In this document: positions 1 to 64,000 of the stretch, piece after piece
How positions within the stretch are numbered: position 1 is the stretch's first letter
Layout of the letters: each line of letters begins with the position of its first letter
From: an uncultured Syntrophomonadaceae bacterium
GTDB lineage: Bacteria; Bacillota; Dethiobacteria; DTU022
Assembly (NCBI GenBank): GCA_964463285.1
Contig: CAYXBB010000002.1
Span: 3,628 to 67,627, forward strand
Reading direction: 5' to 3'
DNA: 64,000 nt
Notes under the pieces: model-generated
The model's database searches: none
The model's input: the letters and a program-made list of their open reading frames with translations, nothing else
What the model was told of the DNA's origin: nothing
Position numbers and translations under genes: made by a program

Positions 1-261
1 TTTTAGAAAAGCGAATCCCCGGCGGTTGCCCCGTATGGTCCCGGTTAAATACCCGGAATTCCGGCCGGATATGGGATCAACTATAATGCCTTTGGACCAA
101 ATTTGTTCCAACTGCTTCTGTAAAACCAGTTTGTCTTCTCCCGGGATCAGAATAGAATTTAGCAACTGGCTATAGGTGAGCGCCCGTTTTCGGGGTTTGG
201 AAAGCACGCGTATTAACCTGGAGGTTACCGGTGACAAGGTTTTAGTTTTTTTTAAACCCAT
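1..261 (-). CDS. rnr: Ribonuclease R, N-terminal fragment (gene continues beyond window start)
   Basis: ATG at 261 (minus) preceded by HD gene stop; translation MGLKKTKTLSPVTSRLIRVLSKPRKRALTYSQLLNSILIPGEDKLVLQKQLEQIWSKGIIVDPISGRNSGYLTGTIRGNRRGFAFLK has HTH then cold-shock-like G..G..GFAF motif typical of RNase R N-terminus; secG-rnr synteny as in Firmicutes. Confidence 0.5.
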   Translation of the reverse strand, partial: MGLKKTKTLSPVTSRLIRVLSKPRKRALTYSQLLNSILIPGEDKLVLQKQLEQIWSKGIIVDPISGRNSGYLTGTIRGNRRGFAFLK

Positions 262-262
262 A

Positions 263-814
263 TTAAAGCCCTAAATCCCGATCGATACCTTGCATGGCAA
301 CAAGGCTTATATTTATAAATTCCTCCAAAGAAAGCCCCAGTTCCCGGCAACTTTCAATTTGCTCCCGGCTGGCTCCCCGGGCAAAACTTTTTTCTTTAAA
401 GCGGTTTAGAACAAAGTCCACATCGACCGCCGACAGTTTTTTTTGAGGGTGAATCAAAGCCGCCGCCACCAGCAGCCCGGTCACCGGATCCACCGCATAC
501 AGCGCCTTGTCCAGCAAGGTTTTTCTTTCTTCACCCAAGGCCGCATTATGGGCTTTTACCGCCTGCACCAGTTCCGCCGGCAATCCTTTATCTTCCAATA
601 TCTGCGCCCCTATCAACCCGTGTTTTTCCGGCTGATCGGCGGTCTGATCGTAATCCAGATCATGCAACAGGCCGGCCAGGGACCAGAGCGATTCATCCTG
701 ATCAAATCTTCCGGCCAGGCTGGACATTACCGCTTCCGTGGCCAGCATGTGTTTGATCAAATTTTTATTTTTTACCTGGCTTTTTACAAGCGCCAGAGCA
801 CTTTCTCTATCCAC
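263..814 (-). CDS. HD-domain phosphohydrolase (HDIG-like)
   Basis: 183 aa ORF with H..HD (LLHDLDYD) metal-binding signature of HD superfamily. Confidence 0.6.
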   Translation of the reverse strand: MDRESALALVKSQVKNKNLIKHMLATEAVMSSLAGRFDQDESLWSLAGLLHDLDYDQTADQPEKHGLIGAQILEDKGLPAELVQAVKAHNAALGEERKTLLDKALYAVDPVTGLLVAAALIHPQKKLSAVDVDFVLNRFKEKSFARGASREQIESCRELGLSLEEFINISLVAMQGIDRDLGL

Positions 815-1048
815 TGGCTTCCTCCTCTGTAATTTCTCTCACTTATAATAGCCCAAAAGGCCTCTAATAAAACGGAACCGGGCGCCTGAACCGATATTAT
901 TTGCCGCCACTCCGGAACGAACAAATAATCTAGTGCGCAGGAAAATTTAAGATCCCTTGCTATCAATAAAATTGACCGCCAGAGAGGTCCCTGCAGTTCC
1001 CGGCCGGCATTTTTCTCCAGTTAATTGGTGACAGAGAAGTAGTGAAAC

Positions 1049-1312
1049 TTAGCGCAGAACTGTTAACAAGATGCACAAGGACATCCAGGCCACTGCCAGC
1101 CAGGTGGTAAACCGGCTTAACTTATCATCCAGCCCCTTTTTTTTCCCAAACAGAGTCTGCGCTCCCCCGGCGATCGCCCCCAGGCCGGTACTTCGTCCCG
1201 ATTGCAGCAGCACGATGGCGATCAAGCCCAGGCAAACAATAATAAATATTATCTGTAACACAAATACCAACATGGCCTTACCTCCGCAATAGCTGTAAAA
1301 CGATTGTATCAC
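1049..1312 (-). CDS. secG: Preprotein translocase subunit SecG
   Basis: 87 aa, two TM segments and LLQSGRSTGLG..GG glycine-rich SecG signature; downstream of eno as in Firmicutes. Confidence 0.7.
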   Translation of the reverse strand: MIQSFYSYCGGKAMLVFVLQIIFIIVCLGLIAIVLLQSGRSTGLGAIAGGAQTLFGKKKGLDDKLSRFTTWLAVAWMSLCILLTVLR

Positions 1313-1496
1313 AAAACAAACCGATTTGTTACTACCTGCTTAAACCGCTGAAAATTTTTAAATAAGAGCCGAACAGAAGACCACCCGTTAACCGGATAGC
1401 CCTCTCACCCCACACCACTGTACACACCTTGTTTATAAATGCCAAATTTTAATCTTTTTCCTTACCGGCGGCGTTGTCAATGCAATTACCCGTTCT

Positions 1497-2789
<1,293 letters not shown>

Positions 2790-4355
2790 TTATTTATCTG
2801 TTTCGCTCCGACAACTGCAGGCGGTTGATAAAATAAGGTTTCGCCCGGTCATCTGGGGTGGGCAATCAACACCGGCCAGCCCCAGCACGGTGGGGGCGAT
2901 ATCCGCCAGTATCCCCTCCCGATTTAGGATCACCGGTTCCGGGGTCAAAACTATAGCCGGAACCGGGTTGGCGGTATGGGCGGTATGCGGTGACCCTTGA
3001 TCGTCGGTCATCTGTTCTGCATTGCCGTGATCGCCGCAGATCACTGCTCGCCAACCCCGGGAAGAAGCCTCTTCGGCAATCAATCCCACCGAATCATCCA
3101 CCGCCTCCACAGATTTAACTGCCGCAGAAAAATCCCCCGTATGCCCCACCATATCGGCATTGGCAAAATTGGCCACGATAAACGGCAGCTCCCGATTGCG
3201 CAGAGCGGAAACTATCTCCACGGCAACACCCCTGGCACTCATTTCTGGCTGCAAATCGTAGGTTGCCACCTGCGGGGAGGGGATCAGCACTCGCTTTTCT
3301 CCGGGGAAGGGCTCTTCCCGGCCTCCATTTAAAAAAAAGGTGACATGGGCATATTTTTCAGTCTCCGCCACCCTTAGTTGCGGATATCCTAAACTGGATA
3401 CCACTTCCCCCAGGGTCCCCTCCAGGTATTCTGGGGGGAAAGCTATCTTTACCGGCAGAGCCCGGTCATATTCGGTAAGAGTTACATAGCGGGGCCGGGG
3501 AGCCTTCGGACCGCGATTAAAAGCGGTAAATACCTCGTCTGCCAGAGCGTGGGTTATTTGTCGGGCTCGGTCGGGTCGGAAATTGAAACAAATTATGCTG
3601 TCCTGGGAACGGATAGTGCTCAATGGCAAGCCTTCCTCGTCCACTATCACCACCGGGGTAACAAATTCGTCCGTTTCCCCCCGTCCGTAAGCCGCCTCCA
3701 GGGCGGAAAGGGGATGGGTAGCCGTTATGCCTTCTCCGTAAACATAGGCCCGGTAGGTCTTTTCTGTGCGTTCCCAGCGCCGGTCCCGGTCCATGGCATA
3801 ATAACGTCCACAGATGGAGGCTATCACCCCCGGATTGTTGGGTTCAATACTGTGCCGGTAAAGTTGTTCCAAAAAAGGCCGGGCACTGGCCGGCGGGGTA
3901 TCCCGGCCGTCTAATATGGCATGGATATATACCCGGGCCAGCCCTTCCTGTTGGGCCATTTTGAGCAGGGCCAGCAGGTGGGTAAAATGGCTGTGTACCC
4001 CTCCGTTGGAGACCAGGCCGATCAGGTGAAGAGCGCTACCGGATTTTCGCGCCTCGACCATGGTTTCGATCAATATCCGGTTTTGAAAGAACTGTCCGTT
4101 TCGAATAGATTGTGAAATACGGGTTAAATCCTGGTAGACAATCCGTCCGGCACCTATATTCAAATGCCCCACTTCCGAATTTCCCATCTGGCCGGAAGGC
4201 AGGCCCACCGCCTCCCCGGAAGCCTGTATTACAGCCCAGGGGAACTGCTTGCACAGGCGATCCATGCAGGGAGTGGAAGCCCGGGCTATGGCGTTGCCCG
4301 GTAATTTTTGACTGTACCCCCAACCGTCAAGTATTAACAGCAGGACCGGGTTCAA
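2790..4355 (-). CDS. gpmI: 2,3-bisphosphoglycerate-independent phosphoglycerate mutase
   Basis: 521 aa, MNPVLLLILDGWGYS N-terminus and length typical of iPGM. Confidence 0.9.
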   Translation of the reverse strand: MNPVLLLILDGWGYSQKLPGNAIARASTPCMDRLCKQFPWAVIQASGEAVGLPSGQMGNSEVGHLNIGAGRIVYQDLTRISQSIRNGQFFQNRILIETMVEARKSGSALHLIGLVSNGGVHSHFTHLLALLKMAQQEGLARVYIHAILDGRDTPPASARPFLEQLYRHSIEPNNPGVIASICGRYYAMDRDRRWERTEKTYRAYVYGEGITATHPLSALEAAYGRGETDEFVTPVVIVDEEGLPLSTIRSQDSIICFNFRPDRARQITHALADEVFTAFNRGPKAPRPRYVTLTEYDRALPVKIAFPPEYLEGTLGEVVSSLGYPQLRVAETEKYAHVTFFLNGGREEPFPGEKRVLIPSPQVATYDLQPEMSARGVAVEIVSALRNRELPFIVANFANADMVGHTGDFSAAVKSVEAVDDSVGLIAEEASSRGWRAVICGDHGNAEQMTDDQGSPHTAHTANPVPAIVLTPEPVILNREGILADIAPTVLGLAGVDCPPQMTGRNLILSTACSCRSETDK

Positions 4356-5119
4356 CAGGCCGCCTCCCTGGCAGCTTTAATCAATGCTAGAAATGTATCG
4401 GGTTGTAAACTGGCCCCTCCTACCAGGGCGCCGTTAATCACCGGCAGGGATACAAATTCGGAGATATTTCTTTCGTTTACACTGCCTCCGTATTGAACCT
4501 GCAGTCGTTGCAAGATTTCCGGGGCCAGGGCCTCCGCGGCAATTTCCCGGATCAGCTGTGCCGCCTGCCCGGCATCGTCGGCAGAAGCAGCCACTCCGGT
4601 ACCGATAGCCCATACCGGCTCATAGGCAATAATAAGACGCTTTATCTTCCCCAAGGCAACCCCCTTTAAAGCCTCTTCCACCTGGCTGCGGAGCACCTGT
4701 TCCGTAGCCCCTTCCCGGCGTTCCAGGGCGGTCTCTCCCACGCACAGCACCGGGATCAGCCGGTGTTCCAACGCCGCCAACATTTTTTTATTAACTGCCG
4801 GGTTGTCCTCCCCCAGAATATGGCGGCGTTCAGAATGGCCGATAATTACATGGCTAACCCCCAGTTCCGACAGCATGGTCGCCGAGATCTCTCCGGTAAA
4901 AGCTCCGGAGGCAGCCCAGTGCATGTTTTGCGCTCCCAATTTAACCGGACTGCCGGAAAGCCCTTGCCGTACCGTCAACAGAGCGGTAAATGGAGGGCAG
5001 ATTAGGGTCTCCACATCCTCCATCAAACAGTCTCCGGCTTCTACCAGGCGGCGGCAAAAATCCGCAGCCTCCTCCATAGTTTTGTGCATCTTCCAGTTGG
5101 CGGCAATGATCAGTCCCAC
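4352..5119 (-). CDS. tpiA: Triosephosphate isomerase
   Basis: 255 aa, IAANWKMHKT motif, IGHSERR catalytic motif. Confidence 0.92.
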   Translation of the reverse strand: MGLIIAANWKMHKTMEEAADFCRRLVEAGDCLMEDVETLICPPFTALLTVRQGLSGSPVKLGAQNMHWAASGAFTGEISATMLSELGVSHVIIGHSERRHILGEDNPAVNKKMLAALEHRLIPVLCVGETALERREGATEQVLRSQVEEALKGVALGKIKRLIIAYEPVWAIGTGVAASADDAGQAAQLIREIAAEALAPEILQRLQVQYGGSVNERNISEFVSLPVINGALVGGASLQPDTFLALIKAAREAAC

Positions 5120-5132
5120 CGGTTGATCCCCC

Positions 5133-6350
5133 CTAATTCCGTTCTTTTAACACTGCAATCCCCGGCAACTCTTTACCCTCCCAAAATTCCAGGGTGGCCC
5201 CGCCGCCAGTAGAGATAAAATCAATCTCCCCGGTCAGACCGAACTTATCTAAAGCCGCTACAATATCTCCCCCACCTACTACTGAGTAAGCCCTACTGCC
5301 GGCGATCGCCCGGGCCACCTTTTCAGTGCCCCGGTGAAAGGGGGTGATTTCAAATACCCCCAGCGGCCCATTCCAGATCACCATTCCGGCTCCATAAATT
5401 ATTGAAGCATACTCTTCCGCGGTAGCCGGGCCTATGTCTAGTGCTTTCCATTTTAAAGGAACTGTTCCCGGAGGTACAGAAATCACCCGGGGAGGGTTTT
5501 CCGGCTGCAGATCCCCAGCCACCACCAGATCTATCGGCAACAACAGGCGACAACGGCTGTGGCGGCTACGCTCCCAAAGTTCCCGGGCTATCCCCGCCAG
5601 ATCGGGTTCAAACAGCGAGTCCGCCAGCTCGTTGCCGAGGGCCGCCAAAAAAGTATTGGCCATCCCTCCCCCAGTTAACAGGTAATCGGCCATGGTTAAA
5701 AATTGCCTTATAACCCCCAGCTTGTCCGATATTTTGGCTCCTCCCAATACTACCACCAGTGGGCGGCCGGGGTTTGCCAGACATCGTCCAAGGGTTTTTA
5801 TTTCTTTTTCCATCAGTAATCCCGCCACTGCCGGTATATAATCAGCAACCCCGGCAGTAGAAGCATGCGCCCGATGAGCGGTGCCAAAAGCATCATTAAC
5901 AAATATATCCGCCGGCTCCGCCAGCTGCCGGGAAAATTCCGGGCTATTTTCTTCCTCACCCGGCTCAAATCGCAGGTTTTCAAGAAGGAGCACGCTGCCC
6001 GGCTCGGAGGTAGAGACCGCTTCCCGAACCGATGGGCCGGTTACCTGATCCAAATCGATAACCGGCCGGCCCAACAGCGCCTCCAGACGGCGAGCTACCG
6101 GATGCAGCCTCAACTCCGGTACCACCATCCCCCGGGGGCGGCCCAAATGAGAAGCAATTATTACCTGGCGCACCCCCTGTGCCAGTAAGTAGCGGATAGT
6201 AGGTAGCGCCGCCCGGATGCGGGTATCATCGGTCACTTTCCCCTCCCTCAGGGGAACATTAAAATCAACCCGTAGCAGGATCCGCTTTCCGGAAAGGCAA
6301 ACCTGTTCTACACTTAACTTGTTAAAATTCACCGGTATCACCAAACCCAA
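5133..6350 (-). CDS. pgk: Phosphoglycerate kinase
   Basis: 405 aa, KRILLRVDFNVPL N-terminal PGK signature; start may be at an internal Met. Confidence 0.9.
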   Translation of the reverse strand: MGLVIPVNFNKLSVEQVCLSGKRILLRVDFNVPLREGKVTDDTRIRAALPTIRYLLAQGVRQVIIASHLGRPRGMVVPELRLHPVARRLEALLGRPVIDLDQVTGPSVREAVSTSEPGSVLLLENLRFEPGEEENSPEFSRQLAEPADIFVNDAFGTAHRAHASTAGVADYIPAVAGLLMEKEIKTLGRCLANPGRPLVVVLGGAKISDKLGVIRQFLTMADYLLTGGGMANTFLAALGNELADSLFEPDLAGIARELWERSRHSRCRLLLPIDLVVAGDLQPENPPRVISVPPGTVPLKWKALDIGPATAEEYASIIYGAGMVIWNGPLGVFEITPFHRGTEKVARAIAGSRAYSVVGGGDIVAALDKFGLTGEIDFISTGGGATLEFWEGKELPGIAVLKERN

Positions 6351-6473
6351 TGTACCAAAAGATTTTTATACTTTAACCCGGCTCTATTTTACCACAAAAC
6401 CCTATTTTTACCCGAAAGCCGCTCAAAAAAACCACCTCGAAGGTGGTTTAACAACAAATCCAGCCGGGGAAGG

Positions 6474-7868
6474 CTAAATCCGGCGCCGTTTATAAGAGGG
6501 GGGAATACCGATCTCCTCCCGGTATTTAGCTATCGTGCGGCGTGAAATAATAATCCCATTCTCTTTTAATCTGCCGACCATCTGCTGATCACTAAGCGGT
6601 TTTAACGGGTTTTCCCGTTCAATCATCTCTTTTAAATAATTCTTAATACTGTGGGACGAATAATCTTTCCCTCTGTCGCCGGAAACTCCGCTGGAAAAGA
6701 AAAATTTCAGCGGGAAAAGCCCCCGGGGGGTTTGAATATACTTGTTGGAGGTAGCCCGGCTAACCGTAGATTCATGGATCCCCAGCCTCTGGGCAACCTC
6801 TCTCAAGGTAAGCGGTTTAAGATGCTTAATTCCCTGATCCAGGAATTCTCGCTGGAATTCGACAATCTGCGAAGTTACCCGGTAAAGGGTCAGTCTGCGC
6901 TGTTCAATGCTTCGGATAAGCCACAGGGCGCTCTCCATCTTGCCTTTAACAAAGCTGACCAACTGCTCATCGTCGGTCCCGGTGCGCAATAGCCGTTGAT
7001 AAAAAGGACTGATGGTCAGGCTGGGGGTACCGCCGTCACTGGCAGTAATTATATATTCTTCACCCACCTTTTCCACCATTAAATCAGGGGTAATATAACG
7101 GGTTTCCTCTCCTTCCCCGTAAATGTTTCCCGGTTTGGGATTAAGGTGATTGCGGATAAAATCGATGGCCACTTGAACCTGTTCCGGCTCGCAGCCCAGC
7201 CGGGAAGATATGTAGCGATAACGGCTGTCGGCAACCGCCGGAAGGTAATTGGTTATTATCTCTTCCACCAGGGGAGGAGGAGATAAGAGAATCCGGTGCA
7301 GCTGTAGCAACAGACATTCCCGGATGTTTCGCCCCCCTATTCCCGGAGGTTCCAGGCCTTGCAAGATATCTAGACCGGCGGTCAGTTCCTTTTCCGTAGC
7401 CCCTATGGAGAAGGCCAGTTCAGCCAGATCACCCCGCAAATAACCGTTGCTGTCAAGATTCCCCACCAAATAGGAGGTAATATTATATTCTTCCCGGGAA
7501 AGCGGCATCAGGTGGAGTTGCTCCATTAGATCACCCTGCAAGGTTTTCCCTTCTCGGGCATAGTTATCAATAGACGGAGGATCCTCTTTGGGGTAAAACG
7601 AGGCAAAACTATTATCAAGGTTGCTATCCCGAAGATATTCCTCCCAGGGAAAATCGTCTGCCTCCGTTTTATCCGGGGTGGTAATATCCTCTTCCTCTTT
7701 TTCCCCGTTCTCCTGGATCTCCAGCACCGGGTTCTCCAGCAACTCTCGCTGCACATATTCTTGAAGTTCTATCCGGGAATACTGCAACATGGAGATAGCC
7801 ATCTTCAGTTGTGGGGTCATGATTAGCTTTTGGGTTTGTTCCAGTTTCAAATGAAAATCTAATCTCAA
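6474..7868 (-). CDS. rpoN: RNA polymerase sigma-54 factor
   Basis: 464 aa, N-terminal region LKLEQTQKLIMTPQLKMAISMLQ and C-terminal RpoN box ARRTIAKYRE. Confidence 0.9.
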   Translation of the reverse strand: MRLDFHLKLEQTQKLIMTPQLKMAISMLQYSRIELQEYVQRELLENPVLEIQENGEKEEEDITTPDKTEADDFPWEEYLRDSNLDNSFASFYPKEDPPSIDNYAREGKTLQGDLMEQLHLMPLSREEYNITSYLVGNLDSNGYLRGDLAELAFSIGATEKELTAGLDILQGLEPPGIGGRNIRECLLLQLHRILLSPPPLVEEIITNYLPAVADSRYRYISSRLGCEPEQVQVAIDFIRNHLNPKPGNIYGEGEETRYITPDLMVEKVGEEYIITASDGGTPSLTISPFYQRLLRTGTDDEQLVSFVKGKMESALWLIRSIEQRRLTLYRVTSQIVEFQREFLDQGIKHLKPLTLREVAQRLGIHESTVSRATSNKYIQTPRGLFPLKFFFSSGVSGDRGKDYSSHSIKNYLKEMIERENPLKPLSDQQMVGRLKENGIIISRRTIAKYREEIGIPPSYKRRRI

Positions 7869-7967
7869 GCCTCTTCACCCCCCTTACCAGTATTATATTT
7901 CGACGAATAACATAATACTCCTGCTATTTTTGCAAACAAGTCTGACAGATTGCTTTTAAGGGCAGAT

Positions 7968-8918
7968 TTATGAGGGGATGGTCTTTCGGGCCAGGCGAGC
8001 CAGCTGCCGGAAACGGTGATTCATTCCCGACTTTCCCAGGGGCGGGTTGAGCATCTCTCCCAGCTCTTTTAAGGAGGCCTCCGGGTGTCTTTTCCGTAAG
8101 CAGGCTGCTTCCCGCAAGTAGGGAGGCAGGTTGGGTATACCGATTGACCGTTCTATTTTGGCAATGGTCTCTATCTGCTCCCGTGAAGAGGTCACTATTT
8201 TGTCAAGGTTGGCGGTATCACAGTTTACCAACCGGTTAATCCGGTTGCGCATGTCTTTAATAATCCGAATGTTTTCCAGTTCCAGCAAGGCATTATGGGC
8301 GCCGATCACCCGTAAAAATTCGGCAATCATCTCCCCGTGTTTTAAATATACATAATGGGCCTGCCGGCGTTCACGGATAAAGGCCCTGACTTCAAACCTT
8401 TGCAGAAGCTGTTGTATCAAAAAAGTGTCCTCCCGATAACCACAACTAATTTCCAGGTGGTAACCGGAAGGTGATATGCTCAGAGAGCCGCCGGCCAAAA
8501 ATGATCCCCTTAAGAAGGCCCGCTGACAGCAGCGTTTTTTTATCTCCCGGTGGGCTTTCCGGGAAAGACTGGGCTGTCCTTGAACAGTACAAAAGCCGAG
8601 GTAGCCCAGCAGTTCATCCACCGCCTCCTTGCCTTTAATCTGAACCAGGTAGTTAACCTTGCCCAGACGTCGACCCTGTTGCTTGATTACCTGGGGAGAG
8701 TTGAATCCGGCTCCTTTAATAAGTTGAAATAAATAACGGGCCAGAAAACTGTAACCGACTGCTATTTCCAGGTGGCGGTGCCCATCACTCAGGACCAGAA
8801 AACCCCGTAGCAGAACCAGGGCAACAAGCTCGCTGCGCCGGCAGCAGCGGGGATATTCCGGGTGCATGATTAATTCCTGATCGATCTCACGGGTAAAAGT
8901 CATGGAAACCTCCTGCAA
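7968..8918 (-). CDS. whiA: Sporulation/cell-division DNA-binding regulator WhiA
   Basis: 316 aa, conserved CCRRSELVAL near N-terminus, C-terminal HTH; probable true start at internal Met (about 8903). Confidence 0.85.
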   Translation of the reverse strand: MQEVSMTFTREIDQELIMHPEYPRCCRRSELVALVLLRGFLVLSDGHRHLEIAVGYSFLARYLFQLIKGAGFNSPQVIKQQGRRLGKVNYLVQIKGKEAVDELLGYLGFCTVQGQPSLSRKAHREIKKRCCQRAFLRGSFLAGGSLSISPSGYHLEISCGYREDTFLIQQLLQRFEVRAFIRERRQAHYVYLKHGEMIAEFLRVIGAHNALLELENIRIIKDMRNRINRLVNCDTANLDKIVTSSREQIETIAKIERSIGIPNLPPYLREAACLRKRHPEASLKELGEMLNPPLGKSGMNHRFRQLARLARKTIPS

Positions 8919-8960
8919 CTTTGCCGGTTGTATTACCTCCGGGAAGCCACATTTTACGCA

Positions 8961-9836
8961 TTACACCTTGTTAATGTCGCGGTGCTCAATGCTTACTGAA
9001 TACTGGTCCTCAAGAAAACGCCCCAGATCATTGGCAATAACTACTGAACGGTGCCGCCCCCCGGTGCATCCTATGGCCACCACCAGGCTGCTTTTCCCCT
9101 CCCGCACATAGTAAGGGATAGTAAATTTCAGCAGATCACGAAGCTTTTGATAATACTTGTGGCTAACCGACCAGCGGTAAATATATTCACTTATCAGCGG
9201 GTCATCGCCTTTCAAATATTTCAGGTGTTCCACGTAAAAAGGGTTGGGCAAGAATCGCACATCAAATACCAGATCTGCTTCCAGGGGAAGGCCGTATTTA
9301 AATCCGAAAGAAACCAGCTGAATCAACATTTTACGATCTCTAAGCTCGGGTTCGGCATAAACCAGGGCAATTTTTTCTTTCAGCTCAGCCGGCGATAACT
9401 GCGAGGTGTTGATAATATAGTCCGCCCTTCCCCTTAGACCGCTTAGCATTTTTTTTTCCTTGTGCAACAGCTCGCTAAGAGTCCCCCCGGAAAAAGGGTG
9501 ACGCCGGCGGGTCTCCTTGAAACGGCGGATCAGAATCTCTTGCTCGGCTTCCAGAAATAGGATCTCATAGTTGACCCCGGTTCCTTCCAACTCATCAAGG
9601 ACCTCAAACAAATCCTCAAAAAAAGCCCCACCCCGGATGTCACAGACCAAGGCCACCTTGTTGATTTTACCTTCGGAATGGGTACAGAATTCGGCAAACT
9701 TGGGGATAAAAGTGGGCGGCAAATTGTCCACACAAAAATACCCCAAATCTTCAAAGCAGTTAACCGCATTGCTTTTGCCCGCACCCGAAAGCCCGGTAAT
9801 TAGCACCAGCTTTAGAGGTTGTTCAAACCCGGTCAA
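8961..9836 (-). CDS. rapZ: RNase adapter / nucleotide-binding protein RapZ (YvcJ)
   Basis: 291 aa, P-loop LVLITGLSGAGKS, length and motifs of RapZ. Confidence 0.85.
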   Translation of the reverse strand: MTGFEQPLKLVLITGLSGAGKSNAVNCFEDLGYFCVDNLPPTFIPKFAEFCTHSEGKINKVALVCDIRGGAFFEDLFEVLDELEGTGVNYEILFLEAEQEILIRRFKETRRRHPFSGGTLSELLHKEKKMLSGLRGRADYIINTSQLSPAELKEKIALVYAEPELRDRKMLIQLVSFGFKYGLPLEADLVFDVRFLPNPFYVEHLKYLKGDDPLISEYIYRWSVSHKYYQKLRDLLKFTIPYYVREGKSSLVVAIGCTGGRHRSVVIANDLGRFLEDQYSVSIEHRDINKV

Positions 9837-9897
9837 TCAGATCACCCCTTTCAGTTCCGATGGTACCCCTGGCGCACTGCAGTTAACAGCCCGGCCT

Positions 9898-11784
9898 TTA
9901 TCCCCCGCCGTGTAAGAAATCATAAACCCGGGTAGCCAGTTGTTCGCTAAACCCCGGTACCAATTTAATCTCCTCCAGGGAAGACTGCCGCAACTTGTCT
10001 ACGCTTCCAAAATAGCCGAGAAGGGTTATCCTTCGTTTGGGCCCGATACCCGGGATGTCCTCCAACCGGGAGTGCCGGCTCCGGGCCAGGCGACGGCGCT
10101 GGTGGTAAGCCAGGGCAAACCGGTGAGCCTCGTCCCGGATCCTCTGCAGCAACTGCAGCAGCTGCGAATGGGCCGGCAAAATAATCGGAGAGGCGGCTCC
10201 TTCCAAAAAAATATGTTCCGGGCCTTCGGCCAACGCCAGCAAGGGGAGTTCGAATTTCCCTGCCAGGTTTAGGGCCCGCCGAGCAGCGGTCAGCTGGCCT
10301 TTACCGCCATCAATCAATATCAAATCCGGTTCCGGCCAATCCTGACGGGGAAGGCGACGCTGCAGCACCTCCTGTATAGCGGCGTAATCATCACCGGGAG
10401 GTGTTTCGCGCAACAAGAACCGCCGGTAATTGTCGGTGCAGGGTAGAGCCTGTTCAAATACCACCATCACCCCCACCGTCTCCTCTCCCCGTAAATGGGA
10501 GATATCATAACCTTCAATTCGCTGAGGCACCTGCTTCAACCCCACCAGTCTTGACAGTTCCAGCAAGGGTTCCTCCTCTCGCCTCCGGGAGCGCAGGGCT
10601 TGTTCCTGCAAGGCCAGGCGGCCATTCCGGCCGGCCAGTTCCAGCAGGTCTTTCCGTTTCCCCCGGCGGGGGACCTTTAAAAAAACCTTGCCCTTCTTTT
10701 TTCGGCTTTGTAACCACTGCTGCAACAGTTCCGCCTCCTCGGGCAGGCAGGGAACGATAATTTCTACCGGTAAGCTCTCCACCCGACTGTAATAGGTTTT
10801 TATAAAGCCGGTTAGAATTTCCCGGTCTTCAAGGCCGACAGTTCCGGTTAGAGGAAAATGTTCCTGGCTTAACAGCTTGCCTTCCCTAATTTTAAACAGG
10901 TGAATTGCCGCTCGCTGTTCCTGCCTGACCAGGGCCAGCACATCCTGATCTAAACCCCTCGGTGTCAGCACTTTTTGTTCCTGGGTCACTACCTCCTTAA
11001 GCGCCAACAGCTGGTCCCGCAGCCGGGCCGCCTGTTCAAAGGCCTGTTGTTTTGAAGCCTCCTCCATTCGCCGGGTAAGATCGTTTTCCAGAGAGCGGAT
11101 CCTCCCTTCCAGGAATAGCACTGCCTGCTCCACCATCTGCCGGTATTCCTTGAAAGGAACCTGATCTTTCCCCCGACAGGGTGCCAGGCAGCGGTTCATC
11201 TGGTAGTTCAGGCAGGGACGCTTGGTAGAAGGATCCCCGGTAAGGGCCTGCCGACACCGTTTTAATGGGAAAATCCTGCTCAACAGATGCAGGGTATCGC
11301 GAACCGCCCCGGCCCTGGTAAAGGGTCCAAACCAGCGCTCTTTACCGGTGGTGGGACCGTAGTTTTTCTTTTGGGAAAGGCGCAGCATCTCCAGGCGTGG
11401 GTAGGGCTCTGCCGTAAGCAACAGATAGGGATAATCTTTGTCATCTTTTAAGTTTACGTTGTACCGCGGGCGATGTTTTTTGATCAGGTTGCACTCCAGC
11501 ACCAACGCTTCCGCCTCGGTGTCGGTTACCATATATTCAATATCGGTCATGTGGGATTGTAGCACTTGAATCCGCGGAGGCAGGCCCGCCTTGGCCAGAT
11601 AATACCGCACCCGCTGTCTGAGTGCTTTGGCCTTGCCCACATAGATAATCTGTTGCCGGGCATCCTTGATCAGGTATACCCCCGGAGAGCCCGGAAATCG
11701 CTTTACCTTTTCTTCCAGCTCTTCCAATACCTCGGCCATACCCGTCTCCTCTGTGTTAACCTTTTTCTTTTCCGGAGCCGGCAA
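9898..11784 (-). CDS. uvrC: Excinuclease ABC subunit C
   Basis: GIY-YIG motif (GVYLIKD..IIYVGKA..YY), UvrBC-interacting and C-terminal HhH; start probably internal Met near 11739 to avoid overlap with uvrA. Confidence 0.9.
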
Positions 11785-14629
11785 GGGCTAAACCTCCTTC
11801 CAGCACCTTCTTAAGCCATTTTCCGGTATAGGAGCCTTTTACTCGGGCTACCTGCTCAGGAGTCCCCTGGGCTACCACCTGTCCGCCCCCCTCCCCGCCC
11901 TCCGGTCCCAAATCGATCAGGTAATCGGCTCTTTTTAATACATCGGGGTTGTGCTCGATCACCAGCACGGTATTCCCGGCCCCGGTTAATCTATTTAAAA
12001 TAACCAGCAGTTTGTTGATATCCTCCAGATGGAGTCCGGTAGTAGGTTCATCCAAGATATAGAATGTGCGCCCCTGACTACGCCGGGAAAGTTCGGTAGC
12101 CAGTTTTACCCGCTGTGCTTCTCCGCCGGAAAGAGTGGTGGCCGGCTGGCCCAACCGTATATATCCCAATCCTACATCCTGCAAAGTTTGTAACTTGCGC
12201 ACAATCCGGGGAAAAGGTTCAAATAGCTCTACGGCTTCCGATACAGTCATATCCAGGATATCGGCAATATTTTTCCCTTTGTAATGTATTTCTAGAGTTT
12301 CCCGATTGTAGCGCTGTCCGCGGCAAACCTCGCAGGGAACATAGACATCGGGCAGAAAGTGCATTTCTATGCGCAATATGCCGTCTCCCCGGCAGGCTTC
12401 GCACCGGCCCCCTTTTACATTAAAGCTGAATCTTCCCGGGCGGTAACCCCGCTTACGGGATTCCACCAGCTGGGAGAAAAGTTCCCGGATCCCGTCAAAC
12501 AGCCCGGTGTAAGTAGCCGGATTGGAGCGGGGGGTTCTCCCGATAGGAGCTTGATCGATCACCACCACCTTGTCCAGATAGTTCAGCCCCTCGATCCGAT
12601 CATGATCCCCGGGCTGTTCCCGGGAGCGATAAAGGTGCCGAGACAGGGCCCGGGCCAAAATCTGGTTTACCAGGGTGCTTTTTCCGGACCCGGAAACCCC
12701 GGATACGCAGACGAATAGCCCCAAGGGTATCCCTACATCAATATTTTTTAAATTATGCTCGCGGGCACCCTTGATCCACAGCCAGCGTTCGTTGGGAGTT
12801 CGTCTTTGATCCGGAAGGGGAATAGACTTTCGTCCAGACAGGTAATCTCCGGTAACCGATCCCGGGGTGCTTATGATTTTCTCCAGGGTCCCCTGAGCTA
12901 CTATATTGCCACCCCGAGCGCCGGCACCGGGGCCGATATCCACTATATGATCCGCCCGCAGGATGGTCTCTAGATCATGTTCTACTACAATTACCGTGTT
13001 ACCCAGATCGCGTAAGGCCTCCAAAGTGTCCAGCAGGCGAGCACTATCCCGCAAATGGAGGCCGATGCTGGGTTCATCCAGGATATAGATCACCCCGGTC
13101 AAACCGGAACCGATCTGGGTCGCCAGCCGAATCCGTTGGGCCTCCCCTCCGGAGAGGGTTGCCGCCGGGCGATCCAGGGTCAGGTAACCCAGCCCGACAT
13201 TGATCAAGAACTGCAGGCGGGCCCGGATCTCTTTTAACACCTGGTGGGCGATCTTCTGCTCCCGTTCGGTCAGTGAGAGTTCTATTAAACGCCGCTCCGC
13301 TTCCCCCACGGTTAATGCCGATGTCTGGGATATGTTGTACCCCCCCACCAACACCGACAGGCTAGACTCCTTTAAGCGGCGTCCCCCACAGGCCGGACAG
13401 GAGCAATCAACCTGGTAACGGGCCAACTCCTGACGTACCTCTTCAGACTCGGTGGTCTCAAGGCGGCGCTCAAGCAGCTTGATGATTCCCGGGAAGGGCT
13501 TGCGGTAATTGCGCACCCGGCCGAAGCTGTTAACATAACGGAATCTTATCGGCTGGGAAGATCCATAAAATACAATCTGTTTATGTTCCGGAGGCAGATC
13601 TAGGAACCGGAGATCAAGATCTATTCCGAAGGCATCGGCAGCCGCCTCCAGAAACTGCCGGTAATAAAGGGTGCTTCCTTTATAAGGGTGAATGGCCCCC
13701 TCGGCGATGGTCAGCTCGGGATAAGGTACAATCAGTTCCGGCGAAAATTCAGCCCGCTTACCAAGCCCACTGCATTCCGGGCAGGCGCCGTAAGGGCTGT
13801 TAAAAGAAAAAACCCGGGGGCTTATCTCCTCGAAACTGAATCCGCAGCGGGGACAGGAAAAAAGCTCGCTGAACAAGTGCTCTTCTCCGTCAACCTCCTG
13901 GACCAGAGCCAGCCCCTCACCTAATTTCAGGGTAATCTCCAGGGAATCGGCCAATCGGGTTTGAATCCCTTCCCGGACCACCAGCCGATCCACCAGCACT
14001 TCGATGGAATGCTTTTTCATTTTGTCCAAAGTGATCTGCTCTTCCAGCTCATAGATCTGCCCGTCTACCCGAACCCTTACATAACCCCGACGGCGCATCT
14101 CCTCCAATAGGCGAAGATGTTCCCCTTTGCGCCCCCTGACCAGGGGAGCCATAACCTGCAAACGAGATCCTTCCGGCAAAGCCATGATTTGATCCACCAT
14201 CTGCTGAACAGTCTGCCGGTCAATAGGTTGACGGCAGTGAGGGCAGTAGGGTCTGCCGATCCGGGCATACAGCAACCGCAGGTAATCATAAATCTCGGTA
14301 ACTGTACCTACCGTGGATCGGGGATTGCGGGAGCTGCTTTTCTGATCTATGGAGATGGCTGGAGAAAGTCCCTCAATATGATCCAGATCCGGCTTATCCA
14401 TCTGTCCCAAAAACTGGCGGGCGTAGGCGGACAAAGACTCCACATACCTACGCTGTCCCTCAGCATAGATAGTATCAAAAGCCAGAGAGGATTTCCCCGA
14501 ACCGCTCAGCCCGGTAAATACAATAAGCTTGTTTCGGGGAAGGGTTAAATTGATGTTTTTTAAATTGTGTTCCCTGGCCCCACGTATTTTAATCTCTCCG
14601 GAGATCATCTTCCTCACCTTGAATTTCAA
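11756..14629 (-). CDS. uvrA: Excinuclease ABC subunit A
   Basis: 957 aa, two ABC ATPase modules, zinc fingers, [11 protein letters not shown]-terminal signature. Confidence 0.95.
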
Positions 14630-14662
14630 TTATTTTCAACAGGCGGGCGATGTCGTCCGCCC

Positions 14663-16732
14663 CTACAACATTTTCCGCAGATCCCTCCCCTTTGGTAAAG
14701 GAGGACCGGGAAGGATTTTCCCCTGGCCCCGGGAGGCGCTGGTCTGTTCCAGATCAAATATAATATCTCTTAACCCGGCTGCTCTTTCAAATTCCAGATC
14801 CCGGGCTGCCTGTTCCATTTCTCTTCGCAATCGGGCAATCGTTTTTTTTCGCTGAGAGGGTTCAAGATCAACCAGTTTTTCCGGACCGTATTCACCGCTT
14901 TCCTCTGCTGTCACGGTAGCCTCGATCAGGCTGCGCACCGGCTTGACCACGCTGCGGGGGGTAATCTGGTAAGTGCGGTTGTGGGCCATCTGTTTTTGAC
15001 GGCGCCGCTCTGTCTCTTCTAGGGCCCGGCGCATTGAATCGGTTATTATGTCGGCATACATGATCACCCGGCCGGAAATATTGCGGGCAGTCCGGCCGAT
15101 AGTTTGAATCAGTGAACGCTCCGATCTCAAAAAACCTTCTTTGTCCGCATCAAAAATGGCTACCAGGGCCACTTCGGGGAGATCCAGTCCTTCCCTAAGC
15201 AGGTTGATCCCGATCAGAACGTCAAATTCTCCTAAACGTAAACCCCGAATAATAGACATCCGTTCCAGGGCGTCGATATCGGAATGCATGTAGCGTACCC
15301 TTAAGCCCATTTCGCGATAATATTCGGTGAGGTCTTCGGCCATCCGCTTGGTTAAGGTGGTTACCAGCACCCGCTGGTTGGATTTGACTACTGACCGAAT
15401 TTCGCCATATAGATCATCTACCTGTCCACCCGCCGGTCGAACAAAAACCCGGGGATCCACCAGGCCGGTAGGACGGATGATCTGCTCAACCACCGCCTGG
15501 CTTTGCTCCAGTTCCCAGGGGCCGGGGGTGGCAGAAAGAAAAATGGCCTGTTTTATCAGCTGTTCAAATTCCTTGAATATAAGCGGCCGGTTGTCCAGCG
15601 CCGAGGGCAGACGGAACCCATGTTCCACCAAGGTGCTTTTACGTGAGTAGTCGCCGCGGTACATACCGTTTATTTGGGGAATAGTAATGTGGGATTCATC
15701 CACTATCAACAGAAAATCCTCCGGGAAATAATCGAGCAGGGTATAGGGCCGGCTTCCTTCCGGGCGCCGGTCAAAATGCCGGGAATAATTTTCGATTCCG
15801 GAACAGAAGCCCACCTCGGTAAGCATCTCCAGATCATAACGGGTACGTTGTTCAAGCCTCTGGGCCTCCAGCAGCCGCCCCTGTTGCCGCAGCGCTGAAA
15901 GACACTGTTTTAGTTCCTGCTGGATATCCGCTACCGCCAGGGGCAACAGCCCGGGAGAGGTAACATAGTGGGTAGCCGGAAAAACAGCGGCATGGGTGCG
16001 TTCTCCAATTACCCGGCAGGTCAGGGGATCTATCTCCCGAATCCGTTCAATCTCATCGCCAAACATCTCCACCCGCAGGGCCGCCCCGGTAAATGAGGCC
16101 GGGAAAATTTCAATCAGCTCTCCCCGGGCCCGGAAAGTTCCCCGTCTGAAATCAATTTCATTGCGCTGGTATTGAATGGATACCAGCCGGGAAAGAATTT
16201 CGTCCCGGCTAATCTCCGCTCCCACACGCAGTGAAAGCAGCTGTTCACCATACTCCCGGGGAGACCCCAATCCATAAATGCAGGACACGCTGGCTACGAT
16301 GATTACATCACGCCGTTCCAGCAGGGCACTGGTAGCAGAGTGGCGCAATTTGTCTATCTCGTCGTTAATAGAAGAATCCTTCTCAATATAGGTATCGGTC
16401 TGGGGGAGATAGGCCTCCGGCTGATAGTAATCATAATAGCTGATAAAAAATTCCACGGCATTGTCGGGAAAAAATTCTTTAAACTCGCTACAAAGCTGGG
16501 CAGCCAGGGTCTTGTTGGGGGCCATCACCAGGGTGGGACGCTGAATCTGTTGAATGATATTGGCCATGGTAAATGTTTTTCCGGAACCGGTTACCCCCAG
16601 CAGGGTTTGGTAACGAAAACCCTTGTTCAGTCCCTTTACCAGGCTTTGAATGGCCCGTGGCTGATCTCCGGCAGGAGTATAGTCGGTTACCAGTTTAAAT
16701 GGTTTTCCCGCAGGCATCTGTCGCACCTTCAT
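14663..16732 (-). CDS. uvrB: Excinuclease ABC subunit B
   Basis: 689 aa, helicase motifs [13 protein letters not shown]-terminal UVR domain. Confidence 0.95.
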
Positions 16733-16858
16733 ACGTATATTTCAATATTTCATTATACCATAACCCGACAAGCGGTTCCTGTACCGGGTTGTATACAAAA
16801 CCGGTAGTCTACCCTTAAAGTGGCAGGTTGTCGTTCTATTTGACACTTAAAACATTGT

Positions 16859-17422
16859 CTACAACAGCCGTCCCCTGGAGAGGATCAGGACCAGGCCGAT
16901 CACCATAAATAATATCGCAGTGCCGATTTTCATATACCGGGGATTGAACCGGGATAACAGGCGAGATCCCAAATAAACGGCCAGGGCGTGGTTGGCGGCC
17001 ATGGCCAGCATGGCTCCGGTGAGCACAGGCAGCGGTCGGCCGAGGTTGGCAGCCAACAACATGGCCGCTATTTGGGTTTTATCTCCGATCTCCGCCAAAA
17101 ATACCATCCCCAGGGTCTGGTAGAAACCGGTCTTTCCGGAAGGAAGATCAGAATCCCTTTCCTTTTTAACTGCGGTGTACAGACCCATTAGGATAAATGC
17201 TCCCCCGGAAGCGGCTATCAGCACCGGTTGGGGAAAATAAGTTGCCATCATCTTTCCAGCAAGTATAGCCATGCTCAGCACCAGGAATAAGGCGGAAAGG
17301 GCACCGCCAAGCACCTGCAGGGGAGGGTGGCGGCCGGCCATGGACAGGGATACCAGCTGGGTTTTATCGCCGAACTCGGCTATGAATATGGTGATAAACG
17401 CCGTGAACAAAGCAGAAACCAT
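16859..17422 (-). CDS. GDT1/TMEM165 (UPF0016) family putative Ca2+/Mn2+:H+ transporter
   Basis: 187 aa, two E-x-G-D-K-T motifs (EFGDKTQ, EIGDKTQ) in antiparallel TM repeats. Confidence 0.7.
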   Translation of the reverse strand: MVSALFTAFITIFIAEFGDKTQLVSLSMAGRHPPLQVLGGALSALFLVLSMAILAGKMMATYFPQPVLIAASGGAFILMGLYTAVKKERDSDLPSGKTGFYQTLGMVFLAEIGDKTQIAAMLLAANLGRPLPVLTGAMLAMAANHALAVYLGSRLLSRFNPRYMKIGTAILFMVIGLVLILSRGRLL

Positions 17423-17433
17423 AAACGCCTCCC

Positions 17434-18795
17434 CTATCTCTTATCCCGCTGCCCAAACAAACGTCGCAAGGGGTTTAAAAAGGTGGGAGTTTTTATCTCC
17501 ACATATACCGGACAATCCGGGGGAGGGGCAGCGATAATTCCCAGCTCCGCTCCCCAGTGTAAGGTGGAAAAATAGCTCGGGGGGGTAGGACACCGATGGG
17601 GCCTGCTCTCTATCTCTCCGGAAGGGGGCTTTTTGAGAACCACCGAAAATATCCGGCCTTTGCGGTCTATCTCCATAAGGGTCATGAAATAGCTGCGTTT
17701 GATCAATGAAAACAGATCCGGGCTGCCCCCGGGCAGCTCCTCGCCATTTATTTTAAGTATGATATCCCCTGATTTGAGGCCGGCCTGATCAGCGGCGGAT
17801 CCGGGTATTACCATCATTACTCCCGTCCCTCGGGGGGGTGACAAATAAATTGGGCGTTTTGATGATTCTCGCCGTTGGCCATGAATGATAACCCATTCAT
17901 GGCCCAGGGGAGCCAGCAATATACCGGGCAGGGTTAGCCAGGAGTTAAGCTCTGCTGCTATCGCCACCGCCAGCAACACCAGGCTATATATCGCCAGGTA
18001 ACGGGCTGAAACGACAGATTTTTCTCGCGGCGAACTCGATACAGCCAGATCGGCATAACCAAGACCGGCTACCACCGGTACCGCCATGTATTGCAGGGTT
18101 TCGCCGGGACCGGGTTTCAAAGCAGCCTTAATAATCGGCCACCACTCCGGCATACTAACCCCGGCAATTTCCGAAGATAGAACCGCCGTTACCATCAATG
18201 CCACCAGGGGCAGCGGCCAGAACCGCTGTAAAGTAAATCCCCCCACCACCTGCCCCTCCGGTTTTTTAAAATATACCGGGCTGGAATTCCAGTGACCTCC
18301 AAGATAGATCAGCAAAGATTCTATCAGGTGCAATAGCGCGATCAGGGCCAGCAGAGCCGGTACATGAATTTTAAACAACCCTTCTGTTAATGGAAAAGTA
18401 GCTAAGGAGGGGGAATACAAAGAAAGCAGCTTTACCAGCACGCCAAACAAGGCTACGATCCCACCGGCATAAGAAAAACAAAGATAACGAGGGTTTACAA
18501 ACAACAGCAAAATTGCTACCGGCCAGATATATATCAACCCCATCTGCTCCAGCGACAACCCCAGTAAAACAAACATCAGGCTGGCTAGAAACCCACCGGC
18601 GGCCCCCAACCCTATGGAACCATAAAGTTGCGGCCAGATCCTGTTAATTGTCCGGCCAAATAGTTTTTTTTCCATACCCGCCATGCGCCGATGCTGAATA
18701 AAAATCAAAATCAGCACCATCCAGTAAAACGGGGTGAGAAAGGTGTAAGAAAAGGTGGTAATGATAACCTGGCCCAACTCAAGTATCAATTCCAC
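17434..18795 (-). CDS. Polytopic membrane protein with C-terminal PDZ domain
   Basis: 453 aa, many hydrophobic helices, PDZ-like GSAADQAGLKSGDIILKINGE; no HExxH so not an obvious S2P. Confidence 0.5.
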   Translation of the reverse strand: MELILELGQVIITTFSYTFLTPFYWMVLILIFIQHRRMAGMEKKLFGRTINRIWPQLYGSIGLGAAGGFLASLMFVLLGLSLEQMGLIYIWPVAILLLFVNPRYLCFSYAGGIVALFGVLVKLLSLYSPSLATFPLTEGLFKIHVPALLALIALLHLIESLLIYLGGHWNSSPVYFKKPEGQVVGGFTLQRFWPLPLVALMVTAVLSSEIAGVSMPEWWPIIKAALKPGPGETLQYMAVPVVAGLGYADLAVSSSPREKSVVSARYLAIYSLVLLAVAIAAELNSWLTLPGILLAPLGHEWVIIHGQRRESSKRPIYLSPPRGTGVMMVIPGSAADQAGLKSGDIILKINGEELPGGSPDLFSLIKRSYFMTLMEIDRKGRIFSVVLKKPPSGEIESRPHRCPTPPSYFSTLHWGAELGIIAAPPPDCPVYVEIKTPTFLNPLRRLFGQRDKR

Positions 18796-18803
18796 GTTTA
18801 TGT

Positions 18804-20288
18804 TCAGCTCCCTTCCGGGATGATCTGCACGGTATTTAACAACAAATCCATGGCCAGGTTCAACTGGGGATCTGTCTGTACAAACAGCCGCTCCATCGCC
18901 TGGCGCAGTTTAAGGCAGGTTAAGCTGTCCAGTAAACCGCTGGCTTCCAATCCACAGTCGGACTGAAAATCCGCCAGCGCCCCGGCAGTGTCCCGATCAA
19001 AATAACCGGTGGGGGTTACCTGGCTGTAAGCGAGCTCCCATAACATCTGTTGCAGAAGCTTTACCTCCATCCCACAATCTCCTTCTTTTAATTTGCCCGG
19101 AAAAAATTCAGGGTAGTATTTGAAAGCCTCCGGCAGTTCCAGATAATAATCGGGTTCCAACCCCTTTCCGTGTAAATCACGGCCGGAAGGAGTTAAATAT
19201 TTGGCCACAGTAAGCCGTAAGGCGCCTCCCCCGGCAAGATGGTGCTCCAGGGTCTGTACTGTTGCCTTGCCGTAGGTTTTCTCACCTACCAGAAGCGCTG
19301 CCCGTCGATCCTGGAGCGCTCCGGCAATTACCTCTGAAGCGCTGGCCGATTCCTCGTTGATCAACACAACAATGGGGTATGGTTTGCTTTTGGCATAGGA
19401 ATAATGAACATCCTTAACCTGTTCCCGGCGATTCACCAACCGGGTAATTTCTCCTTCCGGGATCAGTTGCCCGGCCACCTCAAGCGCTTCCTCCAAAAGT
19501 CCGCCGGAATTGTTGCGTAAATCCAGAATCAATCCCCGGCAAAACTTATCGGTTGTCTCCAGGGCTTCCAACTGCCGGATAAAACTTTCTCCGGTGGACC
19601 GCTCAAAATCGGTAATTTGAATATAACCGATTCCCGGTTCTTTAATACTTGAAAACACCGTTTCCACCTTCACCTCCTCCCGTCGAATAACCACCTCCAG
19701 GGGCTCTTCTACACCCGGGCGCTCCAATACCATCCGGACAGTGGTTCCGGCGGGCCCTCTCAACAGATCTGCCGTTCGCTGCAAATCTTGCCCGGGAATT
19801 GCGATCCCCTCAACACTGATGATCCGATCTCCCGGGCTAAGGCCGGCTTTTTCGGCCGGGGAATCAGGAAATAGCCGGAGTATCCAGGTCTCATTGTCTA
19901 TACTAGCCAGACGAGCTCCGATACCCGAAAAAAGACCGGTGGTCTCAATCATAAAATTTTCCAGCTGCTTGGGGCTGTAGTAACAGGTCTGGGGATCCCC
20001 CAGCACCCCAAGCATTCCCTCAATGGCTCCTTCCAATAACCGATCAAGAGGCACCGGTTCCAGGTAGTCTTGAGTAATTTTTTCAAGAATCTGGACAAAC
20101 AGTTCCATCTTCTCGGGAAGTTCATCGCCGGAATGCGGCTCCTGATTTTCACCGACGGAAGTCTCCGGTTCCACTACCATCGGCTTGGCACCGGATATAC
20201 GGTAAACCGCAAAATTGCTGGCAACCAGGATGACAATAAATACCACTAACACGGCGGCATGTTTTTGACTCCACTGTTTTAAATTCAT
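18804..20288 (-). CDS. S41 C-terminal processing peptidase (CtpA/CtpB-like) with C-terminal peptidoglycan-binding domain
   Basis: 494 aa, N-terminal TM, PDZ, S41 catalytic region, C-terminal PG_binding_1-like segment. Confidence 0.8.
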   Translation of the reverse strand: MNLKQWSQKHAAVLVVFIVILVASNFAVYRISGAKPMVVEPETSVGENQEPHSGDELPEKMELFVQILEKITQDYLEPVPLDRLLEGAIEGMLGVLGDPQTCYYSPKQLENFMIETTGLFSGIGARLASIDNETWILRLFPDSPAEKAGLSPGDRIISVEGIAIPGQDLQRTADLLRGPAGTTVRMVLERPGVEEPLEVVIRREEVKVETVFSSIKEPGIGYIQITDFERSTGESFIRQLEALETTDKFCRGLILDLRNNSGGLLEEALEVAGQLIPEGEITRLVNRREQVKDVHYSYAKSKPYPIVVLINEESASASEVIAGALQDRRAALLVGEKTYGKATVQTLEHHLAGGGALRLTVAKYLTPSGRDLHGKGLEPDYYLELPEAFKYYPEFFPGKLKEGDCGMEVKLLQQMLWELAYSQVTPTGYFDRDTAGALADFQSDCGLEASGLLDSLTCLKLRQAMERLFVQTDPQLNLAMDLLLNTVQIIPEGS

Positions 20289-20617
20289 CTATTCACCACC
20301 ACCCTTGGTTCGGGAATTTAATCCGGCAAATATGGTGATCTTTAAAATGCACATAATTAATTATATCGTCAGCCCCATAAAAAAACCACCTTCGGGCAAG
20401 ATTGAAAATAACACTGCATTAGGCCGTCCTTAAGGGCGGTTTACCCTTGAAAATTACATGGGGGAGGGTGAGTCTACTCTTGAGGAAAGAGCGAATTTAG
20501 GAATGGCTGAAATTAAACCAGGGCCTGCCCGAAAGGAATTACAGGCCCAAAATGTTTGCTACCTGTAAAGTTAAATCGGGCTGAGCCGTATTTACTGTAG
20601 ATGGATCGTCAACAAAA

Positions 20618-20650
20618 AGATAACAGGTCTGAAATAACCTGTCACCTGTA
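20618..20650 (-). terminator. Probable intrinsic terminator downstream of M23 peptidase gene
   Basis: Hairpin CAGGTtatttcagACCTG followed on minus strand by TTATCTTTTTGTT. Confidence 0.4.
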
Positions 20651-20715
20651 GATAATTTCCGGATGCGTATTTACCGGCCTACCGGGAAATTCATTTTTTA
20701 AGGATGTTGTTAAAC

Positions 20716-22002
20716 TTATTTTATATAGGGCAAGGGATCAATCCGTTCGCCATTTTTGCGAACTTCAAAATGCAGGTGGGGGCCGGTGCTATTTCCAGTG
20801 GAGCCCACCACCCCGATCCGCTGGCCGCGAGACACCGTCTGCCCCTGGGCAACCAGGCGGGAATGGCAGTGTCCATAAACTGTCTGCCAGCGATTGCCCG
20901 AGCTATCGGTGCCGTGATCGATGATCACCAAAACACCGTAAGCGCCGGGCGATTTGTACTGGGGAAATTGAAACTCATCCCGCCCCGGAGCCTTCTGATA
21001 ATTGTTTGAGCTGCTGATGTAAATACCGGAGAAGATCACTGTCCCGCCCTCCGCGGCCAATATGTAGGAGGGGGTGCCGCAATAGTAGGACGAGAGTGGC
21101 CAGTTAGCGGTGTAAATTGCTATATCCAGCCCCCCATGATAGGAGGAATAACCGGTAAAAGGATCCCTTCTCGCCCCGAAGTAGGAGGAAATATAGGCGT
21201 ACCGATCCGTAGGCCAACAAACCCGGCCGCTGATACCTGCGAAATTACCGGTCCCGGGCTCCAAAAGCCTCAGAATCAGCTGTTCCAGGGCGGCGGCTTC
21301 CCTTTCCATCTCCTCTATAGCTTTCAGGCGCCGGTTTATCTCCTGCTTGAGCTCGGTTAATACCTGGCCCCGGGAAGCTAGGGTAACCTTTACTTCTTGC
21401 TCATGACCCAGCGTTTGACGGCGCAAAGCCTCCAGGCCGCTCTTTTTTTCCTCCAGTTCTTCTTTGCGGGCCTGAATCTGATCCCTCTCCGCGGTTACCT
21501 CTTCCAGCAGGAGCAGATCATTATCGGCAATGGCTTTCAAGTTTACCAAGCGGGTTAAAAAATCTGAAAAATTACTTGACTCCAGAAGCACTTCCAGGTA
21601 GGTTATCTGGCCTCGTTCATAGATCACCCGCAGGCGACGTTTCAACAGGTTATCACGATACTCAAGTTGTTCCTCGGCCTGGGCCAGTTCTTCCTCGGCC
21701 ACCACTATCTCGCCCTCTGTACGGGAGATCTCTCCGGCCAGGCGGTTTAGCTCTGACCGCAGCTCCCTCAGCCGGCTGTCCAACCGGTTGAGTTCCGCCT
21801 TCAGGGTTTCTTCTTCACCCTTCTGCTGCTTTAACTCCTGCTTTTCTTGCTGCAACCGTCTATCAATTTCAGCCTGCTCCTGCCTTTTTTCCTCAACCAG
21901 GGAACTGTTAGTGGCATCCGTGTAGGGAGCCCTTATCGTCATAACTATCAACATCACTGCCAGCAACAACAACCCGTAGCGCCTCAAAAGCCTCATAAGC
22001 AT
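20716..22002 (-). CDS. M23 family metallopeptidase with N-terminal coiled coil (EnvC/PcsB-like FtsEX-associated hydrolase)
   Basis: 428 aa, long heptad/coiled-coil N-half, C-terminal HxxxD...HxH LytM/M23 motifs; directly downstream of ftsEX. Confidence 0.75.
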   Translation of the reverse strand: MLMRLLRRYGLLLLAVMLIVMTIRAPYTDATNSSLVEEKRQEQAEIDRRLQQEKQELKQQKGEEETLKAELNRLDSRLRELRSELNRLAGEISRTEGEIVVAEEELAQAEEQLEYRDNLLKRRLRVIYERGQITYLEVLLESSNFSDFLTRLVNLKAIADNDLLLLEEVTAERDQIQARKEELEEKKSGLEALRRQTLGHEQEVKVTLASRGQVLTELKQEINRRLKAIEEMEREAAALEQLILRLLEPGTGNFAGISGRVCWPTDRYAYISSYFGARRDPFTGYSSYHGGLDIAIYTANWPLSSYYCGTPSYILAAEGGTVIFSGIYISSSNNYQKAPGRDEFQFPQYKSPGAYGVLVIIDHGTDSSGNRWQTVYGHCHSRLVAQGQTVSRGQRIGVVGSTGNSTGPHLHFEVRKNGERIDPLPYIK

Positions 22003-22039
22003 CCTCCCATCTGCACGGTAAGGGCCGCTCAGGGCAGCC

Positions 22040-22966
22040 TTATACTTTCAGATAACGACCCATGGAAAACATGCTCCCCAGCACGCCCAGCCCAATGCCC
22101 AGCGGTAAAAGAAGTTTCGCCAGCTCTCTCATAATTTCGGCCGAAGGAATCATGTTTATAAAATGGAGATTGGTTCCCACCCAGCCGATAGTGGCCCCGT
22201 AAGTATAATAGAATGCAATCAGCGGTAACACCGCCCCCAGAAACCCTAAAGTCAGTCCTTCCAAAATAAAAGGTCCACGGATAAACCAGCCGGTAGCTCC
22301 CACATAGCGCATGATCATAATTTCTTTTCGCCTTAACAGCACCGCCAACCTGATAGAATGGGAGATCAAAAACACAGCGGTAACCGCCAGAGCGGCCATC
22401 AGCATTAGGCCGACCATCTGCAACGCGCGGGTAGTGGTAAACAGGGTTTCCACATATCCCTGACCGTAAAACACTTCACCTACCCCCGGATAACCCTGAA
22501 CCTTTCCGGCTATTTCGGGGACATCTTCCGGAATCACGGTGCGGATTTCATAAGAATCCCGCAAGGGATTTTGTTCGGCACTATCGTAGGGTTCCAGGAA
22601 ATTGCCCCGATCCCCGAACTGGTATTTAAGCCTTTCCAGCGCCTCCTCCTTGGGCACAAACCTAACTTCCAACAGATTGGGGTCGCCGGCCAGTTGCCGG
22701 CGCAAGGCGTTGCGCTCACCCAGCCCGGCCTGATCGTCGATATAAACCACGATTTCCACCTGCTGTTTTACTGTCTCGGTGATATGTTCTATATTCCGAT
22801 TAATGGCCACCAGGGTCCCCAGCATTAACAAGGTAACCACCACCACCCCGATTGAAGCCAGGCTTATCCAGAAATTCCGATAAAAGCTTTTGAGGGCTTC
22901 TCCCCAGAAATACGCCAACCGTCTAAAGAGCAAAGCTATAGGCCCCCTTTTGTTCATCGCCCACAA
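22040..22966 (-). CDS. ftsX: Cell-division ABC transporter permease FtsX
   Basis: 308 aa, 4 TM with large extracellular loop, follows ftsE with 4-codon overlap. Confidence 0.85.
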   Translation of the reverse strand: MWAMNKRGPIALLFRRLAYFWGEALKSFYRNFWISLASIGVVVVTLLMLGTLVAINRNIEHITETVKQQVEIVVYIDDQAGLGERNALRRQLAGDPNLLEVRFVPKEEALERLKYQFGDRGNFLEPYDSAEQNPLRDSYEIRTVIPEDVPEIAGKVQGYPGVGEVFYGQGYVETLFTTTRALQMVGLMLMAALAVTAVFLISHSIRLAVLLRRKEIMIMRYVGATGWFIRGPFILEGLTLGFLGAVLPLIAFYYTYGATIGWVGTNLHFINMIPSAEIMRELAKLLLPLGIGLGVLGSMFSMGRYLKV

Positions 22967-23609
22967 GTTTGCCTTTTTTCAAATAAATCACTCGTTGCTT
23001 GCAATAATCTACAATATCCCGGTCATGGGTGGCAATGATCACGGTAGTTCCCTGGATATTGATCGTGCGGATCAGGTCAATAATTTCTATGGAAGTAGCC
23101 GGATCCAAGTTCCCGGTAGGCTCATCGGCCACAACCATTGCCGGGCGGTTAACAATGGCCCGGGCTATACCTACGCGCTGTTGTTCCCCTCCAGAAAGGT
23201 CGCATACCCTTACCTTAAATTTTTCCTTTAAGCCTACCAGTTCCAGAACCCTGGGTACTCTTTTCACGATTTCCTTGCCGGGGGTCCCCACAGCGTACAT
23301 GGCAAAGGCCACATTGTCATAGGTGGTACGATTTTCCAGCAACCGGAAATCCTGAAATACCATACCGATATTGCGGCGCAAAAACGGTATCTTCCGCTGG
23401 GAAATAGTAGATAAATCCTGGCCCAGCACCCTTAGTTTCCCACTGGAAGGAGCAATTTCCCGGATCAAAAGCCTTAAAAAGGTGGATTTGCCCGCCCCAC
23501 TGGCTCCGACAAAAAACACAAACTCTCCACGATTAATGGCAAGATTTACGTTCTCCACTCCGATACAACCGCCGACATATTTTTTTGTCAAATTTTGTGC
23601 TTCAATCAT
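22923..23609 (-). CDS. ftsE: Cell-division ABC transporter ATP-binding protein FtsE
   Basis: 228 aa, Walker A GASGAGKST, ABC signature LSGGEQQR. Confidence 0.9.
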   Translation of the reverse strand: MIEAQNLTKKYVGGCIGVENVNLAINRGEFVFFVGASGAGKSTFLRLLIREIAPSSGKLRVLGQDLSTISQRKIPFLRRNIGMVFQDFRLLENRTTYDNVAFAMYAVGTPGKEIVKRVPRVLELVGLKEKFKVRVCDLSGGEQQRVGIARAIVNRPAMVVADEPTGNLDPATSIEIIDLIRTINIQGTTVIIATHDRDIVDYCKQRVIYLKKGKLVGDEQKGAYSFAL

Positions 23610-23780
23610 ATCTACCCTTTATCCTGATTGACATAAAATCATGCTATGAATGTTCGACAGATTGTCTGCAAATCCTTTATATGGACCCAATTAATTTACC
23701 TTTTTGCTAAAATATGTTTTCAGGGGATATATTGACTAAAAAGAAATAAAACGATTGATATCTACAATATTGGGAAGATC

Positions 23781-23823
23781 AAAAAACCATGCCCGGAAAA
23801 GAGATCCCAGGGCATGGTTTTAA
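23781..23823. terminator. Bidirectional intrinsic terminator between ilvC and ftsE
   Basis: AAAAAACCATGCCCggaaaagagatcccaGGGCATGGTTTT: 8-bp stem flanked by A-run and T-run. Confidence 0.6.
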
Positions 23824-23869
23824 GGTCCAAGCGGGCTTGCTTTGGAATATAAATGTTATGTAAATTCGG

Positions 23870-24862
23870 CTATTCCTTTTTGATCCAGGGGATCATTGAG
23901 CGCAGTTCTTGACCAACCTGTTCGAGAGAATGCTCCTTTTCCAGTTCCCGGAGGCGGTTAAACACCGGTCGGCCCACCTGGTTCTCCACAATCCATTCTC
24001 GGGCAAATTCCCCGCTCTGGATTTCGGCCAAAATATCGGCCATATTTTCTCTGACCTGCTCGTCGATCACTCGCGGACCCCGGGTAAGATCACCATATTC
24101 AGCGGTATCACTAACCGAGTAACGCATCCGGGCCAGGCCTCCCTCATAAATGAGATCCACGATCAATTTCAGCTCATGCAGACATTCAAAATAGGCAACG
24201 TGGGGCTGGTAACCGGCCTCTACCAGGGTTTCATAAGCAGCCTTGATCAAGGAAGTAACTCCTCCGCACAAGATGACCTGTTCCCCAAACAGGTCGCTCT
24301 CAGTTTCCTCCTGGAAACTGGTTTCAATTACTCCTGCCCGGGTAGATCCTATGGCCCGGGCATAAGCCAAGGCTAAGGAATGCGCCCGGCCGGTATAATC
24401 CTGATGCACCGCCAGCAGCGCGGGCACACCCTGGCCGCTTACATAAGCCCGCCTTAACAGATGGCCGGGGCTTTTGGGGGCCACCATAAATACATCCACA
24501 TCTGCCGGGGGGATAATTTGACGGTAAAGGATGTTAAAACCGTGCGAGAAAGCTAATGCTTTCCCTTCTTTTAGCTGGGGCAGCACTTGGCGGTAAACCT
24601 CCGGCTGCACCCCGTCATCCACCAGGAACATGATGATATCCGCCTCTGAGGCCGCTTCCACCAGCCCGGCCACCTTTAGCCCATCAGCCCGTGCTTTTTC
24701 CTTGCTTTTGCTGCCCTCGTACAACCCTACCACCACCGAAACCCCGCTGTCCTGCAGGTTTTGAGCCTGGGAATGACCCTGGCTGCCATATCCCAGGACG
24801 GCTACTGTCTTGCCCTCCAACAGTTTTAAATCTGCATCCTGATCGTAATAAACCTTGACCAT
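23870..24862 (-). CDS. ilvC: Ketol-acid reductoisomerase
   Basis: 330 aa, [20 protein letters not shown] Rossmann/KARI signature. Confidence 0.92.
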
Positions 24863-24923
24863 AATTCTTTACCTCCTAAATAAATAAATTGGTTATTGAG
24901 CTGATACCGACCCGGTTCGATTA

Positions 24924-25097
24924 CCCTTCCAGGCGGGGATGGAACCCCGCCCCTACAACACGTTTCAGGTTGATACCGCCTTCCACTTCAGGGGCCCCTT
25001 CCGAGCGGGGATGGAGCACTGGTGGCGCTGATCGACTTCGGTAAGGAGTGAGCGGCCCCTTCCGAGCGGGGATGGAGCCCCGCCCCTACAACACGTT
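24924..25097. repeat. Cluster of about 41-bp direct repeats with embedded GCGGGG-N6-CCCCGC hairpins (two full copies 24924-24964 and 25057-25097, one 5' half-copy 24996-25017)
   Basis: cccttccRRgcggggatggaRccccgcccctacaacacgtt present twice with 3 mismatches; truncated middle copy; flanking gataccg also repeated. Confidence 0.7.
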
Positions 25098-25114
25098 ATC
25101 TCCCCGGCCCCGGT

Positions 25115-26050
25115 TCAGATACCCTTATTTCTCACCATCCCCTCGGCGACATCCGCCACCCGGGAGGGGGTTAAACCGTAATGCGCCAGCAGGGCCTCTG
25201 GAGAGCCCGACTGGCCAAAACAATCTTCCATTCCCAATCGTTTGAGGGGAGTGGGCTGATATTCCCCCAGCACCTCGGCCACTGCACTGCCCAGGCCCCC
25301 GATAATGCTATGTTCCTCCAGGGTTATCACCGCCCCGGTTTGGCCTGCTTCTTCAATTATAATCTCCTTGTCCAGGGGCTTTATAGTCGATAAGTGGATT
25401 AAGGAAGGGCAAATTTTCCGGGAGAGCAATATTTCTACAGCCCGGAGGGTTACCGCAGTCATAGAACCGGTGGAAACCAGGCAGATATCGCTACCGCGCT
25501 TTAGTAAAATACCCCGACCAATCTGAAACGGCGTGCCTGCTGGTAGTACCTCGGGAATTTTGGGTCTTCCCAGGCGCAGGTAGACCGGCCCCTGCCAATC
25601 AGCAGCCGCCAGAGTGGCCCGGAAGGCCTCCGGGGCATCGGCCGGTGCAATAACAGTCATCCCCGGTAAGGAGCGCATTAAAGATATATCTTCCAATGCC
25701 TGATGGGAGGCACCATCTTCGCCCACTGTAATCCCGGAATGGCTGCCGGCAATCTTCACATTTAGCCCGGAATAAGCCACTGAATTGCGAATTTGATCGT
25801 AGCTCCGGCCGGTAGCAAATACAGCAAAGGTGCTGGCAAAGGGAATTTTGCCGGCGGCAGCCAGACCGGCAGCGGTACCGATTAGATCCGCTTCCGCCAC
25901 TCCTAAATTAAAGAAGCGATCTGGAAAGGCCTCTGCAAATTTGGCAGAATAAGTTGATTTGGAGAGATCGGCATCCAGGGCCACTACCTGGGGATTAGTC
26001 CGGCCCAGTTGCAGCAAGGCCTCACCGTAGGCTTCTCTGGTTGCCTTCAA
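25115..26050 (-). CDS. Transketolase, C-terminal (pyrimidine-binding/C-terminal domain) subunit
   Basis: 311 aa, transketolase Pyr and C-terminal domains; 4-nt overlap with upstream N-terminal subunit gene. Confidence 0.85.
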   Translation of the reverse strand: MKATREAYGEALLQLGRTNPQVVALDADLSKSTYSAKFAEAFPDRFFNLGVAEADLIGTAAGLAAAGKIPFASTFAVFATGRSYDQIRNSVAYSGLNVKIAGSHSGITVGEDGASHQALEDISLMRSLPGMTVIAPADAPEAFRATLAAADWQGPVYLRLGRPKIPEVLPAGTPFQIGRGILLKRGSDICLVSTGSMTAVTLRAVEILLSRKICPSLIHLSTIKPLDKEIIIEEAGQTGAVITLEEHSIIGGLGSAVAEVLGEYQPTPLKRLGMEDCFGQSGSPEALLAHYGLTPSRVADVAEGMVRNKGI

Positions 26051-26889
26051 TTGCTATCGGCCTCCTCCCCTTTCAGCCCGGCCAGGGCCTGTTCCAGCTG
26101 TCGGCGGCTGGGAGCGGCTCCGTGCCATTCTATCCGGTTCTCCATAAACGACACCCCTTTCCCTTTTACAGTTTCTGCGATAATCATGGTGGGTTGCCCC
26201 CGGCAAGCACGGGCTTCCTCCGCCGCCGCTATAATTTCCGGAAAGCTATGCCCGTTGATTGCCAGCACGTTCCACCCGAAAGCCTTCCATTTTTCCGTCA
26301 GCGGCTCCAAATTTTTTATCTGGTCGACGGGCCCGTCAATTTGTAGCCGGTTGTGATCCAAAAAGGCGGTCAAATTATCCAGCCGGTAATGAAAGGAGGT
26401 CATGGCTGCCTCCCAGATCTGCCCTTCCTGACATTCCCCGTCCCCCAGAATTACGTAGACCCTCCAGGGAGATCCGTCTAACCTGGCGGCCAAAGCCATC
26501 CCGTTGGCCACGGAGAGTCCCTGCCCCAGGGATCCGGTGGAAATCTCCACCCCAGGCAGTTGATTGCGGGCCGGGTGCCCTTGCAGGGGGGAACCCAACC
26601 GGCGCAGACTGGAAAGGGTGCTTCGGGGAAAAAATCCCCGGGAGGCCAGGGCGGCGTAAAGAACCGGGGCGGCGTGTCCCTTAGAAAGGATCAGACGATC
26701 CCTATCTGCCGCCTCCGGACGGTGCGGATCAATGTTCATGATTTTAAAATAAAGGGCGGTGATAATTTCTACCAGGGAAAGTGAACCTCCCGGGTGACCC
26801 GATCCGGCAGCAGCAATCATGGACAGGATATCCATCCGAAGGATTCGGGCCAGTTCTTGTAAACGGGTTACTTCTTTCGCAGCCAACAT
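26047..26889 (-). CDS. Transketolase, N-terminal thiamine-diphosphate-binding subunit
   Basis: 280 aa, GSGHPGGSLS and GDG..EG TPP-binding motifs. Confidence 0.85.
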   Translation of the reverse strand: MLAAKEVTRLQELARILRMDILSMIAAAGSGHPGGSLSLVEIITALYFKIMNIDPHRPEAADRDRLILSKGHAAPVLYAALASRGFFPRSTLSSLRRLGSPLQGHPARNQLPGVEISTGSLGQGLSVANGMALAARLDGSPWRVYVILGDGECQEGQIWEAAMTSFHYRLDNLTAFLDHNRLQIDGPVDQIKNLEPLTEKWKAFGWNVLAINGHSFPEIIAAAEEARACRGQPTMIIAETVKGKGVSFMENRIEWHGAAPSRRQLEQALAGLKGEEADSN

Positions 26890-26916
26890 TGGGGCAACTC
26901 CTTTGCCATATATATT

Positions 26917-27786
26917 TTAAGGGGATAGCCGGCGAAAACCTTCCCCATGAACCTCATTGGCACTGCCGACAATAAAGAATGCTTCCGGGTCACTTTCCTG
27001 GACAATCCCTTTTAGCTGGGCCACCTGAAGACGGTTAACCACACAAAGCAAAAGTTCACGGGGTTCACCGGTATAGCCCCCCTGGGCCGAAAGCCTGGTA
27101 ACCCCCCGGTTTAGCTCTGTAAGCAGGCGATCTGATAAAAGCCGGCCCCGGGAGGTGATGATAAGCACCGACTTGGCCAGGCCCAGTCCTTCCTGGACTA
27201 TGTCTATTACATAGCTGCTTATAAACAAGGAGAGAGCGGCATACATGGCCACCTCCCCTCCGAATACAAATAACCCCAGGACAATGATTATCAGATCACT
27301 ATAAAGTAACCCCTGCCCGGTGCTAAAACCGATCAACCGGTGCAAAATTAAGGAGATTAAGGAGGTCCCCCCGGTAGAACCCCGGAACCTAAAGACCATC
27401 CCCACCCCGATCCCCATCAGGACTCCCCCGTATACCGAGGCCAGCAAGATATCCCGGGTGGCCACCAGGGGAAAATAAACCAATATCAGTTCCGAAGCCA
27501 CTGAAAAAATTATTGTCCCCACCAGGCTGCGGATAATTACCCGAAATCCCAGAATAAAGTAGGAAGCTATAAACAGTGGCAGATTAAGTAACAATATACT
27601 TAAACCTACCGGCACATTAAATAGATAAAACAATATTACCGCCAGTCCGCTTATTCCTCCCGCCGCCAGGCGGTGAGGAATTAAAAACAGCACCAGGGCC
27701 AGAGCCATTAATACCGTTCCGGCAGTTATTCCCAGGATTTCTACCGCGGTTTTTTTAAGCCGATCTTTGTTTAAAATACTTCGCAT
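26917..27786 (-). CDS. YitT-family (DUF161/DUF2179) membrane protein
   Basis: 289 aa, 5-6 TM N-domain plus C-terminal DUF2179-like soluble domain; positional equivalent of B. subtilis yvjA next to prfB. Confidence 0.65.
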   Translation of the reverse strand: MRSILNKDRLKKTAVEILGITAGTVLMALALVLFLIPHRLAAGGISGLAVILFYLFNVPVGLSILLLNLPLFIASYFILGFRVIIRSLVGTIIFSVASELILVYFPLVATRDILLASVYGGVLMGIGVGMVFRFRGSTGGTSLISLILHRLIGFSTGQGLLYSDLIIIVLGLFVFGGEVAMYAALSLFISSYVIDIVQEGLGLAKSVLIITSRGRLLSDRLLTELNRGVTRLSAQGGYTGEPRELLLCVVNRLQVAQLKGIVQESDPEAFFIVGSANEVHGEGFRRLSP

Positions 27787-27809
27787 ATTAACTCCTTACC
27801 ATGGTCCGG

Positions 27810-28917
27810 TTACCGGCGACCCATTTTCCGGCGCAGGTAGGAATCTATAAACAGGTCCAAATCGCCATCCATTACCGCCTCTACCTGTCCCATCTCTACA
27901 CCGGTGCGATGATCCTTCACCAGGGTAAAGGGATGAAAAACATAAGAGCGAATCTGGCTTCCCCAGGCGATATCTTTTTGCGGGCCCCGCAAGTTCTTTA
28001 TCTCCTGATCCAGCTCCAGCCGGTGAAGTTCCGCCAGCCGGGCCTGCAAGATCCGCAGTGCCTGTCGGCGGTTGCTATGCTGGGAACGATCCTTCTGGCA
28101 AGTGGCAGATATACCGGTGGGCAGATGGATAACCCGCACCGCCGAATCAGTCTTGTTTACATGCTGTCCCCCCGCTCCGCTGGAGCGGAACGTCTCCACC
28201 TTCAAATCGTCGGGATCCAACTCATACTCTTCCTCTTCCACCTCAGGAATTACATCTACCGATGAAAAAGAAGTATGACGCCGGTGGGCGGTATCGAAAG
28301 GAGAGATCCGCACCATGCGGTGCACCCCTTTTTCTGATTTAAGAAGCCCGTAAGCGCGGTAGCCTCGGATAATAACGGTAGCGCTTTTGATCCCCGCTTC
28401 ATCATCTGTTAGCAACTCTGCCAGTTCCACCCCAAATCCCTTGTTTTCAGCCCACCGGCAATACATTCTAAGCAGCATCTCCGCCCAGTCCTGCGATTCC
28501 AATCCCCCCGCCCCCGGATGAATTGAGAGAATGGCATCACTGGAATCGTGTTCGCCTCCAAACAGGGTTTCCATCTCCAGCCTGTCCAGCTGCTTTATAA
28601 TTAAATTTAGCTTGTCGCCGGCCTCTAGGCGAGCTTCCTCGCGCCCGAACTGTTCCTCTTCAGCCAGTTCCAGCAAGATCTCCACCTCTTCCAGAAGCCG
28701 GTTAAGTTCGGACAACGGGCGGACCTGTTCGGTAAGGCTGCCAATCTCTATTAACAGTTGTTTGGCCCGGGGGGCATCCTCCCAAAACCCTGGGAGCGAC
28801 GCTTCTTTCTCCAGCCGGCATAGGCCGGCTAACTTCTGTTCATATTCAAAGGGAAGCCCTCATCTCTTGAAAACGACGGGTTTGCAGTTCCCACTCTTTC
28901 CGATATTCCCTGGTCAC
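27810..28917 (-). CDS. prfB: Peptide chain release factor 2, requires programmed +1 ribosomal frameshift at CTT TGA A (28851-28845)
   Basis: Frame 0 GTG at 28917 encodes MTREYRKEWELQTRRFQEMRASL then in-frame TGA; +1 frame continues EYEQKLAGLCRLEKEAS...SPF..GGQHVN..; SD-like AGGG precedes the slippery CTT TGA. Confidence 0.85.
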
Positions 28918-28933
28918 AATCTCCACCCTTTCC

Positions 28934-31900
28934 TTATTTCCCACAACAACGCTTGTATTTTTTTCCGCTGCCGCAAGGGCAGGGTTCGTTGCGCCCTACC
29001 TTGGTCACCGTCACCGGTTTTTTTTCTGTCGGTTCTGTCGGCGCACGGGCAGGCGCCTTTATGTTTCCAGCGCCTCCACCTACCGGAGCCACCCGCTGGT
29101 GAGAGGCGGTAGCCGTGGCAATTACATCCCGACGTTGGGTGCGGGTGGCTACCCGCAACAAATAGATTAACCGGGACACTTCTTCCTGAATGGAGCTGAT
29201 CATGGCCTCAAACATATCGAACCCTTCGTGGCGGTACTCCACCAGCGGATCCTGCTGCCCGTAAGCCCTAAGCCCGATACTTTGGCGCAGCTCATGCATG
29301 GCATCAATATGATCCATCCAGTGACTGTCCACTGTGCGCAGTAACACCACCCGCTCCAGATCCCGCATATTTTCAGGGCCGATCTCCTTTTCCCGTCGCT
29401 CGTAATAGGCCAGTGCTTCCTCCAGAAGCAGTTGTTTTGCCGGCTCCAGATCCAGATCTATCAACAAAGAAGGATCCATCTTCCCCGGGGGCAAATAGAA
29501 ACGTTCCCCCTCCCGGACCAGCGCTTCCGCCTGGTCTTGTTCTAGAAACGGTTGTTCCATAAAATAAGTTTGTACCCGGCGGGAAATCACCTCTTCCACC
29601 ATATCCAGGATCGGTTGGCGCATATCTTTCTCTTCCAGTACCTGTTGCCGCTGTTCATAAATCACCCGCCGCTGTTCATTCAAAACATCATCATAATCCA
29701 ACAGGTGGCGCCGGATTTCAAAATTCCGGGATTCCACCTTCTTTTGAGCCCGCTCAATTGCTCCACCGATCAAGGGGTGTTCGATCGGCATATCCTCCTC
29801 CATGCCCAGCCGATCCATAATGGAGGCAATATTACCTCCCCCAAACAGGCGCATCAGATCATCCTCCAGGGAAATAAAAAACTGGGATGAACCGGGATCT
29901 CCCTGCCGCCCGGAACGGCCCCGGAGTTGATTGTCAATTCGCCGGCTTTCATGGCGCTCGGTGCCCAGGACATGCAGTCCCCCTAAACTCAGCACCTCTT
30001 CCCGCTCGCGAGAAGCCAGCGCCTGTGATTTTCCTATCAGCTCATCGTACCGCTGTTTGCGCTGTAGAATTTCTTCCGGTGATAATTCATCCCGCCCGGC
30101 ATATTCCTTGTGGAGTCGCTCACGAGCCAGGAACTCGGGATTGCCCCCCAGGATGATGTCGGTTCCCCGTCCGGCCATGTTGGTAGAGATGGTTACCGCT
30201 CCTTTGCGGCCGGCCTGGGCAATAACCTGGGCCTCCATATCATGGTTTACCGCATTTAACACCTGGTGGGGTATCCCCTGGCGTTTCAGCATCTTGCTGA
30301 GCATTTCGGATTTTTCCACAGAAATAGTCCCCACCAGCACCGGCTGACCGGAAAGGTGACGCTGTTCGATTTCCTCCATCGCCGCTTTAAACTTGGCCCG
30401 TTCGGTTTTAAAAATCATATCTGCCAGATCCTGGCGGATCATAGGTTCATTGGTGGGAATAACCACCACATCCATCCCGTAGATCTTCCGAAATTCTTCC
30501 TCCTCGGTAGCCGCGGTGCCGGTCATTCCGGATAGTTTCTCATACATCCGGAAATAATTCTGAAAGGTGATAGAGGCCACCGTGCGGCTGTCAGCCTGCA
30601 TTTCCACTCCTTCTTTAACCTCGATCGCCTGGTGGATCCCCTCCGAATAACGGCGGCCCCACATCAGCCGGCCGGTAAATTCATCCACTATAATTACTTT
30701 TCCTTCCTGCACCACGTAATCTACATCGCGCTCATAAAGGGAATAGGCCTTTAACAGCTGATGCAGGTAATGGAGATGTTCACCTGCTTCCTGATCCTCA
30801 CTCTCCGGTCCTTCGCCGGTACTGCCGGTGTTTTTAAAACCCAGAACCTGTTCCAGTTCGGCGTTCCCCCGCACCAGCTCCCGGTACCCCTGCTGAGAAA
30901 TGGAAACAGCCCGGGTAATTTCATCGATGGAAAAGTAAAGCTCTTCCTCCAAAACTTTGTCATCTTTATCGGCTTTCAACCGCTGCCTGACCCGTTCTAC
31001 CAACTTCTCCGCTCCCGGCTCTTTCAGCATATTCAGCAGCCGCCTGTTTTTGGGTGCACCCCGGCGGGCCAGGAACAACTGCTCTCCGGCCTCCTCTTTT
31101 AGTCCCTGTTCCAGATATTGCTGTGAGCGGTTCAGCAGCTCACTGATCTGGCGTTGCTGTTTTTTGATGAGGCGCTCCACCTCTCCCTTCCAGCGCCCGT
31201 ATTCGGACTTCGACTCCACCGGGCTGCTGATAATCAGCGGGGTGCGAGCCTCATCTACCAGAATGCTGTCTACCTCATCCACAATGGCATAGTGCAACTC
31301 CCGTTGCACCTGCTGATTTTTTGACAGCACCATATTATCGCGTAAATAATCAAACCCAAATTCGTTGTTGGTCCCATACACTATATCTGCAGAATAGGCA
31401 ATTTGGCGCTGCTCCCGGTTAAGGCCATGAACAATCAGGCCCACTTCCAGGCCCAGAAGGCGAAATATCGGGCCCATCCATTCACTGTCTCTTCGAGCCA
31501 GGTAATCATTGACAGTGATGATGTGAACTCCTTTGCCGGTCAAAGCATTGAGATAAGCCGGCATGACTGCTACCAGGGTCTTCCCTTCTCCGGTTTTCAT
31601 CTCGGCAATACGTCCCTGGTGAAGAACGATTCCTCCCAGTGCCTGCACATCAAAGGGGCGCATCCCCGTAGCCCGGCGAGAAGCCTCTCGGACTACGGCA
31701 AAAGCCTCCGGAAGAATTTGATCCAGGGTGCTCCCATTCCGCAACCGCTCCTTAAAGTGGGCAGTCCTTTGTGGAAACTCTTCGGTGCTTAAAGAGACAA
31801 CCGTCTGTTCCAACTCATTTATCTGTTCCACTATCTTTTGCAGACGTCGAACTTCTTTTTCGTTGGAGTCTCCGAAAAATTTTTGCAGGATGCCAGCCAT

Positions 31901-31942
31901 AAACCAGGGCCTCCTTTTGCTACCTAATACGATTATTTCCAA
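28934..31942 (-). CDS. secA: Preprotein translocase ATPase SecA
   Basis: 1002 aa, DEAD-like motor, C-terminal zinc-binding [14 protein letters not shown]. Confidence 0.97.
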
Positions 31943-32099
31943 TACTACAAAAGGAACCCTGCGGTTCCTTGAATTTTTTTCCCGTAGCAGTATAATATTT
32001 TACCATAGCCAAAAGCCTGTACACAAGGGTTTAAGCGCAGGAACCATTTGCGGGGTAAGCGAAAACCACAGTAAAAAAAATATTACCCTTTCTTGCCGG

Positions 32100-32888
32100 C
32101 TAGTTGATCGGAACACAAAACTTAATAGTTGTTCCGGTTACCGGGCTATCGGCAGTTAAAATTGCACAACCTATCCCATAAGTTTCTTCCAATCTTTTTT
32201 CAGTTATAACATTTTCAACATCGCCTACCGCCAAAATTTTTCCGCCGCTCATCAGGGCTACTTTGCCCGAGAGCAAAAGAGCATGATTAGGAAGATGAGT
32301 TGTCATTAATACAGTCAATCCCTTTTGTGATAATTTGCTGATTATCTTGAGAACAAGTGCTTGGTTTTTGAAATCAAGATGGGAGCAGGGTTCGTCAAGC
32401 AAAATTACATCCGGAGTTTGGGTCAGCGTCCTGGCTATAAGAATTAATTGCCTTTCACCACCGCTTATCTTTGTATAGGGTTTGTCTTTGAGATGAAGCA
32501 TGCCGACCATTTCAAGCGATTGCTCGGCAATATTAACATCTTTGGGCGAAGGCGATTCAAAAAAACCAAGGTAGGGTGCTCTGCCCATGCTTACCACTTC
32601 CAGAACTGAAAAAGGGAAAGGAGCACTGTGTTCCTGAAAAACAAAACCCATCCTTCGTGCCACATCAACCACACTCATATTATAAAGATCAAGCTTATCC
32701 AGAAAAACATGGCCCCTTGCAAGCCGCAAACTACCGTTCAGGCAGCGCAGTAAAGTTGTTTTACCACAACCATTGGCACCCAGAATGCATAGTATTTCAC
32801 CCGGCAAAACATCCAGGGTAATATCACTAAATATTCTTTTATCCCCATAACTAAATGTACCATTTCTAAGGGAAAGAAGCGCTCCCAT
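32100..32888 (-). CDS. ABC transporter ATP-binding protein (FecE/FepC/BtuD-type)
   Basis: 262 aa, Walker A GANGCGKTT, signature SGGERQ; AT-rich gene. Confidence 0.8.
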   Translation of the reverse strand: MGALLSLRNGTFSYGDKRIFSDITLDVLPGEILCILGANGCGKTTLLRCLNGSLRLARGHVFLDKLDLYNMSVVDVARRMGFVFQEHSAPFPFSVLEVVSMGRAPYLGFFESPSPKDVNIAEQSLEMVGMLHLKDKPYTKISGGERQLILIARTLTQTPDVILLDEPCSHLDFKNQALVLKIISKLSQKGLTVLMTTHLPNHALLLSGKVALMSGGKILAVGDVENVITEKRLEETYGIGCAILTADSPVTGTTIKFCVPIN

Positions 32889-33910
32889 TATTGCCAGCCC
32901 CCCTTGGTTTTGCGTATCAAATAGGCAAAAAAAGGTGCTCCGATAAGGGCGGTTAGTATCCCAAGTGGAATTTCTATTGAAACCGAAGCACGGGCTAAAA
33001 CATCAATAATAAGAAGGTAGGTAGCCCCTATAGAAATGCATGCCGGTATCAGCACTCTGTGATCCGGGCCAACCAGCATCCGCCCAATATGAGGAATCAC
33101 TAACCCAACCCACCCAATCATCCCACTGACTGAAACCGCTGAAGCGGTCATTATAGTAGCGCATAATATGATAAATGCCTTTAAAGATTCTGTTTTTATC
33201 CCCAAAGAACGAGCTTCTTCATCTCCCATTGCCAAAATATTTATCCGCCAACGCACCAACAAAAGACCAACCATTCCACAAATAATCCCTGGTAAAGCAG
33301 TAATAACATTTTTAATTGAAGCAGAGTTAAGGCTACCCATAAGCCAGAAGGTAATTGCAGGAAGTTTTTCGTATGGATCGGCCAAATATTTCGTTAACGA
33401 TACCAGGGCAGAAAAAAAAGCCGAGGTAACAACTCCTGAAAGAACAAGCATAATTACGGGGGTGGTTTTATATATACGGCTTATAGAATAGGTTACGATC
33501 ATTCCTATGATACCAAAACCCAATGCGAAGGCCTGGATCATCCCACGGTTGCCGGACAAAAGAATTGCCAGGGCTGCCCCGAAACTGGCCGCCGAAGACA
33601 CCCCTAATATATCCGGGCTGACCAATGGATTTCGGAACATACCTTGAAATGCCGCACCGCTAACAGAAAGAGCCGCCCCAACCAGAGCAGCCAAAAGAGC
33701 GCGGGGTATCCTAATCTGAAATATAACCGTTTCTGTCATGGTTGGCCAATTAGGGGCAAATTTGATTGAGGGAAATATTTTAGTAATTATAATCTGAATC
33801 ACCGTTTGCATAGAAATAGCATATCGGCCTAAAAAAAGGGTGAAAAGAAAAACAAAAATAGGTAAAATAATCAAAGCTACGATCTTTTTTTTAGACATTA
33901 GATCCTCCAA
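32888..33910 (-). CDS. FecCD-family ABC transporter permease
   Basis: 340 aa, about 9-10 TM, FecCD/BtuC-like. Confidence 0.8.
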   Translation of the reverse strand: MEDLMSKKKIVALIILPIFVFLFTLFLGRYAISMQTVIQIIITKIFPSIKFAPNWPTMTETVIFQIRIPRALLAALVGAALSVSGAAFQGMFRNPLVSPDILGVSSAASFGAALAILLSGNRGMIQAFALGFGIIGMIVTYSISRIYKTTPVIMLVLSGVVTSAFFSALVSLTKYLADPYEKLPAITFWLMGSLNSASIKNVITALPGIICGMVGLLLVRWRINILAMGDEEARSLGIKTESLKAFIILCATIMTASAVSVSGMIGWVGLVIPHIGRMLVGPDHRVLIPACISIGATYLLIIDVLARASVSIEIPLGILTALIGAPFFAYLIRKTKGGWQ

Positions 33911-34086
33911 CAGATCATCCTCTGCTGCTTTACAGGGCTAGATTTTTATACCAATGCAGATTTCGCTAGTAGTTGCCGTATTGCGGCTATAAGCTTAATA
34001 CAACACTGGGAGCAGTAAAACTATTATTACTACCCCCAGCACCTTAACCCCGTTCACATTAGACAACCGCCTGCAATGCTATTCGC

Positions 34087-34911
34087 TTAACCCTTTTTCC
34101 ACCATAGGAAAGCCCAACGACAGTTCAATTCCATATTAAGAAAGCCATTGTTGCGAACAAAATATTTAAGCAGATGGTTTTCTAAACGATTCTTTTGCCC
34201 ATCGTTTTCCGGTCTGATCCTCCATACCCAGTCATCCATGGCAATATCTATGTTCTGATAATGTAACTTCTCAACATAATTTACATATTCGACATTCGCA
34301 AAAATTCCTTCTTGGCAAAGCATATTATAAACATAGATATAATCAGGTGCAGAAAGGTACTTTTTCCCGATATTTCCGTAGGTCAATCTAAAAAAATTCT
34401 CATATTCATCACCATTTGCCCACATAACGATATACACATATTTTGTTGCCGCGTTATTCATCAATTTAATCGCTTGTAACGGATCGCGTTCGGGAAAAGC
34501 ACGAGAACAAATAACTACATCATGTGGGTTTACATCTTTTCCAACTATTACATCTTCCCAATTTTTTTTTAGGCATGTTATATTGTTTAAACCCTCTGAT
34601 TTAGCGTTTTTTGCCACATATTGCAACATCTCCCCTGACAAATCCAGGGCAGTAACAGCCTTTACCCGCTTTGCCAAGGGAATGGCTAGAGTCCCGGGGC
34701 CGCAACCGATATCCAACACGGTGGAATCGGGTGTAATGTCGACTTTTTCAAGCACCTCATCGATATATTCTTTGTTTTTTATGTTTCGATCAAAGGCTTC
34801 AGCCCTTTTGTCCCACCATTGTTCACCATCCTTTGTCCAGGAGGATAGGAGCATTTGTTCTTCCCATATTTTCTTCCAATCTATTGAACTGAGGTTTTCT
34901 TGTATTGCCAT
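34087..34911 (-). CDS. Class I SAM-dependent methyltransferase
   Basis: 274 aa, motif I VLDIGCGPGTLA, motif post-I ALDLS. Confidence 0.7.
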   Translation of the reverse strand: MAIQENLSSIDWKKIWEEQMLLSSWTKDGEQWWDKRAEAFDRNIKNKEYIDEVLEKVDITPDSTVLDIGCGPGTLAIPLAKRVKAVTALDLSGEMLQYVAKNAKSEGLNNITCLKKNWEDVIVGKDVNPHDVVICSRAFPERDPLQAIKLMNNAATKYVYIVMWANGDEYENFFRLTYGNIGKKYLSAPDYIYVYNMLCQEGIFANVEYVNYVEKLHYQNIDIAMDDWVWRIRPENDGQKNRLENHLLKYFVRNNGFLNMELNCRWAFLWWKKG

Positions 34912-34914
34912 TTT

Positions 34915-35988
34915 TTATTCTCCCAATAGATCTTTAATTGTTGAATCAGACATATTTTGATTGTAGAATGTCGAATAAAAATCCCTGATTTCTTGTTCCA
35001 TCGTAAAATCAACTTGATCCGGGTGCAATTTGTATATTGTCCACTGCATGCCCAGAATAGATTCGGGAACACCAACATACCAGCAGAATATATAGCCGGG
35101 CATTTGAAAAATTTGCTTGTTTTTGACAGCCTCTATATCAGCGAAGCGTGGGTCAGTAAGCAACTCATCTTTAGTGTCACTGGAACAATAGGTATTAATA
35201 AAAATAACATCCGGGTTCCAATTTAATAATTGTTCTGCGGTAATCTCGGGATATAATTCGCCGACTGTACTGCTGCTACCATCAATTTCTGCAGCAACAT
35301 TTATTCCTCCACCAACCCCCAAAATAAAATCTTCAATTGATGCAGCAGTACATGTTTTTAATATGTCGTGGCTGGTCATATAAACACGGCATTTTTCATT
35401 TTCAGGAATTTGCGAAGCCATATCTTCAATGTTGTTCATCTTGTCTTTGTAGTAAGAAACAAGTTCCTGTGCACGTGCATCTTTGCCCAACACTTTTCCC
35501 ATAAGCTGCATAGATTCGTTGAGATCTTCGATAGTATTCACATCGACATATACTACAGGACAATACTCTTCAATACCCGCAAATCTTTCCCGGTGTATTT
35601 TCCCGGCAAAAACAACATCCGGTTCCAGTTTCAACAATTCTTCTTTGTTATCACCTTCAATATCTCCAAAGCACGGCAAATCTTTAATCCTTGGATCCAT
35701 ACTATGTAAAACTTCACTATTAACATTTAGCATATCTATTCCCACAAAATGCTCAGTTCCATCAATGGCAATAACCATTGCAGTTGATGGTGGAAAAACG
35801 GTGACTACCCTTTCTACCTTGGCTGGAATTTCTACAGTTCTGCCGGCCATATCAACTACTGTTATGGTTTCGTCCCCATCTTCTAGTGCTCCACCGCCTC
35901 CCTGCTCATTGGAACACCCGGCTAAAACGCCTGCAAGCAAGGTGACAAGTAACAGAAAAACCATTGCCTTGTAAATGTTTTTCTTCAT
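34915..35988 (-). CDS. ABC transporter substrate-binding lipoprotein (PF01497-like siderophore/heme/corrinoid-type PBP)
   Basis: 357 aa, lipoprotein signal LLAGCSNE, periplasmic binding protein type III fold hallmarks. Confidence 0.75.
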   Translation of the reverse strand: MKKNIYKAMVFLLLVTLLAGVLAGCSNEQGGGGALEDGDETITVVDMAGRTVEIPAKVERVVTVFPPSTAMVIAIDGTEHFVGIDMLNVNSEVLHSMDPRIKDLPCFGDIEGDNKEELLKLEPDVVFAGKIHRERFAGIEEYCPVVYVDVNTIEDLNESMQLMGKVLGKDARAQELVSYYKDKMNNIEDMASQIPENEKCRVYMTSHDILKTCTAASIEDFILGVGGGINVAAEIDGSSSTVGELYPEITAEQLLNWNPDVIFINTYCSSDTKDELLTDPRFADIEAVKNKQIFQMPGYIFCWYVGVPESILGMQWTIYKLHPDQVDFTMEQEIRDFYSTFYNQNMSDSTIKDLLGE

Positions 35989-36118
35989 CTTAATTTTTGT
36001 TGTTAGTTAATTTGCTGTTCAAAAACCCGGTTTTTTCAATTTTATTGGTTATCCCCCCCCTATGGCAGTGGTTGTCCGGGCCAAGACAGCATCCACATCT
36101 TATTGCTTTATTTTAAAT

Positions 36119-36275
36119 AAAAAAAGGCAATTCCTGGAAGGGAAGTGCCATTTTTTGCAGCATTCTCCTTTCCAAGTTATGGGAGGCAATACCATTTCTA
36201 GTATTACCCTTTGGTTATACCTCGGTTACAAGCCATGCCTTCCGGTTTAGGCGCGTAACTCGGAGCGCTTTTAAT
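36119..36275 (-). promoter_or_regulatory. Structured 5' leader with intrinsic terminator upstream of the ABC-transporter operon; candidate Moco/Tuco-type riboswitch (unverified)
   Basis: Minus strand: GCGCTCCGAG ... GGTAATACtagaaatgGTATTGCCTCCC ATAACTT GGAAAGGAG ... GGCACTTCCcttccaGGAATTGCC TTTTTTT; terminator hairpin plus U7 at 36150-36119, about 130 nt before the start codon. Confidence 0.35.
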
Positions 36276-36468
36276 ATTCAGCTTTGTGTTTACGCTATCA
36301 TGGGTCAATATTTCTGTCAACACAGGGCAAGGTTTTTTTCGCCATCAAAATTAAAATCTGTTGTAAAAAAATCTTTATCATTACCCGGGGATAATCAAAC
36401 AACAAACAAGTGTTTTATTTTAACCCAGCCAAAAAACTAAAGGTCTACAGGCACTGGTTTGGGTTCGG

Positions 36469-37590
36469 CTAAACCTGGATATTGCCGGCAGCCAGTTCCT
36501 CGGCAATCGTCCACAGGCTGCCCGATACCAGGGAATGCCCCCCTAACATTACCGGGATCGGGCAGGAGACAGCCTCCCGGGTAAAACTTCTTAACCAGGG
36601 ATGATCAATCTCCTGGTACCTGCCCAAATCCGAAAGAAATCGTTCCCGATCCGAAAAGCTGTAACGGTAATGGGCCATCAGCACCCGAGTATCAATGAAT
36701 GCCGCCCCGACTATCCGGGAAAGGTAGTCGAAGAAGTTAGGTATCCCCGCATGGTCAATAAGGCAGCCCATTAAAGAGACTACCTGCTTTGCCTTCACCC
36801 GGCCCAGGGCCTTCATACCTCGTTCCTCGGAAAACACCCGCAGCCGGATTTTTAAGCTGGAATTAAGACGTTCAATTGCCGGGGCTCCTACCCGACCAAT
36901 AAGTGCTACCTCCTGGTAGTAGCCACTTAAAACCTGTTTGGCCCGCCGCAACCGGGAATAATCCCAGTCCAAGCCCGACAGGCAGGCCCTGGTTTGGGGA
37001 CCGGCAAAGGGGCTATCCCCCAGCACCAGGCCGTCAGCAGGAGTATCCAGATCAAATAACAAGCCCGAAGTAAAGGGCATCAATGCAAGTTCCAGTCCTA
37101 GCTGATCACGAAGGGTAGTTGCCAGGGTATTATCCATAGCCGGTAAGTCTATTCCGGAAAAATCCCCGGTTACCGTAAAAGCTACCAGGTCCGCAGACTG
37201 AACATTGTTGGCATAAAGCAGGCGAGTGCTGTTCAACAGGCGCCGGCAGATTGAAGACACCTCATCCTCCCTTACCAGGGGGCAGCCGGCGCCGCTAAAA
37301 TAAAACACTTTGGATAGGCGATGTTCCAGGATCAACCTTTTTAGTTCCGTTCCGAAATTAAATGAACCCGGAGAAAGGTGATTGAGAATTACCGTGGCTC
37401 CCTTCGCCCGGGCCAGTTCCGCCAGTTGGCGGTCATTGGTAGCCAGGTAAATCATACCGATCTCGGTTACCCGGTTGAGTTTATCCAGGTTGTCCAGCAG
37501 GGCGGCGGTACGTATCGAAGTAAGTTCCAACTCTACCGGGCTGGCCGGAGAGGTCCCTTCAAATATTACTGCGCTAACCTGTTCTAACAT
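36469..37590 (-). CDS. Conserved hypothetical protein (373 aa), unassigned
   Basis: Long ORF with high coding GC unlike adjacent AT-rich island; no motif I can assign. Confidence 0.4.
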   Translation of the reverse strand: MLEQVSAVIFEGTSPASPVELELTSIRTAALLDNLDKLNRVTEIGMIYLATNDRQLAELARAKGATVILNHLSPGSFNFGTELKRLILEHRLSKVFYFSGAGCPLVREDEVSSICRRLLNSTRLLYANNVQSADLVAFTVTGDFSGIDLPAMDNTLATTLRDQLGLELALMPFTSGLLFDLDTPADGLVLGDSPFAGPQTRACLSGLDWDYSRLRRAKQVLSGYYQEVALIGRVGAPAIERLNSSLKIRLRVFSEERGMKALGRVKAKQVVSLMGCLIDHAGIPNFFDYLSRIVGAAFIDTRVLMAHYRYSFSDRERFLSDLGRYQEIDHPWLRSFTREAVSCPIPVMLGGHSLVSGSLWTIAEELAAGNIQV

Positions 37591-37617
37591 ACACCGTTCC
37601 TTCCCGGTAATTTTAGC

Positions 37618-38184
37618 TTAACTCTCCGGATCAATTAAACCATAATTGCCATCCCGTCGCTGATAAAGCACATTTACCCTGTTATTGGAAGCATTGGCAA
37701 ACACAAAAAAAGTATGCCCCAGCAGGTTCATCTGCAAGATGGCCTCTTCCAGATCCATCGGTTTTAAGGGGAATCGCTTGGTCTTTACAATCTTTTTTTC
37801 CTCATATTTTTCATCGTACAGAGAGGAGACCAGTTTCTCATTGGCCGCCCGCAGCCCCTTGTGGCGCATGGATTTGGTTAAGCGAGTTTTATACTTGGCC
37901 ACCTGCTTTTCCAGCTTTGCTACCACCATGTCGATAGAAGCATACATGTCGCCGGTGGATTCTTCCCCGCGTAGGATCAAGCCGTTAATATTCACCGTAA
38001 CCTCCACGATATGGCTTTCCCGAACCACGCTCATAACCACTTGGGCGCCGGTTTCTCTCCCAAAAAATTTCGAAAGTTTCCCTAGTTTTTTAGTAGCATA
38101 ATCAACCAACGCCGGAGTAACTTCGATGTTTTTTCCCCTAACCGTAATATCCATGAGCATCCTCCCTTTCCTTGCTCTTACCAT
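37618..38184 (-). CDS. hpf: Ribosome hibernation-promoting factor (long HPF, YvyD-like)
   Basis: MDITVRGKNIEVTPAL..; N-terminal S30AE domain plus C-terminal dimerisation domain; true start likely Met at 38154. Confidence 0.85.
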   Translation of the reverse strand: MVRARKGRMLMDITVRGKNIEVTPALVDYATKKLGKLSKFFGRETGAQVVMSVVRESHIVEVTVNINGLILRGEESTGDMYASIDMVVAKLEKQVAKYKTRLTKSMRHKGLRAANEKLVSSLYDEKYEEKKIVKTKRFPLKPMDLEEAILQMNLLGHTFFVFANASNNRVNVLYQRRDGNYGLIDPES

Positions 38185-38324
38185 TACTATTCCCCGACAG
38201 GTATAAAATTCCTACCTGAATGCTCATTAAATTGGGCGCCAGTTTACAAAGATAACAGTCTTAATGACCAGTATTATAAAGCAAGAGCGGCGGTGGTAAT
38301 CAGTTTGCTTTAAGAATCGCCTTG

Positions 38325-39044
38325 TCAGGTGAAAGCTTGAAAGGCCGCTACCGCCCCGTATACTTTCACCTCGGAATAACTCAACACCGCAGCCGCCTCT
38401 CTCATGGTAGCTCCGGTGGTATAGATATCATCTACCAGCAAAACAGAACTGCCGGGAGCAAGAGCCCTATTTAGCAAAAACGCTCCTGCGGCATTCTTGA
38501 AACGTTCCCGACGAGAAAAGCCGGTTTGCGAAGGAGTGTCTTTTACCTTCTTTAAAACCGGGATCAGCGGTAACCCAAGCACCTTGGCCACCCGGCGGGC
38601 TAGCAGTTCCGACTGGTTATACCCCCTTTCCAAAGCCTTGCGGGGGTACAGGGGTATAAAGGCTACCGAGTTTAAAACCCAACCGGTTTTTTCCAGCAAA
38701 GCTGTTCCCAGCCAGTCTCCCAGGGGGCGAGACAACTGCCGCTGCCCTCGGTATTTCAACCGGTGCAACATTTTCCGGAATTCACCCTGGTAAAAGGATA
38801 AAACAAACAGGGATCTCAAGGGGCCGTCTCCGGAGCAACATTCTCCCGGGCCTTTGTAAAAACAACCACACCAGGGACAATAAAGCCCTGCTAAGGGAAC
38901 ATCGTTCCGGCATTTGAAGCAGCAAGGAGACCCTGAAGAATCCCAATCAGTCAACACTGCTTCACAGATCAAACAGCGGGGAGGGTAAAGCAGCCGCAAA
39001 GCCGCCTCCGGCCAGCACCGGATATTTTTATGAGGCTTATTCAA
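38325..39044 (-). CDS. comFC: ComF-family competence protein (ComFC; zinc-finger + phosphoribosyltransferase fold)
   Basis: 239 aa, N-terminal CxxC...CxxC, C-terminal PRTase motif VLLVDDIYTTGAT. Confidence 0.75.
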   Translation of the reverse strand: MNKPHKNIRCWPEAALRLLYPPRCLICEAVLTDWDSSGSPCCFKCRNDVPLAGLYCPWCGCFYKGPGECCSGDGPLRSLFVLSFYQGEFRKMLHRLKYRGQRQLSRPLGDWLGTALLEKTGWVLNSVAFIPLYPRKALERGYNQSELLARRVAKVLGLPLIPVLKKVKDTPSQTGFSRRERFKNAAGAFLLNRALAPGSSVLLVDDIYTTGATMREAAAVLSYSEVKVYGAVAAFQAFT

Positions 39045-41268
39045 GACCTGTTCCGGCCGGCTTCATTCCTTCCGAAAACTGCAACCGGCGGCTCAGGTTA
39101 CTGTATCGCTGAAGCACCTGGTCGTTGTTTACTGCAATGGCCAGGGCCTTCCAGCTCCCCACCAGCACCACCATCCGGCGGGCCCTGGTGATGCCTGTAT
39201 ATAGCAGGTTGCGCTGCAACAGGGGGTAATGCTGGGTTAGAACCGGCATTATAATTACCGGGTACTCGCTGCCCTGGCTTTTATGAACGGAGACGGCATA
39301 AGACAGGGCCAATTCGTCTATTTCCCGTATATCATAACCCACCTCTCGCGGTTTGCCCAGATCCGGATAGCTGACGATTAATTCTCCTTCCTCCAGATCC
39401 AGGGAGGTAATCCGGCCGATATCTCCGTTAAAGATCTCCTTCCGGTAGTTGTTTTGAATTTGCATAACCTTGTCACCCAGGCGAAAATTAATCCCCTGCA
39501 CACGGATTTCAGGTTTTTGGCGGTGAGCCGGATTTAAAGCCTGCTGAAGCAGGGCATTTAACTTTTCTACCCCGGCAGCGGTTCGCCGCATGGGAGTGAT
39601 AACCTGGATATCGTTCAGGGGATCAAACCGACCATAATTGGGAATCTTCTCCCGGCAGAGCTGTACTACCAGTGAGGCTACATGTTCCGGATCCTCCGCC
39701 TTAATGATAAAAAAATCGGTAGAACGGGCTCTGGCTAAAGGCAACCGCCCCCGATTAACCCGGTGGGCATTGAGTACAATCATGCTTTGACCGGCCTGGC
39801 GGAAGATGTTTTTCAACCGCACTGCCGGAATTTTTTCGGAATCAATGATATCCCGGAGCACGCTTCCCGCTCCCACTGATGGAAGTTGATCCACATCCCC
39901 TACCAGAATAAGCCGGCAGCTTTCAGGAATAGCCTTTAATAAGGAGTGCATTAAATGCAGATCCACCATGGAGGCCTCATCAATAATCACTACCTGGGCA
40001 TTGATAGGGCGCTGTTCATGCCGCTGGAAACGAAGACCCGTTCCCTCCTGGTAACCATATTCCAGCAACCGGTGGATAGTGGAAGCCTCTCCCCCGGTAG
40101 CCTCGGTAACCCGCTTGGCGGCCCTGCCGGTAGGAGCGGCCAGCAACACTTTTTGCCCCAACTGTTGAAACAACTCAAGCAGGGCTTTTATGATAGTAGT
40201 TTTGCCGGTACCCGGCCCCCCGGTAACCACCAACATCCCGCAGTTCAAGGCCTGTTCCAGTACCTGGAACTGGTCCGGCGTGAGCCGGATCGGGCCCCGG
40301 GTAGCAGTCTTAAGAGCAGCCTTCACCTGCCCATTTTCCCAGCAGGTTTGGAGATTTTTAAGTAACTGTATCCGTTTAGCCACTCCGGTTTCAGCATAAT
40401 AAAAGCCGGCCTTGTAGATCGCCTCCCCGGATTCCAAGGGAACATTGAATATCCGTTGCCTGTCAGCAAGTTCCGACAGCAGCCTGGTAATGAGGTCTGC
40501 CGACATTGCCGCCTTCTCTGCCGGGTCGGAGATCAGATCCTCCACCATCGAGATCAGCTTTTCCCGGGGAAGATAGACATGGCCGCTGTCTGCTGCCCGG
40601 TCCAGGCTGTAGATAATCGCCGCCTCAATCCGCTGTGGGGATCCGGCCGGTAAACCCAACTGCCGGGCAATCTTATCGGCAGTTTTAAACCCGATGCCAT
40701 AAATCTCTTCTGCCAGCCGGTAGGGATTTTCTTGCACTTTATCCACTGTCTTTGCCCCGTAATGCCTGTAAAGGCGGAGTATAACTCCGGGGTTTATGCC
40801 AAAGCCCTGTAAAAAAACCATGACCTGTTGAATTTCCCGGTGCCGGGCCAGCCCGGCAACAATAAGGTCGGCTTTCTTTGATCCAATTCCGGGCACCTCC
40901 AACAGGCGCTGCGGCTCCTGTTCAGCAATTGTTAGTGCTTCCATCCCGAGGTGATCTACTATGCTGTCTGCGGTCACCGGCCCAATTCCCTTAATCAGCC
41001 CTGAAGATAAATAACCTTTAAGCCCCGCCGGGGTAACCGGAAGAAGACGCTCCCACCGTTCCACCGCCAACTGGCGGCCGTAACGGCGATGAACTTGCCA
41101 GGAGCCAATCAGCCTGAGCTGCTCTTCTTTCTGAAGAGGAGGAAAGCTACCCACAAACGGGATCCCTTCGCCCCCCGGGCAGCGCAGACGACCCACCAGA
41201 AAACAGCTTTCTTCGTTATAGTAAACAATCCGTTCCAGGCTTCCGGTGAATTCCTCCAGCATGCTCAC
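39037..41268 (-). CDS. recD2: ATP-dependent RecD-like DNA helicase (RecD2)
   Basis: 743 aa, N-terminal HhH region, SF1B motifs GGPGTGKTT, DEASMVD. Confidence 0.85.
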   Translation of the reverse strand: MSMLEEFTGSLERIVYYNEESCFLVGRLRCPGGEGIPFVGSFPPLQKEEQLRLIGSWQVHRRYGRQLAVERWERLLPVTPAGLKGYLSSGLIKGIGPVTADSIVDHLGMEALTIAEQEPQRLLEVPGIGSKKADLIVAGLARHREIQQVMVFLQGFGINPGVILRLYRHYGAKTVDKVQENPYRLAEEIYGIGFKTADKIARQLGLPAGSPQRIEAAIIYSLDRAADSGHVYLPREKLISMVEDLISDPAEKAAMSADLITRLLSELADRQRIFNVPLESGEAIYKAGFYYAETGVAKRIQLLKNLQTCWENGQVKAALKTATRGPIRLTPDQFQVLEQALNCGMLVVTGGPGTGKTTIIKALLELFQQLGQKVLLAAPTGRAAKRVTEATGGEASTIHRLLEYGYQEGTGLRFQRHEQRPINAQVVIIDEASMVDLHLMHSLLKAIPESCRLILVGDVDQLPSVGAGSVLRDIIDSEKIPAVRLKNIFRQAGQSMIVLNAHRVNRGRLPLARARSTDFFIIKAEDPEHVASLVVQLCREKIPNYGRFDPLNDIQVITPMRRTAAGVEKLNALLQQALNPAHRQKPEIRVQGINFRLGDKVMQIQNNYRKEIFNGDIGRITSLDLEEGELIVSYPDLGKPREVGYDIREIDELALSYAVSVHKSQGSEYPVIIMPVLTQHYPLLQRNLLYTGITRARRMVVLVGSWKALAIAVNNDQVLQRYSNLSRRLQFSEGMKPAGTGLE

Positions 41269-41277
41269 CTCCCCAAC

Positions 41278-42462
41278 CTATCCTCGTTTCAAATCCGAGA
41301 TCCGGTCCGTCCTTTCCCAGGGCAGATCCAGGTCAGGGCGGCCAAAATGCCCGTAAGCTGCCACCTGCCGGTAAATGGGACGGCGAAGATTGAGTTGCTC
41401 TATAATGGCCGCGGGGCGAAGATCAAACCTTTGTCGGATCAGTTCCTCAATATAGTTGTCCTTTTCCAACCCTGTCCCAGAAGTATCTACCGTTAAAGAT
41501 ACCGGTTGGGCCACCCCGATGGCGTAAGCCACCTGAAGTTGACACTTTTTAGCCAACCCGGCTGCCACAATGTTTTTAGCTACGTAGCGGGCGGCATAAG
41601 CCGCCGAGCGATCAACCTTGGTGGGATCTTTGCCCGAAAAAGCCCCTCCACCATGGGGAACATACCCACCATAGGTATCAACCATCAGCTTGCGACCGGT
41701 TAGACCGGCATCCCCCTGCGGCCCACCTATTACAAACCTCCCGGTGGGGTTAATTAAGATTCTGGTGTCCGGGGTTATCAATTCGGCGGGAACGGTTTCC
41801 AAAATAACTTGCCGGGTGATATCCTCCCGAATTGTTTCCAAATCAGTTTCGTTGGAATGTTGAGCCGAAACCACTACCGTCTCCACGCTAACCGGTCGCC
41901 CCTGTTCATAAAGCACGGTGATCTGGGTTTTGCCATCGGGGCGCAGATAATCCAGGATTTCCTGTTTGCGCACTTCGGCTAGACGCCTGGCCAGCCGGTG
42001 AGCTAAAGAGATCGGCAATGGCATCAATTCCGGGGTTTCGGTACAGGCAAACCCCATCATCATCCCCTGATCGCCCGCTCCCAACAAATTATAATGATTC
42101 TTTTCATCACCGGTTTTAGCCTCCCGGGAATGATTTACCCCCAGGGCAATATCCGGCGACTGCTCGTCTATAGAACAAAGAACTGCACAGGTATCCCCAT
42201 CGAACCCAAATTTGGCCCGGGTATAGCCGATCCGCTTTACTGTTTTCCGGACCAGATGGGGGATGTCTACATAGCAGTCAGTTGAAATTTCACCACAAAC
42301 AAATACCATGCCGGTTGTGACCATGGTCTCCGTAGCCACCCGGGCTACCGGATCCTGGCCGATAATCTCATCCAGAATTGAATCGGAAATCTGATCCGCC
42401 AGCTTATCCGGATGGCCTTCTGTAACTGATTCCGATGTGAACAGGTGCCGCCGTGATGTCAA
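41278..42462 (-). CDS. metK: S-adenosylmethionine synthetase
   Basis: 394 aa, [19 protein letters not shown] signature; TTG start with AAAGGAGG RBS. Confidence 0.95.
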
Positions 42463-42494
42463 TTTGTATTTCCTCCTTTGGTGTATTACGGATA

Positions 42495-42640
42495 AAAAAC
42501 AAAAAACCTCTTTAAAGATTGAGGCCTGAAATAGAACCTCTCATCTCCCGGAGCAGATCACTCTCCCCGCAGGAATTGGCACCGCAATCTAAGATCCGGT
42601 TGCCGGGATTCATCGGGCCCGTCCCTCCTCCACTCAGGAT
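42495..42640 (-). promoter_or_regulatory. SAM-I (S-box) riboswitch with terminator, leader of metK
   Basis: Minus strand CTCTTATCCTGAGTGGAGGAGGGACGGGCCCGATGAATCCCGGCAACC...GGTGCCAATTCCTGC...AGAGTGA matches S-box consensus; followed by hairpin and TTTTTTGTTTTTT. Confidence 0.85.
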
Positions 42641-42850
42641 AAGAGCTAAATTATAGAAATTATTAACATCAAAATACACTAAAATAATCCGGGTGTCAAA
42701 TAATAGTGAAGGAGGACCAGGCATTCCGTAAATGCCCTGTGATTAATTGTCGGCTTGGCGAATAAATATATCACGGGTGATTCCTTTCTTAAATATTTCA
42801 GTTATAAATATAGGCAGGAATTGCTAAAAATCAAATTGGAGGTGTTCTAT

Positions 42851-43207
42851 GTGTCGGATTTCAACCCCCACGGACAACCTGAGAACAACCGGGTACCGAC
42901 CTTTGATCAGTCAGATATCGAGGCGAATAAAACCATGGCGGGGTTGGCCTACATTCTTTTTTTTCTACCTCTGGTAGTATCCCCCAATTCCCCGTTCGGA
43001 AGGTTTCATGCCAATCAAGGACTGCTGCTGCTCATTTTGGGTATTGCCGGAAATATTATACTTACTTTCTTGCCTTTAATTAACCTGATTCTTTGGCCGA
43101 TTTTCGGATTGTTCGTTCTGGTGTTGTTTGTTATAGGATTGGTAAACGGGTTTGGCGGTAAAGCAAAAGAGCTGCCACTTATCGGTTCCATAAGGTTGAT
43201 AAAATAA
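42851..43207 (+). CDS. Small membrane protein (DUF4870-like), start uncertain (GTG 42851 after GGAGG, or upstream 42755)
   Basis: Three hydrophobic helices, FHANQGLLLLILGI motif; only plus-strand gene in this area. Confidence 0.5.
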   Translation: MSDFNPHGQPENNRVPTFDQSDIEANKTMAGLAYILFFLPLVVSPNSPFGRFHANQGLLLLILGIAGNIILTFLPLINLILWPIFGLFVLVLFVIGLVNGFGGKAKELPLIGSIRLIK

Positions 43208-43338
43208 TCCGTAGGTGAAACCCGGTATGATATCACAGGAAACAGATGGAATATCAATTAGAAGACATTGAAGACATGGGAGAAAAAAACTGGGGATAAA
43301 CCGGCCGGAATAATAGAATGGTAGCCGGGAAATGAAAA

Positions 43339-43376
43339 CCGGGAGAGGGTGAACAATCACCCCTCCGGTTTTTTTA
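43339..43376. terminator. Bidirectional intrinsic terminator between convergent membrane-protein gene and fabZ
   Basis: gaaaaCCGGGAGAGGGTGAacaaTCACCCCTCCGGttttttt. Confidence 0.6.
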
Positions 43377-43445
43377 TACCATGTCTGCTTTACTTTTTTT
43401 ATGATCAGGTTAACCAATCTTACCCAAAATACATTACCGGTGCCT

Positions 43446-43922
43446 TTAACTTTTGTTTGTCTTTTCTATTAAAGCAAATGTGAGCTCCCCGGAGGCAACC
43501 AACTCGCCGTCTACCTTGGCCACCGCTTCCCCTTTACCTACCGGGCCCCGTTTCCGTATCAGGATTACTTTTAGTTCTAGGCGATCACCGGGGATAACCA
43601 TTTTTTTGAATCTGAATTTATCGATTCCTGCAAACAGGGCCAGTTTCCCGGCATTTTGCGGCTCGCTTAACACCACCAACGCCCCCACCTGGGCCAGGGC
43701 TTCTACAATCAGCACCCCGGGCATCACCGGCTCGCCGGGAAAATGTCCCTGAAAAAAAGGCTCGTTTATGGTAACGTTTTTATATCCGGCAGCAGTTTTA
43801 CCAGGAACCAGTTCAATAATTCGATCGACCAGCAAGAAGGGATAGCGGTGGGGTAAAACCGAAAGGATTTTTTTTAGGTCAAGTTCCAAAGGTGACATGC
43901 CACAACCCCTTTCCAGAAACAA
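43446..43922 (-). CDS. fabZ: 3-hydroxyacyl-ACP dehydratase FabZ
   Basis: [13 protein letters not shown]..., hot-dog fold HFPG.PVMPGVL; real start probably Met at 43898. Confidence 0.85.
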
Positions 43923-44085
43923 GATCCCGGGAACTGGAAATAAAAAGTCAAGCGTTTTTGGCCTTGTTAACTATCCCCATCATTCAGCGGGGTAATTGTC
44001 CTCTCCTAGGATCGTAATTTGCTATATTGGCATCCGTTTATAATTATTCTATCCTGTTTCCGGCCTCTTGTTTCTTGTTTCCTGA

Positions 44086-46302
44086 TCAGCATTCGCTATA
44101 GCCGCAGGCTTCGCATTTGGCGCAGCCCTCCACCCGAATCAGGGCGCCGGTGCCGCATTCCGGGCATATTTCTCGTGAATTGCAATGGTTGTTATCTTCT
44201 GCAGAATTTGCTTTTACCAGCTGAGCCAGAGCCCGTCCGATGGCATCAGGGACGCTCATGATCCGGTTGGGACCAAATCCCACCGAGCGATATCCACCGA
44301 TTCCTTCAAGCTGAGCAGTTATCTCTTCTACACCCACACCACAGCGCAGGGCCAGCGAGATTAGCCGGGCAATGGCCTCAGTAAAAGCCACCACATCGCT
44401 CCCGGCCTTGCCGATCTGGGCAAACAGCTCAAAAGGTTTTCCTGCGGCGGTATTGACCGTCACAAACAGATTCCCCAAAGGGGTCTTGATGCAGGTGGTA
44501 TGGCCGGTCAGGGTTGCGGGGCGACTGCTTGGCCGAAGGGTTTCTTCCTCTTCAACTCCCACGTTTAAAACCTGCTTTTCCCGGGATCCGTCCCGATAGA
44601 CAGTAATGCCCTTGCAACCCGTCTCCCAGGCAAGAATGTAAGCGTTTTTAACATCATCCACAGTGGCATCTCTTCTCAGATTTATAGTTTTGCTTACCGC
44701 ATTGTTCGTATATTTTTGAAAAACCGCCTGATGACGGATGTGCCACTTAGGATCGATCTCCAGGGCTGTTTTGAAAAGCGCCTTTATACGAGCCGGCACC
44801 GCCGCTTCACCAATTGGGATATATCCGCAGCAGGCAATATTGTGGATCAGCTCTTCGGAATAAAAACCCTCCCGGGAAGCTATCTCCAAAAAAAGAGGAT
44901 TTACCTCGGGCAGATCCATCCCTCCCAGGATATTTTTCCGTAAAAAAGCCAGACCAAAATAGGGTTCAATCCCGCTACTGGCTCCGGCTAGAATTGATAT
45001 GGTTCCGGTAGGAGCAATGGTGGTGCGAGTAGCGTTACGGACCCGCTCTTCCGGCCTGCCGGTATCGTAGATGCTGCCGGCAAAATTGGGAAATACCCCC
45101 CGCTCGGCAGCCAGATCCACAGAACATATTTGAGCCTCCTGGTTAATAAAGCGCATCACCTTCCCGGCAACCTCCAGAGCTGTCTCGCTATCGTACGGAA
45201 GGCCCAGGCGGACCAGCATATCGTGCCAACCCATCACCCCCAGTCCGATTTTCCTGTTGCCCTCTTTGTGCATCCGTGCGATCTCCTCGATCACGTAGCT
45301 GCTGCTATCGATGGCGTTGTCAAGAAAGCGAACGGCGCTCCGGGTTATTTCGCGCAGTTTCTCCCAATCCACCTCTCCCTCGTCTGTAACAAATTTGCCC
45401 AGGTTGAGGGAAGCCAGGCAGCAGGCCTCATAGGGCAACAGCGGCTGTTCTCCGCAGGGGTTCGTAGTTTCGTATTGGCCGATGTGGGGAGTGGGGTTAA
45501 AGCGGTTCATCTGGTCAATAAATATGATCCCCGGATCGCCTTTGCCCCATGCCTTTTCGACCATCAGGTCAAACACTTCCCCGGCATGCAGTTTCCCGAT
45601 CTCTCCCGTTTCCGGATCGATGTGCGGTTCACCGGTACGCGGATTGATCAACGTATAATAGGGATCCGGATCCTCCCCGGTTGCTTTCCGCATGAACCCA
45701 TCGGAAACGGTAACCGAAAGGTTGAAATTGGTAACCTCATCTTCTCTCTCCTTGCAGCAAATGAATTTTAGAACATCGGGATGATCGTAGCGCAGTGAGC
45801 CCATGTTTGCGCCCCGTCGGGTTCCCCCCTGTTTGACCGCCTCCGTGGCCGCGTCAAAAATTTTTAAAAAAGATAGGGGGCCGCTGGCTACCCCGTTGGT
45901 GGTGCGCACCCGGTCACCGGCGGGCCGCAACCGGTCGAAAGAAAAACCGGTGCCCCCCCCGGTCTTCTGTACCAGGGCCATATATTTCAAGGAGGTGAAA
46001 ATCCCCTCCATGCTGTCTTCCACCGGTAAAACGAAACAGGCGCTAAGCTGCTGTAGATCACGGCCGGCGTTCATCAGCGTGGGGGAATTGGGCATAAAAT
46101 AAGCCTCGGCCATTGCCTGGTAAAATTCTTCTTCTGTCCTTTTTACTTCGGCCTCATCCTTGCCGTATTCCCGTTCCACCGCAGCCATGTTTGAAGCTAC
46201 CCTTCTGAGCAGATCGACCGGTGTCTCCAGGAGATTCCCTTCGGGATCTTTTTTTAAATATCTTTTTTCATAAGTAATCCGAGCATTTTCTGTTAGCTCC
46301 AA
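44086..46302 (-). CDS. nrdJ: Adenosylcobalamin-dependent (class II) ribonucleotide reductase
   Basis: 738 aa, class II RNR catalytic core, C-terminal Cys4 zinc ribbon; TTG start. Confidence 0.9.
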   Translation of the reverse strand: MELTENARITYEKRYLKKDPEGNLLETPVDLLRRVASNMAAVEREYGKDEAEVKRTEEEFYQAMAEAYFMPNSPTLMNAGRDLQQLSACFVLPVEDSMEGIFTSLKYMALVQKTGGGTGFSFDRLRPAGDRVRTTNGVASGPLSFLKIFDAATEAVKQGGTRRGANMGSLRYDHPDVLKFICCKEREDEVTNFNLSVTVSDGFMRKATGEDPDPYYTLINPRTGEPHIDPETGEIGKLHAGEVFDLMVEKAWGKGDPGIIFIDQMNRFNPTPHIGQYETTNPCGEQPLLPYEACCLASLNLGKFVTDEGEVDWEKLREITRSAVRFLDNAIDSSSYVIEEIARMHKEGNRKIGLGVMGWHDMLVRLGLPYDSETALEVAGKVMRFINQEAQICSVDLAAERGVFPNFAGSIYDTGRPEERVRNATRTTIAPTGTISILAGASSGIEPYFGLAFLRKNILGGMDLPEVNPLFLEIASREGFYSEELIHNIACCGYIPIGEAAVPARIKALFKTALEIDPKWHIRHQAVFQKYTNNAVSKTINLRRDATVDDVKNAYILAWETGCKGITVYRDGSREKQVLNVGVEEEETLRPSSRPATLTGHTTCIKTPLGNLFVTVNTAAGKPFELFAQIGKAGSDVVAFTEAIARLISLALRCGVGVEEITAQLEGIGGYRSVGFGPNRIMSVPDAIGRALAQLVKANSAEDNNHCNSREICPECGTGALIRVEGCAKCEACGYSEC

Positions 46303-46872
46303 CGATGGTCCACCCCCGTAAAATGCTGATAAACTAAATAAAAACCAAAGAAGGTATGTTCATAATCCTAGACAGCCGATACGTTAATATTCTCTCTAAA
46401 GGGTTTCTTTCCTTCCTAAAATCGCCAATAAAAACACCCCTGTTCCGGTATAACCGGCCCTTGGATAATCCCCTGATGGAACCCGGAAAAACCTGAAAAC
46501 TTTTAAAAAAGGCCGATTTATGTCGTATCCACGAAAGGCCCTTATTTGTCACCCTGAAGGCAAAGCCAAAAAGATCTTAAAATTTTCCCGGTTCCTTATG
46601 CTCCTCTCGAATGAAAGTAAAAATTTTAATTTATCGATGGTAACCCTCCCTGAAACGAGCTGCTGCTTTTCAAAAAAAAACACGGTTATTTTGCCTACCG
46701 GTTTAAAAAGATCGAATTGCCTGGGTTTAAATTGCATTTTAAGCGCAGGGGCAAAGGGAAACAGTAAAAGATGTTGTAAACAGCCTGAAAAAAAAATAGG
46801 GTGGACGATTTACAGCATAGAAGCTGTTTTTCATATTCCCCCGACAGCACAAAAGAACCGTCCCTCCGTTTT

Positions 46873-47511
46873 TTAGGGGTCCCAGGCTTCTTGGAGGGCT
46901 GCCGTGACCTCGCTGTCGTCAACCTGACTGAAATCACGGTAAAATTGGCCCACCGCGGCGAAATGCGGGGGTGCTTCTAACCAATATATCTCATCAACCT
47001 CCCGGCCCAGGCATTCCAGAGTTTCCGGTGGCCCTACCGGAATGGCCAGGATCAATTTTAGCGGACGTTTTTGTCTGATTCCCTGCAGGGCGGCACGCAG
47101 GGTAAAACCGGTTGCCACTCCATCGTCAACCAGGATGATTAACCTACCCGTAATATCCGGAAGCGGTTTCTGCCCGCGGTAAAGCCGCAAGCGGCGCTTA
47201 ATTTCGACCTGCTCTTCTAATGATCTCCGTTCCAGATACCCCGCAGGTAAGTGCAACCTGTCCACCAGGATCTCATTGATCAGCAAGGAGCCGTTCCCGG
47301 CAACCGCACCTATAGCCAGCTCGGGCTGTCCGGGTGCACCGATTTTTCGGGTGATAATTAGATCGAGTTCTCCCCCCAGGCTTCGCCAGAGCGGTAAAGC
47401 CACAGAGACCCCGCCGCGGGGAACCGCCAGGATCAGCGGTAAAAACCCGCGGTAAGCAGATAATTTCTTGGCAAGAAGTTCTCCGGCATGCCGGCGATTT
47501 TCAAACAGCAC
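46873..47511 (-). CDS. Phosphoribosyltransferase-family protein (COG1926-like)
   Basis: 212 aa, PRTase motif LIILVDDGVATGFT. Confidence 0.6.
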   Translation of the reverse strand: MLFENRRHAGELLAKKLSAYRGFLPLILAVPRGGVSVALPLWRSLGGELDLIITRKIGAPGQPELAIGAVAGNGSLLINEILVDRLHLPAGYLERRSLEEQVEIKRRLRLYRGQKPLPDITGRLIILVDDGVATGFTLRAALQGIRQKRPLKLILAIPVGPPETLECLGREVDEIYWLEAPPHFAAVGQFYRDFSQVDDSEVTAALQEAWDP

Positions 47512-47534
47512 CGCCAGTCCCTCCCCGCAAAAAT

Positions 47535-48290
47535 TTATATCGCCAACCCTTCAAATAGCTTATCGGCGGCCTTTACCGCCGCAATCCCGGCTGACAGTTC
47601 CAAAAGCGCTTTCCCGGCAATATCATAATTCACAATCGCAGGCTCGAAGGGAATTTCCCCTAACAACTCAAGACCGGTACGGGCGATCTCCTCAGAAAGC
47701 TGCTCCACTTCCCCGGCCCGGCTGCGTGAGATCACCAGGCCCATCCGGCCTATTTCCAACCGCAGGCTACCGGCTATTTCGCGGATCCGGCCGGCAGTGC
47801 GCACGCCCCTGGCAGTGGCATCGCTGGTAATCAAGAGCAAATCGGCCTGGGGCAAGACCCGCCGGCTTATATGTTCCATTCCCGCCTCGTTATCCATGAT
47901 TAAATAATCATAGTTAACACTCAACCTCTCCAGGAAACGACGCAATAGATCATTGGGGTAACAGTAACAACCAGGGCCCTGGGGATTGCCCATCACCAGC
48001 AAATCAAAATGTTTTGTCTCCACCAGAGCTTTATTGAGATTGTATTCTATAAAAATATCCTTGGTCATCCCAACCGGAACACCACCAGGCTTTTTGGTTG
48101 TTTCCAGGATTGTGGCAATAGTTTCCTCAACAGCCAAACCAAGGGCTTCATTAAGATTTGCGTTGGCATCGGCATCCACGACCAGCATTGTTTTGTCGGG
48201 ATGCTTTTCCTGCAAATAGCGGATCAACAGGGCAGCCAGGGTGGTTTTTCCGGTGCCCCCTTTACCTGCAATAGCAATGCGTTTTGTCAT
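47535..48290 (-). CDS. cooC: CooC/AcsF-type nickel-insertion ATPase (MinD/ParA superfamily)
   Basis: 251 aa, deviant Walker A GKGGTGKTT, conserved metal-binding C-x-C (GPGCYCYP) typical of CooC. Confidence 0.75.
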   Translation of the reverse strand: MTKRIAIAGKGGTGKTTLAALLIRYLQEKHPDKTMLVVDADANANLNEALGLAVEETIATILETTKKPGGVPVGMTKDIFIEYNLNKALVETKHFDLLVMGNPQGPGCYCYPNDLLRRFLERLSVNYDYLIMDNEAGMEHISRRVLPQADLLLITSDATARGVRTAGRIREIAGSLRLEIGRMGLVISRSRAGEVEQLSEEIARTGLELLGEIPFEPAIVNYDIAGKALLELSAGIAAVKAADKLFEGLAI

Positions 48291-49645
48291 CAGATCACTG
48301 CCTCTCGATCAAAAAATAGGGTGGTGGCAAACAGCCGTCCCGCGACCGCCTTTTCCAGTTGGGCGATGGTATTGCAGGGCCACATTTCCACAAGTTCACT
48401 GAACGCTGCCACCGAGCGATGGCGGGACCACTGTTCCGGCGGCAGGGGGTTCAGCCAGATTATTTTCCGAACCCGCTCTTTCAGCCTTTGCAGCTCCGGC
48501 AAAGCCGTATCCAATTTAATCGTCCGGGTATCGCTGACCACGATTACTATCGTCCGGGAGGTGAGCAGCTCACGATAATAACCGTTAAGTTCTGCCAGGG
48601 CAGCACCGATATTGGTGCCGCCTCCCCAGGATCTTCCATGTAGAATTACGCGCCCCAGGAGCTGATCCAATCCGGACTGCTGTTCAAGAGCAGGGGTGAG
48701 ATATTCCAGGGTGTCCGCAAAGGAAAAAAGCTCCAGGTTGGATACCGCCGCCTGCAGGCCATAGATAAACTGCAGTACAAAACTACTGTAACGTTCCATG
48801 GAAGCAGAAAGATCGCCGATAAAAAGCAACTGTAGTTTTGAGCGCCGTTTCCGCCTATATTTTAGCAAAAAGGGTTGGCCACCGTGGCGCATGTTCATCC
48901 GAACCGTGCGGCGAAAATCGAGCGCCCCCCGGGACGCATCCCTTTGGCGGCGTTGCACCAACCGGCGAGCCAGCTGTTGAGAAAGTCGGTTGATCAACGC
49001 TTTGGCCGCCGGAAGGTCCGCCTGGCCGAGCATCTGCATGTCAGACTCACACAACCGCTTATCCTCTTTCCCAGCAGCCCCACAACTGCCGGCTCCTCCT
49101 GCGGCAAAATTACCTCTTGAAAAGATCTGATCCCTTCGGCTATGCCAGTAGCGCAACTGCCCTTTGACCACAGTCTCTAAAAGAGGTCTAAGGGGACGCA
49201 TTTCTTTTTCGGCTGCCTCAGTTTCTCGCACAAAACGGCACAGGCTCCGCTGCTCTTTTTCAGGCAAAGCGGTATAAAGCAGCATTTCTTCGTTAGAAAG
49301 ACACAGCGGTTCTCCCTTGAAAGAAAGCTCATCAGCAGCGCTTTTCAATCTCATTTTTTGTTCCTCCTGCTGTTGCCGGGCCTCCCGAAATTGCCGGTTC
49401 CGGGTTTCCAATGGAACAAAATATCGCTCAAAGGCCTCTTCAAAAACCTGCAAGTCGTGATAACTTTTTACCAGGGTGGCCCGAAGGGCATCTTTGAAGG
49501 CTGTACGATCGGCAATATCGATATGTTCCAGTGCCCGCAAAGCGTCCAACAATTCCGCTGTTCCCAAGGGAAGACCCTCAGCTCGCAGCAGTGCAGCAAA
49601 AATAGCCATGTTCTCTTCAAAAGAGCAATCCGCCGGTGCGGTCAT
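48290..49645 (-). CDS. VWA-domain protein, CoxE-like
   Basis: 451 aa, C-terminal VWA with MIDAS DxSxS (GDLSASM); overlaps MoxR gene by 4 nt. Confidence 0.75.
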   Translation of the reverse strand: MTAPADCSFEENMAIFAALLRAEGLPLGTAELLDALRALEHIDIADRTAFKDALRATLVKSYHDLQVFEEAFERYFVPLETRNRQFREARQQQEEQKMRLKSAADELSFKGEPLCLSNEEMLLYTALPEKEQRSLCRFVRETEAAEKEMRPLRPLLETVVKGQLRYWHSRRDQIFSRGNFAAGGAGSCGAAGKEDKRLCESDMQMLGQADLPAAKALINRLSQQLARRLVQRRQRDASRGALDFRRTVRMNMRHGGQPFLLKYRRKRRSKLQLLFIGDLSASMERYSSFVLQFIYGLQAAVSNLELFSFADTLEYLTPALEQQSGLDQLLGRVILHGRSWGGGTNIGAALAELNGYYRELLTSRTIVIVVSDTRTIKLDTALPELQRLKERVRKIIWLNPLPPEQWSRHRSVAAFSELVEMWPCNTIAQLEKAVAGRLFATTLFFDREAVI

Positions 49646-50580
49646 GGACAGGTATACTCTCCTTCCCCGTTTACGGGATTTCGCAATAACCGATCTATGC
49701 CTGTTTTTCCGATTTTTCTGTGAAACAGCAACTGGTCCTGGCGATTTTTCAACAACAGGTTAAGGGTATCGGTTACCAGTACGCCATCAAGTCTCTTCTT
49801 ACCCAAGGTCATCAAGGCCTGCGTCCAGTCAAGAGTTTCAGCAATCGAAGGTTTTTTCCGCAAATCTTCTTGGCAACGAAGATGGGCAATCACCCGGGCA
49901 ATCTCTGTGGCCAGACGTTCCCCCACCTCCGGGATCCGGGCCTGGATGATCTGGGTTTCTCTGGCGATATCCGGGAATTCGAAATACAGGTAAAGACAAC
50001 GTCGTTTCAGGCCGTCGGAAAGTTCTCGCTCGCTGTTGCTGGTTAGAACCACTACGGGGATATTTTCCGCCTTCAGCGTACCCAGTTCGGGAATTGAAAC
50101 CTGGAAATCAGAGAGGATTTCGAATAAAAAGGCTTCGAATTCGGGATCGGTTTTGTCAACCTCATCAATCAAAAGAACCACCTGACGGAGGGAGCGAATG
50201 GCTTTTAACAGGGGCCTCTCAAGCAGATAGGAGAGAGAAAATAGATCCTCTTCCCCAACTTGTGCCCCCTCAAGGCCGCGCTCAATCTGGATCCGCAATA
50301 GCTGTCGCTGGTAATTCCATTCGTAAAGTGCTTTGGTCTCATCAAGACCTTCATAACATTGCAAGCGGATCAACTCCGTCTCCAGGATCTCCGCCAGCAC
50401 CTTCCCCATTTCTGTTTTTCCCACGCCCGGAGCACCCTCAATCAATAGCGGTTTCTGTAGCCTCAGGGCCAGGAAAACGGTAAGAACGGCACTTTGATCA
50501 ATGATATATCCGCTGGCAGCAAAGCGCTGCTGCAACTCAGCCAGGTTTACCTGCACGGTTAGCCTCCCTTTTTGTAACAT
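49642..50580 (-). CDS. MoxR-family AAA+ ATPase (CoxD-like)
   Basis: 312 aa, Walker A GAPGVGKTE, Walker B LLIDEVDK, MoxR-type helix-2 insert. Confidence 0.8.
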   Translation of the reverse strand: MLQKGRLTVQVNLAELQQRFAASGYIIDQSAVLTVFLALRLQKPLLIEGAPGVGKTEMGKVLAEILETELIRLQCYEGLDETKALYEWNYQRQLLRIQIERGLEGAQVGEEDLFSLSYLLERPLLKAIRSLRQVVLLIDEVDKTDPEFEAFLFEILSDFQVSIPELGTLKAENIPVVVLTSNSERELSDGLKRRCLYLYFEFPDIARETQIIQARIPEVGERLATEIARVIAHLRCQEDLRKKPSIAETLDWTQALMTLGKKRLDGVLVTDTLNLLLKNRQDQLLFHRKIGKTGIDRLLRNPVNGEGEYTCP

Positions 50581-50857
50581 GACCTGTTCAACTTATCATA
50601 CTATAAATTTTTTTTTGCAGCAAACCCGGCCGTTCTATTCTGCCCATAGCCCGCAAACCCCGGAGGGCATTATAAGACCAGGGCCTGTTGTAGCCGCGGG
50701 AGCTGCTATTCCGATCCGGCAGGCCCCCACGCCGGGTGCTCATCAAATGATTATAAAAATCGGGGCAAGAAATGAGGCGGTAACTGTAACCTCCGAAGAA
50801 AAAACAAAGGTCGGCAATTTTTTAGATGGCTGTTGCCCATTTGAAACCTATCGTTCC

Positions 50858-51031
50858 TTAAAGCTGTTCCCGCGGGTGAGAAAGTGTACGGCGGATCTTT
50901 TCGGCGGCAATCTCTTCTTCCAGTTCTAAAATTCGGGCCAGGACCTTTGCCCGACCGGTTCCCCTGGTAATGTGGTATTCCCGCAACAGATTTTCCCGCG
51001 TTTCGTTGAGATTTACTAGCACGTCGGGCAT
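50858..51031 (-). CDS. Candidate small protein (57 aa) upstream of MoxR-VWA-CooC module
   Basis: ATG with strong RBS AAGGGGG 9 nt upstream; MPDVLVNLNETRENLLREYHITRGTGRAKVLARILELEEEIAAEKIRRTLSHPREQL; below ORF-track size cutoff. Confidence 0.3.
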   Translation of the reverse strand: MPDVLVNLNETRENLLREYHITRGTGRAKVLARILELEEEIAAEKIRRTLSHPREQL

Positions 51032-51103
51032 AAAGTAATTCCCCCTTCGATCAATTAAACTCTATTTTAAACAATTTCCAGGCAAATATGTATTTGCCCG
51101 CTC

Positions 51104-51131
51104 TTAAAAAATCCGGGGCTTCGGGCCCCGG
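51104..51131 (-). terminator. Intrinsic terminator ending the symporter transcript
   Basis: Minus strand CCGGGGCCCGAAGCCCCGG ATTTTTT. Confidence 0.65.
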
Positions 51132-51174
51132 ATTTAGGTGTACAAAGGAATCTCTTGGGGGATAAATCTGTAAA

Positions 51175-51285
51175 CTACAGCTCTTTGATTTTTTTCCTGG
51201 CTTCCTCAAAGTACCAAAAGGCAACGGCTACCGCACCGATTATGGAAATTGCCCCGAAAATATTATTTAAAACATTCCAGATCAT
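51175..51285 (-). CDS. Candidate 36-aa single-TM micro-protein translationally coupled to the symporter (ATGA overlap)
   Basis: MIWNVLNNIFGAISIIGAVAVAFWYFEEARKKIKEL; start ATG overlaps symporter TGA stop; terminator 44 nt downstream. Confidence 0.35.
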   Translation of the reverse strand: MIWNVLNNIFGAISIIGAVAVAFWYFEEARKKIKEL

Positions 51286-52796
51286 GCTTTAACCCCCTTC
51301 TGTTCTACCACTTCTTTGCCCAGGGCATTGGCAATCAGATATACTACCAGCGCGATCGGCGTAATTATAATAATTCCGTATTCTTGCCAAAGCTCGATGT
51401 TCCCAATCTGGATAACATATACCTCATAAAATTCATTCCAGGTTCCAAAGAAGTTGGTCCAGATATACCAGACAATGGAGCAGATCACACCCACGGCAGT
51501 GGACAAGGTGCCTGCTATTTTTTTGGGGGGAGTTTTGGAAAATGTCCCGAAATAAACCGGGATCAAAGAGGTGGTGATAATTATAGTGGCCTGGAATACC
51601 CAGGCTTCCATCATCCGTTCGAAAAACAAGGCCAGGGCCAATGATATAACCGCCGATATTACAACGCCGATTTTGGTCATCCGTTCGGTCTCTCGGGAGG
51701 TGGCCTGCGGTTTAAAAACTCCCTTGTACAGATCATACCCAAGCACTCCGCCGGCTACCAGAAAATAAGAATCGGCGGTTGACATGGCACAAGCCAGCAC
51801 CCCGGCCAGAAACAGTCCCATCACTCCAACCGGCAAATATTGCCCGGCAATGGCAAACAGTGCCTGATTGGGGGCAACCTCCGGGATAATTTCTAATCCA
51901 ATCGCCGCCGCTCCCAATATTCCTAAAAAAGTTACAATCCAATCAAATGACAACCACAGGGGAATTCCTACAAAAAAAGCCTTCTTGATTTCTTTCGGGC
52001 CTGCAGAAGCAAATATTCTTTGGAAAAAAGCCGGTTCCGCCAATGCTGCAAATGCGGTTAAGGAATAAGCTACCAGTATCCAGGGGGTTAGATAACCTAC
52101 CTCCGCCCGGAAAAAATATTCAAATTCACCGACGTAATTTTCCAGACCTATTATCACCTGGTCATACCCGCCTACCCCGTTCCAGCCCAAAATTAAGGCC
52201 AGGCCTACCGCGATCATCATTACAAAAAACTGAATAAAATCGGTCATAATTACCGCCCACAAGCCCCCGGTCCAAGTATATATTACAATTACCACTGACC
52301 CGATTAAAATTCCCACCCAGATGGGAATCCCGGTAAGCAGGTGTAATAAAAACCCTATGGCCATCATTTCCAGAGAATTGTTGGAATATAGGAATGCTGC
52401 AATGGAGGCAAAGATCCCGGCAACTTTACCATAGCTGTTAAACACAATGTCTTGCATGGTACAATCTTCGGGAAATTTTTCTTTAAATTTGGGGGCTAAA
52501 AAGGCCATGGCAAAATAAAGAGCGGTGAACGGTAAGGCGTAGAAATAGAAAGAGGATATCCCTTCGAAAAAAGATACCTCAGAATCGCCAAACAAAGTAT
52601 CCAACCCGTAAAATGTAGATACCAGGGTAGCCACCAGGAGCGGAGCAGTGATGTTTTTACCGGCCATAAAATAATCGTCAAACCCCTTGGATTTTTTGGA
52701 AAAATAAAATCCCACCCCCAGCATGCCGGCAATGTACAAAACAACGATAATCCAGTCCACTGCATGCAACCTGACTACAATTTCATCCACCTGCAA
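51282..52796 (-). CDS. Sodium:solute symporter (SSF family)
   Basis: 504 aa, about 13 TM, SSF N-terminal signature GxxxxxFxxAGR-like region (YFMAGKN). Confidence 0.85.
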   Translation of the reverse strand: MQVDEIVVRLHAVDWIIVVLYIAGMLGVGFYFSKKSKGFDDYFMAGKNITAPLLVATLVSTFYGLDTLFGDSEVSFFEGISSFYFYALPFTALYFAMAFLAPKFKEKFPEDCTMQDIVFNSYGKVAGIFASIAAFLYSNNSLEMMAIGFLLHLLTGIPIWVGILIGSVVIVIYTWTGGLWAVIMTDFIQFFVMMIAVGLALILGWNGVGGYDQVIIGLENYVGEFEYFFRAEVGYLTPWILVAYSLTAFAALAEPAFFQRIFASAGPKEIKKAFFVGIPLWLSFDWIVTFLGILGAAAIGLEIIPEVAPNQALFAIAGQYLPVGVMGLFLAGVLACAMSTADSYFLVAGGVLGYDLYKGVFKPQATSRETERMTKIGVVISAVISLALALFFERMMEAWVFQATIIITTSLIPVYFGTFSKTPPKKIAGTLSTAVGVICSIVWYIWTNFFGTWNEFYEVYVIQIGNIELWQEYGIIIITPIALVVYLIANALGKEVVEQKGVKA

Positions 52797-52834
52797 TCTA
52801 CCTCCTTGCGTTTAAAAATCGACCATCGGAACCT

Positions 52835-54133
52835 TTATTTTGGTTCGTTAGAGGAAGCTGAGAGCAATTTTTTCATAGCCTCCCGGTCTAGCTTACGCTT
52901 ATATTCCGACTCCATCTCCAAGAGAGCATAAGGATAACTGTATTCATCCATTAGCCGTAAATATGGCTCAGGAGCAAAAGCCTCCGGCCCGAACACCCCC
53001 CTTCCCTGCCATACCCCTTTGCCGATCAGTTCCAGGGTAATAGCCGTTCCGTATGCGGTTTGAGCCACCACTACCTGGGAACCCAAACGCTCCATGGTCT
53101 CCTGGTTATCCAGGCTCTGGTAAATAAAGACTTCCCGATGCAGCCCGTCTTTTTTACCGGTAACATGCACTCCTACGCACATTTTTCCTTTAAGCTTATC
53201 TCCGATATAGGCGGGATTTGGAGCTACCGCTTCCACCACATCCCGAGGTGATAGTTTAATCCCCTGAAAATCTATTTTTTCCTTACGATCCAAACCCAAA
53301 GCTCTCAGAACCTTCATCGCATTTATAATATCATCGCCCAGGGCAATTTTAAACGAAACTTTTTTTAGCCCTTTGTCAATATAGCGCGGCATGAGCACCA
53401 CTTCTTCATGCTCCACCTTCATTAATTTAACCGGGCCGATGCCTTCGGGAAAATAAAATATTTCCGGATCAGCAAACGGTTCCTGAACGTACCAGCCTTT
53501 TTCTCTCTCCCAGGTAACCGGAGGATTTAAAGTTTCATCGATCATGGTCCAGATTGAAAATCCAAAAGCAATTTCCAGCCCTTCGGCGGTTAGATTACCC
53601 CCATCTTTAACTGCAATCTCGTCAAGCTCGTCAAAACAATGTATCTCGGCAAACTTTGCAAACACATCCACCACGCCGGGATCAATGCCGGCTCCAATTA
53701 CCGCCATCAACCCTTTCTGCTGCCATTTGGAATCGGCCTGGAAATTGTAGGAGGCCATCAGTTCCGTATATCCCCGACCGATCGGATCTTCCGGATGAGG
53801 TTCCGACCAGGTCCCTAAATTTATATAATGACAACCCGCCTCAAAAGCAGCATCAAATAAATTTTTGGTCACAAACGGCGCCGCCGTATCCAGGATTAAA
53901 TCCACGCCATGTTTTCGGGCCAGGGCAACTACTTCTGAAATTTCTTGAGCATTAACCGGTTCCGCCGGAAATCTTTCCGGATCACCCACTTTTTGGGCTA
54001 CCTCCCCGGCTCTTTCCAGGTTGTAATCCGCCAATACCATTTTCTGTAACCAGTTACCCCTCTGATCCCGATCCCGAATTATCATGGCGATGGCTTCGCC
54101 TACCCCGCCTGTACCTACCAGCAACACTCTCAT
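52835..54133 (-). CDS. Saccharopine-dehydrogenase-like NAD(P) oxidoreductase, paralog 1
   Basis: 432 aa, N-terminal Rossmann VLLVGTGGVGEAIA, Sacchrp_dh_NADP-like plus C-terminal alpha/beta domain. Confidence 0.75.
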   Translation of the reverse strand: MRVLLVGTGGVGEAIAMIIRDRDQRGNWLQKMVLADYNLERAGEVAQKVGDPERFPAEPVNAQEISEVVALARKHGVDLILDTAAPFVTKNLFDAAFEAGCHYINLGTWSEPHPEDPIGRGYTELMASYNFQADSKWQQKGLMAVIGAGIDPGVVDVFAKFAEIHCFDELDEIAVKDGGNLTAEGLEIAFGFSIWTMIDETLNPPVTWEREKGWYVQEPFADPEIFYFPEGIGPVKLMKVEHEEVVLMPRYIDKGLKKVSFKIALGDDIINAMKVLRALGLDRKEKIDFQGIKLSPRDVVEAVAPNPAYIGDKLKGKMCVGVHVTGKKDGLHREVFIYQSLDNQETMERLGSQVVVAQTAYGTAITLELIGKGVWQGRGVFGPEAFAPEPYLRLMDEYSYPYALLEMESEYKRKLDREAMKKLLSASSNEPK

Positions 54134-54316
54134 TTTTTAAATCCCTCCTTATCAGTTATTGGTGGTATTGGGAAGCATTTGCAATAAGATCTAAACTAAT
54201 AATCTCGTTGGCATCGGGGGACATTTACAACTAGTCTTAAGTATGACAGTTTAGTGATGCGGTTTAACCTTTCAGGCAAGATCATTATTCGATAAATGTT
54301 CGAAATACCCTACTAT

Positions 54317-55639
54317 TTAGTTAATAGAATCTAGCACCTCATCGGTGGAAACATCGGGAAAAGCTGATAACATTTTTTTCATAGTCCCCTGATCTTGCTT
54401 GCGCTTATACTCCGAATCCATTTCCATCAGGCGGTAAGGATATCTGTATTCATCCATGAGTTTTAAAAAAGGTTCCGGGGCAAAAGCCTCCGGCCCAAAC
54501 ACTCCCCGGTCCCGCCAGATCCCTTTGCCAACCAACTCCAGGGTAATGACCGTCCCGTAGGCAGTTTGGGCCACCACCACTTGAGAGCCCAAGCGTTCCA
54601 TGGTCTCCCGATTATCCAGGCTCTGGTAAATAAATACTTCCCGGTGCAGTCCGTCTTTTTTACCAATTACATGTACCCCTACGCACATCTTGCCTTTTAA
54701 TTTGTCTCCAATATGAGCAGGATTTGGAGCTACCGCTTCCACCACATCCCGGGGTGAAAGTTTGATCCCCTGAAAGTCTATTTTTTCTTTGCGATTAAGG
54801 CCAATGGCTCTCAGAACCTTCATGGCATTAACAATCTCATCGCCCAGAGCAATTTTAAACGTGACTTTTTTTAGCCCCTTATCTATGTATCGCGGCATGA
54901 GCACCACTTCTTCGTGTTCCACTTTCATCAGTTTAACCGGACCTATGCCTTCCGGAAAATAAAATATTTCCGGATCAGCAAACGGTTCCTGAACGTACCA
55001 GCCTTTTTCTTTTTCCCAGGTGACCGGGGGATTTAAAATCTCGCCAATCATAGTCCAGATTGAAAAACCAAAAGCAATATCCAAACCTTCGGCGGTCAGG
55101 TTCCCACCATCTTTAACTGCAATTTCCTCCAGCTCATCAAAGCAGTATATTTCAGCAAACTTGGCAAATACATCCACCACGCCGGGATCAATGCCGGCTC
55201 CGATTATTGCCATCAATCCTTTTCGTCGCCACTTAGAATCGGCCTGGAAATTGTAGGAGGCCATCAGTTCCGTATATCCCCGACCAACCGGATCTTCCGG
55301 ATGGGATTCAGACCAAGTCCCCAGGTTTATGTAATGGCAATTCGATTCAAAAGCCGCATCAAATAAATTTTTGGTCACAAACGGCGGTGCCGCATCCAGA
55401 ATCAGGTCCACATCATGCTTGCGGGCCAGGGCTGCTATTTCGGAAACCTCCCGAGCATCAACCGGTTCTGCCGGAAATCTTTCCGGCTCACCCACTTTTT
55501 GAGCTACCTGCTTAATTCTTTCCGGATTATAATCCGCCAGCACCATTTTTTGTAACCATTTGCCCCCACGATTCCGATCGCGAGCTATCATGGCGATAGC
55601 TCCGCCCACCCCGCCTGTACCTACCAGTAGCACCTTCAT
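54317..55639 (-). CDS. Saccharopine-dehydrogenase-like NAD(P) oxidoreductase, paralog 2 (tandem duplicate)
   Basis: 440 aa, about 85-90% identical to paralog 1 over full length; long identical nucleotide runs. Confidence 0.75.
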   Translation of the reverse strand: MKVLLVGTGGVGGAIAMIARDRNRGGKWLQKMVLADYNPERIKQVAQKVGEPERFPAEPVDAREVSEIAALARKHDVDLILDAAPPFVTKNLFDAAFESNCHYINLGTWSESHPEDPVGRGYTELMASYNFQADSKWRRKGLMAIIGAGIDPGVVDVFAKFAEIYCFDELEEIAVKDGGNLTAEGLDIAFGFSIWTMIGEILNPPVTWEKEKGWYVQEPFADPEIFYFPEGIGPVKLMKVEHEEVVLMPRYIDKGLKKVTFKIALGDEIVNAMKVLRAIGLNRKEKIDFQGIKLSPRDVVEAVAPNPAHIGDKLKGKMCVGVHVIGKKDGLHREVFIYQSLDNRETMERLGSQVVVAQTAYGTVITLELVGKGIWRDRGVFGPEAFAPEPFLKLMDEYRYPYRLMEMDSEYKRKQDQGTMKKMLSAFPDVSTDEVLDSIN

Positions 55640-55830
55640 TTTTAGGATCTCTCCTTATAGTTGTTGGTTGTGTTGGAAACGCCTACAACTAAATCCCGGC
55701 AGTAAAACTGTAGTAGTATAGCTCAATATATTGGATCAATATTCGATAAATATTCTGTAAATATTTGAAATATCCTTTAAAAGCCATGTAAATCCCTTAA
55801 TTTAACGCCCATTAGTGATAGATCCGCTTC

Positions 55831-55846
55831 GGCAAAATATTTACCA
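55831..55846 (-). promoter_or_regulatory. Weak candidate sigma-54 promoter upstream of SDH-like genes
   Basis: Minus strand TGGTAAATATTTTGCC has GG-N10-GC spacing but poor -24 (TGGTA vs TGGCAC). Confidence 0.2.
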
Positions 55847-55955
55847 TTCCAATTTCCGTAATAAATAGCAGGAACCTTTCTCTACAGTATAGAATATTGC
55901 TTTAAAAAAGAAAAAGACGGTTTATTTACAAGTACAACCCAAGGAGGCGAACAGT

Positions 55956-56429
55956 TTGACAATGACGGCCCGGGATATTATGAGCACTGAGGTAATAAGC
56001 ATAAATGAACAACAAACCCTGCAGGAGGCAATTGTACTAATGGCCCGGCACAACATCAGCGGGTTACCGGTAACAAACGAGCAGAACGTTGTTATAGGCA
56101 TTATTTCCAACACCGATATTATCCGCTATTCTCAGCAGGTAAACGTGATTCCACTGGTGGACCTTTCAGGGTGGGTTTCCCCCCATACCAATATCACCGA
56201 CATTGCATCTTTGCGTAAGGGGATCGATCTTCTGGCCAATACTACAGTTATAAGCCTGATGAAGAGGAAGGTATATACTGCTTACGAAAACACCGGGATC
56301 ATTGATCTGGCCAGATTAATGAGCCAGCGCAAGATAAACCGCATCCCCGTTCTTGATGCTGCTCATAGGCTTGTAGGCATAGTGACCCGTGCCGACCTGG
56401 TAAAAAGTCTGGCCAAACAGGAACAATGA
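55956..56429 (+). CDS. CBS-domain pair protein
   Basis: 157 aa, two CBS repeats (ISGLPV...GII; INRIPV...GIVT); AAGGAGG RBS. Confidence 0.75.
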   Translation: MTMTARDIMSTEVISINEQQTLQEAIVLMARHNISGLPVTNEQNVVIGIISNTDIIRYSQQVNVIPLVDLSGWVSPHTNITDIASLRKGIDLLANTTVISLMKRKVYTAYENTGIIDLARLMSQRKINRIPVLDAAHRLVGIVTRADLVKSLAKQEQ

Positions 56430-56588
56430 TCTAAAGCAAACATTAATGATGAGAAGAAAACGTAAAACCATCATTTTTTGCCACCACCCTGGTTAGGCCG
56501 TTGCCCCATTATTATATATATTTAAAAAGACTGGGGTATTTAACTAGTTCCAATTTAATAACTGATACAATTTAGTTCCTGCTACCGA

Positions 56589-57908
56589 TCAGGTTTTTAT
56601 AAATTCATCCGCCAAATTCAAACTTTCGTCTACCGCATCCATCCCCAAATTCAATTCCTGTTCATTGATGGAAATCGGCGGAGCTATAAACATGATATTC
56701 CAACGCGGATAGACATAGATGCCCTTTTCGTTCAGAAAATTATTGATCCGGCCCATAATTCCCGGATCGGGGCCATTCCAGGGAGCTATCGGCTCCTTGG
56801 TCCGGCGATCTCTTACCAGCTCTATCGCCGAGAACAGGCCGATGGAGCGCACATCGCCCACCGAGGGATGTTTTTCTTTTACATTTTCCAGCCGTTTTTT
56901 CAGCAACTGCCCCATTTTTGCAGAATTCTCGATCAGGTTCTCTTCTTCGTAAACCTGAACGGTTGCCACACCAGTGGCACAGGCCAGAGTATGGCCGCTA
57001 TAGGTTAAACCGCACCACAGCATGCGGTCGTCAAAATGATCGGCAATTTTCTCGTTAACCACTACCGCCCCCAGGGGGACATAACCCTGGGTAATCCCCT
57101 TGGCCATGGTCATAATATCGGGGATTACATTCCAGTTGTTCACCCCAAACCATTTGCCGGTTCGACCCCAACCGGTCATTACCTCGTCGGCAATCAGCAG
57201 TACACCAAATTCATCACAGATCTCCCGAATCCGAGGCAAATATTCGGGGGGCGGAACAAATATACCGTTGGTTCCGGTTACCGGCTCCACAATAAAGGCG
57301 GCTACGGATTTAGGATCTTCATACAACATAATTTCTCGAACATGCTCCGCGCACTCCAGCCCGCAGCCGGGGTAGGTGTGCCCAAAGCTACAGCGATAGC
57401 AATAAGGTTCAAACACATGGACCACCCCGGGAATCCCCGGCTCTACCGGCGGGCGGCGGGGATCGCCGGTCAGGGTAATCGCTCCAAAGGTAGCCCCGTG
57501 GTATGAGCGATAGCGGGCGAGTATTTTGAATCTTCCGGAATACAGTCGGGCAACCTTTATGGCATTATCATTAGACTCGGCTCCGCCCAGGGTAAACAGT
57601 ACTTTGTTCAAATCTCCCGGGGTGTGTTCAGCCACCTTCTGAGCCAGTCTGGCCCGGGGTTCACTGGCATAAGAAGGACTAATATAACAAAGCTTATCAG
57701 CCTGCTCCTTTATAGCTTCAATTACCCGGGGATGCTGGTGTCCGATGTTGGTATTTATTAGTTGGGATGAAAAATCCAGATATTTTTTGCCCTCCCGATT
57801 CCAGAACCAACACCCCTCACCACCTACTATCTCCTCATAAATGTTTTTGCTCTGGACAGACCACGATCTCAACACATATTTTCGTTCCAGTTCTCCGACG
57901 GAATTCAT
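56589..57908 (-). CDS. Class-III (omega) aminotransferase, PLP-dependent
   Basis: 439 aa, DEV..G.GRTG and PLP-lysine region MTMAKG; resembles amine:pyruvate / GABA-type aminotransferases; 4-nt overlap with AOR gene. Confidence 0.85.
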   Translation of the reverse strand: MNSVGELERKYVLRSWSVQSKNIYEEIVGGEGCWFWNREGKKYLDFSSQLINTNIGHQHPRVIEAIKEQADKLCYISPSYASEPRARLAQKVAEHTPGDLNKVLFTLGGAESNDNAIKVARLYSGRFKILARYRSYHGATFGAITLTGDPRRPPVEPGIPGVVHVFEPYCYRCSFGHTYPGCGLECAEHVREIMLYEDPKSVAAFIVEPVTGTNGIFVPPPEYLPRIREICDEFGVLLIADEVMTGWGRTGKWFGVNNWNVIPDIMTMAKGITQGYVPLGAVVVNEKIADHFDDRMLWCGLTYSGHTLACATGVATVQVYEEENLIENSAKMGQLLKKRLENVKEKHPSVGDVRSIGLFSAIELVRDRRTKEPIAPWNGPDPGIMGRINNFLNEKGIYVYPRWNIMFIAPPISINEQELNLGMDAVDESLNLADEFIKT

Positions 57909-59809
57909 TTCGAGCCTGCCTCCTTAAAATTTGATCGCTTTTCTGCTCCCAGCCAACCTAGTTTCAATCCCTGGAGGGTTTCCGGGCGGGGGATACCCTC
58001 CACGGTCCATCCTCTTAATCCGTAATATTCGAACAACATTTTACCCAGATGGGGCAGGCTGCCGGCAGCTGCTCCTTCCAGGCGGTCATGCACCAGCAAG
58101 CGGGGAGGCAGGGTATCATTTTTGCGGCTGATGCCTAGTTTCACGTTTATGGATCTTTTCAGGTTAAACAACCGTTCCCCGGTGTTCAGCAGTTCCTTGC
58201 CGTCTACATCCCACCCGGTTACCCTGGACAACCAGGCGGCGATTTCGTCGGGAATTACATGACCCCTGATCAAGAACTTACACAACCCCAGGGCGTTAAA
58301 TATGATCATGTAATCCTGCATGGTCTTAGCCAGCAGAGGCTTTCCCTCCATGCTATGGGGATCATATTCCGCAGGAATTCCAATCAATGTGCCCGGATAA
58401 CTTAAATTTTCATTAAAATAGGTAAGTCCCTCCAGGTGACAGGCTCCCCGGTTGCCGGTAGCATAAACAATGGCCATGCTGGTGAACGCCCGGGGATCAT
58501 GAAACGGGAATTCCAGTCCCTTGCTCTCTACAACAAATTCTGCTGCCAGTGAACCGAAGTGCGATGCCGCCCGTTTAACTCCCTCCGCCAGGTAAAAACC
58601 CAACTTTTCCCGGCGGGCTATCTGTTGTATGAGAACCAGTATTGCTTCTCCGCTTCCCCAGGACAAATCGAGCCCCCCGGTATCCACTCCCTTCAAAAGA
58701 CCATGCTCATTAAGTTCCATAGCAAACGCAACCGCATTGGCAGTGGAGATCACGTCCACTCCCAGGCGGTTACACAGGTCATGGGCGGCAATAATGAAAT
58801 TCGGGTCATCGTTTAAACAAAGTGCTCCGAATCCGGCAACGGTTTCATACTCCGGCCCGTGAGCAATGGTGCCCTGGTGAGGTCCCACCAACACTTTCAT
58901 ATCCTTGCCGCAACGGATCGGGCAGGCAAAGCAGGTCACATGTTTTACCCGCAAGCCTTTCGCCACCATGGCCTGACCGGATACTCTTGCCGCTCCTTCC
59001 TCCCAGCTGCCGCCGGTCCAGTTGCGAATAGGAAGATCACCCAGTTTTTCCACCGCCACCACCCCGCCGGCGGTCCCAAAATCGGTAAGTCCCCTGGCTT
59101 TTTCTCTGATTTTAGACAGAGATTCTCTCCTGGCTTCAGCCAGGCCCCGGCTGTCGAAAATAGCCGGTACCGGACCGGAAGGAAGCACGGCGATCGCCTT
59201 TAAATTCTTGGAACCCATTACTGCGCCCAGACCGCAGCGGCCGGCAGCCCGGGAATCCTTTCCGTCAATAATGATGGAAGCAATCAGCACCCGGTTTTCC
59301 CCGGCTGGGCCGATAGCAGCGGTATTTATCTTTTCCCCCAGTTCCTGTTGAATTTTCTCCTGCGTGCGGTAAGTGTCCTCTCCCCAAAGAGCGGTAGCAT
59401 CTTTAAATTCCAGCCCCTGTTCCCCGAAGTAAAGGTAAACCGGGCGATCCGCCTTGCCGGTAATGATCAGGCCATCGTAGCCGACAGCCTTAAAATCCGC
59501 CGGCCACCGCCCCCCTACAATGGCCTCCGCCCATATCCCGGTAGCCGGGGATTTCCCACAAAACGCTGCCTTGCTGGCTGCAGGTACATTTAATCCGGTC
59601 AGAATCCCTGAAAAGACCAGTAGTGCTGCCTGTTCACTTAAAGGATCCGGTTCGTAATAACCCCGTTCATAAAACAGCTTGGCAGATAAACCGCTGCCTC
59701 CCAGGTAATCCCGGTAATCCTGTTCTGGAATAATTGTTTCAGTTACCTCACGAGAGGTTAAATTAATTTCCAGGATTTTTCCATAATATCCATATCCCAT
59801 AGCCCTCAC
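57905..59809 (-). CDS. aor: Tungsten-containing aldehyde:ferredoxin oxidoreductase (AOR family)
   Basis: 634 aa, AOR N-terminal domain and [4Fe-4S] Cys motif region; AAGGAG RBS. Confidence 0.9.
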   Translation of the reverse strand: MRAMGYGYYGKILEINLTSREVTETIIPEQDYRDYLGGSGLSAKLFYERGYYEPDPLSEQAALLVFSGILTGLNVPAASKAAFCGKSPATGIWAEAIVGGRWPADFKAVGYDGLIITGKADRPVYLYFGEQGLEFKDATALWGEDTYRTQEKIQQELGEKINTAAIGPAGENRVLIASIIIDGKDSRAAGRCGLGAVMGSKNLKAIAVLPSGPVPAIFDSRGLAEARRESLSKIREKARGLTDFGTAGGVVAVEKLGDLPIRNWTGGSWEEGAARVSGQAMVAKGLRVKHVTCFACPIRCGKDMKVLVGPHQGTIAHGPEYETVAGFGALCLNDDPNFIIAAHDLCNRLGVDVISTANAVAFAMELNEHGLLKGVDTGGLDLSWGSGEAILVLIQQIARREKLGFYLAEGVKRAASHFGSLAAEFVVESKGLEFPFHDPRAFTSMAIVYATGNRGACHLEGLTYFNENLSYPGTLIGIPAEYDPHSMEGKPLLAKTMQDYMIIFNALGLCKFLIRGHVIPDEIAAWLSRVTGWDVDGKELLNTGERLFNLKRSINVKLGISRKNDTLPPRLLVHDRLEGAAAGSLPHLGKMLFEYYGLRGWTVEGIPRPETLQGLKLGWLGAEKRSNFKEAGSK

Positions 59810-59938
59810 TCCTTATGTTTCTTCGGGAAGCATCCGAATAAAAGTAGGAAATAATATTCCTAATTCCATAAGATGCCAAAGACTATACTCGAAGAAGCTA
59901 TGTTCTCGATTTTAAAAATTTAAGTCCAATTATATATC

Positions 59939-59955
59939 TTGCAATTACTATGCCA
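59939..59955 (-). promoter_or_regulatory. Sigma-54 (-24/-12) promoter for the AOR-aminotransferase operon
   Basis: Minus strand TGGCAT-AGTAA-TTGCAA: GG and GC exactly 10 nt apart, about 118 nt upstream of AOR start; sigma-54 gene and a bEBP are in the window. Confidence 0.6.
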
Positions 59956-60018
59956 CCCCCGAGCAGCTCTTTTCCAACAAAGCCCGGCTACAAGCGCACT
60001 GCAGGGGGCTGCAAATAA

Positions 60019-60031
60019 AATTCCACTGGAA
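60019..60031. promoter_or_regulatory. Perfect 13-bp palindrome ATTCCACTGGAAT, candidate enhancer (UAS) for the sigma-54 activator
   Basis: Located about 65-90 bp upstream of the -24 element; second imperfect dyad GAACTGG-N7-CCAGCTC at 60119-60143. Confidence 0.4.
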
Positions 60032-60454
60032 TATATCTAATGCCAGTAAAAAAAAAACCCTTGCAGCAATATCGCTTCAATCCCACAAACTAACCCGAGC
60101 ACTATTGTAATCTTTTTTCCGAACTGGGTTTGTTCCAGCTCGGTAGCGTCTTTCTCAACATATTTTGTATAAAAATCAACTGTAAATAACACCTGCGCCT
60201 CAAACCTTGAAAATATGTGTGGGAAGAAGATTAAACTCAATTTTAGATCCCCGTTTCCATTTCACTACCGATCTCTTTGATGCTTACAAAAGCCGAGTGT
60301 AAACTTTAAATATATCAGTTACAGTTATAACCAGAACTGTTTATAAACAATTCTATTTATAAAATTGCTACGAAGGTAGGCTAAAAAGTGTACAGATATC
60401 CTGACATCAAATAATATCAGACTTGCCACAACTCAGTTATGACTTGCTTGATGG

Positions 60455-62131
60455 CTATTTGCTTATATTTTTTTTATTTGAGAAAAATGTACGGCGCAGG
60501 TATTTTCGGATCTTGCGATTGGCACTACTCTGGCTAATACCTAAAGCATGTGCAACTTTGTACGAGCTTCCTAGCTCACGATAGCTCTTAATAATCAGAT
60601 CCTGTTCAACTGCAGCAAGGATTTCCGCCAGAGTTTGCCCTGGGGGGGCTGCATGGGAGATAATATGGGCGGGTAATTGTTGAATAGTTACGGTATCGGA
60701 GGAAGACATTACTATAAGATGTTCCATAGTATGTTTTAATTCCCTAATATTACCCGGCCAAGCATAAGAAGAAAGTACTTCCAAAGCTTCTGAACTTAAT
60801 TGCAAAGAGCGCTTATACTTGCGGGCGTATTGGGTAAGAAAATGGTTGATTAATATCGGAATATCCTCCCTCCGCTCATTAAGGGGCGGGATATTTATTG
60901 AAAGAACATGTAAACGGTAGTATAGGTCCTCTCGAAAAGTGCCTTTATAGATCATTTCTCTTAAGTCACGGTTAGTGGCGGCAATAATATGCACGTCAAT
61001 ATGCTTTACCTCGTTGGAGCCAATCGGGGTGAAGGTCTGCTCTTCGATTACCTGCAATAGCTTGGGTTGTAAGTCTCCGGGAATTTCAGCGATCTCATCT
61101 AGAAAAATAGTTCCCCCGTCAGCTAAAGTAAAAAGGCCCGCTTTTCCCCGGGGACTGGCTCCAGTAAAGGCACCAGGTTTATAGCCGAATAATTCCGACT
61201 CCAACAGTTCTCTAGGTAGGGCGGCACAGTTAACTTTTAAATATGGCTTTTCCTTGCGCTCGCTCAGGCGATGAATATATTTTGCCACCAGATCTTTACC
61301 GGTGCCGGAATCCCCTAACAGCAAAACGGTGCTATCGGTGCGGGCTATTTTTTGGGCCATGTTCAGAATATCGACCATGGGGGACTCGGCTGAGAATACC
61401 GGATATTCTCCTTTTCCCCGAGAAACCCGGGGTTGGCGTTTTTCCCTTGTACCTGAAACTATTGCTTTTATCTGCCGGTAGCTATTTTTCATATCGTCTA
61501 AGGCAGTAATATCTCGCGAGTTACAAATAACCATTTTAATTTCCCCTTCTGGAGAAAAAACCGGAGAAGCAGTGATCATCAACCGCTTGCCCAGTGCAGT
61601 TTCTTGCTCAATGGTAATCGATTTCTTCTCTTTTAAAACCAGGGGGGTTACCGCCGGGTGGTAGATGCCTCGTTCTTCAAGCTCCCAAACACTTTTTCCG
61701 ATAAGCTCGTCTACCGGCACACCATAATTTTTCTCGCTAACCGGGTTAGCATATATTGTAATCCCCTGGCCATCAGTAACATAAACCTCGTCACAGGCAT
61801 TATTCATGATCGCCTGGTAGAAGGCTATTTCTTGACGCATCCGGTCAATCTCTAAATCGGTTTTTCTGTTTCCCGGGGAATATTTTTCCACCAGTGCCAG
61901 GTAATAGTTACCGGCCGGGTCTGAAATCTCACTAAGGTCAACATGCCATATTTCTTGCGAATGACAAAAGGAAGCAAAGGCGTTATTTCTAAAAGGAGTA
62001 CCCGGCAACATGGTGTTCCAACCCACCCCATGATCAATCGGTAATATACCCTTCAGCGCTTTATGATATAAGAGCACTTTGCCTTTTTCATCAAACAATA
62101 TAGGTAACAAAGGGTTGTCAACCTTTAACAT
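60455..62131 (-). CDS. Sigma-54-dependent transcriptional activator (PAS sensor + AAA+ + Fis-type HTH; no receiver domain)
   Basis: 558 aa, Walker A GDSGTGK, GAFTGA sigma-54 contact motif, C-terminal HTH. Confidence 0.85.
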   Translation of the reverse strand: MLKVDNPLLPILFDEKGKVLLYHKALKGILPIDHGVGWNTMLPGTPFRNNAFASFCHSQEIWHVDLSEISDPAGNYYLALVEKYSPGNRKTDLEIDRMRQEIAFYQAIMNNACDEVYVTDGQGITIYANPVSEKNYGVPVDELIGKSVWELEERGIYHPAVTPLVLKEKKSITIEQETALGKRLMITASPVFSPEGEIKMVICNSRDITALDDMKNSYRQIKAIVSGTREKRQPRVSRGKGEYPVFSAESPMVDILNMAQKIARTDSTVLLLGDSGTGKDLVAKYIHRLSERKEKPYLKVNCAALPRELLESELFGYKPGAFTGASPRGKAGLFTLADGGTIFLDEIAEIPGDLQPKLLQVIEEQTFTPIGSNEVKHIDVHIIAATNRDLREMIYKGTFREDLYYRLHVLSINIPPLNERREDIPILINHFLTQYARKYKRSLQLSSEALEVLSSYAWPGNIRELKHTMEHLIVMSSSDTVTIQQLPAHIISHAAPPGQTLAEILAAVEQDLIIKSYRELGSSYKVAHALGISQSSANRKIRKYLRRTFFSNKKNISK

Positions 62132-62376
62132 GGCCTGTACTCCCCGTTATATTTTCAGATGCTAGCGGTAAAAATGAGATCGAAAATTATAAGGTAACTA
62201 ACCCTGATCTGGTAGTCTGTCAAAACATTCGGAGCGTTGATGGATGTTGTCGCCGGTGCGCCTAGTGTAAATATTCTAACATGGGCAATCAGCTGAGTCA
62301 ACGGCGGGTTGTCGGAGATGGGGTGTTTCCAGCAAAGCCCGGTTTAAAGCACCGAGCCCGCAAACTTTTTAAAATA

Positions 62377-62452
62377 TGGAGCTGAAGAGGGGATTCGAAC
62401 CCCTGACCTGCTGATTACGAATCAGCTGCTCTACCGGCTGAGCTACTTCAGC
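62377..62452 (-). tRNA. tRNA-Thr (anticodon CGT), 76 nt with encoded CCA
   Basis: GCTGAAGTAGCTCAGCCGGTAGAGCAGCTGATTCGTAATCAGCAGGTCAGGGGTTCGAATCCCCTCTTCAGCTCCA folds as cloverleaf; anticodon loop TTCGTAA. Confidence 0.85.
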
Positions 62453-62752
62453 TTGTATGGAAGATCGGGATCTTTACCCTCATTTTTGCTACAACGGCTT
62501 TATCTTGCTACACAAACATTTAGTGTCCCGTTCCCGTTAATAATTGTTCGGCCGCTTTGCTGTTAAACGTGGCCGACCCGGCAGCAGTATGCCGATCAGC
62601 GTTTATAATTATAGCCCGGCCTAAACACAAAATCAAGGTAAGCATCAAAATTGTGCGGCTTTTTTCCTTCCAGGATGCCCACATACCTGGCGTTATTTCG
62701 TGATCCGATTCCCTGCGTACCATTTGTCTTCCCTTGCAAGCCATTCGGCACA

Positions 62753-63490
62753 TTAAGGCCGGCACAACTTTACCTCTCCCCAGACCGCCATTTTATCCTC
62801 ACAAATGATTAGGGCTCCACTGAGCCCCTCCAGGCGGCGGGCAAATGCCAGCGTCGGCTGCAAATCCTCGCTGCTCTGAACTAGATTGCCCAGGGCGGTG
62901 GCCGCCGCATCGGCCAGCGCCGCCGAGGGAGCAAGGGCCACCGCCGCATCCGCTCTGCCCAGGCTCAGGGAATGGCCCACCGTGCCCGAGGAGGTGCATA
63001 TTCCCAGGGGAGTTTGACCGGGATCGACAGAAATAGCCACTTTTCCGCTCAAAGGAGATTTTCCGGCAAATATTCCCACCGCTACCGGTTCGACAACTTT
63101 TAAAAAAATATCCCCTCCATTTTCAACAATAACCTCTGTCGAAATTTGCCGCAAGCTGTTGCCGACAGATTCCGCCAGAGTACCGGCTACCGCCGCCATC
63201 GGTCCCACCCCCGCCCGGTTGCCGGCCTGGACCATCTTTAAAATCAGGTCGGGAGCCGGTCCTTCTAAAAAATAGGGACGGCAGGTGGTTCTAAAATCGG
63301 GATGCCGGCGGATAAAAGCTTCGATCTGGCGGCGCTGCCGCCAGATCAGTTGTTCGATTTCCCGGGGGAGGGATTCATAAAAGGCCTGCTTGCTGATCCC
63401 TATAAAGAGATCCGTTTCTTTAACCGTAACCGTAAAGGAGGTATGCTTCCGGCCGGCTCCCAGTCGGCAATAGACCCGCGAGGCGTTCAT
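62753..63490 (-). CDS. UPF0280 (ApbE-like, COG2122) family protein
   Basis: 245 aa, glycine/alanine-rich core; adjacency to NIL-ferredoxin as in archaeal homocysteine-biosynthesis clusters. Confidence 0.5.
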   Translation of the reverse strand: MNASRVYCRLGAGRKHTSFTVTVKETDLFIGISKQAFYESLPREIEQLIWRQRRQIEAFIRRHPDFRTTCRPYFLEGPAPDLILKMVQAGNRAGVGPMAAVAGTLAESVGNSLRQISTEVIVENGGDIFLKVVEPVAVGIFAGKSPLSGKVAISVDPGQTPLGICTSSGTVGHSLSLGRADAAVALAPSAALADAAATALGNLVQSSEDLQPTLAFARRLEGLSGALIICEDKMAVWGEVKLCRP

Positions 63491-63906
63491 TTTGGGCTAT
63501 CTAGAAGGATCTCCATGGCCCGCGCCGGGCAGGCTTTGATACAGTGTTCACAGGCCACGCATTTTTCCTCATCGAAGCGGATGGCCATGGAAGGCCTGCT
63601 GATGGCCAGTGCCCCGGTGGGACAGACCAGCGAACAGGCTCCACACTGGGTGCAGCGCTCGGATCTCCAAAAGATCTGCTGCTGCAAATTGGTAATGATC
63701 AGCCCCTGTTCGCGCAGCCAGAGCAGCGCCTGTTGATATTGTTCCCGATCACCGCCGATTTCCAACACCAGCCGCCCCTCTTTGCGGGGGTTGATATCGG
63801 CGCGCAGTATGTTAACCATCAAATCATAATCCTTCACCAGGTGGTAAATAAGCGGTTGCTCCACCACGGAAGCCGGAAAGCGAAAGACCAGTTTATGTTT
63901 AATCAT
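63487..63906 (-). CDS. NIL-domain / 4Fe-4S dicluster ferredoxin protein
   Basis: 139 aa, N-terminal NIL domain, two CxxCxxCxxxCP motifs; GGAGGA RBS. Confidence 0.7.
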   Translation of the reverse strand: MIKHKLVFRFPASVVEQPLIYHLVKDYDLMVNILRADINPRKEGRLVLEIGGDREQYQQALLWLREQGLIITNLQQQIFWRSERCTQCGACSLVCPTGALAISRPSMAIRFDEEKCVACEHCIKACPARAMEILLDSPK

Positions 63907-64000
63907 CGCTGCAAAATCCTCCTAATCTCGCTGCGGAAGCGGCTTCAGTGTTATATTGGCCTCGGTTGAAGGCAGGGGAGCGGCGGGCCTGGTCAACAGA

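Follow-up and report, generated by a model that had tools for sequence, protein, structure and literature searches.

What are the short, hairpin-bearing direct repeats that lie between a split transketolase and ilvC in this uncultured Firmicute, and how did they come to be there? A first-pass annotation of the window, that is, of the whole 64-kb stretch of DNA analysed here, had left three readings side by side: a REP/MITE-like element, a decayed CRISPR remnant and a structured attenuator. The evidence points with good confidence to a head-to-tail cluster of a GTAG-tagged REP, a reading that concerns the identity and the origin of the repeats and not their effect on mRNA. The element is small and probably mobile, and it arrived recently and was then multiplied in situ; such repeats are rather common in bacteria, if unusual in a Firmicute. 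The next paragraphs discuss the cluster, its relatives in other genomes and metagenomes, and the rival explanations; the coordinates are collected in Table 1.

Table 1. Positions of the repeats and of the neighbouring genes in the 64-kb window.
Feature	Position	Strand	Remarks
ilvC, ketol-acid reductoisomerase	23870..24862	-	downstream of the cluster; Pfam KARI_N + KARI_C
ilvC ribosome-binding site	24872..24877	-	AGGAGG, read from the sequence; downstream of the cluster
Expanded tktC-ilvC intergenic spacer	24863..25114	-	252 nt; holds the cluster
41-nt full copies	24924-24964, 25057-25097		found by repeat search
28-nt three-copy family D1	24918-24945, 24990-25017, 25051-25078		spacing 72 + 61 nt
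REP copy 1, ilvC-proximal	24929..24960	-	TGTT-GTAG-GGGCGGGG-TTCCAT-CCCCGCCT; within 41-mer 24924-24964; end 66 nt upstream of the ilvC ATG
Partial copy 2, 22-28 nt	24990..25017	-	GCTCCATCCCCGCTCGGAAGGGGCCCCT = loop + 3' arm + flank; between the two full copies
REP copy 3, tktC-proximal	25062..25093	-	TGTT-GTAG-GGGCGGGG-CTCCAT-CCCCGCTC; within 41-mer 25057-25097; start 21 nt past the tktC stop codon
Transketolase C-terminal subunit (tktC)	25115..26050	-	upstream of the cluster; Pfam Transket_pyr + Transketolase_C
Split transketolase, other part	26047-26889	-
Second locus, between uvrB and uvrA	14643..14670	-	TGTT-GTAG-GGGCGGACGACATCGCCCGCC; exact GTAGGGGCG head

The descriptive part of the first-pass annotation held up well. 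The two near-identical 41-bp copies and the partial third were recovered (the full copies are 93% identical), and neither the 22-mer shared by all three copies nor the 32-mer shared by both full copies occurs at any other site in the 64-kb window or in any of 100 dinucleotide shuffles (0/100). The perfect GCGGGG-N6-CCCCGC hairpin attributed to each full copy is present, with a stem of 7 bp in copy 1 (GGCGGGG/CCCCGCC) and of 6 bp in copy 3 (GCGGGG/CCCCGC), both closing 6-nt loops, and Pfam confirmed the placement between transketolase and ilvC on the minus strand. As RNA, both hairpins reach 8 pairs by means of G-U pairing, with folding energies of -17.6 kcal/mol for copy 1 and -16.0 kcal/mol for copy 3, while in the relatives the stem of the orthologous single copy is perfect over 8 bp (-20.1 kcal/mol). 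What comes after the hairpins is CGGAAGGG or TGGAAGGG, not a U/T-run, and a terminator scan of the spacer was empty, in agreement with the statement that they are not classic terminators. The cluster is extragenic, just 3' of tktC, and both its neighbours lie on the same strand.

The biological unit, however, is not the 41-mer. On the gene (minus) strand the full copies read TGTT-GTAG-GGGCGGGG-(Y)TCCAT-CCCCGC, a GTAG tag followed by a GC stem of 7-8 bp, and the functional unit consists of (TGTT)GTAG abutting an 8-bp G+C stem, GGGCGGGG / CCCCGCCC, with a 6-nt loop. This stem-loop with its tag forms a mobile core of about 27-31 nt, and the AACG on one side of it and the GGAAGGG on the other are local flank that was co-amplified. 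The copies differ in ways that bear on their order of descent. The TTCCAT loop and the right flank of copy 1 are the same as in the single copy of relatives with 89% identical TktC, for which reason copy 1 is probably the ancestral one. Copy 2 is 96% identical over 28 nt to the corresponding stretch of copy 3, with which, and not with copy 1, it has the derived CTCCAT loop and CGCTC in common; it lacks the GTAG head and the 5' arm, so that its hairpin cannot form. The degenerate unit of 62-71 bp proposed earlier found weak support, because units and flanks align with one another and with the single-copy flank of the relative, whereas Tandem Repeats Finder, run over 24700-25300, reported no tandem repeat, the units being too diverged outside their cores. 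By the same alignments, the inter-copy segments at 25018-25056 and 24965-24989 are co-amplified flank and not unique spacers. The arrangement is not an artefact of a single assembly, because in an independent Logan assembly contig (L008) copies 3 and 2 and the greater part of copy 1 are identical at every base; two further contigs of the same strain end inside the repeats.

The history of the locus can be followed in related genomes, arranged by the identity of their TktC. Here the tktC-ilvC spacer, with its three copies, measures 252 nt. At 89% identity it has one copy and a length of 105-106 nt, in seven contigs from independent samples, and without the element it measures 58, 35 and 23 nt at 83%, 81% and 71% identity, respectively. 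At the equivalent place in the 83% relatives there is a weak GGCGGGATTGTCCCCGG motif. This series from none to one to three copies indicates that the element was inserted and then amplified locally together with its flank. As judged from the aligned spacers, the insertion took place in the common ancestor of this organism and the 89% relatives, and the tandem duplication of the element with its right-hand flank in this lineage. One element, together with about 35 nt of further sequence, entered a former junction of 23-35 nt just downstream of tktC; element and right-hand flank were subsequently duplicated twice in tandem, and the head and the 5' arm were lost from one of the copies. Slippage during replication, or unequal recombination among the copies, may account for the duplications. 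In the extra 35 nt of the insert of the 89% relatives (…GGTAGCCGCTAC), a degenerate inverted partner is suggestive by eye and was judged unconvincing.

Further support for a mobile element was provided by other loci of the clade. The GTAG tag of the copy between uvrB and uvrA supplies, with its TAG, the stop codon of uvrB, and this is found in this lineage only: the copy is missing from the 20-nt uvrB-uvrA junction of relatives with 90% and 87% identical UvrB, whose UvrB ends, in the alignment, in a tail 10 residues shorter and of a different sequence. An 89% relative has, in turn, a different GTAG REP, GTAGGGGCGAAC-TGC-GTTCGCCC, in its M23-ctpB spacer, which is missing from this window; the 14.4-kb contig of that relative thus carries two REP loci, one of them unshared. 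Exact GTAGGGGCG heads occur three times in the 64 kb, where 0.5 are expected from a uniform 9-mer frequency, and all three are on the gene strand; they belong to copies 1 and 3 and to the uvrB copy, each with GTAG directly before the stem. Window censuses of general hairpins and of GTAG followed by any perfect stem revealed no further family members, and heads with one mismatch occur in the window at chance level and without hairpins. A scan of a genome collection with the 22-mer CCCTTCCNNGCGGGGATGGANC returned five matches in unrelated high-GC taxa, none of them running into a hairpin; these were set aside as chance matches, the host species being absent from the collection scanned. Between genomes with 89-90% identity in the flanking proteins, three insertion sites are not the same.

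The same element recurs in metagenomes. The pattern TGTTGTAGGGGCGGGG-N4-8-CCCCGC was matched by at least 120 loci, against about 10 or fewer expected by chance according to our own composition estimate, in at least 73 distinct flank contexts with a GC content of 42-72%, and the identical TTCCAT loop was present in at least five of the contexts. Among the loci listed, GTAGGGGCG heads number 228 against 4.3 expected, a perfect stem follows 157 of the 178 unique heads, and inverted pairs, 28-134 nt apart, number 39 and direct neighbours 43. The loci examined in detail are singletons, inverted pairs or irregular head-to-tail clusters, with no regularly spaced arrays. Open-frame coverage of the metagenome copies is 66% against a background of 86%, a modest depletion that is uninformative as a test of extragenic position because the DNA is high in GC. 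A covariance model (R1) trained on metagenome copies alone found exactly the three intact copies of the window, namely copy 3 (29.4 bits, E = 1.8e-5), copy 1 (28.7 bits, E = 2.7e-5) and the uvrB copy (23.5 bits, E = 5.7e-4), the next score being 9.1 bits. Mobility is indicated by the empty, single and triple states of the tktC-ilvC spacer, by presence and absence at uvrB and M23-ctpB, and by the many metagenome contexts. A bolder and quite tentative proposal, towards which we lean less than away from it, is that these copies make up an undescribed GTAG REP family, with the head GTAGGGGCG often placed after TGTT, which would be near-identical across bacteria of very different G+C, active in a Firmicute clade and spreading horizontally.

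The GTAG-tagged REP superfamily was defined by Di Nocera, De Gregorio and Rocco in 2013 (PMC3733652), who reported that unidirectional GTAG REPs lie near the 3' end of the upstream ORF, to which the tag often gives a TAG stop; direct orientation is reported to be rare among GTAG REPs. The elements described here are likewise extragenic and placed just after the upstream gene of a unidirectional pair, with a TAG stop in the case of uvrB, and they form clusters through tandem reiteration with flanking DNA, as in the superfamily. The closest likeness is to the "group 3" GTAG REPs, represented by the 23-nt REP of Stenotrophomonas maltophilia, in which GTAG is likewise set directly against a G+C stem of 8 perfect pairs closed by a short loop, a target that is bound and cleaved on ssDNA by group-3 TnpA-REP (PMC8266576). 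They differ from the superfamily in their host, an uncultured Firmicute, in their low density of two loci in 64 kb, in the head-to-tail arrangement of the copies, in an extra conserved TGTT before GTAG, and in the recurrence of the core across metagenomes of very different G+C. GTAG REPs from Firmicutes are not reported in the GTAG-REP literature cited here, GTAGGGGC is not in the supplements of the 2013 study (PMC3733652), and the literal sequence, when looked for in the literature, led to nothing but papers on eukaryotic Sp1/GC boxes.

REPs of this kind are linked to RAYTs, and a comparable link was met in one metagenome locus (L141). It holds 13 head-to-tail copies with co-amplified flanks of 170-174 nt, some of the copies truncated, and these lie on both sides of an ORF of 185 aa that has HUH and Tyr motifs. 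The best NCBIfam match of the ORF is NF047646, "REP-associated tyrosine transposase" (E = 5.7e-14), which at 52 bits is under the curated cut-off of 80, and its Pfam match (E = 0.002) is also below cut-off. On the strength of NCBIfam and Pfam, the product can be called RAYT-like. The ORF was reached through a weak tblastn match, the probe being an E. coli RayT-like sequence; a regular expression for the RAYT "Y..NP" motif had no match, and a PDB sequence search with the ORF returned nothing. By analogy with characterised REPs, dispersal would most likely be catalysed on single-stranded DNA by such an HUH tyrosine transposase, an enzyme that recognises the hairpin together with GTAG as a "guide".

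Other systems share part of this picture. REPIN-RAYT systems (Bertels and Rainey 2011, PMC3116915; Nunvar et al. 2010, PMC2817692) resemble it in the metagenomic inverted pairs at 28-134 nt and in the one metagenome cluster around a RAYT-like Y1 transposase gene; in contrast to them, no recognisable inverted partner lies at tktC-ilvC and no RAYT is tied to this genome. The sub-terminal hairpins of IS200/IS605 elements are also accompanied by a 5' guide tetranucleotide and recognised on ssDNA by an HUH Y1 enzyme, whereas the present element is a single hairpin of about 30 nt with no transposase enclosed between two ends. In E. coli, BIMEs (e.g., malE-malF) likewise place several REP hairpins between two genes, which are co-transcribed there, but BIMEs alternate in orientation and bind IHF or gyrase, while here all copies are direct and one is truncated.

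Several findings do not sit easily with a REP. Classical REP families have more than 100 copies per genome, and here two loci with three intact copies were counted in 64 kb. No RAYT gene was found in the window, either among the ORFs put through Pfam or by a match to the probe. All copies at the locus are direct, with no recognisable inverted partner of the REPIN type, and the segment inserted in the 89% relatives, at about 70 nt, is roughly twice the length of a REP.

These difficulties give some room to another origin, namely that the hairpin was formed de novo downstream of tktC, for example to stabilise the 3' end or to act as a weak terminator, and was tandemly duplicated, its likeness to GTAG REPs being convergent. 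G-runs pairing with C-runs evolve easily, the weak motif of the 83% relatives could be a precursor, and local amplification requires no transposase; the count of two loci in 64 kb and the lack of a RAYT match in the window also fit this reading. We nevertheless consider this unlikely: the 31-nt core is identical in unrelated metagenome flanks, and the identity extends to the TTCCAT loop and the unpaired TGTTGTAG head, which are positions that convergence is not expected to fix. The same 14-nt head is also present at uvrB in this lineage only, a third variant occupies another spacer of the 89% relative, and the model trained on foreign copies finds exactly these sites. A conventional MITE, i.e., a deletion derivative of a DDE-transposase IS with terminal inverted repeats and a target-site duplication, would equally be small, non-coding and present or absent among close relatives. 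Comparison of the empty (L022/L151) with the filled (L009) site, however, revealed neither an obvious target-site duplication nor any terminal inverted repeats other than the hairpin, and the conserved sub-terminal hairpin with its 5' tetranucleotide is instead the signature of single-strand HUH/Y1 elements, which makes a MITE very improbable. Of the "REP/MITE-like" element of the first-pass annotation, the REP half is thus retained, on the basis of GTAG with a stem-loop, the empty sites, the uvrB copy and the metagenome contexts, and the MITE half is given up for want of terminal inverted repeats and target-site duplications.

The two remaining readings concern the cluster as a whole. A decayed or orphan CRISPR mini-array, with 41-nt repeats and spacers of 31 nt and 20-39 nt, is suggested by three direct copies at 61-72-nt spacing, roughly the 60-70-nt periodicity that CRISPR arrays would share, by the hairpin inside the repeat, and by a weak match of Rfam CRISPR-DR37 to part of copy 1 and the ilvC-side flank; this match, at 16.3 bits against a gathering score of 40 and E = 6.7, is noise. 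The middle copy is truncated and the spacing irregular, the supposed spacers can be aligned with one another and with the single-copy relatives' flank, and at this conserved housekeeping junction relatives carry a single copy or no copy at all. In addition, Pfam identified no Cas domain in 35 ORFs of the window (19 from 263 to 31942, five large ones from 32100 to 37590 and 11 beyond 37 kb, a set that does not extend to 14 large ORFs past 38 kb), and elsewhere, in the loci examined in detail, the family forms no regular arrays, so that the CRISPR reading is effectively refuted. A cis-regulatory leader of ilvC, an attenuator or T-box-like device in which alternative pairings of the arms would set read-through according to branched-chain amino acids, has in its favour the position directly upstream of a branched-chain amino-acid gene and the extra 3' arm of the partial copy, for which the 5' arm of copy 1 would in principle be an available pairing partner. 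We regard it as highly improbable, and the structured attenuator of the earlier annotation with it. In relatives the ancestral junction is 23-35 nt long with the ribosome-binding site alone, which indicates that ilvC is normally expressed without a leader, and the same element is present at uvrB. Moreover, the spacer has no U-tract terminator, Rfam at gathering and at E <= 10 found no T-box, riboswitch or other leader over the locus (and, at gathering, nothing relevant over 20 metagenome loci), and the RNA fold of the whole spacer (255 nt, -90 kcal/mol) is not better than that of shuffles (z = +1.15), so that no larger structured RNA is indicated.

If the cluster is one of GTAG REPs, its consequences for the neighbouring genes can be sketched by comparison with E. 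coli. The cluster lies in a co-directional string of genes and is therefore probably transcribed, in which case the transcript would contain, between the coding regions of tkt and ilvC, two stable hairpins of -16 to -18 kcal/mol. BIME clusters of E. coli stabilise the upstream message and modulate downstream expression. By analogy with these, the likely effects would be shielding of the upstream tkt message from 3' exonucleases, reduced read-through into ilvC, or both. The AGGAGG-N8-10-start context is found in all relatives, with or without the element, and the intact ribosome-binding site would keep the translation of ilvC independent. A neutral or selfish status of the element is equally compatible with the data.

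Recognition of the "mini-array" as a REP-type cluster, and not as a CRISPR or an ilvC leader, is in itself routine and avoids a mis-annotation. The series from empty to single to tandem triple, with its co-amplified flanks and truncated leftover copies, offers a clean natural record of the birth and growth of a REP cluster, and the presence of 0, 1 or 3 hairpins between tkt and ilvC amounts to a natural experiment on how intercistronic REPs affect operon expression in a Gram-positive RNA-decay background. One and the same GTAG hairpin, about 30 nt long, is met in a Firmicute, across many unrelated metagenomic backgrounds and on 98 viral contigs; this breadth, if confirmed on whole genomes, would bear on the host range and the inheritance of REP/RAYT systems, which a preprint describes, for REPIN-RAYT systems, as mostly vertical (bioRxiv 10.1101/2022.05.22.493013). 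Under the bolder proposal given above, it would mean a REP/RAYT system spreading horizontally outside the Gram-negative groups in which REPs have been studied. As a further likeness to IS200/IS605 elements, the GTAG strand in the window is the lagging-strand template, to judge from a + strand GC skew of -0.105 and from the minus-strand orientation of nearly all genes.

The split transketolase genes (tktN and tktC) and ilvC are neighbours, and the repeats therefore lie inside a 252-nt intercistronic spacer, where a repeat search returned two 41-nt copies with 93% identity and a 28-nt family of three, spaced 72 and 61 nt from start to start. The sequence of this region matches the description in the first-pass annotation, both in the 41-bp copies with a partial third copy and in their position. 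Neither the 22-mer present in each of the three copies nor the 32-mer that the full copies share has another occurrence in the window, and each gave 0 hits in 100 shuffles. The arrangement is reproduced base for base in L008, a Logan assembly contig from the same strain; two further contigs of this strain stop within the repeats, as expected because short repeats break de Bruijn assembly. In contig L007 of the strain (3387-3445, run SRR8925751), which stops directly past the repeat, the tktC-proximal copy carries a G-to-A change, GTTGTAG to GTTATAG, that abolishes the GTAG tag and is a strain-level polymorphism within the element.

Positions of the repeats, covariance-model matches, genes and riboswitches in the window
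Feature	Position	Strand	Score
uvrA	11756-14629	-	
REP copy between uvrB and uvrA, covariance-model match	14643-14670	-	23.5 bits
GTAGGGGCG head of this copy	14658-14666	gene strand	
uvrB	14663-16732	-	
ilvC	23870-24862	-	
28-nt repeats	24918-24945, 24990-25017, 25051-25078		
41-nt repeats	24924-24964, 25057-25097		
Covariance-model match	24929-24960		28.7 bits
Covariance-model match	25062-25093		29.4 bits
tktC	25115-26050	-	
tktN	26047-26889	-	
Release-factor ORF	27810-28715	-	
Operon below the Moco riboswitch	32100-35988		
Moco riboswitch	36149-36277	-	64.6 bits
ORF below the SAM riboswitch	41278-42462		
SAM (S-box) riboswitch	42538-42645	-	80.9 bits

On the minus (gene) strand a full copy reads AACG-TGTT-GTAG-GGGCGGGG-(C/T)TCCAT-CCCCGC(TC/CT)-GGAAGGG, and its decisive feature is a G+C stem directly abutted by the tetranucleotide GTAG. 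The GTAG-tagged REP superfamily comprises 24 families with 6-13-bp stems and extends over 8 phyla, with more than 80 species represented (Di Nocera et al., PMC3733652), and the group-3 TnpA-REP binds and cleaves single-stranded REPs with GTAG and a perfect 8-bp stem (Corneloup et al., PMC8266576). In that system GTAG plays a role similar to that of the guide tetranucleotide at IS200/IS605 ends, and stem mismatches impair cleavage (Corneloup et al., PMC8266576). The window element fits these REPs in every anatomical feature, and it is very probably a REP-type element with a GTAG tag that has been amplified in tandem in the tktC-ilvC spacer. Of the REP/MITE-like option proposed earlier, it is the REP form that is borne out, by the tag and stem, the insertion and the dispersed copies.

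The history of the junction was read from the closest homologues found in a TktC search, around each of which the DNA was fetched and compared. The gene order secA-prfB-yitT-tktN-tktC-ilvC-ftsE-ftsX-M23…uvrB is kept throughout these relatives, and the tktC-ilvC spacer measures 23, 35 and 58 nt, with no REP copy, where TktC is 71%, 81% and 83% identical, 105-106 nt with one copy at 89% (seven contigs from independent samples), and 252 nt with two full copies and one partial in the window. In the 89% relatives the single copy has the sequence TGA-ACCGGGGCC-TGTTGTAGGGGCGGGGTTCCATCCCCGCCCGGAAGGG-CGCC…, and about 35 nt arrived with the original insertion besides the REP. Its TTCCAT loop and right-hand flank are common to copy 1 (ilvC-proximal), while copies 2 (middle) and 3 (tktC-proximal) have derived changes in common, namely a CTCCAT loop, CGCTC and 28 nt at 96% identity. 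Because of these derived changes, and because the inter-copy segments align mutually and with the relatives' right flank, the cluster can be said to have been born by tandem duplication of element and flank in 61-72-nt units, with one copy later headless. What the aligned junctions document is an insertion into a formerly tight junction, followed by local amplification together with the flank. The degenerate unit of about 62-71 bp noted earlier is weakly supported by these homologous segments; TRF detects no tandem repeat at the cluster, since the flanks have diverged.

The hairpins of the two full copies have RNA energies of -16.0 and -17.6 kcal/mol; copy 2 is reduced to the loop, 3' arm and flank and is unable to fold. 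Where the 89% relative has a perfect 8-bp stem, the full copies have small stem defects that are G-U pairs in RNA, which is compatible with an RNA function or with simple decay.

Two further options of the first-pass annotation, a decayed CRISPR and a structured attenuator, were rejected. Against a CRISPR remnant stand the homology of the would-be spacers to one another and to the relatives' flank, the single copy in the 89% relatives, and a CRISPR-DR37 score of only 16.3 bits versus a gathering score of 40; no Cas domain was found by Pfam in 35 window ORFs, a set that leaves out 14 large ORFs beyond 38 kb. An ilvC attenuator would call on the spacer as a folded leader; the spacer has a fold no more stable than those of shuffled sequences (z = +1.15) and matches no Rfam family (best E = 1.9-6.7); the ribosome-binding site of ilvC is present in every state, and the ancestral junction has little else. 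An intrinsic terminator was likewise rejected, for no T-run follows the hairpins, as had been remarked, and a terminator scan of the spacer is empty.

The REP-type element belongs to a dispersed family and is not unique to this spacer. In the window there are three exact occurrences of the 9-mer GTAGGGGCG versus 0.5 expected at uniform frequency; two are the full copies, and the third, with TGTT before it and a hairpin after it, lies between uvrB and uvrA, where the TAG of the tag is the uvrB stop codon. Relatives with UvrB 90% and 87% identical have a 20-nt junction without the element, and by alignment the C-terminal tail of UvrB is 10 residues longer in the window and unrelated in sequence; the element occupies this second site in this lineage only. 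REP insertions are notably frequent in DNA synthesis and repair genes, including uvrA and uvrB (Di Nocera et al., PMC3733652). Conversely, the M23-ctpB spacer of the 89% relative holds a different GTAG REP, GTAGGGGCGAAC-TGC-GTTCGCCC, absent from the window, so that three sites differ in occupancy between genomes with about 89-90% identity in the flanking proteins. Metagenome locus L030 contains an identical core, and just past its M23 peptidase gene the 71% relative has a perfect 12-bp hairpin with a GCAG-type head (GCAGGGGCGGTCC…); the coordinates for these hairpins of the relatives are L149:45-73 (-) and L026:15048-15081 (+). With two loci per 64 kb in the window and two per 14.4 kb of the 89% relative, a few-Mb genome could hold about a hundred copies, an extrapolation from density and not a measurement. 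A pattern scan of a genome collection, evidently without this species, gave five matches, all chance.

In metagenomes, TGTTGTAGGGGCGGGG-N4-8-CCCCGC is found at 120 loci or more, versus a composition estimate of about 10 or fewer by chance. The 119 listed matches with both flanks represent 73 distinct contexts, with unrelated flanks, locus G+C of 42-72% and sharp similarity boundaries, starting at TGTTGTAG and ending just past the stem; the TTCCAT loop of the window is exact in 5 contexts among the matches listed. In 567 kb of listed loci there are 228 GTAGGGGCG heads versus 4.3 expected, and a perfect stem directly follows 157 of the 178 unique ones. The head is fixed and the inner stem variable, stems being mostly 8-10 bp and loops 2-6 nt; neighbouring copies in these loci form 43 direct pairs and two kinds of inverted pair, 39 with GTAG outside (28-134 nt apart) and 7 with GTAG inside. 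A covariance model built from 31 metagenome copies only, applied to the entire window with its filters disabled, gave exactly three significant matches (next best, 9.1 bits). In sequence and structure the window element is a member of a GTAG-hairpin family that is widely dispersed. Of modest interest are how broadly near-identical copies occur in metagenomes and viral contigs, the clean empty/single/triple series, and the Firmicute host. Among named homologues of the flanking genes the nearest carry a Firmicutes/Bacillota label, and Firmicutes are unmentioned in the REP/RAYT literature examined.

A GTAGGGGCGGGG-N2-8-CCCCGCCC core is present in 98 stretches of IMG/VR viral contigs (L152-L231 and further loci), several with 2-4 copies; these may be host DNA next to a prophage, genuine phage genomes or contigs wrongly classed as viral. 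Eighteen metagenome loci (L031, L036, L040, L041, L051, L055, L057, L075-77, L081, L083, L089, L090, L095, L104, L106, L145), many labelled human gut, have one identical flank (…ggcgagggccctgaaaggggacgtaccccg); mostly they have 63-71% G+C, two have 53-56%, and one is on a 2.98-Mb contig. They look like a single REP-rich organism recurring across unrelated samples, which may be a reagent or assembly contaminant.

A larger version of the window cluster exists in contig L141 (near-duplicate L087), with 13 head-to-tail GTAGGGGCGGGGCTTGCCCCGCCC copies over 2 kb (4700-6600), co-amplified flanks of 170-174 nt and truncated copies. It encloses a 185-aa ORF (5111-5668, minus strand) with HUH (NHLHGV) and tyrosine (RYISENP) motifs, for which NCBIfam gives 'REP-associated tyrosine transposase' as the best match (E = 5.7e-14; its 52 bits fall short of the equivalog cut-off, 80) and which matches Pfam Y1_Tnp with E = 0.002. 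Copies 5307-5356 and 5355-5404 fall within a low-complexity insert of this RAYT-like ORF, which appears to have REP-derived sequence inside. In the window, a RAYT probe had no match and the same 35 ORFs (again without the 14 beyond 38 kb) have no RAYT domain by Pfam.

A RAYT would disperse the element by acting on the lagging-strand template, and slippage or unequal exchange between copies could then amplify it. The + strand GC skew (-0.105 over the whole window) and the near-uniform gene orientation (44 of 49 large non-overlapping ORFs on the minus strand) place the window on a single replichore, with minus as the leading strand and the gene (GTAG) strand as lagging-strand template, as holds for all three intact REP copies. 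REP/BIME clusters in E. coli operons protect mRNA from 3' exonucleases and/or lower read-through; by analogy, the transcribed hairpins might shield the tkt message from such exonucleases and/or cut read-through into ilvC.

Elsewhere in the window, the SAM riboswitch is immediately upstream of an ORF that by position putatively corresponds to the S-adenosylmethionine synthetase gene of syntenic relatives. The molybdenum/tungsten cofactor (Moco) riboswitch is upstream of an operon for a periplasmic binding protein, a methyltransferase, a FecCD permease and an ABC ATPase. The release-factor ORF begins at PCRF domain position 44, and among relatives the gene is called with 298 residues in some cases and 344-345 in others, in keeping with the programmed +1 frameshift for which prfB (RF2) is well known.

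Follow-up and report, generated by a model that had tools for sequence, protein, structure and literature searches.

The window analysed here, a stretch of 64,000 nucleotides, carries a cassette of four minus-strand genes that encode, in this order, a substrate-binding protein (SBP), a class-I SAM methyltransferase (MTase), a FecCD permease and an ABC ATPase. The SBP (34915..35988; PF01497, Pfam E 7e-26) is a lipoprotein with the lipobox LAGC, the MTase (34087..34911) is cytoplasmic and matches Pfam Methyltransf_25/31/11, the permease (32888..33910) matches the FecCD family with a Pfam E of 1e-87, and the ATPase (32100..32888) matches ABC_tran. These Pfam assignments, including that of the MTase, confirm the original prediction of a FecCD-type ABC importer whose operon contains a SAM methyltransferase gene. 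The tight spacing that was also predicted is found between SBP and MTase (3 nt from stop to start) and between permease and ATPase (1-nt overlap), but not between MTase and permease, which are separated by a structured intercistronic spacer of 176 nt (33911..34086, minus strand) with a 14-bp hairpin and a fold energy of −63.6 kcal/mol (z = −3.4). No Rfam match to this spacer was found on the minus strand.

The island and its junctions

The cassette lies in an inserted low-GC island of ~4.45 kb (32037..36481), at whose borders the homology of the window to its two closest relatives, L094 and L095, ends (at ~36482 and ~32036 in the alignment to both). The island has a GC content of 0.408 vs. 0.510 for the remaining window and is the 4.4-kb stretch with the lowest GC in the whole 64 kb. 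Its genes show a GC of 0.39–0.43 and a GC3 of 0.35–0.39, whereas the 40 other genes of the window show 0.520 ± 0.033 and 0.563 ± 0.044, respectively; the resulting GC3 z-scores of −4.0 to −4.9 are far outside the window noise, in agreement with the predicted AT-rich island.

The insertion point is the spacer between secA and ORF373, a 373-aa gene of native GC (36469–37590). The island had been placed between secA and hpf, which is correct on the secA side, but ORF373 separates it from hpf. In both relatives, whose SecA proteins are 87% (L094) and 90% (L095) identical, the order hpf–ORF373–secA is found with a spacer of ~125 nt and the island is absent. This absence at the same site in such close relatives bears out the predicted horizontal acquisition and suggests that the island is most likely foreign DNA. 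No integrase or transposase gene is present among the island ORFs (ORF list and Pfam).

Both flanks of the island carry a copy of the target spacer, together forming an imperfect direct repeat of ~50 bp. A diverged second copy of the ORF373–secA spacer, i.e., of the secA promoter region, is located at the upstream junction (36405..36460, minus strand), and the native copy at the downstream junction (31985..32036, minus strand). In a four-way alignment of both junctions with the L094 and L095 spacers, the common core is TTTTGGCT..G.TAAAAT. From position 32036 downwards, the window is 78–86% identical to the spacer and the secA 5′ end of the two relatives.

The importer and its methyltransferase

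The best PDB match of the permease is MolB (HI1471) with 251.8 bits, vs. 170 for FhuB, 168 for HmuU and 144 for BtuC, and that of the ATPase is MolC (HI1470) with 148 bits. The sequence matches of the SBP in the PDB are 4ovk, 4hn9 and 4pag, then MolA (3psa; fourth, E 2.4e-24); three SBPs lacking characterisation are closer to it than MolA. A structure comparison with its AF2 model (pLDDT 88) ranks MolA second (TM 0.73/0.79, 24% identity), closely followed by YiuA, which binds Fe-catecholate fragments, and CeuE, which binds Ni-(His)2. By sequence and predicted fold, MolA is the characterised protein closest to the SBP. For the island proteins, every score against the NCBIfam Fec/Fhu/Fep models is far under the cut-off, and no siderophore gene is present within the island (ORF list and Pfam).

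Family alignments of the MTase revealed family-specific ends, namely an N-terminal helix with IDW..W..WD and a C-terminal lid with PDYIYVYN..GI..WALIWW. The nearest folds to its AF2 model (pLDDT 92.5) are small-molecule O-, N- and S-methyltransferases. The family comprises 605 clusters (50% identity, E ≤ 1e-30) and accompanies PF01497/FecCD importers in Bacillota, Methanobacterium, Paracoccus and ~39% of complete E. coli genomes. Judged from these sequences, importers of this kind have the MTase as a conserved but as yet unstudied partner in organisms ranging from Firmicutes through methanogens to E. coli. Since the four genes recur together in many lineages with co-varying identities, the MTase is functionally coupled to the importer rather than a chance neighbour, as had been supposed.

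A Moco-family riboswitch in the leader

Sequence inspection of the leader suggests a candidate promoter at 36292..36320 (minus strand) with TTGACA, a 17-nt spacer and the extended −10 element TGaTAGCGT, although the consensus promoter scan did not list it. Downstream of it, in front of the operon, cmscan detects a Moco/Tuco riboswitch aptamer (RF01055; 36149..36277, minus strand) with 64.6 bits vs. a gathering score of 36, an E of 3.5e-14 and full coverage of the model (1–135/135). This aptamer was not recognised in the original prediction, whose span (32100–36330) also leaves out the promoter-proximal region. The helices P1, P2, P4 and P5 are visible in the cmscan alignment, and the core elements CCGAG, CUAA and GGAAAGGAG are invariant among six matches from five loci. 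However, the gap between P2 and P4 is only 11 nt (GAGGUAUAACC) and the P3 columns are non-canonical, showing that P3 is absent. On sequence, the aptamer thus belongs to the P3-less subclass, for which Tuco is a proposed ligand based on a correlation in the literature: variants without P3 go together with genes of the tungsten cofactor (Regulski 2008, PMC2408646; E. limosum, PMC11725836).

The aptamer is followed by an intrinsic terminator in the sequence (GGCACUUCC / GGAAUUGCC, then U7; 36119..36149, minus strand). The 5′ arm and loop of this terminator are able to pair with the 3′ P1 strand of the aptamer (UUGGAAAGGAG, 36175–36165) as an antiterminator, a pairing that is contained in the MFE fold of the leader (z = −3.1). 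We predict an expression platform coupled to P1, in which terminator and antiterminator would be mutually exclusive. In the 31000–38500 region, no match to the cobalamin riboswitch RF00174 was found at E ≤ 1, and no Fur-box-like site (≤3 mismatches) was found in the leader (35989–36480).

Related loci and the transported species

RF01055 also precedes related PF01497/FecCD operons in three other loci. In the first (L087), the order SBP–MTase–FecCD–ATPase–MoeA is accompanied by a divergent regulator with HTH and PBP_like domains; in Aceticella (L093), the RF01055 operon is fused with genes for a TupA/ModA-like transporter, DUF364 and a methyltransferase, and MoeA lies opposite; the third is found in Acididesulfobacillus (L091). 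The neighbours of these riboswitch operons include mod/tup-type transporters, MoeA, the PBP_like regulator, DUF364 and FmdE. In Methanobacterium, an MTase–SBP–FecCD–ATPase module lies within a cluster of two DUF364 genes, two FmdE genes and a ModABC-like transporter. DUF364 and FmdE, which belong to the wider neighbourhoods of the Methanobacterium, Aceticella and Acididesulfobacillus loci, are absent from the four-gene cassette of the window; they have been tied to Mo/W or metal transporters with no function assigned (PMC2954201, PMC2954224, bioRxiv 2024.03.05.583561).

The cassette shares its three-component architecture with the type II importer MolABC (HI1470–HI1472) of Haemophilus influenzae, in which MolBC-A imports molybdate/tungstate (PMC4031551) and whose prototype locus is modA-molABC-modD (PMC3928620). 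A linkage to Mo genes is common to both, through modA/modD in Haemophilus and through the riboswitch, mod/tup and moeA in relatives of the island system. However, the island importer is a Gram-positive lipoprotein version, and its SBP, compared with MolA by overall sequence and fold, is only ~24% identical to it. Nor does the literature searched describe for MolABC a SAM methyltransferase of its own or a riboswitch of the Moco family, both of which the island has; the regulation of MolABC is given there as unknown (PMC4031551). Compared with the RF01055 regulon of Regulski et al. (2008), the island aptamer is full-length, P3-less like the tungsten-associated variants and equipped with a terminator platform, whereas its target, a FecCD importer with an MTase, differs from the usual ones (moa, mod, tup and Moco/Tuco enzymes). 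In that study, FecCD-type transporters appear only in the supplementary domain legend (cd01142, COG0609, COG1120, pfam01032), with no discussion of them in the main text, and the methyltransferase partner goes unmentioned there.

A second relative is the treA–ymgE island of E. coli, which encodes SBP–FecCD–ATPase–class I MTase–ModD–TonB-dependent receptor (TBDR). Its MTase is 25% identical to the island MTase over the full length, shares with it the signature motifs at both the N- and the C-terminus and is translationally coupled to modD, a link to Mo; its permease is also MolB-like (223 bits). The layout is Gram-negative and includes ModD and an outer-membrane receptor. RF01055 was not found at this island, and our literature search found no paper characterising it.

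With a Moco/Tuco riboswitch ahead of it, the most likely cargo of the importer is tungsten or molybdenum. We consider it rather probable that the island is a self-contained, horizontally acquired, cofactor-repressed tungsten (or molybdenum) acquisition cassette, in which the transported species, the MTase substrate and the OFF logic in vivo are inferred. Transcription from its own promoter would yield the P3-less "Tuco-type" riboswitch followed by the four genes. When the metal–pterin cofactor is plentiful, the bound aptamer would stabilise P1, leaving the U7-tailed hairpin free to terminate transcription, whereas, when the cofactor is scarce, the P1 3′ strand would pair with the 5′ arm of the terminator and allow readthrough into the operon. 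The MolABC-like type II importer may then carry inward a W/Mo species, which would be the oxyanion if it works like Haemophilus MolABC and could otherwise be a small complex of W/Mo, and the cytoplasmic MTase may act on the imported species or its organic carrier, making the metal available for MoeA-type insertion.

This W/Mo reading is favoured by the P3-less riboswitch with its terminator and antiterminator, by the Mo/W-linked genes and the RF01055 elements at related loci and by the sequence matches of permease, ATPase and SBP, each of which appears closest to MolB, MolC and MolA, respectively, among characterised structures. The window also contains a gene for an AOR-family enzyme (57905–59809), 22 kb from the island; characterised members of this family are tungstoenzymes. 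On the other hand, a free oxyanion offers the MTase no obvious task, and the SBP–MolA identity is low, with three SBPs closer than MolA and with binders of Fe-catecholate fragments and Ni-(His)2 as the next structural neighbours. Also counting against it, no riboswitch was found at some close modules (L002 and L096), some MTase homologues, such as that of Desulfosediminicola (L088), have no transporter or Mo/W neighbour, and one homologous module precedes the NifH/NifDK-like genes of a nitrogenase-like cluster.

Iron is a rival, as PF01497/FecCD systems typically import iron chelates, FecB/FecC/FecE-type NCBIfam matches are present (all below cut-off) and YiuA is among the structural neighbours of the SBP. 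In E. limosum, Tuco riboswitches precede two "Fe ABC-type" transporters, fetABC1 and fetABC2, and cellular Fe is 12-fold higher on lactate (PMC11725836). As described there, both have a P3-less RF01055 and a terminator ahead of an ABC transporter that carries an iron annotation. Their authors read them as iron importers, the only interpretation in print of "Fe ABC" transporters under Tuco control (PMC11725836) and one at odds with W/Mo uptake by the island; in the role proposed for fetABC1/2, an Fe-chelate importer under Tuco control would coordinate iron with the production of Fe–S-rich tungstoenzymes. However, a switch that is predicted to be OFF with the cofactor bound would lower iron uptake just when tungstoenzymes can be made. 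Moreover, expression of fetABC1, whose Tuco riboswitch is followed by a terminator, rises when W is limiting (PMC11725836), behaviour that would be expected from a W-supply gene and, by analogy, supports the W/Mo reading. MolB and MolC are also the clear best matches, the leader lacks a Fur-box-like site, and the genes nearby are those for mod/tup, MoeA, ModD, DUF364 and FmdE, not iron genes. We therefore regard iron uptake as unlikely.

The ligand could instead be a pterin-type compound (Moco/Tuco, molybdopterin, cPMP or a breakdown product) that is salvaged in place of the bare metal, with the MTase modifying the pterin or dithiolene. Ligands of type II importers are usually the size of a cofactor, the ligand of the Moco riboswitch family is the cofactor itself (Regulski 2008, PMC2408646), and pterin/flavin-like molecules have been predicted as substrates of the DUF364 neighbours (PMC2954201). 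In another locus (L090), an MTase homologue is accompanied by XdhC, a NifX-like protein and a radical-SAM enzyme with a Zn_ribbon_HMPTM domain, whose connection to pterin methylases is a reading of the domain name. However, the closest characterised SBP, MolA, is an oxyanion binder, and the co-location of the metal-insertion enzyme MoeA with Mod/Tup oxyanion transporters points to metal supply. Moco is also extremely oxygen-labile and is not known to pass from cell to cell. We regard salvage as quite improbable.

The original prediction had named a corrinoid, a siderophore or heme, or a quorum molecule as possible ligands, none of which is supported here: no cobalamin riboswitch (E ≤ 1) and no Fur-box-like site in the leader were found, whereas a Moco/Tuco riboswitch is present, MolABC is the closest characterised transporter and related operons have Mo/W-linked neighbours. 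An importer of corrinoids or other tetrapyrroles with a ligand-remodelling methyltransferase could draw on the best NCBIfam match of the permease, archaeal-type BtuC, and on the weak similarity of the MTase to CbiT, BchM and CpaM, which is confined to the SAM-binding region. The NifH/NifDK-like genes that follow one module fit as well, since DPOR and CfbCD, known relatives of such proteins, act on tetrapyrroles. We nevertheless hold it to be very unlikely: the BtuC equivalog match reaches 246 bits vs. a cut-off of 461 and that to BtuF 36 vs. 234, BtuC is ~100 bits under MolB as a PDB match of the permease, no cob/cbi gene was found in any examined locus, and the riboswitch that is present is of the Moco family.

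Insertion between ORF373 and secA

The low-GC island at 32037–36481 carries four co-directional minus-strand genes within 32100–35988, namely, a PF01497 substrate-binding lipoprotein (SBP) of 357 aa with the lipobox LAGC (35988..34915), a class-I SAM methyltransferase (MTase) of 274 aa (34911..34087), a FecCD permease of 340 aa (33910..32888) and an ABC ATPase of 262 aa (32888..32100). The GC content falls from ~0.54 in the flanking genes to 0.38–0.44 over the island region, which is the lowest-GC 4.4-kb stretch of the whole 64 kb. The island genes show GC values of 0.39–0.43 and GC3 values of 0.35–0.39, i.e., z-scores of −4.0 to −4.9 relative to the window's 40 other genes (GC 0.520 ± 0.033, GC3 0.563 ± 0.044). 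Both the GC windows and the gene-wise z-scores therefore bear out the AT-rich island of the original prediction.

The nearest SecA relatives, 90% and 87% identical, are encoded on contigs L095 and L094, respectively, both from uncultured Bacillota, and share the gene order metK–recD2-like–PRTase–hpf–373-aa ORF–secA–prfB–yitT. On both contigs, the spacer between the 373-aa ORF and secA is only ~125 nt long, with no transporter there. Nucleotide homology between the window and these contigs ends at ~36482 and restarts at ~32036, and these breaks define an inserted segment of ~4.45 kb between ORF373 and secA. The island had been placed between secA and hpf; the insertion stands, whereas direct adjacency to hpf does not, since ORF373 intervenes. 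The upstream junction contains a second, diverged copy of the spacer including the secA promoter region, and the diverged and native copies form an imperfect direct repeat of ~50 bp. No integrase or transposase gene was found in the island. The closest homologous modules sit on contigs of lower GC (L002, 0.45; L003, 0.32). The suspected horizontal acquisition was supported, in that the same site is empty in both of these SecA relatives.

No Pfam or NCBIfam model matches ORF373 (36469–37590, minus strand), which has the same length (373 aa) and the same place between hpf and secA in the two close relatives. Within the island, the 176-nt spacer between the MTase and permease genes (33911–34086, minus strand) has an unusually stable fold (z = −3.4) with a 14-bp hairpin; it is not conserved, being shorter in locus L002, and in locus L087 the two genes overlap. 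A plus-strand match to PsrR1 at 33862–33947 (23 bits, E 0.7) was dismissed as chance.

Transporter type and leader RNA

Among solved structures, the best match of the permease is HI1471 (MolB) with 251.8 bits, far ahead of FhuB (170), HmuU (168) and BtuC (144), and the best match of the ATPase is HI1470 (MolC). The SBP gives its top PDB sequence matches to 4ovk, 4hn9 and 4pag, which are structural-genomics entries with unknown ligands, and then to HI1472 (MolA, E 2.4e-24). In a fold search with its confident AlphaFold model (pLDDT 88), MolA ranks second (TM 0.73/0.79), ahead of YiuA, a binder of Fe-catecholate fragments, and Helicobacter pylori CeuE, a binder of Ni-(His)2. MolBC-A of Haemophilus influenzae is an established type II molybdate/tungstate importer of low affinity (PMC4031551, PMC4245157), and the Haemophilus prototype locus reads modA–molABC–modD (PMC3928620). 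The NCBIfam Fec, Fhu, Fep, Btu and IsdE models all score far under their cut-offs on the island genes.

An element overlooked by the original prediction is a full-length RF01055 (Moco/Tuco riboswitch) aptamer at 36277..36149 on the operon strand, which scores 64.6 bits vs. a gathering score of 36 in the Rfam scan. Its P3 columns are unpaired and its P2–P4 interval measures just 11 nt; the P3 hairpin is present in the RF01055 matches of loci L087, L090 and L091. P3-less variants have been reported to track tungsten-cofactor (Tuco) metabolism (Regulski 2008, PMC2408646; Eubacterium limosum, PMC11725836), which is a correlation rather than a demonstrated binding specificity. The segment directly 3′ of the aptamer (36149–36119) contains the hairpin GGCACUUCC-loop-GGAAUUGCC, with U7 after it. 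When the unbound leader is folded to its energy minimum, UUGGAAAGGAG, the P1 3′ strand, instead base-pairs with CUUCCCUUCC, which spans the terminator 5′ arm and loop. This is the predicted layout of a classic transcriptional OFF switch, in which cofactor binding would stabilize P1, allow the terminator to form and shut the operon. A candidate promoter (TTGACA, 17-nt spacer, TGaTAGCGT; 36320–36292, minus strand) was read from the sequence only. The leader has no Fur-box-like site.

Several related loci place such importers in a molybdenum/tungsten context. Locus L087, whose MTase is 41% identical to that of the island, has a divergent HTH_3+PBP_like regulator and an RF01055 match (48.6 bits), followed by SBP–MTase–FecCD–ATPase–MoeA. 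In Aceticella autotrophica (L093), RF01055 (75.2 bits) precedes a single operon encoding a TupA/ModA-like SBP, a ModB-like permease, DUF364, an ATPase, FecCD, a second ATPase, a PF01497 SBP, a different type of methyltransferase and a fusion of radical SAM to PF01497 (radical-SAM::PF01497), with MoeA and a molybdopterin oxidoreductase lying opposite. In Acididesulfobacillus acetoxydans (L091), RF01055 (74.2 bits) lies ahead of the operon FecCD–SBP–TrmO_N::FmdE–DUF364–ATPase–radical SAM–SBP–ModA-like SBP. The Methanobacterium loci L005/L006 carry MTase (37%)–SBP (31%)–FecCD (53%)–ATPase (45%), surrounded by two DUF364 and two FmdE genes, further methyltransferases and a ModABC-like transporter. 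RF01055 was not found in L002–L004, L096–L099, or the Escherichia coli and Paracoccus loci, and a weak cobalamin riboswitch match in L002 was rejected, since its strand is wrong and its score falls short of the gathering score. TroA_e, COG0609, COG1120 and FecCD were already listed, undiscussed, among the domains adjoining Moco RNAs in a published supplement (Regulski 2008, PMC2408646). Two proteins of these loci have unusual architectures: the L087 ATPase (6991–8172) bears a C-terminal extension of ~130 aa with no Pfam match, and the L093 fusion (7849–9633) joins a radical-SAM protein to a PF01497-like domain.

The methyltransferase and its genomic neighbors

The MTase is cytoplasmic and has no signal peptide, and its very confident AlphaFold model (pLDDT 92.5) predicts a Rossmann core. 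It bears an N-terminal helix motif specific to the family (IDW..W..WD.RA) and, at the C-terminus, a lid (PDYIYVYN.L..GI ... WALIWW); the invariant residues include D131, R137, Y191 and N196, and H130 and S136 are kept in at least 90% of a 32-sequence family alignment. The fold search returned generic small-molecule methyltransferases only (TM 0.55–0.63, 13–17% identity), the nearest being carboxyl O-methyltransferases (Tam, BioC, JHAMT), N-methyltransferases (OxaG, RoqN) and thiol S-methyltransferases (TmtA, GtmA). The family comprises 635 matches at E ≤ 1e-5 (clusters at 90% identity) and 605 clusters (50% identity) at E ≤ 1e-30, and some members are tandem fusions. A search with the single MTase sequence of a genome-contig collection excluding the window's own genome found only the two Methanobacterium loci. 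The metagenome search with the MTase alignment picked up generic SAM-motif patterns, and among the matches listed only L007–L013 were relevant; of these, L010–L012 were set aside as proteobacterial MTases beside purL and TbpB/Slam genes, with no transporter.

In all examined loci with an MTase sharing 40% identity or more with that of the island (L001–L004, L007, L087, L096–L099), the type II importer adjoins it, and identities co-vary over all four genes. The signature motifs are also kept by more distant full-length members, which were seen in two other contexts. The E. coli order is treA–[SBP–FecCD–ATPase–MTase–ModD–TonB receptor]–ymgE (L100/L102), and the best match of the permease is again MolB. 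Of 5426 complete E. coli genomes, 2140 (~39%) contain at least 80% of the six-gene cluster; no characterization of this island was found in the searchable literature. In Paracoccus, the order is TBDR–MTase–FecCD–ATPase–SBP. Three exceptions were seen. In Desulfosediminicola, the MTase homologue stands alone next to gidA. On the Dehalococcoidia contig L090, it accompanies XdhC, a radical-SAM enzyme (Zn_ribbon_HMPTM) and a NifX-like protein, and an adjacent FDH/NADH-dehydrogenase-like operon is preceded by tandem RF01055 elements (13172–13291 and 13466–13587, minus strand). The possibility that the MTase is a common independent gene that merely landed in the island thus fails, and the coupling is conserved.

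The third exception is the metagenome contigs L096–L099, where a NifH-like gene comes directly after the module, with two NifD/K-like genes (Oxidored_nitro) and an Oxidored_molyb gene behind it. L096 (397–9339) reads FecCD–ATPase–SBP–SBP–MTase (40% identical to that of the island) and then the nitrogenase-like genes; this uncharacterized cluster is tied to the MTase–importer module. The literature searched held nothing specific on a MolBC–methyltransferase link or on nitrogenase-like clusters with such transporters. The L090 cluster also encodes an AMP-binding protein, another methyltransferase (two in all) and a C_GCAxxG protein.

Metal supply and alternative ligands

Aldehyde:ferredoxin oxidoreductases (AORs) are the archetypal tungstopterin enzyme family, and the window contains an AOR-family gene (AFOR_N + AFOR_C; 57905–59809, minus strand), so the host plausibly needs tungsten; the island probably feeds its AOR-type enzyme. 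We consider it rather likely that the island is a self-regulating, horizontally acquired cassette that raises tungsten (or molybdenum) supply when the metal–pterin cofactor is scarce. Both the chemical form carried and the target of methylation are inferences. Among the competing proposals, the E. limosum transporters fetABC have been interpreted in print as iron importers co-regulated with tungstoenzymes (PMC11725836). Applied here, iron import conflicts with the predicted OFF switch, with the rise of fetABC1 under tungsten limitation (PMC11725836) and with the Mo/W-specific neighbors, and appears unlikely. Salvage of a pterin or cofactor is possible at a lower probability still; the MoeA and oxyanion transporters found alongside are hard to square with it. 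Import of a corrinoid, the ligand floated in the original prediction, or of another tetrapyrrole was not borne out: the Rfam scan of the island region gave no cobalamin riboswitch, and no supporting regulator or neighbor was found, which leaves such import very improbable.

A further proposal, which we likewise judge unlikely, is that MolABC-like importers chiefly carry complexed tungsten or molybdenum rather than free oxyanions, and that the MTase methylates the ligand to release the metal. The cargo would be either an organic tungstophore/molybdophore chelate or, in sulfidic habitats, a thiotungstate/thiomolybdate; alkylation of a carboxylate, hydroxyl, thiol or sulfido group would break the complex and supply the metal to MoeA. 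MolA binds free oxyanions with an affinity of only ~100 μM, and the TonB-dependent receptor and ModD of the E. coli version suggest an organic chelate. Molybdate converts rapidly to thiomolybdate in sulfidic media (PMC10390477), which would fit an anaerobe-centered distribution. The proposal draws on the lack of any obvious group to methylate in a free oxyanion, on the E. coli outer-membrane receptor and ModD, and on the chelate-binding structural neighbors of the SBP. If it were true, tungsten would be the cargo of the "iron transporters" behind Tuco riboswitches, and the conserved MTase would mark an unrecognized step in Mo/W acquisition.

Uptake of molybdenum and tungsten is usually explained by ModABC, TupABC and WtpABC alone, and MolABC is treated as a low-affinity curiosity. 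The island and approximately ten related loci indicate a widespread second acquisition route via type II importers, centered on anaerobes. The route has its own SAM methyltransferase; DUF364, FmdE, radical-SAM and ModD proteins, all functionally uncharacterized, join it elsewhere. FecCD-type transporters under Tuco control have been taken for iron importers. Both parts, the MolABC-like importer and the riboswitch of the Moco family, are of already known kinds; the searchable literature contains no description of the two as a mobile cassette, of a dedicated conserved MTase partner, or of the wider accessory set common to Bacillota, Archaea and Proteobacteria. The MTase–importer association hints at a step so far missing from accounts of Mo/W acquisition, and the homologous module in ~39% of complete E. 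coli genomes opens the role of the MTase to direct genetics. For this genome, the cassette is a recent and, by prediction, self-regulating acquisition.

Other genes of the window deserve mention. In a region that also takes in 56589–57908, 52835–55639 and 60455–62131, the AOR gene appears to share an operon with a class-III aminotransferase and two saccharopine-dehydrogenase-like genes, with a sigma-54 activator upstream. A CoxD-like AAA_5 ATPase and a CoxE-like VWA protein are paired at 48290–50580 (minus strand); such pairs elsewhere assist the maturation of Mo-containing hydroxylases. A SAM-I riboswitch (RF00162, 80.9 bits; 42538–42645, minus strand) lies upstream of the metK-like gene at 41278–42462, an ordinary arrangement. 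The prfB (RF2) frame at 27810–28715 (minus strand) and upstream is split in the ORF list, where a 301-aa ORF starts at TTG; the products in the relatives measure 344 and 298 aa, and the split fits the programmed +1 frameshift for which RF2 is well known.

Follow-up and report, generated by a model that had tools for sequence, protein, structure and literature searches.

Organization of the Operon and Its Leader

The stretch of DNA analysed here (the window, 64,000 nt) contains on its minus strand a four-gene operon (32100-35988) that encodes a substrate-binding lipoprotein (SBP), a SAM-dependent methyltransferase, a FecCD-type permease and an ATPase, preceded by a structured leader (Table 1). 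The island on which the operon lies has a foreign GC content. The candidate leader promoter was read from the sequence, and a consensus scan did not list it.

Table 1. Features of the operon, its leader and the AOR-family gene, with positions in the window.
Feature	Position	Strand	Description and basis
Candidate promoter	36292..36320	-	-35 TTGACA (36320-36315), 17-nt spacer, extended -10 TGaTAGCGT (hexamer 36297-36292)
Moco RNA aptamer (RF01055)	36149..36277	-	Rfam cmscan and compensatory changes in the pair table of four leaders
P1	36265-36262 with 36168-36165	-	CUCC paired with GGAG
P2	~36259-36224	-	Bears the CCUAA/AUGG tetraloop receptor
Tetraloop receptor	36251-36247 and 36236-36233	-	CCUAA and AUGG; CM alignment
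Vestigial P3 region	36210..36223	-	CM alignment, MFE fold
P4	36209-36184	-	GAAA loop at 36198-36195
P5	36183-36182 with 36173-36172	-	CC paired with GG
Anti-terminator	36135..36174	-	UGGAAAGGAG (36174-36165) with CUUCCCUUCCA (36145-36135)
Intrinsic terminator	36119..36149	-	GGCACUUCC / CUUCCA loop / GGAAUUGCC + U7; sequence and fold
Substrate-binding lipoprotein	34915..35988	-	357 aa, lipobox LAGC; Pfam PF01497 Peripla_BP_2, 91.5 bits
Class I SAM-dependent methyltransferase	34087..34911	-	274 aa; Pfam Methyltransf_25/31
FecCD/BtuC-type permease, MolB-like	32888..33910	-	340 aa; Pfam PF01032, 294.5 bits
ABC ATPase, MolC-like	32100..32888	-	262 aa; Pfam ABC_tran
AOR-family gene	57905-59809	-	AFOR_N + AFOR_C

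The Leader Contains a Moco RNA Aptamer

The first-pass annotation had pointed out a likeness of the GCCUCCC...GGAAAGG segment to the 3' core of the Moco RNA motif, and had proposed an Rfam cmscan of the leader as a check. This search gave a significant match to RF01055, the Moco (molybdenum/tungsten cofactor) RNA motif, over the full length of the model (positions 1-135). The score of 64.6 bits exceeded the curated threshold (gathering score 36) by 28 bits, with E = 3e-13 for the 64 kb window as search space. The likeness is thereby borne out, and no different or novel riboswitch need be invoked. The motif itself reportedly goes back to Weinberg in 2007.

All of the leader elements that had been picked out earlier are in place on the minus strand, with the first block, GCGCTCCGAG, at 36268-36259 and the later block GCCTCCCATAACTTGGAAAGGAG at 36187-36165. 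The hairpin formed by GGTAATAC (36209-36199) and GTATTGCC (36194-36184) is also real and corresponds to P4, closed by the GAAA tetraloop, but it consists of 11 pairs, including G-U, rather than the 8 bp originally described. Nearly all of the highly conserved blocks of the family are intact in the CM alignment (CCGAG, CCUAA/AUGG, AGGG, GAAA, CCUCCC and UGGAAAGGAG), including all four blocks of the unpaired core (CCGAG, AGGG, CCUCCC and UGGAAAGGAG); CCUCCC...UGGAAAGGAG makes up the conserved core of the aptamer. The conserved features of the family were defined in Regulski 2008 and include a GNRA tetraloop on P4 and its receptor in a bulge of P2 (PMC2408646). Both are found in the window leader, as GAAA and as CCUAA with AUGG. 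The agreement with the motif is far beyond chance and, judged by its sequence, the leader truly belongs to the known Moco riboswitch family.

The Aptamer Is Conserved Upstream of Related Operons

RNAs of the RF01055 family precede related operons at five other loci, two of them from cultured species. The match scored 86.3 bits at L008, where the SBP is 56% identical and the gene order is that of the window, 48.6 bits at L019 (SBP, methyltransferase, FecCD permease, ATPase and MoeA), 74.2 bits at L100 (Acididesulfobacillus acetoxydans) and 75.2 bits at L101 (Aceticella autotrophica). At L010 (SBP 67% identical) a contig end cuts the RNA, leaving only its 3' half.

A comparison of orthologous leaders, which had also been suggested as a check, showed that the structure is kept, with compensatory changes in P1, P2, P4 and P5. 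Pairs changed on both sides numbered 4 of 9 in P1, 8 of 15 in P2 (P2a, 6/11; P2b, 2/4), 6 of 11 in P4 and 1 of 2 in P5, in a table of only four leaders (window, L008, L019 and the 3' half of L010) whose alignments were fitted to the model. In the same four-leader table, canonical pairs filled 40 of the 44 cells in P4 and 28 of the 30 in P2a. The pairs were tabulated from Infernal alignments; a MAFFT alignment set the 5' part of the window leader one base off register.

The RNA is not present before every related operon. L009 (SBP 51% identical) had no Moco match in the 520 nt upstream; a cobalamin match there (26.2 bits against 31.5) was on the wrong strand and overlapped a gene end, and was rejected as chance. 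L011, L012 and L013 also lacked a Moco match, but these loci are uninformative rather than negative, since these short contigs include only ~90-323 nt of upstream sequence, against an aptamer start 289-460 nt upstream at the informative loci. No other riboswitch class passed the Rfam threshold in 37 related loci (L001-L034, L040, L100 and L101). A genome scan with the SBP yielded relatives at 25-29% identity only, none with a Moco RNA, and a first metagenome scan with the SBP alignment gave no matches. The methyltransferase-linked cassettes from a second metagenome scan carried no riboswitch of any family, so that the Moco link holds for a subset of the cassettes and not for all.

Terminator and Anti-Terminator

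On the DNA, the terminator arms GGCACTTCC (36149-36141) and GGAATTGCC (36134-36126) enclose the loop CTTCCA and are followed by T7 (36125-36119). A terminator with U7 is thus present as first described, but calling it strong was an overstatement, since the arms contain an internal C/U mismatch that divides them into 4+4 pairs, the fold is of moderate stability (-12.6 kcal/mol including A-tract/U-tract pairs, z = -2.5), and a simple terminator scan did not list the 36119-36149 hairpin. The SBP start codon at 35988 lies 130 nt past the terminator, as had been noted, and is indeed not preceded by a Shine-Dalgarno sequence, unlike its orthologues in L008, L010 and L019.

The UGGAAAGGAG element spans the 3' strand of P5, the junction and the 3' strand of P1, and its alternative partner, CUUCCCUUCCA, comprises the 5' arm and loop of the terminator. 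This anti-terminator pairing occurs in the unconstrained MFE fold of the window leader. In constrained folds, the anti-terminator state (-54.0 kcal/mol) and the state with P1 plus terminator (-51.1 kcal/mol) were nearly isoenergetic, as would fit a transcriptional OFF switch. Both kinds of fold support in silico the terminator-type expression platform that had been proposed for the leader. The same switch logic is repeated in the L008 leader, where GGAGAGA pairs with UCUCUCC. In the window, L008 and L010 the aptamer is followed by a terminator; no obvious intrinsic terminator was seen in the L019 leader. No second conserved element was found in the 130-280 nt spacers (mean identity 44%, fold z = -0.9). 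A weak promoter-like match (9/12) lies at 36068-36039, between the terminator and the SBP gene; such matches occur at chance frequency. If real, it would let transcription bypass the switch.

The Transporter Is Related to MolBC-A

The best PDB match of the permease was MolB (HI1471, 2nq2_A) with 251.8 bits, compared to 170 or less for FhuB, HmuU and BtuC, and that of the ATPase was MolC (HI1470, 2nq2_C) with 148.4 bits. The SBP sits in the MolA/TroA_e-like clade. In its PDB ranking, MolA (3psa/3psh, E = 2.4e-24) comes fourth, after three uncharacterised structural-genomics proteins (4ovk, 4hn9 and 4pag), and MolA scores 119 bits with the SBP orthogroup profile. Identity between the SBP and MolA is only 25-28%, and at the orthogroup motifs VYPPATA and TSHxILKTCTAAS (His207 and Cys213 invariant) the aligned residues of MolA are different; it is therefore not guaranteed that the SBP takes the substrate of MolA. 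Molybdate and tungstate are imported by MolBC-A, a type II ABC transporter (PMC4031551, PMC4245157). Most likely, the importer encoded in the window carries molybdate and/or tungstate, or closely related Mo/W species. Homologues are annotated in the source databases as iron complex or Fe3+-siderophore transporters. No TOBE/Mop domain was recognisable in the long ATPase of L019, which is uninformative on oxyanion specificity.

The setting is that expected of a Moco RNA, with a downstream transporter nearest to MolBC-A and related cassettes that include or adjoin Mo/W genes. MoeA is encoded beside relatives in L019, L002 and L101, Tup/Mod-type transporters with DUF364 in L100 and L101, and a molybdopterin oxidoreductase in L101. 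A regulator encoded near a relative has a PBP_like domain that matches the MoeA-fusion model NF011068 (NCBIfam), and may on that account belong to the TunR/COG1910 family.

Precedents exist in the clostridial anaerobe Desulfitobacterium hafniense, where Moco RNAs (Dha-1-1/1-2 and Dha-1-3/2-2) precede FepD/FepC/TroA_e and FecCD operons (supplement, PMC2408646). Partners of those operons, COG2014 (DUF364), BioB-like radical SAM, NifH/NifDK-like proteins and MoeA, also occur in L009, L014, L016, L019, L100 and L101. Whereas the D. hafniense transporter genes lie deep in longer operons, where Crp or MoeA/Nif-like genes come before them and no methyltransferase is listed, the window operon is minimal and starts with the SBP gene. 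The first-pass annotation had considered a Moco switch on a FecBCD-type transporter unusual; in the light of these precedents and of the kinship with MolB, MolC and MolA, the combination is coherent, not anomalous.

The Methyltransferase

The methyltransferase belongs to a large, uncharacterised family (649 homologues). In L008, L009 and L019 it keeps its place in the cassette, and linkage to the transporter genes was also seen in L014-18, L020, L023, L031-34, L040 and L101. Searches with Pfam, NCBIfam, PDB sequences and Foldseek revealed nothing beyond generic class I small-molecule methyltransferases, which were also the folds nearest to the AF2 model (pLDDT 92.7). A weak match to CpaM scored 52 bits against a cutoff of 180. 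The methyltransferase is kept in the cassette, and simple oxyanion import does not account for its presence.

A Proposed OFF Switch on Mo/W Import

We consider it probable that the Moco-family aptamer and the terminator together make up an OFF switch on an operon for a Mo/W importer of the MolBC-A kind. When enough Mo/W cofactor is available, the ligand-bound aptamer would lock UGGAAAGGAG into P5 and P1, the terminator hairpin would form, and transcription would end some 130 nt short of the first gene. With the cofactor in short supply, UGGAAAGGAG would instead pair with the terminator 5' arm and loop as an anti-terminator, allowing RNA polymerase to read through. The operon would then be subject to product feedback on the supply of metal for cofactor synthesis, in the manner of the known Moco riboswitches on modABC and tupABC. 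Several observations speak against this reading: the degenerate P3, the mismatched and only moderately stable terminator, the weak promoter-like match behind it, the low identity of the SBP to MolA, the conserved methyltransferase, and the lack of a Moco match in L009 and of an obvious terminator in L019.

P3 bears on whether the ligand would be Moco or the tungsten cofactor (Tuco). The linker between P2 and P4 in the window RNA is 15 nt (CGAGGUAUAACCAAA, 36224-36210, the first C being the closing base of P2). This linker is P3-sized, but the P3 pairs are non-canonical or gapped in the CM alignment, and in the MFE fold only a 3-bp GGU/ACC mini-hairpin is possible (36221-36219 with 36215-36213). 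P3 has 5-6 bp in L008, L019 and L100, while L101 is truly P3-less, with a linker of ~4 nt. The S. wolfei RNA in the 2008 supplement is a P3-less example with a linker of ~4-5 nt, and Regulski et al. found that the E. coli RNA lost regulation without P3 and that loss of P3 correlates with tungsten metabolism (PMC2408646). The degenerate P3 could mark a Tuco-type variant of the same switch, on an operon that would supply tungstate for an AOR-family enzyme. The AOR-family gene in the window, 22 kb from the operon, is in keeping with this idea; it had been called a tungsten AOR, of which the family assignment stands, but the metal is not readable from the sequence. MolA binds tungstate besides molybdate, and the P3-less RNA of L101 lies ahead of an operon in which a Tup/Mod-type transporter is combined with a FecCD-type system. 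Against a Tuco sensor, the 15-nt linker approximates the length of P3 and is much longer than that of true P3-less RNAs, the close orthologue L008 as well as L019 and L100 have a good P3, the form associated with Moco, and P3 is correlated with the ligand rather than being a tested determinant of specificity. A Tuco-sensing variant is possible, but on the unlikely side.

The switch might also operate as described on a transporter and methyltransferase that handle some other Mo/W compound, such as thiomolybdate or thiotungstate, a chelated metal or a pterin precursor, with DUF364, BioB/HmdB-like radical SAM and NifH/NifEN-like proteins taking part in relatives. We regard this as unlikely, although several observations point in its direction. 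The methyltransferase is retained in the cassette across many lineages and recurs with genes for radical SAM, DUF364, NifH/NifEN-like and sulfite-oxidase-type Moco-domain proteins. The SBP, with its invariant Cys and His, departs from MolA at the aligned residues, and type II importers usually move large cofactor-like substrates. A role proposed for DUF364 is the synthesis of a flavin- or pterin-like metal chelator (PMC2954201), and tetrathiomolybdate can serve an anaerobe as a source of Mo (PMC11484787). On the other side, the permease resembles MolB, with its small substrate, far more than it does BtuC, HmuU or FhuB, the fold search with the methyltransferase gave only generic small-molecule enzymes, and DUF364, radical-SAM and Nif-like genes are absent from the window operon. 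It is conceivable, if doubtful, that the cassette is more than a further molybdate/tungstate pump and gives strict anaerobes an uncharacterised route for taking up an alternative Mo/W species and preparing it for cofactor synthesis. Such a species could be thiomolybdate or thiotungstate, which dominate in sulfidic water, or a chelated or pterin-bound form.

It is very improbable that the RF01055 match reflects chance or a decaying relic, that the hairpin with U7 is an ordinary terminator or attenuator with no part in cofactor sensing, and that the operon encodes an iron-siderophore importer: the degenerate P3, the labelling of homologues as iron complex transport proteins and the foreign GC content of the island could be read in this way, but the score lies 28 bits over the curated threshold, the conserved core nucleotides are nearly all intact, the RNA recurs, with compensatory changes, before related operons at five other loci, the 3' core of the aptamer is exactly the segment that the anti-terminator takes up, and relatives have Mo/W genes linked to the cassette.

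Implications and Comparison with Known Systems

The RNA itself is ordinary, a member of a known riboswitch family that any Rfam-based annotation would detect. It does, however, give a functional label to a poorly annotated cassette of transporter and methyltransferase genes. At least six loci in Clostridia-type anaerobes have a Moco riboswitch ahead of a BtuCD/FecCD-fold importer, in addition to the two operons in D. hafniense. From the side of regulation, this arrangement is independent evidence for a role of MolABC-like systems in Mo/W homeostasis far outside the Pasteurellaceae, in which case many "iron complex" and "Fe3+-siderophore" annotations would need correcting, and it points to a part in Mo/W acquisition for the large methyltransferase family, together with the DUF364 and radical-SAM partners of that family. 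Since the arrangement occurs in the cultured hosts Aceticella autotrophica and Acididesulfobacillus acetoxydans, the system is testable, and the occurrence of P3-containing, P3-vestigial and P3-less aptamers before related transporter operons constitutes a natural test of the unproven Moco/Tuco P3 rule.

Compared to the Moco RNA motif, the window leader has the same P1-P2-P4-P5 arrangement, the GAAA tetraloop with its CCUAA/AUGG receptor and the CCUCCC...UGGAAAGGAG core, as well as a terminator-type platform like that of some members, and it likewise would control a transporter for Mo/W supply. It differs in the state of P3, which lies between clear presence and clean deletion (15-nt linker, three possible pairs), and in its target, which is a type II system of the FecCD/BtuCD fold with a methyltransferase instead of ModABC, TupABC or WtpABC.

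With MolBC-A of Haemophilus influenzae (HI1470/HI1471/HI1472) the operon shares its content of SBP, permease and ATPase; among solved structures, MolB and MolC rank first for the permease and the ATPase, and the SBP falls in the Peripla_BP_2 (class III) clade of MolA. In contrast, the window SBP is a Gram-positive lipoprotein with differing motifs, and a methyltransferase is embedded in the operon; to our knowledge, none has been reported in MolBC-A. The window operon would be regulated by a riboswitch, whereas the regulator of molABC is stated to be unknown and no Moco RNA is reported there (PMC4031551).

The arrangement of cobalamin riboswitch and BtuFCD follows the same logic, with a cofactor-sensing OFF riboswitch ahead of a type II ABC importer. 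The RNA family is a different one, and the cofactor sensed in that system is itself the import substrate, while the transporter described here probably imports a metal precursor.

Assignment of the Leader RNA

An Rfam scan of the whole window at the gathering threshold returned three matches: a SAM riboswitch before metK, one tRNA, and the Moco RNA motif, RF01055, at 36149–36277 on the minus strand (64.6 bits, where the curated threshold is 36; E = 3e-13; model positions 1–135). The leader described in the first-pass annotation was confirmed as an observation, and its proposed resemblance to the molybdenum cofactor (Moco) motif is supported as an interpretation. The features of the family were defined by Regulski et al. 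2008 (PMC2408646). In the RF01055 alignment of the window leader, helices P1, P2, P4 and P5 are all present, together with the P4 GAAA tetraloop and its CCUAA/AUGG receptor in P2, and the conserved blocks CCGAG, AGGG, CCUCCC and UGGAAAGGAG. P3 is the sole weak point, with gaps or non-canonical pairs; by alignment and folding, the 15-nt linker CGAGGUAUAACCAAA in this region forms at most a 3-bp GGU/ACC stem. The leader RNA is a further member of the known Moco RNA family.

All leader elements listed earlier could be read on the minus strand, but the hairpin described as 8 bp really has 11 pairs (36209–36199 with 36194–36184), closed by the GAAA tetraloop. The start codon of the substrate-binding lipoprotein (SBP) lies at 35988, 130 nt 3' of the terminator, and lacks a Shine-Dalgarno sequence, as had been noted; 35989–36010 (minus strand) holds only an A-rich leader, aacaacaaaaattaagATG, whereas orthologues in related loci have AAGGAG (L008), GAGAGGAAG (L010) and GGAG (L019). 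The terminator had been called strong. Its hairpin and T7 run are present, but it is weaker than that: the arms contain an internal C/U mismatch, the fold reaches −12.6 kcal/mol only if flanking A-tract/U-tract pairs are included, and a simple terminator scan did not report the hairpin. From its sequence, the TTGACA/TGaTAGCGT pair is plausibly the leader promoter. Between terminator and SBP gene, at 36039–36068 (minus strand), a sequence with weak resemblance to a promoter (CTGCCA, 18 nt, TAAAAT; 9/12) would bypass the switch if real; a consensus scan returned matches of this kind at the rate expected by chance in this region.

Features of the leader and operon
Feature	Position	Strand	Basis
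Candidate promoter TTGACA, 17 nt, TGaTAGCGT	36320–36292	−	sequence
GCGCTCCGAG	36268–36259	−	sequence
GCCTCCCATAACTTGGAAAGGAG	36187–36165	−	sequence
Terminator-like hairpin GGCACTTCC / CTTCCA / GGAATTGCC + T7	36149–36119	−	sequence
Peripla_BP_2-family lipoprotein (SBP)	34915–35988	−	
Class I SAM methyltransferase	34087–34911	−	
FecCD permease	32888–33910	−	
ABC ATPase	32100–32888	−	

Proposed Switching Mechanism

When the leader was folded without constraints, the minimum-energy structure paired UUGGAAAGGAG, which comprises the P5 3' strand, the junction and the P1 3' strand of the aptamer, with CUUCCCUUCCAGG, the 5' arm and loop of the terminator. Constrained folds gave −54.0 kcal/mol for the anti-terminator versus −51.1 for P1 plus terminator, so the ligand-free RNA would slightly prefer read-through; a few kcal/mol from ligand binding would shift it toward termination. 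The leader is most likely a transcriptional OFF switch, for which we infer ligand binding, direction of control and transcription start. The L008 leader is organised alike: its GGAGAGA pairs with UCUCUCC of its own terminator. The L010 terminator is strong (−18.4 kcal/mol), and no clear intrinsic terminator was seen in the L019 leader.

Probable Identity of the Transporter

Among solved structures, the permease is closest to Haemophilus influenzae HI1471 (MolB; 251.8 bits, versus ≤170 for FhuB, HmuU and BtuC) and the ATPase to HI1470 (MolC). The SBP matched three uncharacterised structural-genomics proteins first and then HI1472 (MolA), with E = 2.4e-24 for the single sequence and 119 bits for a profile built from its orthologues. 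Molybdate and tungstate are the substrates of MolBC-A, an ABC importer of type II; its authors describe the factor through which molybdate acts on molABC transcription as unknown (PMC4031551, PMC4245157). In related loci, MoeA is encoded inside or adjoining the cassette (L019, L002, L101), Tup/Mod-type transporters and DUF364 share the operon (L100, L101), a molybdopterin oxidoreductase adjoins the cassette (L101), and a divergent regulator carries a PBP_like domain with a match to the C-terminal portion of a MoeA-fusion model. DUF364 adjoins molybdate/tungstate transporters elsewhere (PMC2954201; bioRxiv 10.1101/2024.03.05.583561). This gene context supports a probable Mo/W role. The best reading of the operon is a MolABC-like importer of Mo/W, subject to feedback from the cofactor.

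The methyltransferase–permease gap (33911–34086, minus strand) is unusually long at ≈176 nt, compared to 55–89 nt in L008 and L009. It contains a 14-bp hairpin, GCUGGGGGUAGUAA...UUACUGCUCCCAGU, without a U-run (fold z-score −3.2), which could be a processing/stability element or a partial terminator.

A Moco switch on a FecBCD-type transporter had been considered unusual, but the association of Moco RNA with FecCD-type transporters is not entirely new. The 2008 supplement lists two Desulfitobacterium hafniense operons, RNA–Crp–FepD–FepC–COG2014–TroA_e and RNA–MoeA–NifH–two nitrogenase-like genes–MoeA–FecCD–FepC–TroA_e–BioB, which go undiscussed in the main text (PMC2408646); the arrangement is therefore documented but unexplained, and it is coherent given MolBC-A. 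On this point the D. hafniense genome paper says only that each of the additional nif-like operons is linked to genes for transporters (PMC3306737). In the literature searched, we found no paper tying a riboswitch to MolBC or MolABC. While the RNA itself is ordinary, its association with the operon gives a new label to a clade of transporters that is widely mis-annotated, points to an uncharacterised methyltransferase/DUF364/radical-SAM module in Mo/W acquisition, and offers test hosts among cultured organisms with the arrangement.

Related Loci

Relatives of the window SBP are few: one exact match, six at 51–67% identity, and the rest at ≤36%. Their contigs were retrieved and the leaders scanned with RF01055.

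Loci with RF01055 matches
Locus	Relation to the window	RF01055 match
L008	SBP 56% identical; order SBP–methyltransferase–FecCD–ATPase as in window	86.3 bits, full length
L010	SBP 67% identical	3' half only, cut by contig end
L019	Methyltransferase 41% identical; SBP–methyltransferase–FecCD–ATPase–MoeA	48.6 bits
L100, Acididesulfobacillus acetoxydans	SBP 31% identical	74.2 bits, directly before FecCD
L101, Aceticella autotrophica	SBP 28% identical	75.2 bits, at head of long operon

The L101 operon encodes a Tup/Mod-type transporter, DUF364, a FecCD-type transporter, a methyltransferase and a radical-SAM protein. Infernal alignments of the window, L008, L019 and L010 (3' half) leaders were projected onto the model columns. 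Both sides had changed in 4/9 pairs of P1, 8/15 of P2, 6/11 of P4 and 1/2 of P5, and 40/44 P4 cells were canonical, in a small sample (n = 4, one partial) of alignments fitted to the model. These counts agree with the high RF01055 score.

In L011 and L013, and probably L012, the contig ends too near the gene to inform on the aptamer. The L012 leader gave no covariance-model match at E ≤ 1; UUUGGGAAAGGAGAAG at 200–225 resembles the Moco 3' core and could be a decayed aptamer, or the aptamer could lie beyond the contig. L009, which has additional genes at the operon head, gave no RF01055 match. In L100, seven tRNA genes (5315–6054) run immediately 5' of the riboswitch; tRNA clusters are common integration sites. 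In L101, a 594-aa fusion of a radical-SAM domain with a weak Peripla_BP_2 match (9849–11633) lies directly 3' of the methyltransferase, and a DDE transposase (14613–16196) is nearby.

Substrate and Ligand

The methyltransferase family has at least 649 full-length homologues, spread over many anaerobes. It accompanies genes for FecCD-type transporters at 12 loci or more, often with BioB/HmdB-like radical-SAM proteins and sometimes with NifH/NifEN-like proteins and a sulfite-oxidase-type Moco domain. Its predicted model is confident (pLDDT 92.7), resembling only generic small-molecule methyltransferases. Oxyanion import alone needs no such enzyme, and the invariant SBP motifs, His207 and Cys213 among them, are unlike the MolA residues with which they align. 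This leaves room for a different Mo/W species as the substrate, although we consider this rather unlikely.

One related set (L016/L017/L018, ≈5150–9340) encodes a NifH/CfbC-like ATPase, two NifE/NifD-like proteins and a small sulfite-oxidase-type Moco-domain protein; another (L014, 117–2760) encodes a radical-SAM protein and a 582-aa double methyltransferase. The gene set of these cassettes is that of the D. hafniense Moco-RNA operon in the 2008 supplement.

RNAs with P3 correlate with the molybdenum cofactor and those without it with the tungsten cofactor (Tuco; PMC2408646). The window RNA is intermediate: its linker is as long as a P3 but hardly pairs at all. In truly P3-less RNAs (L101 and an S. 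wolfei example), P2 and P4 are joined by ≈4–5 nt; a good P3 occurs in the close orthologue L008 and the related cassettes L019 and L100. We describe the ligand as a Moco-family cofactor, with the tungsten cofactor a possible but less probable identity. The tungsten AOR noted previously is indeed an AOR-family gene; enzymes of this family are typically tungsten-dependent, and its product may be as well. This gene (57905–59809) lies in a minus-strand cluster (region 51282–62131) with a class III aminotransferase, two saccharopine-dehydrogenase-like genes and a sodium:solute symporter, possibly an operon for the catabolism of amino acids or polyamines that uses a tungsten enzyme. A sigma-54 activator with PAS domains (60455–62131) lies upstream, and sigma-54 itself is encoded at 6474–7868.

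Genomic Surroundings

The riboswitch and operon form a low-GC island (32000–36400; 0.37–0.44 versus 0.51–0.55 in the flanks) wedged between secA (28934–31942) and a 373-aa ORF adjoining hpf, which suggests that they were gained together by horizontal transfer. The ORF (36469–37590, minus strand), between hpf and the riboswitch, had no Pfam or NCBIfam match, and its exact sequence occurs in two contigs only. The SAM riboswitch (RF00162, 42538–42645, minus strand; 80.9 bits) lies directly upstream of a metK-like ORF (41278–42462), a known arrangement.

Follow-up and report, generated by a model that had tools for sequence, protein, structure and literature searches.

Organization of the locus

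The window, the whole stretch of 64,000 nucleotides that was analysed, contains five ORFs on its minus strand, at the same positions as in a first-pass annotation. From 5' to 3' these are a small ORF (50858-51031, 57 amino acids), a CoxD-like MoxR AAA+ ATPase (49642-50556, 304 amino acids), a CoxE-like VWA protein (48290-49645, 451 amino acids), an AcsF-type ATPase of the MinD/ParA family (47535-48290, 251 amino acids) and a phosphoribosyltransferase (PRTase)-fold protein of the TT1426 family (46873-47511, 212 amino acids). That annotation had named a CoxD-like MoxR, a CoxE-like VWA protein with a MIDAS, a CooC-family CxC ATPase, a PRTase and a real small ORF in tight or overlapping arrangement, and Pfam matches, motifs and pN/pS values bear these identities out. 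The packing is equally as described: the VWA start lies inside the MoxR stop (ATGA, an overlap of 4 nt), the AcsF start falls on the VWA stop (TGATG, an overlap of 1 nt) and 23 nt separate AcsF from the PRTase gene. Because these stop and start codons overlap, MoxR, VWA and AcsF are translationally coupled. The surroundings of the module are housekeeping genes (fabZ-metK-recD2).

The longest MoxR ORF opens at ATG 50580; the true start is probably GTG 50556, behind a AAGGGAGG ribosome-binding site. The MoxR gene call on an identical Logan contig has the same 304 amino acids, and the MoxR relatives start at the same place. Upstream of it, a sigma-70 promoter of the MoxR-VWA-AcsF(-PRTase) operon probably lies at 50595-50623 on the minus strand (-35 TTGCTG at 50618-50623, a 17-nt spacer, -10 TATGAT at 50595-50600), and the block gTTTGCc...TATAGTATGAT is the sole strongly conserved stretch of the spacer between the small ORF and MoxR across six relatives. 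The consensus promoter scan missed this promoter because its -35 fits at only three of six positions. The locus is bounded by an intrinsic terminator-like hairpin (51106-51131, minus strand; CCGGGGC-CCGAA-GCCCCGG plus a T-run), read directly from the sequence, which closes the upstream symporter unit; the terminator scan gave a weaker hairpin at 51079-51100 in its place.

The small ORF has pN/pS values of 0.11-0.34 across six relatives, at near-saturated synonymous sites; it matched no Pfam, NCBIfam or PADLOC family, and just 10 close homologues were found. A conserved element of its own precedes it (about 51060-51080), in three relatives (L010, L011, L013) a terminator of its own follows, and it is apparently a neighbour in a separate transcription unit. 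The PRTase matches Pfam Pribosyltran, carries the PRPP loop VDDGVATG (47107-47130) and aligns over its full length with Thermus TT1426 (PDB 1WD5, 'hypothetical protein', E=1e-45), whose family is widespread. Although it is probably co-transcribed with MoxR-VWA-AcsF, and 16 of 21 related loci have it directly 3' of AcsF, the module lacks it in the other 5 and no acs-cluster locus contains it; its membership of the system is doubtful. Both genes, which had been noted on either side of the trio, are indeed present, but probably neither is integral to the system.

The metal-binding ATPase

The ATPase matches CbiA and AAA_31 in Pfam and carries a deviant Walker A motif, GKGGTGKT (48243-48266), and the metal motif GPGCYCYPND, in which Cys108 and Cys110 (47961-47969) form the CxC. 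Its best solved match in a PDB search was CooC1 (3KJE, E=2e-18), and the CxC survives this realignment, CYC standing against the CYC of CooC1. The initial call of a CooC-type Ni insertase thus stands at the level of the family, but within it the protein falls in the AcsF clade and not with CooC proper. It shares 56% identity with the AcsF of Neomoorella carbonis and 30% with the CooC encoded in that acs cluster. In a neighbour-joining tree of 104 sequences, built without bootstrap, the window ATPase and its relatives occupy a short branch nested among the genes located between RACo/acsC and acsD, a clade distinct from the cooC paralogues and CooC1. This position between RACo or acsC and acsD is that of the AcsF gene in about 45 homologous loci. 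The GCYCYPND motif is common to the window ATPase and the acs-cluster AcsF proteins, and all motifs are invariant within the short sub-branch of the module. On sequence grounds the protein is therefore taken as an AcsF orthologue, which presumably inserts Ni into acetyl-CoA synthase (ACS); its clade points to ACS as the likely client, in place of Ni-CODH as such or the W/Mo-pterin enzymes. No second AcsF-clade gene from any carrier assembly appeared among the best 80 matches, so, as far as these incomplete MAGs go, the module copy looks like the sole AcsF of the carrier genomes.

The same machinery might instead serve the Ni-CODH subunit (the C-cluster of AcsA/CooS) or the assembled CODH/ACS complex, and not the ACS A-cluster specifically. 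Its fold and CxC motif are common to CooC1, the insertase of the CODH C-cluster; in one metagenome contig (L097) the part of the acs cluster closest to MoxR-VWA is DUF3786-cooC-acsA, with the pair five genes 5' of it; and the nearest AAA+/VWA relatives that have been characterised, CoxD/CoxE, act on a CO dehydrogenase, though a Mo-Cu one. We consider this unlikely, given the identities and clade just described, the separate cooC that canonical clusters carry adjoining acsA, and the reported action of AcsF on ACS (Gregg et al. 2016, J Biol Chem 291:18129, cited as reference 87 of PMC10134865).

The MoxR-VWA pair and its linkage to acs genes

MoxR matches AAA_5 and AAA_3 in Pfam, with Walker A GAPGVGKTE at 50410-50436 and Walker B LLIDEVDK at 50152-50175. 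The VWA protein matches VWA_CoxE (PF05762, E=4e-45), and its MIDAS residues, DLSAS (48800-48814), GGGTN (48611-48625) and VSDT (48527-48541), do not vary when it is aligned with orthologues from acs-linked loci. The pair belongs to the CoxD/CoxE family. MoxR shares 57-59% identity with the MoxR genes that end acs operons (L066, L067) and about 50% with those beside CoxS/L/M-type Mo hydroxylases, and in a neighbour-joining tree without bootstrap the AcsF- or acs-linked MoxRs group together, separate from the Mo-hydroxylase-linked CoxD-type MoxRs. Searches against PDB sequences found no solved homologue of the VWA protein, and neither NorQ/NorD nor CbbQ/CbbO was among the matches of the pair.

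VWA lies directly 5' of an AcsF-type gene in 16 of the 18 related genome loci having enough upstream DNA, so chance does not account for the arrangement. The full order MoxR-VWA-AcsF is found in 16 of 18 Dethiobacteria-type loci and in a metagenome locus (L091), and inside Dethiobacteria its conservation could partly be inherited synteny. Orthologues of the pair close complete acs operons in two genomes, one reading cooC-acsA-acsB-acsC-RACo-acsF-acsD-acsE-FNT-MoxR-VWA (L067, confirmed with Pfam) and the other acsD-acsE-MoxR-VWA (L066), and in three further loci (L046, L048, L058) AcsF is followed by MoxR-VWA. The pair occurs within 3.2 kb in 5 of 56 non-Dethiobacteria AcsF loci, against some 0.7% expected from one copy per 3-Mb genome by our own rough estimate, and its adjacency to AcsF takes at least four gene orders, in Dethiobacteria, a Ruminiclostridium MAG, Acididesulfobacillus, a Thermacetogenium MAG and other Clostridia. 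That the three genes are repeatedly linked to one another and to acs genes is directly supported, as are the protein identities, the intact motifs and the translational coupling. Two loci (L017, L038) have an AcsF-like gene without MoxR-VWA upstream and about 45 of 50 acs clusters lack the pair nearby, indicating that MoxR-VWA is dispensable or lineage-specific.

Pfam scans of another 30 large ORFs from the window showed housekeeping and catabolic genes only, with no CODH/ACS, hydrogenase or urease, in agreement with the first-pass annotation, and Mo hydroxylase genes were found neither in the window nor in the 10-kb flanks of its relatives. With 13 kb between it and the nearer window edge, the module is not the edge of a cooS-cooC cluster. 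It had also been regarded as a self-contained unit with no adjacent client, but its relatives show that it is not an orphan. MAG B1Sed10_67 (PUKV01), which holds a MoxR-VWA-AcsF locus (L022), is positive for acsA, acsB, acsC, acsD and acsE (PMC6146748, supplementary file 9); acsA-E are also present in bin R2.15 of GTDB species JAAZPQ01 sp012797175 (PMC11932165, Table S3), whose representative is, by species name, the assembly holding L011; and orthologous pairs lie in or beside acs clusters. From these relatives we infer that the window's own genome encodes acsB. The earlier idea of metallocentre maturation for a distant client fits this evidence, with ACS as the likely client in place of those then proposed.

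An AcsF paralogue and its AAA+/VWA partners could, once out of the acs operon, have been recruited to another metalloenzyme, maybe with the PRTase as a partner. The module sits amid housekeeping genes far from any client, its proteins form their own sub-branch and in those 16 of 21 loci the PRTase follows closely in the same orientation; we nevertheless judge such recruitment quite improbable, since the sub-branch is short with every motif invariant, the best 80 matches included no second AcsF from carrier genomes, acsA-E are on record in published tables for one carrier MAG and the species of another, and orthologous pairs are embedded in acs operons. The PRTase, moreover, is missing from the module in five loci and its family is also present in Thermus, where we know of no ACS. 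Functional independence of MoxR-VWA and AcsF, the pair acting on some other substrate and the adjacency being a historical accident fixed in one lineage, is very unlikely: although homologues of about 50% identity mostly adjoin CoxS/L/M-type Mo hydroxylases or stand in unrelated contexts, and most acs clusters do without the pair, the adjacency recurs in different gene orders and unrelated lineages, start and stop codons overlap, Mo hydroxylase genes are absent from the window and the relatives' 10-kb flanks, and the acs-linked MoxRs are a cluster of their own. Some defence systems contain PRTase domains. Ternary conflict systems based on MoxR-VWA are on record (PMC7159879), but a conflict or defence system with a PRTase effector is effectively refuted here by PADLOC matches at the P-loop level only, by a locus that is core, syntenic and highly conserved (63-86% identity over hundreds of clusters) and shows no anomaly in its composition profile, and by a third gene that is a metal-binding AcsF.

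A putative nickel-insertion unit among known systems

The best reading is a nickel-insertion unit for ACS that has been displaced, with the AAA+/VWA pair as helper of AcsF. As an association drawn from gene neighbourhood, it is reasonably probable that maturation, and possibly repair, of the Ni,Ni-[4Fe4S] A-cluster is the task of the three coupled genes, the AcsB concerned being encoded elsewhere in the genome; we infer both this client and every biochemical step. By analogy with CooC1 and biochemically studied AcsF, AcsF would work as an ATP-dependent homodimer whose CxC cysteines carry Ni(II) at the dimer interface until it is passed to apo-ACS. The VWA protein, being CoxE-like, would dock on the folded client via its MIDAS, and the CoxD-like MoxR hexamer may open or remodel that client at the expense of ATP, giving access to a buried, easily mis-metallated proximal metal site. 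Remodelling has been proposed for CoxD/CoxE on Mo-Cu CODH (PMC3471820, PMC4240915) and for NorQ/NorD in FeB insertion into NO reductase (PMC9976466, PMC13036017). In the GTDB class Dethiobacteria and relatives, acsF would have left the acs operon and joined the AAA+/VWA pair in one operon. No paper tying such a pair to AcsF was found in the literature searched, and the locus suggests that some acetogen-type bacteria have an ATP-driven remodelling machine, undescribed in that literature, that loads nickel into acetyl-CoA synthase.

TT1426 of Thermus thermophilus (PDB 1WD5), a predicted PRTase, resembles the window PRTase over its full length, with a conserved PRPP loop, but only the latter sits 3' of AcsF. 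The best NCBIfam matches of MoxR and of the VWA protein are MadB (NF047784; 260 bits against a cut-off of 475) and MadC (NF047783; 127 bits against 600), both far below threshold, and since Mo-hydroxylase-linked and acs-linked homologues score alike, the window proteins belong to a sibling family. NorQ/NorD and the Rubisco activase CbbQ/CbbO (PMC4660213) share the logic of a MoxR hexamer and a VWA-MIDAS adaptor remodelling a folded client for metal insertion or inhibitor release, but they are distant in sequence and have no dedicated metal-binding NTPase in their operons. CooC1 of Carboxydothermus hydrogenoformans (PDB 3KJE), the Ni-binding ATPase of the CODH C-cluster, shares the MinD-type fold family and an aligned CxC, whereas the window ATPase is about 30% identical to CooC-type proteins, belongs to a separate clade and does not adjoin cooS. 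AcsF from Moorella and Carboxydothermus acs clusters is of the same clade and size (about 250 amino acids) and has the same GKGGTGKT, GCYCYPND and DxEAGxEH switch motifs; unlike it, the window copy lies outside an acs operon, coupled to MoxR-VWA and followed by the PRTase. Finally, the AAA+/VWA pair that serves to assemble the [CuSMoO2] cluster of aerobic CODH, CoxD/CoxE in Oligotropha carboxidovorans and its relatives (PMC3471820, PMC4240915), resembles the window pair in its VWA_CoxE domain with an intact MIDAS, in about 50% identity between the window MoxR and MoxRs encoded after CoxS/CoxL/CoxM-type genes, and in its overlapping two-gene layout. The window pair differs in having no Mo hydroxylase nearby and no CoxF/CoxG counterparts seen, in a MoxR that falls in a separate cluster of anaerobe, acs-linked sequences, and in its partner, a Ni-binding P-loop ATPase.

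Gene layout of the module and its neighbourhood

Five minus-strand ORFs, all in the same orientation, lie at the locus: a small ORF of 57 aa (50858-51031), a MoxR-class AAA+ ATPase (49642-50580 as the longest ORF; Pfam AAA_5 and AAA_3), a VWA protein (48290-49645; VWA_CoxE, E=4e-45), a MinD/ParA-type ATPase of 251 aa (47535-48290; CbiA and AAA_31) and a phosphoribosyltransferase (PRTase)-fold protein of 212 aa (46873-47511; Pribosyltran). The most likely MoxR start is the GTG at 50556, preceded by a AAGGGAGG ribosome-binding site; the gene call on an identical Logan contig gives a MoxR of 304 aa, and homologues start at the same place. The MoxR stop and the VWA start overlap by 4 nt and the VWA stop and the ATPase start by 1 nt, so that these three genes are translationally coupled; 23 nt separate the ATPase gene from the PRTase gene. 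Walker A and Walker B are intact in MoxR, as is the MIDAS of the VWA protein (DLSAS, GGGTN and VSDT, in the DxSxS...T...D pattern), and the ATPase carries the deviant Walker A GKGGTGKT (pattern GKGGxGK[ST], residues 9-16), which is invariant in the family alignment. The five-gene arrangement described by the first-pass annotation is therefore real, since ORFs, families and catalytic motifs, the latter all intact, check out.

The MoxR operon has its own conserved promoter-like block (TTGCTG, 17 nt, TATGAT; 50595-50623), and the 276-nt spacer before MoxR is otherwise unconserved. Rfam gave no RNA element in or beside the module, and a riboswitch or leader in this spacer was rejected because the search was empty both at gathering thresholds and at E up to 1. 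The 570-nt gap between the PRTase gene and a class II ribonucleotide reductase gene (46303-46872; nrdJ-like gene at 44086-46302) likewise had no Rfam match at E up to 1.

The small ORF of 57 aa is a genuine gene, with a pN/pS of 0.11-0.34 at near-saturated synonymous sites, its own conserved upstream element and, in three relatives, its own intrinsic terminator. Only ten close homologues were found and neither Pfam nor NCBIfam assigns it to a family; a resemblance to Spo0E-like proteins was unconfirmed, with nothing credible in Pfam at E up to 10, and we found no evidence tying this gene functionally to the module. Between the symporter gene and the small ORF are two hairpins (51079-51131), of which one is a strong GC-rich terminator; another 57-aa ORF on the minus strand (51051-51224) spans both and is probably not a gene. 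At the other end of the module, the PRTase matches Thermus thermophilus TT1426 over its full length (PDB 1WD5, deposited as "hypothetical protein TT1426"; E=1e-45, residues 1-208) and has the PRPP-binding loop VDDGVATG. Its gene follows that of the ATPase in 16 of 21 loci, is absent from the other five and never occurs in acs clusters. We know of no function assigned to the TT1426 family and of no ACS in Thermus. The PRTase is a probable passenger of the operon, and a functional tie to the module is unlikely.

According to Pfam scans of 30 further ORFs, the window belongs to the core of the chromosome. To one side of the module it has eno-pgm-tpi-pgk, rpoN, whiA, uvrCAB, ftsX, ilvC, transketolase, prfB, secA, hpf, a comFC-like gene, recD2, fabZ and nrdJ, together with an ABC transporter preceded by a Moco riboswitch and metK preceded by a SAM riboswitch; to the other side are genes for a Na+/solute symporter, two paralogues resembling saccharopine dehydrogenase, an aminotransferase, an aldehyde:ferredoxin oxidoreductase and a sigma-54 activator. 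These scans detected no CODH/ACS, hydrogenase or urease in the 64-kb window, in agreement with the first-pass annotation, which had seen no client enzyme there. The nearer window edge is 13 kb away from the module, which is therefore not the margin of a cooS cluster.

Among the flanking features, the SAM (S-box) riboswitch (42538-42645, minus strand) lies directly upstream of metK (41278-42462). The operon for a FecCD/Peripla_BP_2-type ABC transporter (32100-35988, minus strand), which includes a SAM-methyltransferase gene, follows the Moco/tungsten riboswitch (36149-36277, minus strand; 65 bits) in a region with a GC content of 0.39-0.43 against about 0.50-0.55 across most of the window; the usual cargo of this riboswitch is modABC or tupABC, which makes an operon of this type unusual. 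The tandem saccharopine-dehydrogenase-like paralogues (52835-54133 and 54317-55639, minus strand) are 87% identical and are flanked by the symporter on one side and by the aminotransferase, oxidoreductase and activator genes on the other, possibly forming a sigma-54-controlled cluster for amino-acid or polyamine catabolism.

Identity of the ATPase and of the MoxR-VWA pair

The ATPase family is tightly conserved, with each of the 120 matches listed at least 63% identical to the window protein and nearly all of exactly 251 aa, and a mean column identity of 81% in a 15-member alignment. Within its GPGCYCYPND segment, C108-Y-C110 aligns with the CYC of CooC1 (PDB 3KJE, E=2e-18), which upholds the CxC motif reported in the first-pass annotation; GCYCYPND is invariant in 15 relatives and common to the AcsF proteins of acs clusters. 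Using the family patterns GCYCYPND and A[VI]AGKGGTG, we scanned one genome per GTDB species and found that at least 573 species carry a homologue. The best 80 loci from these species were annotated by BLAST against reference genes from one complete acs locus (L067), where Pfam had confirmed DUF3786, cooC, acsA/Prismane, acsB/CdhC, acsC, RACo, the homologue, acsD and acsE.

Two context classes emerged among these 80 loci. In the first, of about 45 loci (Neomoorella, Desulfosporosinus, Desulfitobacterium, Sporomusa, Desulfofundulus and others), a homologue 45-57% identical to the window ATPase occupies the acsF position of a canonical acs cluster, with RACo or acsC on one side and acsD on the other, and these clusters also hold a second, approximately 30% identical paralogue, the cooC at the cluster head. 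The second class comprises 24 loci with a homologue of 56-82% identity that adjoins fabZ-metK-recD2 as in the window. In a neighbour-joining (NJ) tree of 104 sequences, built without bootstrap, the window ATPase and its relatives form a short branch within the AcsF clade, apart from the cooC paralogues and CooC1, and against Neomoorella carbonis the window ATPase is 56% identical to AcsF and 30% to CooC. NCBIfam has no model for either protein. The ATPase is thus very probably an AcsF-clade protein, and AcsF is reported to act as the ATP-dependent Ni insertase of acetyl-CoA synthase (Gregg et al. 2016, as cited in PMC10134865). The ATPase, called CooC-type in the first-pass annotation, does not group with CooC proper: it falls in a separate clade and is 30% identical, and the window has no cooS. 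A CODH variant of the maturation role, in whose favour the CYC match to CooC1 could be read, is unlikely.

Regarding the MoxR-VWA pair, the VWA protein matches PF05762 with 154 bits against a cut-off of 26. A metagenome scan with the MoxR alignment returned mostly CoxD-type homologues of about 50% identity, from soils and sediments and from soil Mo-hydroxylase clusters, indicating a broad MoxR subfamily. In many of these loci the pair comes after ORFs of about 160, 790 and 285 aa, which in one of them (L157) were confirmed by Pfam as CoxS-, CoxL- and CoxM-type subunits of a molybdenum hydroxylase. Because its homologues follow such genes, the window pair truly belongs in the CoxD/CoxE family, which the first-pass annotation had guessed and which the PF05762 match and the MIDAS also indicate.

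Linkage of the pair to AcsF and to acs genes

The MoxR-VWA-AcsF order was found in 16 of the 18 Dethiobacteria-type loci with enough upstream DNA and in one metagenome locus (L091). Outside this group the pair stands at the end of a complete acs operon in L067 (...acsF-acsD-acsE-FNT-MoxR-VWA) and L066 (acsD-acsE-MoxR-VWA), follows AcsF in Acididesulfobacillus acetoxydans (L048), a Thermacetogenium MAG (L058) and a Clostridia MAG (L046), and lies five genes upstream of DUF3786-cooC-acsA in metagenome locus L097; L091 and L097 were the only acs-linked cases that the metagenome scan added. Overall, among 56 AcsF loci that do not belong to the Dethiobacteria-type group, 5 have the pair within 3.2 kb, compared with a roughly estimated chance expectation below 1% for a pair present once per 3-Mb genome. 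MoxRs from the window and from acs-linked loci are 57-59% identical and MIDAS residues are invariant in the alignments, and on sequence comparison the pairs are clearly orthologous. In a MoxR NJ tree, also without bootstrap, AcsF- and acs-linked MoxRs group together, away from homologues with Mo-hydroxylase neighbours (L157 and others), which fall on other branches.

Some loci depart from this arrangement. In two of them, L017 (about 1-10000) and L038 (1-2975), the AcsF-like gene sits in the fabZ/metK neighbourhood with no MoxR-VWA upstream, L017 keeping the PRTase gene, so the pair can evidently be lost or moved. In L046 (10944-13474), the AcsF-like gene and MoxR-VWA are separated by two genes, one for a NarI/DsrM-like membrane protein and one for a DsrK/HdrD-like Fe-S protein. 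Metagenome loci L093, L096 and L098 have MoxR-VWA but, in the flanks retrieved, neither acs nor Mo-hydroxylase genes; in the tree, which covers L096 and L098, these two fall with the acs-linked MoxRs, and L093, from a human gut metagenome, has only its VWA gene called.

No acs genes lie in the 64-kb window or within 10 kb in the 24 related loci, and we turned to published inventories of the carrier genomes. One carrier contig (L022, PUKV01000171.1), with MoxR-VWA-AcsF, is part of the MAG "Syntrophomonadaceae bacterium B1Sed10_67" (PUKV00000000), which scored positive for acsA/cooS, acsB, acsE, acsD and acsC (PMC6146748, supplementary file 9), and the main text of that study states that these Dethiobacter-related populations encode a full CODH/ACS. 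A second carrier (L011, JAAZPQ010000102.1), whose AcsF, MoxR and VWA are 76%, 78% and 74% identical to those of the window, comes, by its name, from the assembly that represents GTDB species JAAZPQ01 sp012797175 (order DTU022 of class Dethiobacteria), and bin R2.15, assigned to this species, has acsA, acsB, acsC, acsD and acsE (PMC11932165, Table S3). Published presence of acsA-E therefore covers one carrier MAG and the species of another carrier. As no second AcsF-clade gene from any carrier assembly occurs among the best 80 loci of the at least 573 species, the module copy appears to be the only AcsF in these genomes, with the reservation that MAGs are incomplete. A search with the AcsB of L042, from a non-carrier lineage, returned none named as Dethiobacteria among the best 120 matches listed, which does not count against acsB in the carriers. 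Separately, the ORFs upstream of the module in L006-L008, L017 and L020 include members of the Dimeth_Pyl and MttB families that are split, as in-frame pyrrolysine codons would explain, and in L006-L008 and L020 metK and recD2 have a Pterin_bind (AcsE-like) gene between them; together these genes point to methylamine-using, corrinoid-dependent metabolism in those carriers.

Proposed role in ACS maturation and comparison with known systems

The key enzyme of the Wood-Ljungdahl pathway, acetyl-CoA synthase, has an A-cluster that is difficult to load with the right metal, since Zn or Cu readily enters the proximal site, and this difficulty limits the heterologous production of active ACS for gas fermentation. 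To our knowledge, AcsF is the sole dedicated ACS maturation factor so far described. With the identities of the proteins, their intact motifs, the coupling of the three genes and their recurrent linkage to each other and to acs genes, the unit is likely to serve the maturation of ACS or CODH/ACS. An AcsF dimer would bind Ni through the CxC cysteines and, driven by ATP hydrolysis, deliver it to the A-cluster of AcsB; the CoxE-like VWA protein would dock through its MIDAS onto folded ACS, and the CoxD-like AAA+ hexamer would remodel ACS so that the proximal metal site is loaded, or cleared of Zn or Cu. A more specific version, which we consider plausible, is that the CoxD/CoxE-type machine is a so far unrecognised accessory of ACS biogenesis, opening folded ACS for AcsF to load the labile proximal Ni of the A-cluster or, after mis-metallation, to exchange it. 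The same type of machine would then act on the aerobic Mo-Cu CODH and on the anaerobic Ni complex, and in Dethiobacteria the three proteins would form one stoichiometric unit encoded apart from the enzyme.

Two other readings were rejected. A W/Mo-pterin client, raised by the first-pass annotation, could be suggested by the aldehyde:ferredoxin oxidoreductase gene (57905-59809) and the Moco riboswitch in the window, but neither is kept beside the module in relatives. A defence system found no backing in PADLOC, where the matches were short, confined to P-loops and no stronger than E=1e-6.

The proposed maturation of ACS follows a pattern put forward for CoxD/CoxE (PMC3471820, PMC4240915), NorQ/NorD (PMC9976466, PMC13036017) and CbbQ/CbbO (PMC4660213). 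CoxD and CoxE adjoin a CoxS/CoxL/CoxM-type Mo hydroxylase together with CoxF and CoxG, whereas the window pair does not, and none of these genes occurs in the window or in the flanks of its relatives. The closest NCBIfam models are MadB (260 bits, cut-off 475) and MadC (127 bits, cut-off 600); the window MoxR and VWA thus score below both equivalog cut-offs, and Mo-linked and acs-linked homologues score alike. A literature search on what "Mad" denotes in these names returned nothing relevant, and another found no paper linking a MoxR or VWA protein with AcsF or with Wood-Ljungdahl enzymes.

Should the AAA+/VWA pair help with the loading of Ni or with its repair, a testable component would be added to ACS maturation, the MoxR-VWA mode of metal insertion into a folded client (CoxDE, NorQD) would extend to a nickel enzyme, and annotators would have reason to drop the labels "AAA family ATPase" and "CO dehydrogenase maturation factor". 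The finding is directly testable and relevant to the production of active ACS, and it extends an established maturation logic rather than introducing a new principle. AcsF and CoxD/CoxE are each already known, and canonical acsF lies in the acs cluster, whereas here AcsF stands outside any such cluster; what is new is an AcsF that shares one operon with a CoxD/CoxE-type pair and has moved out of the operon of the enzyme.
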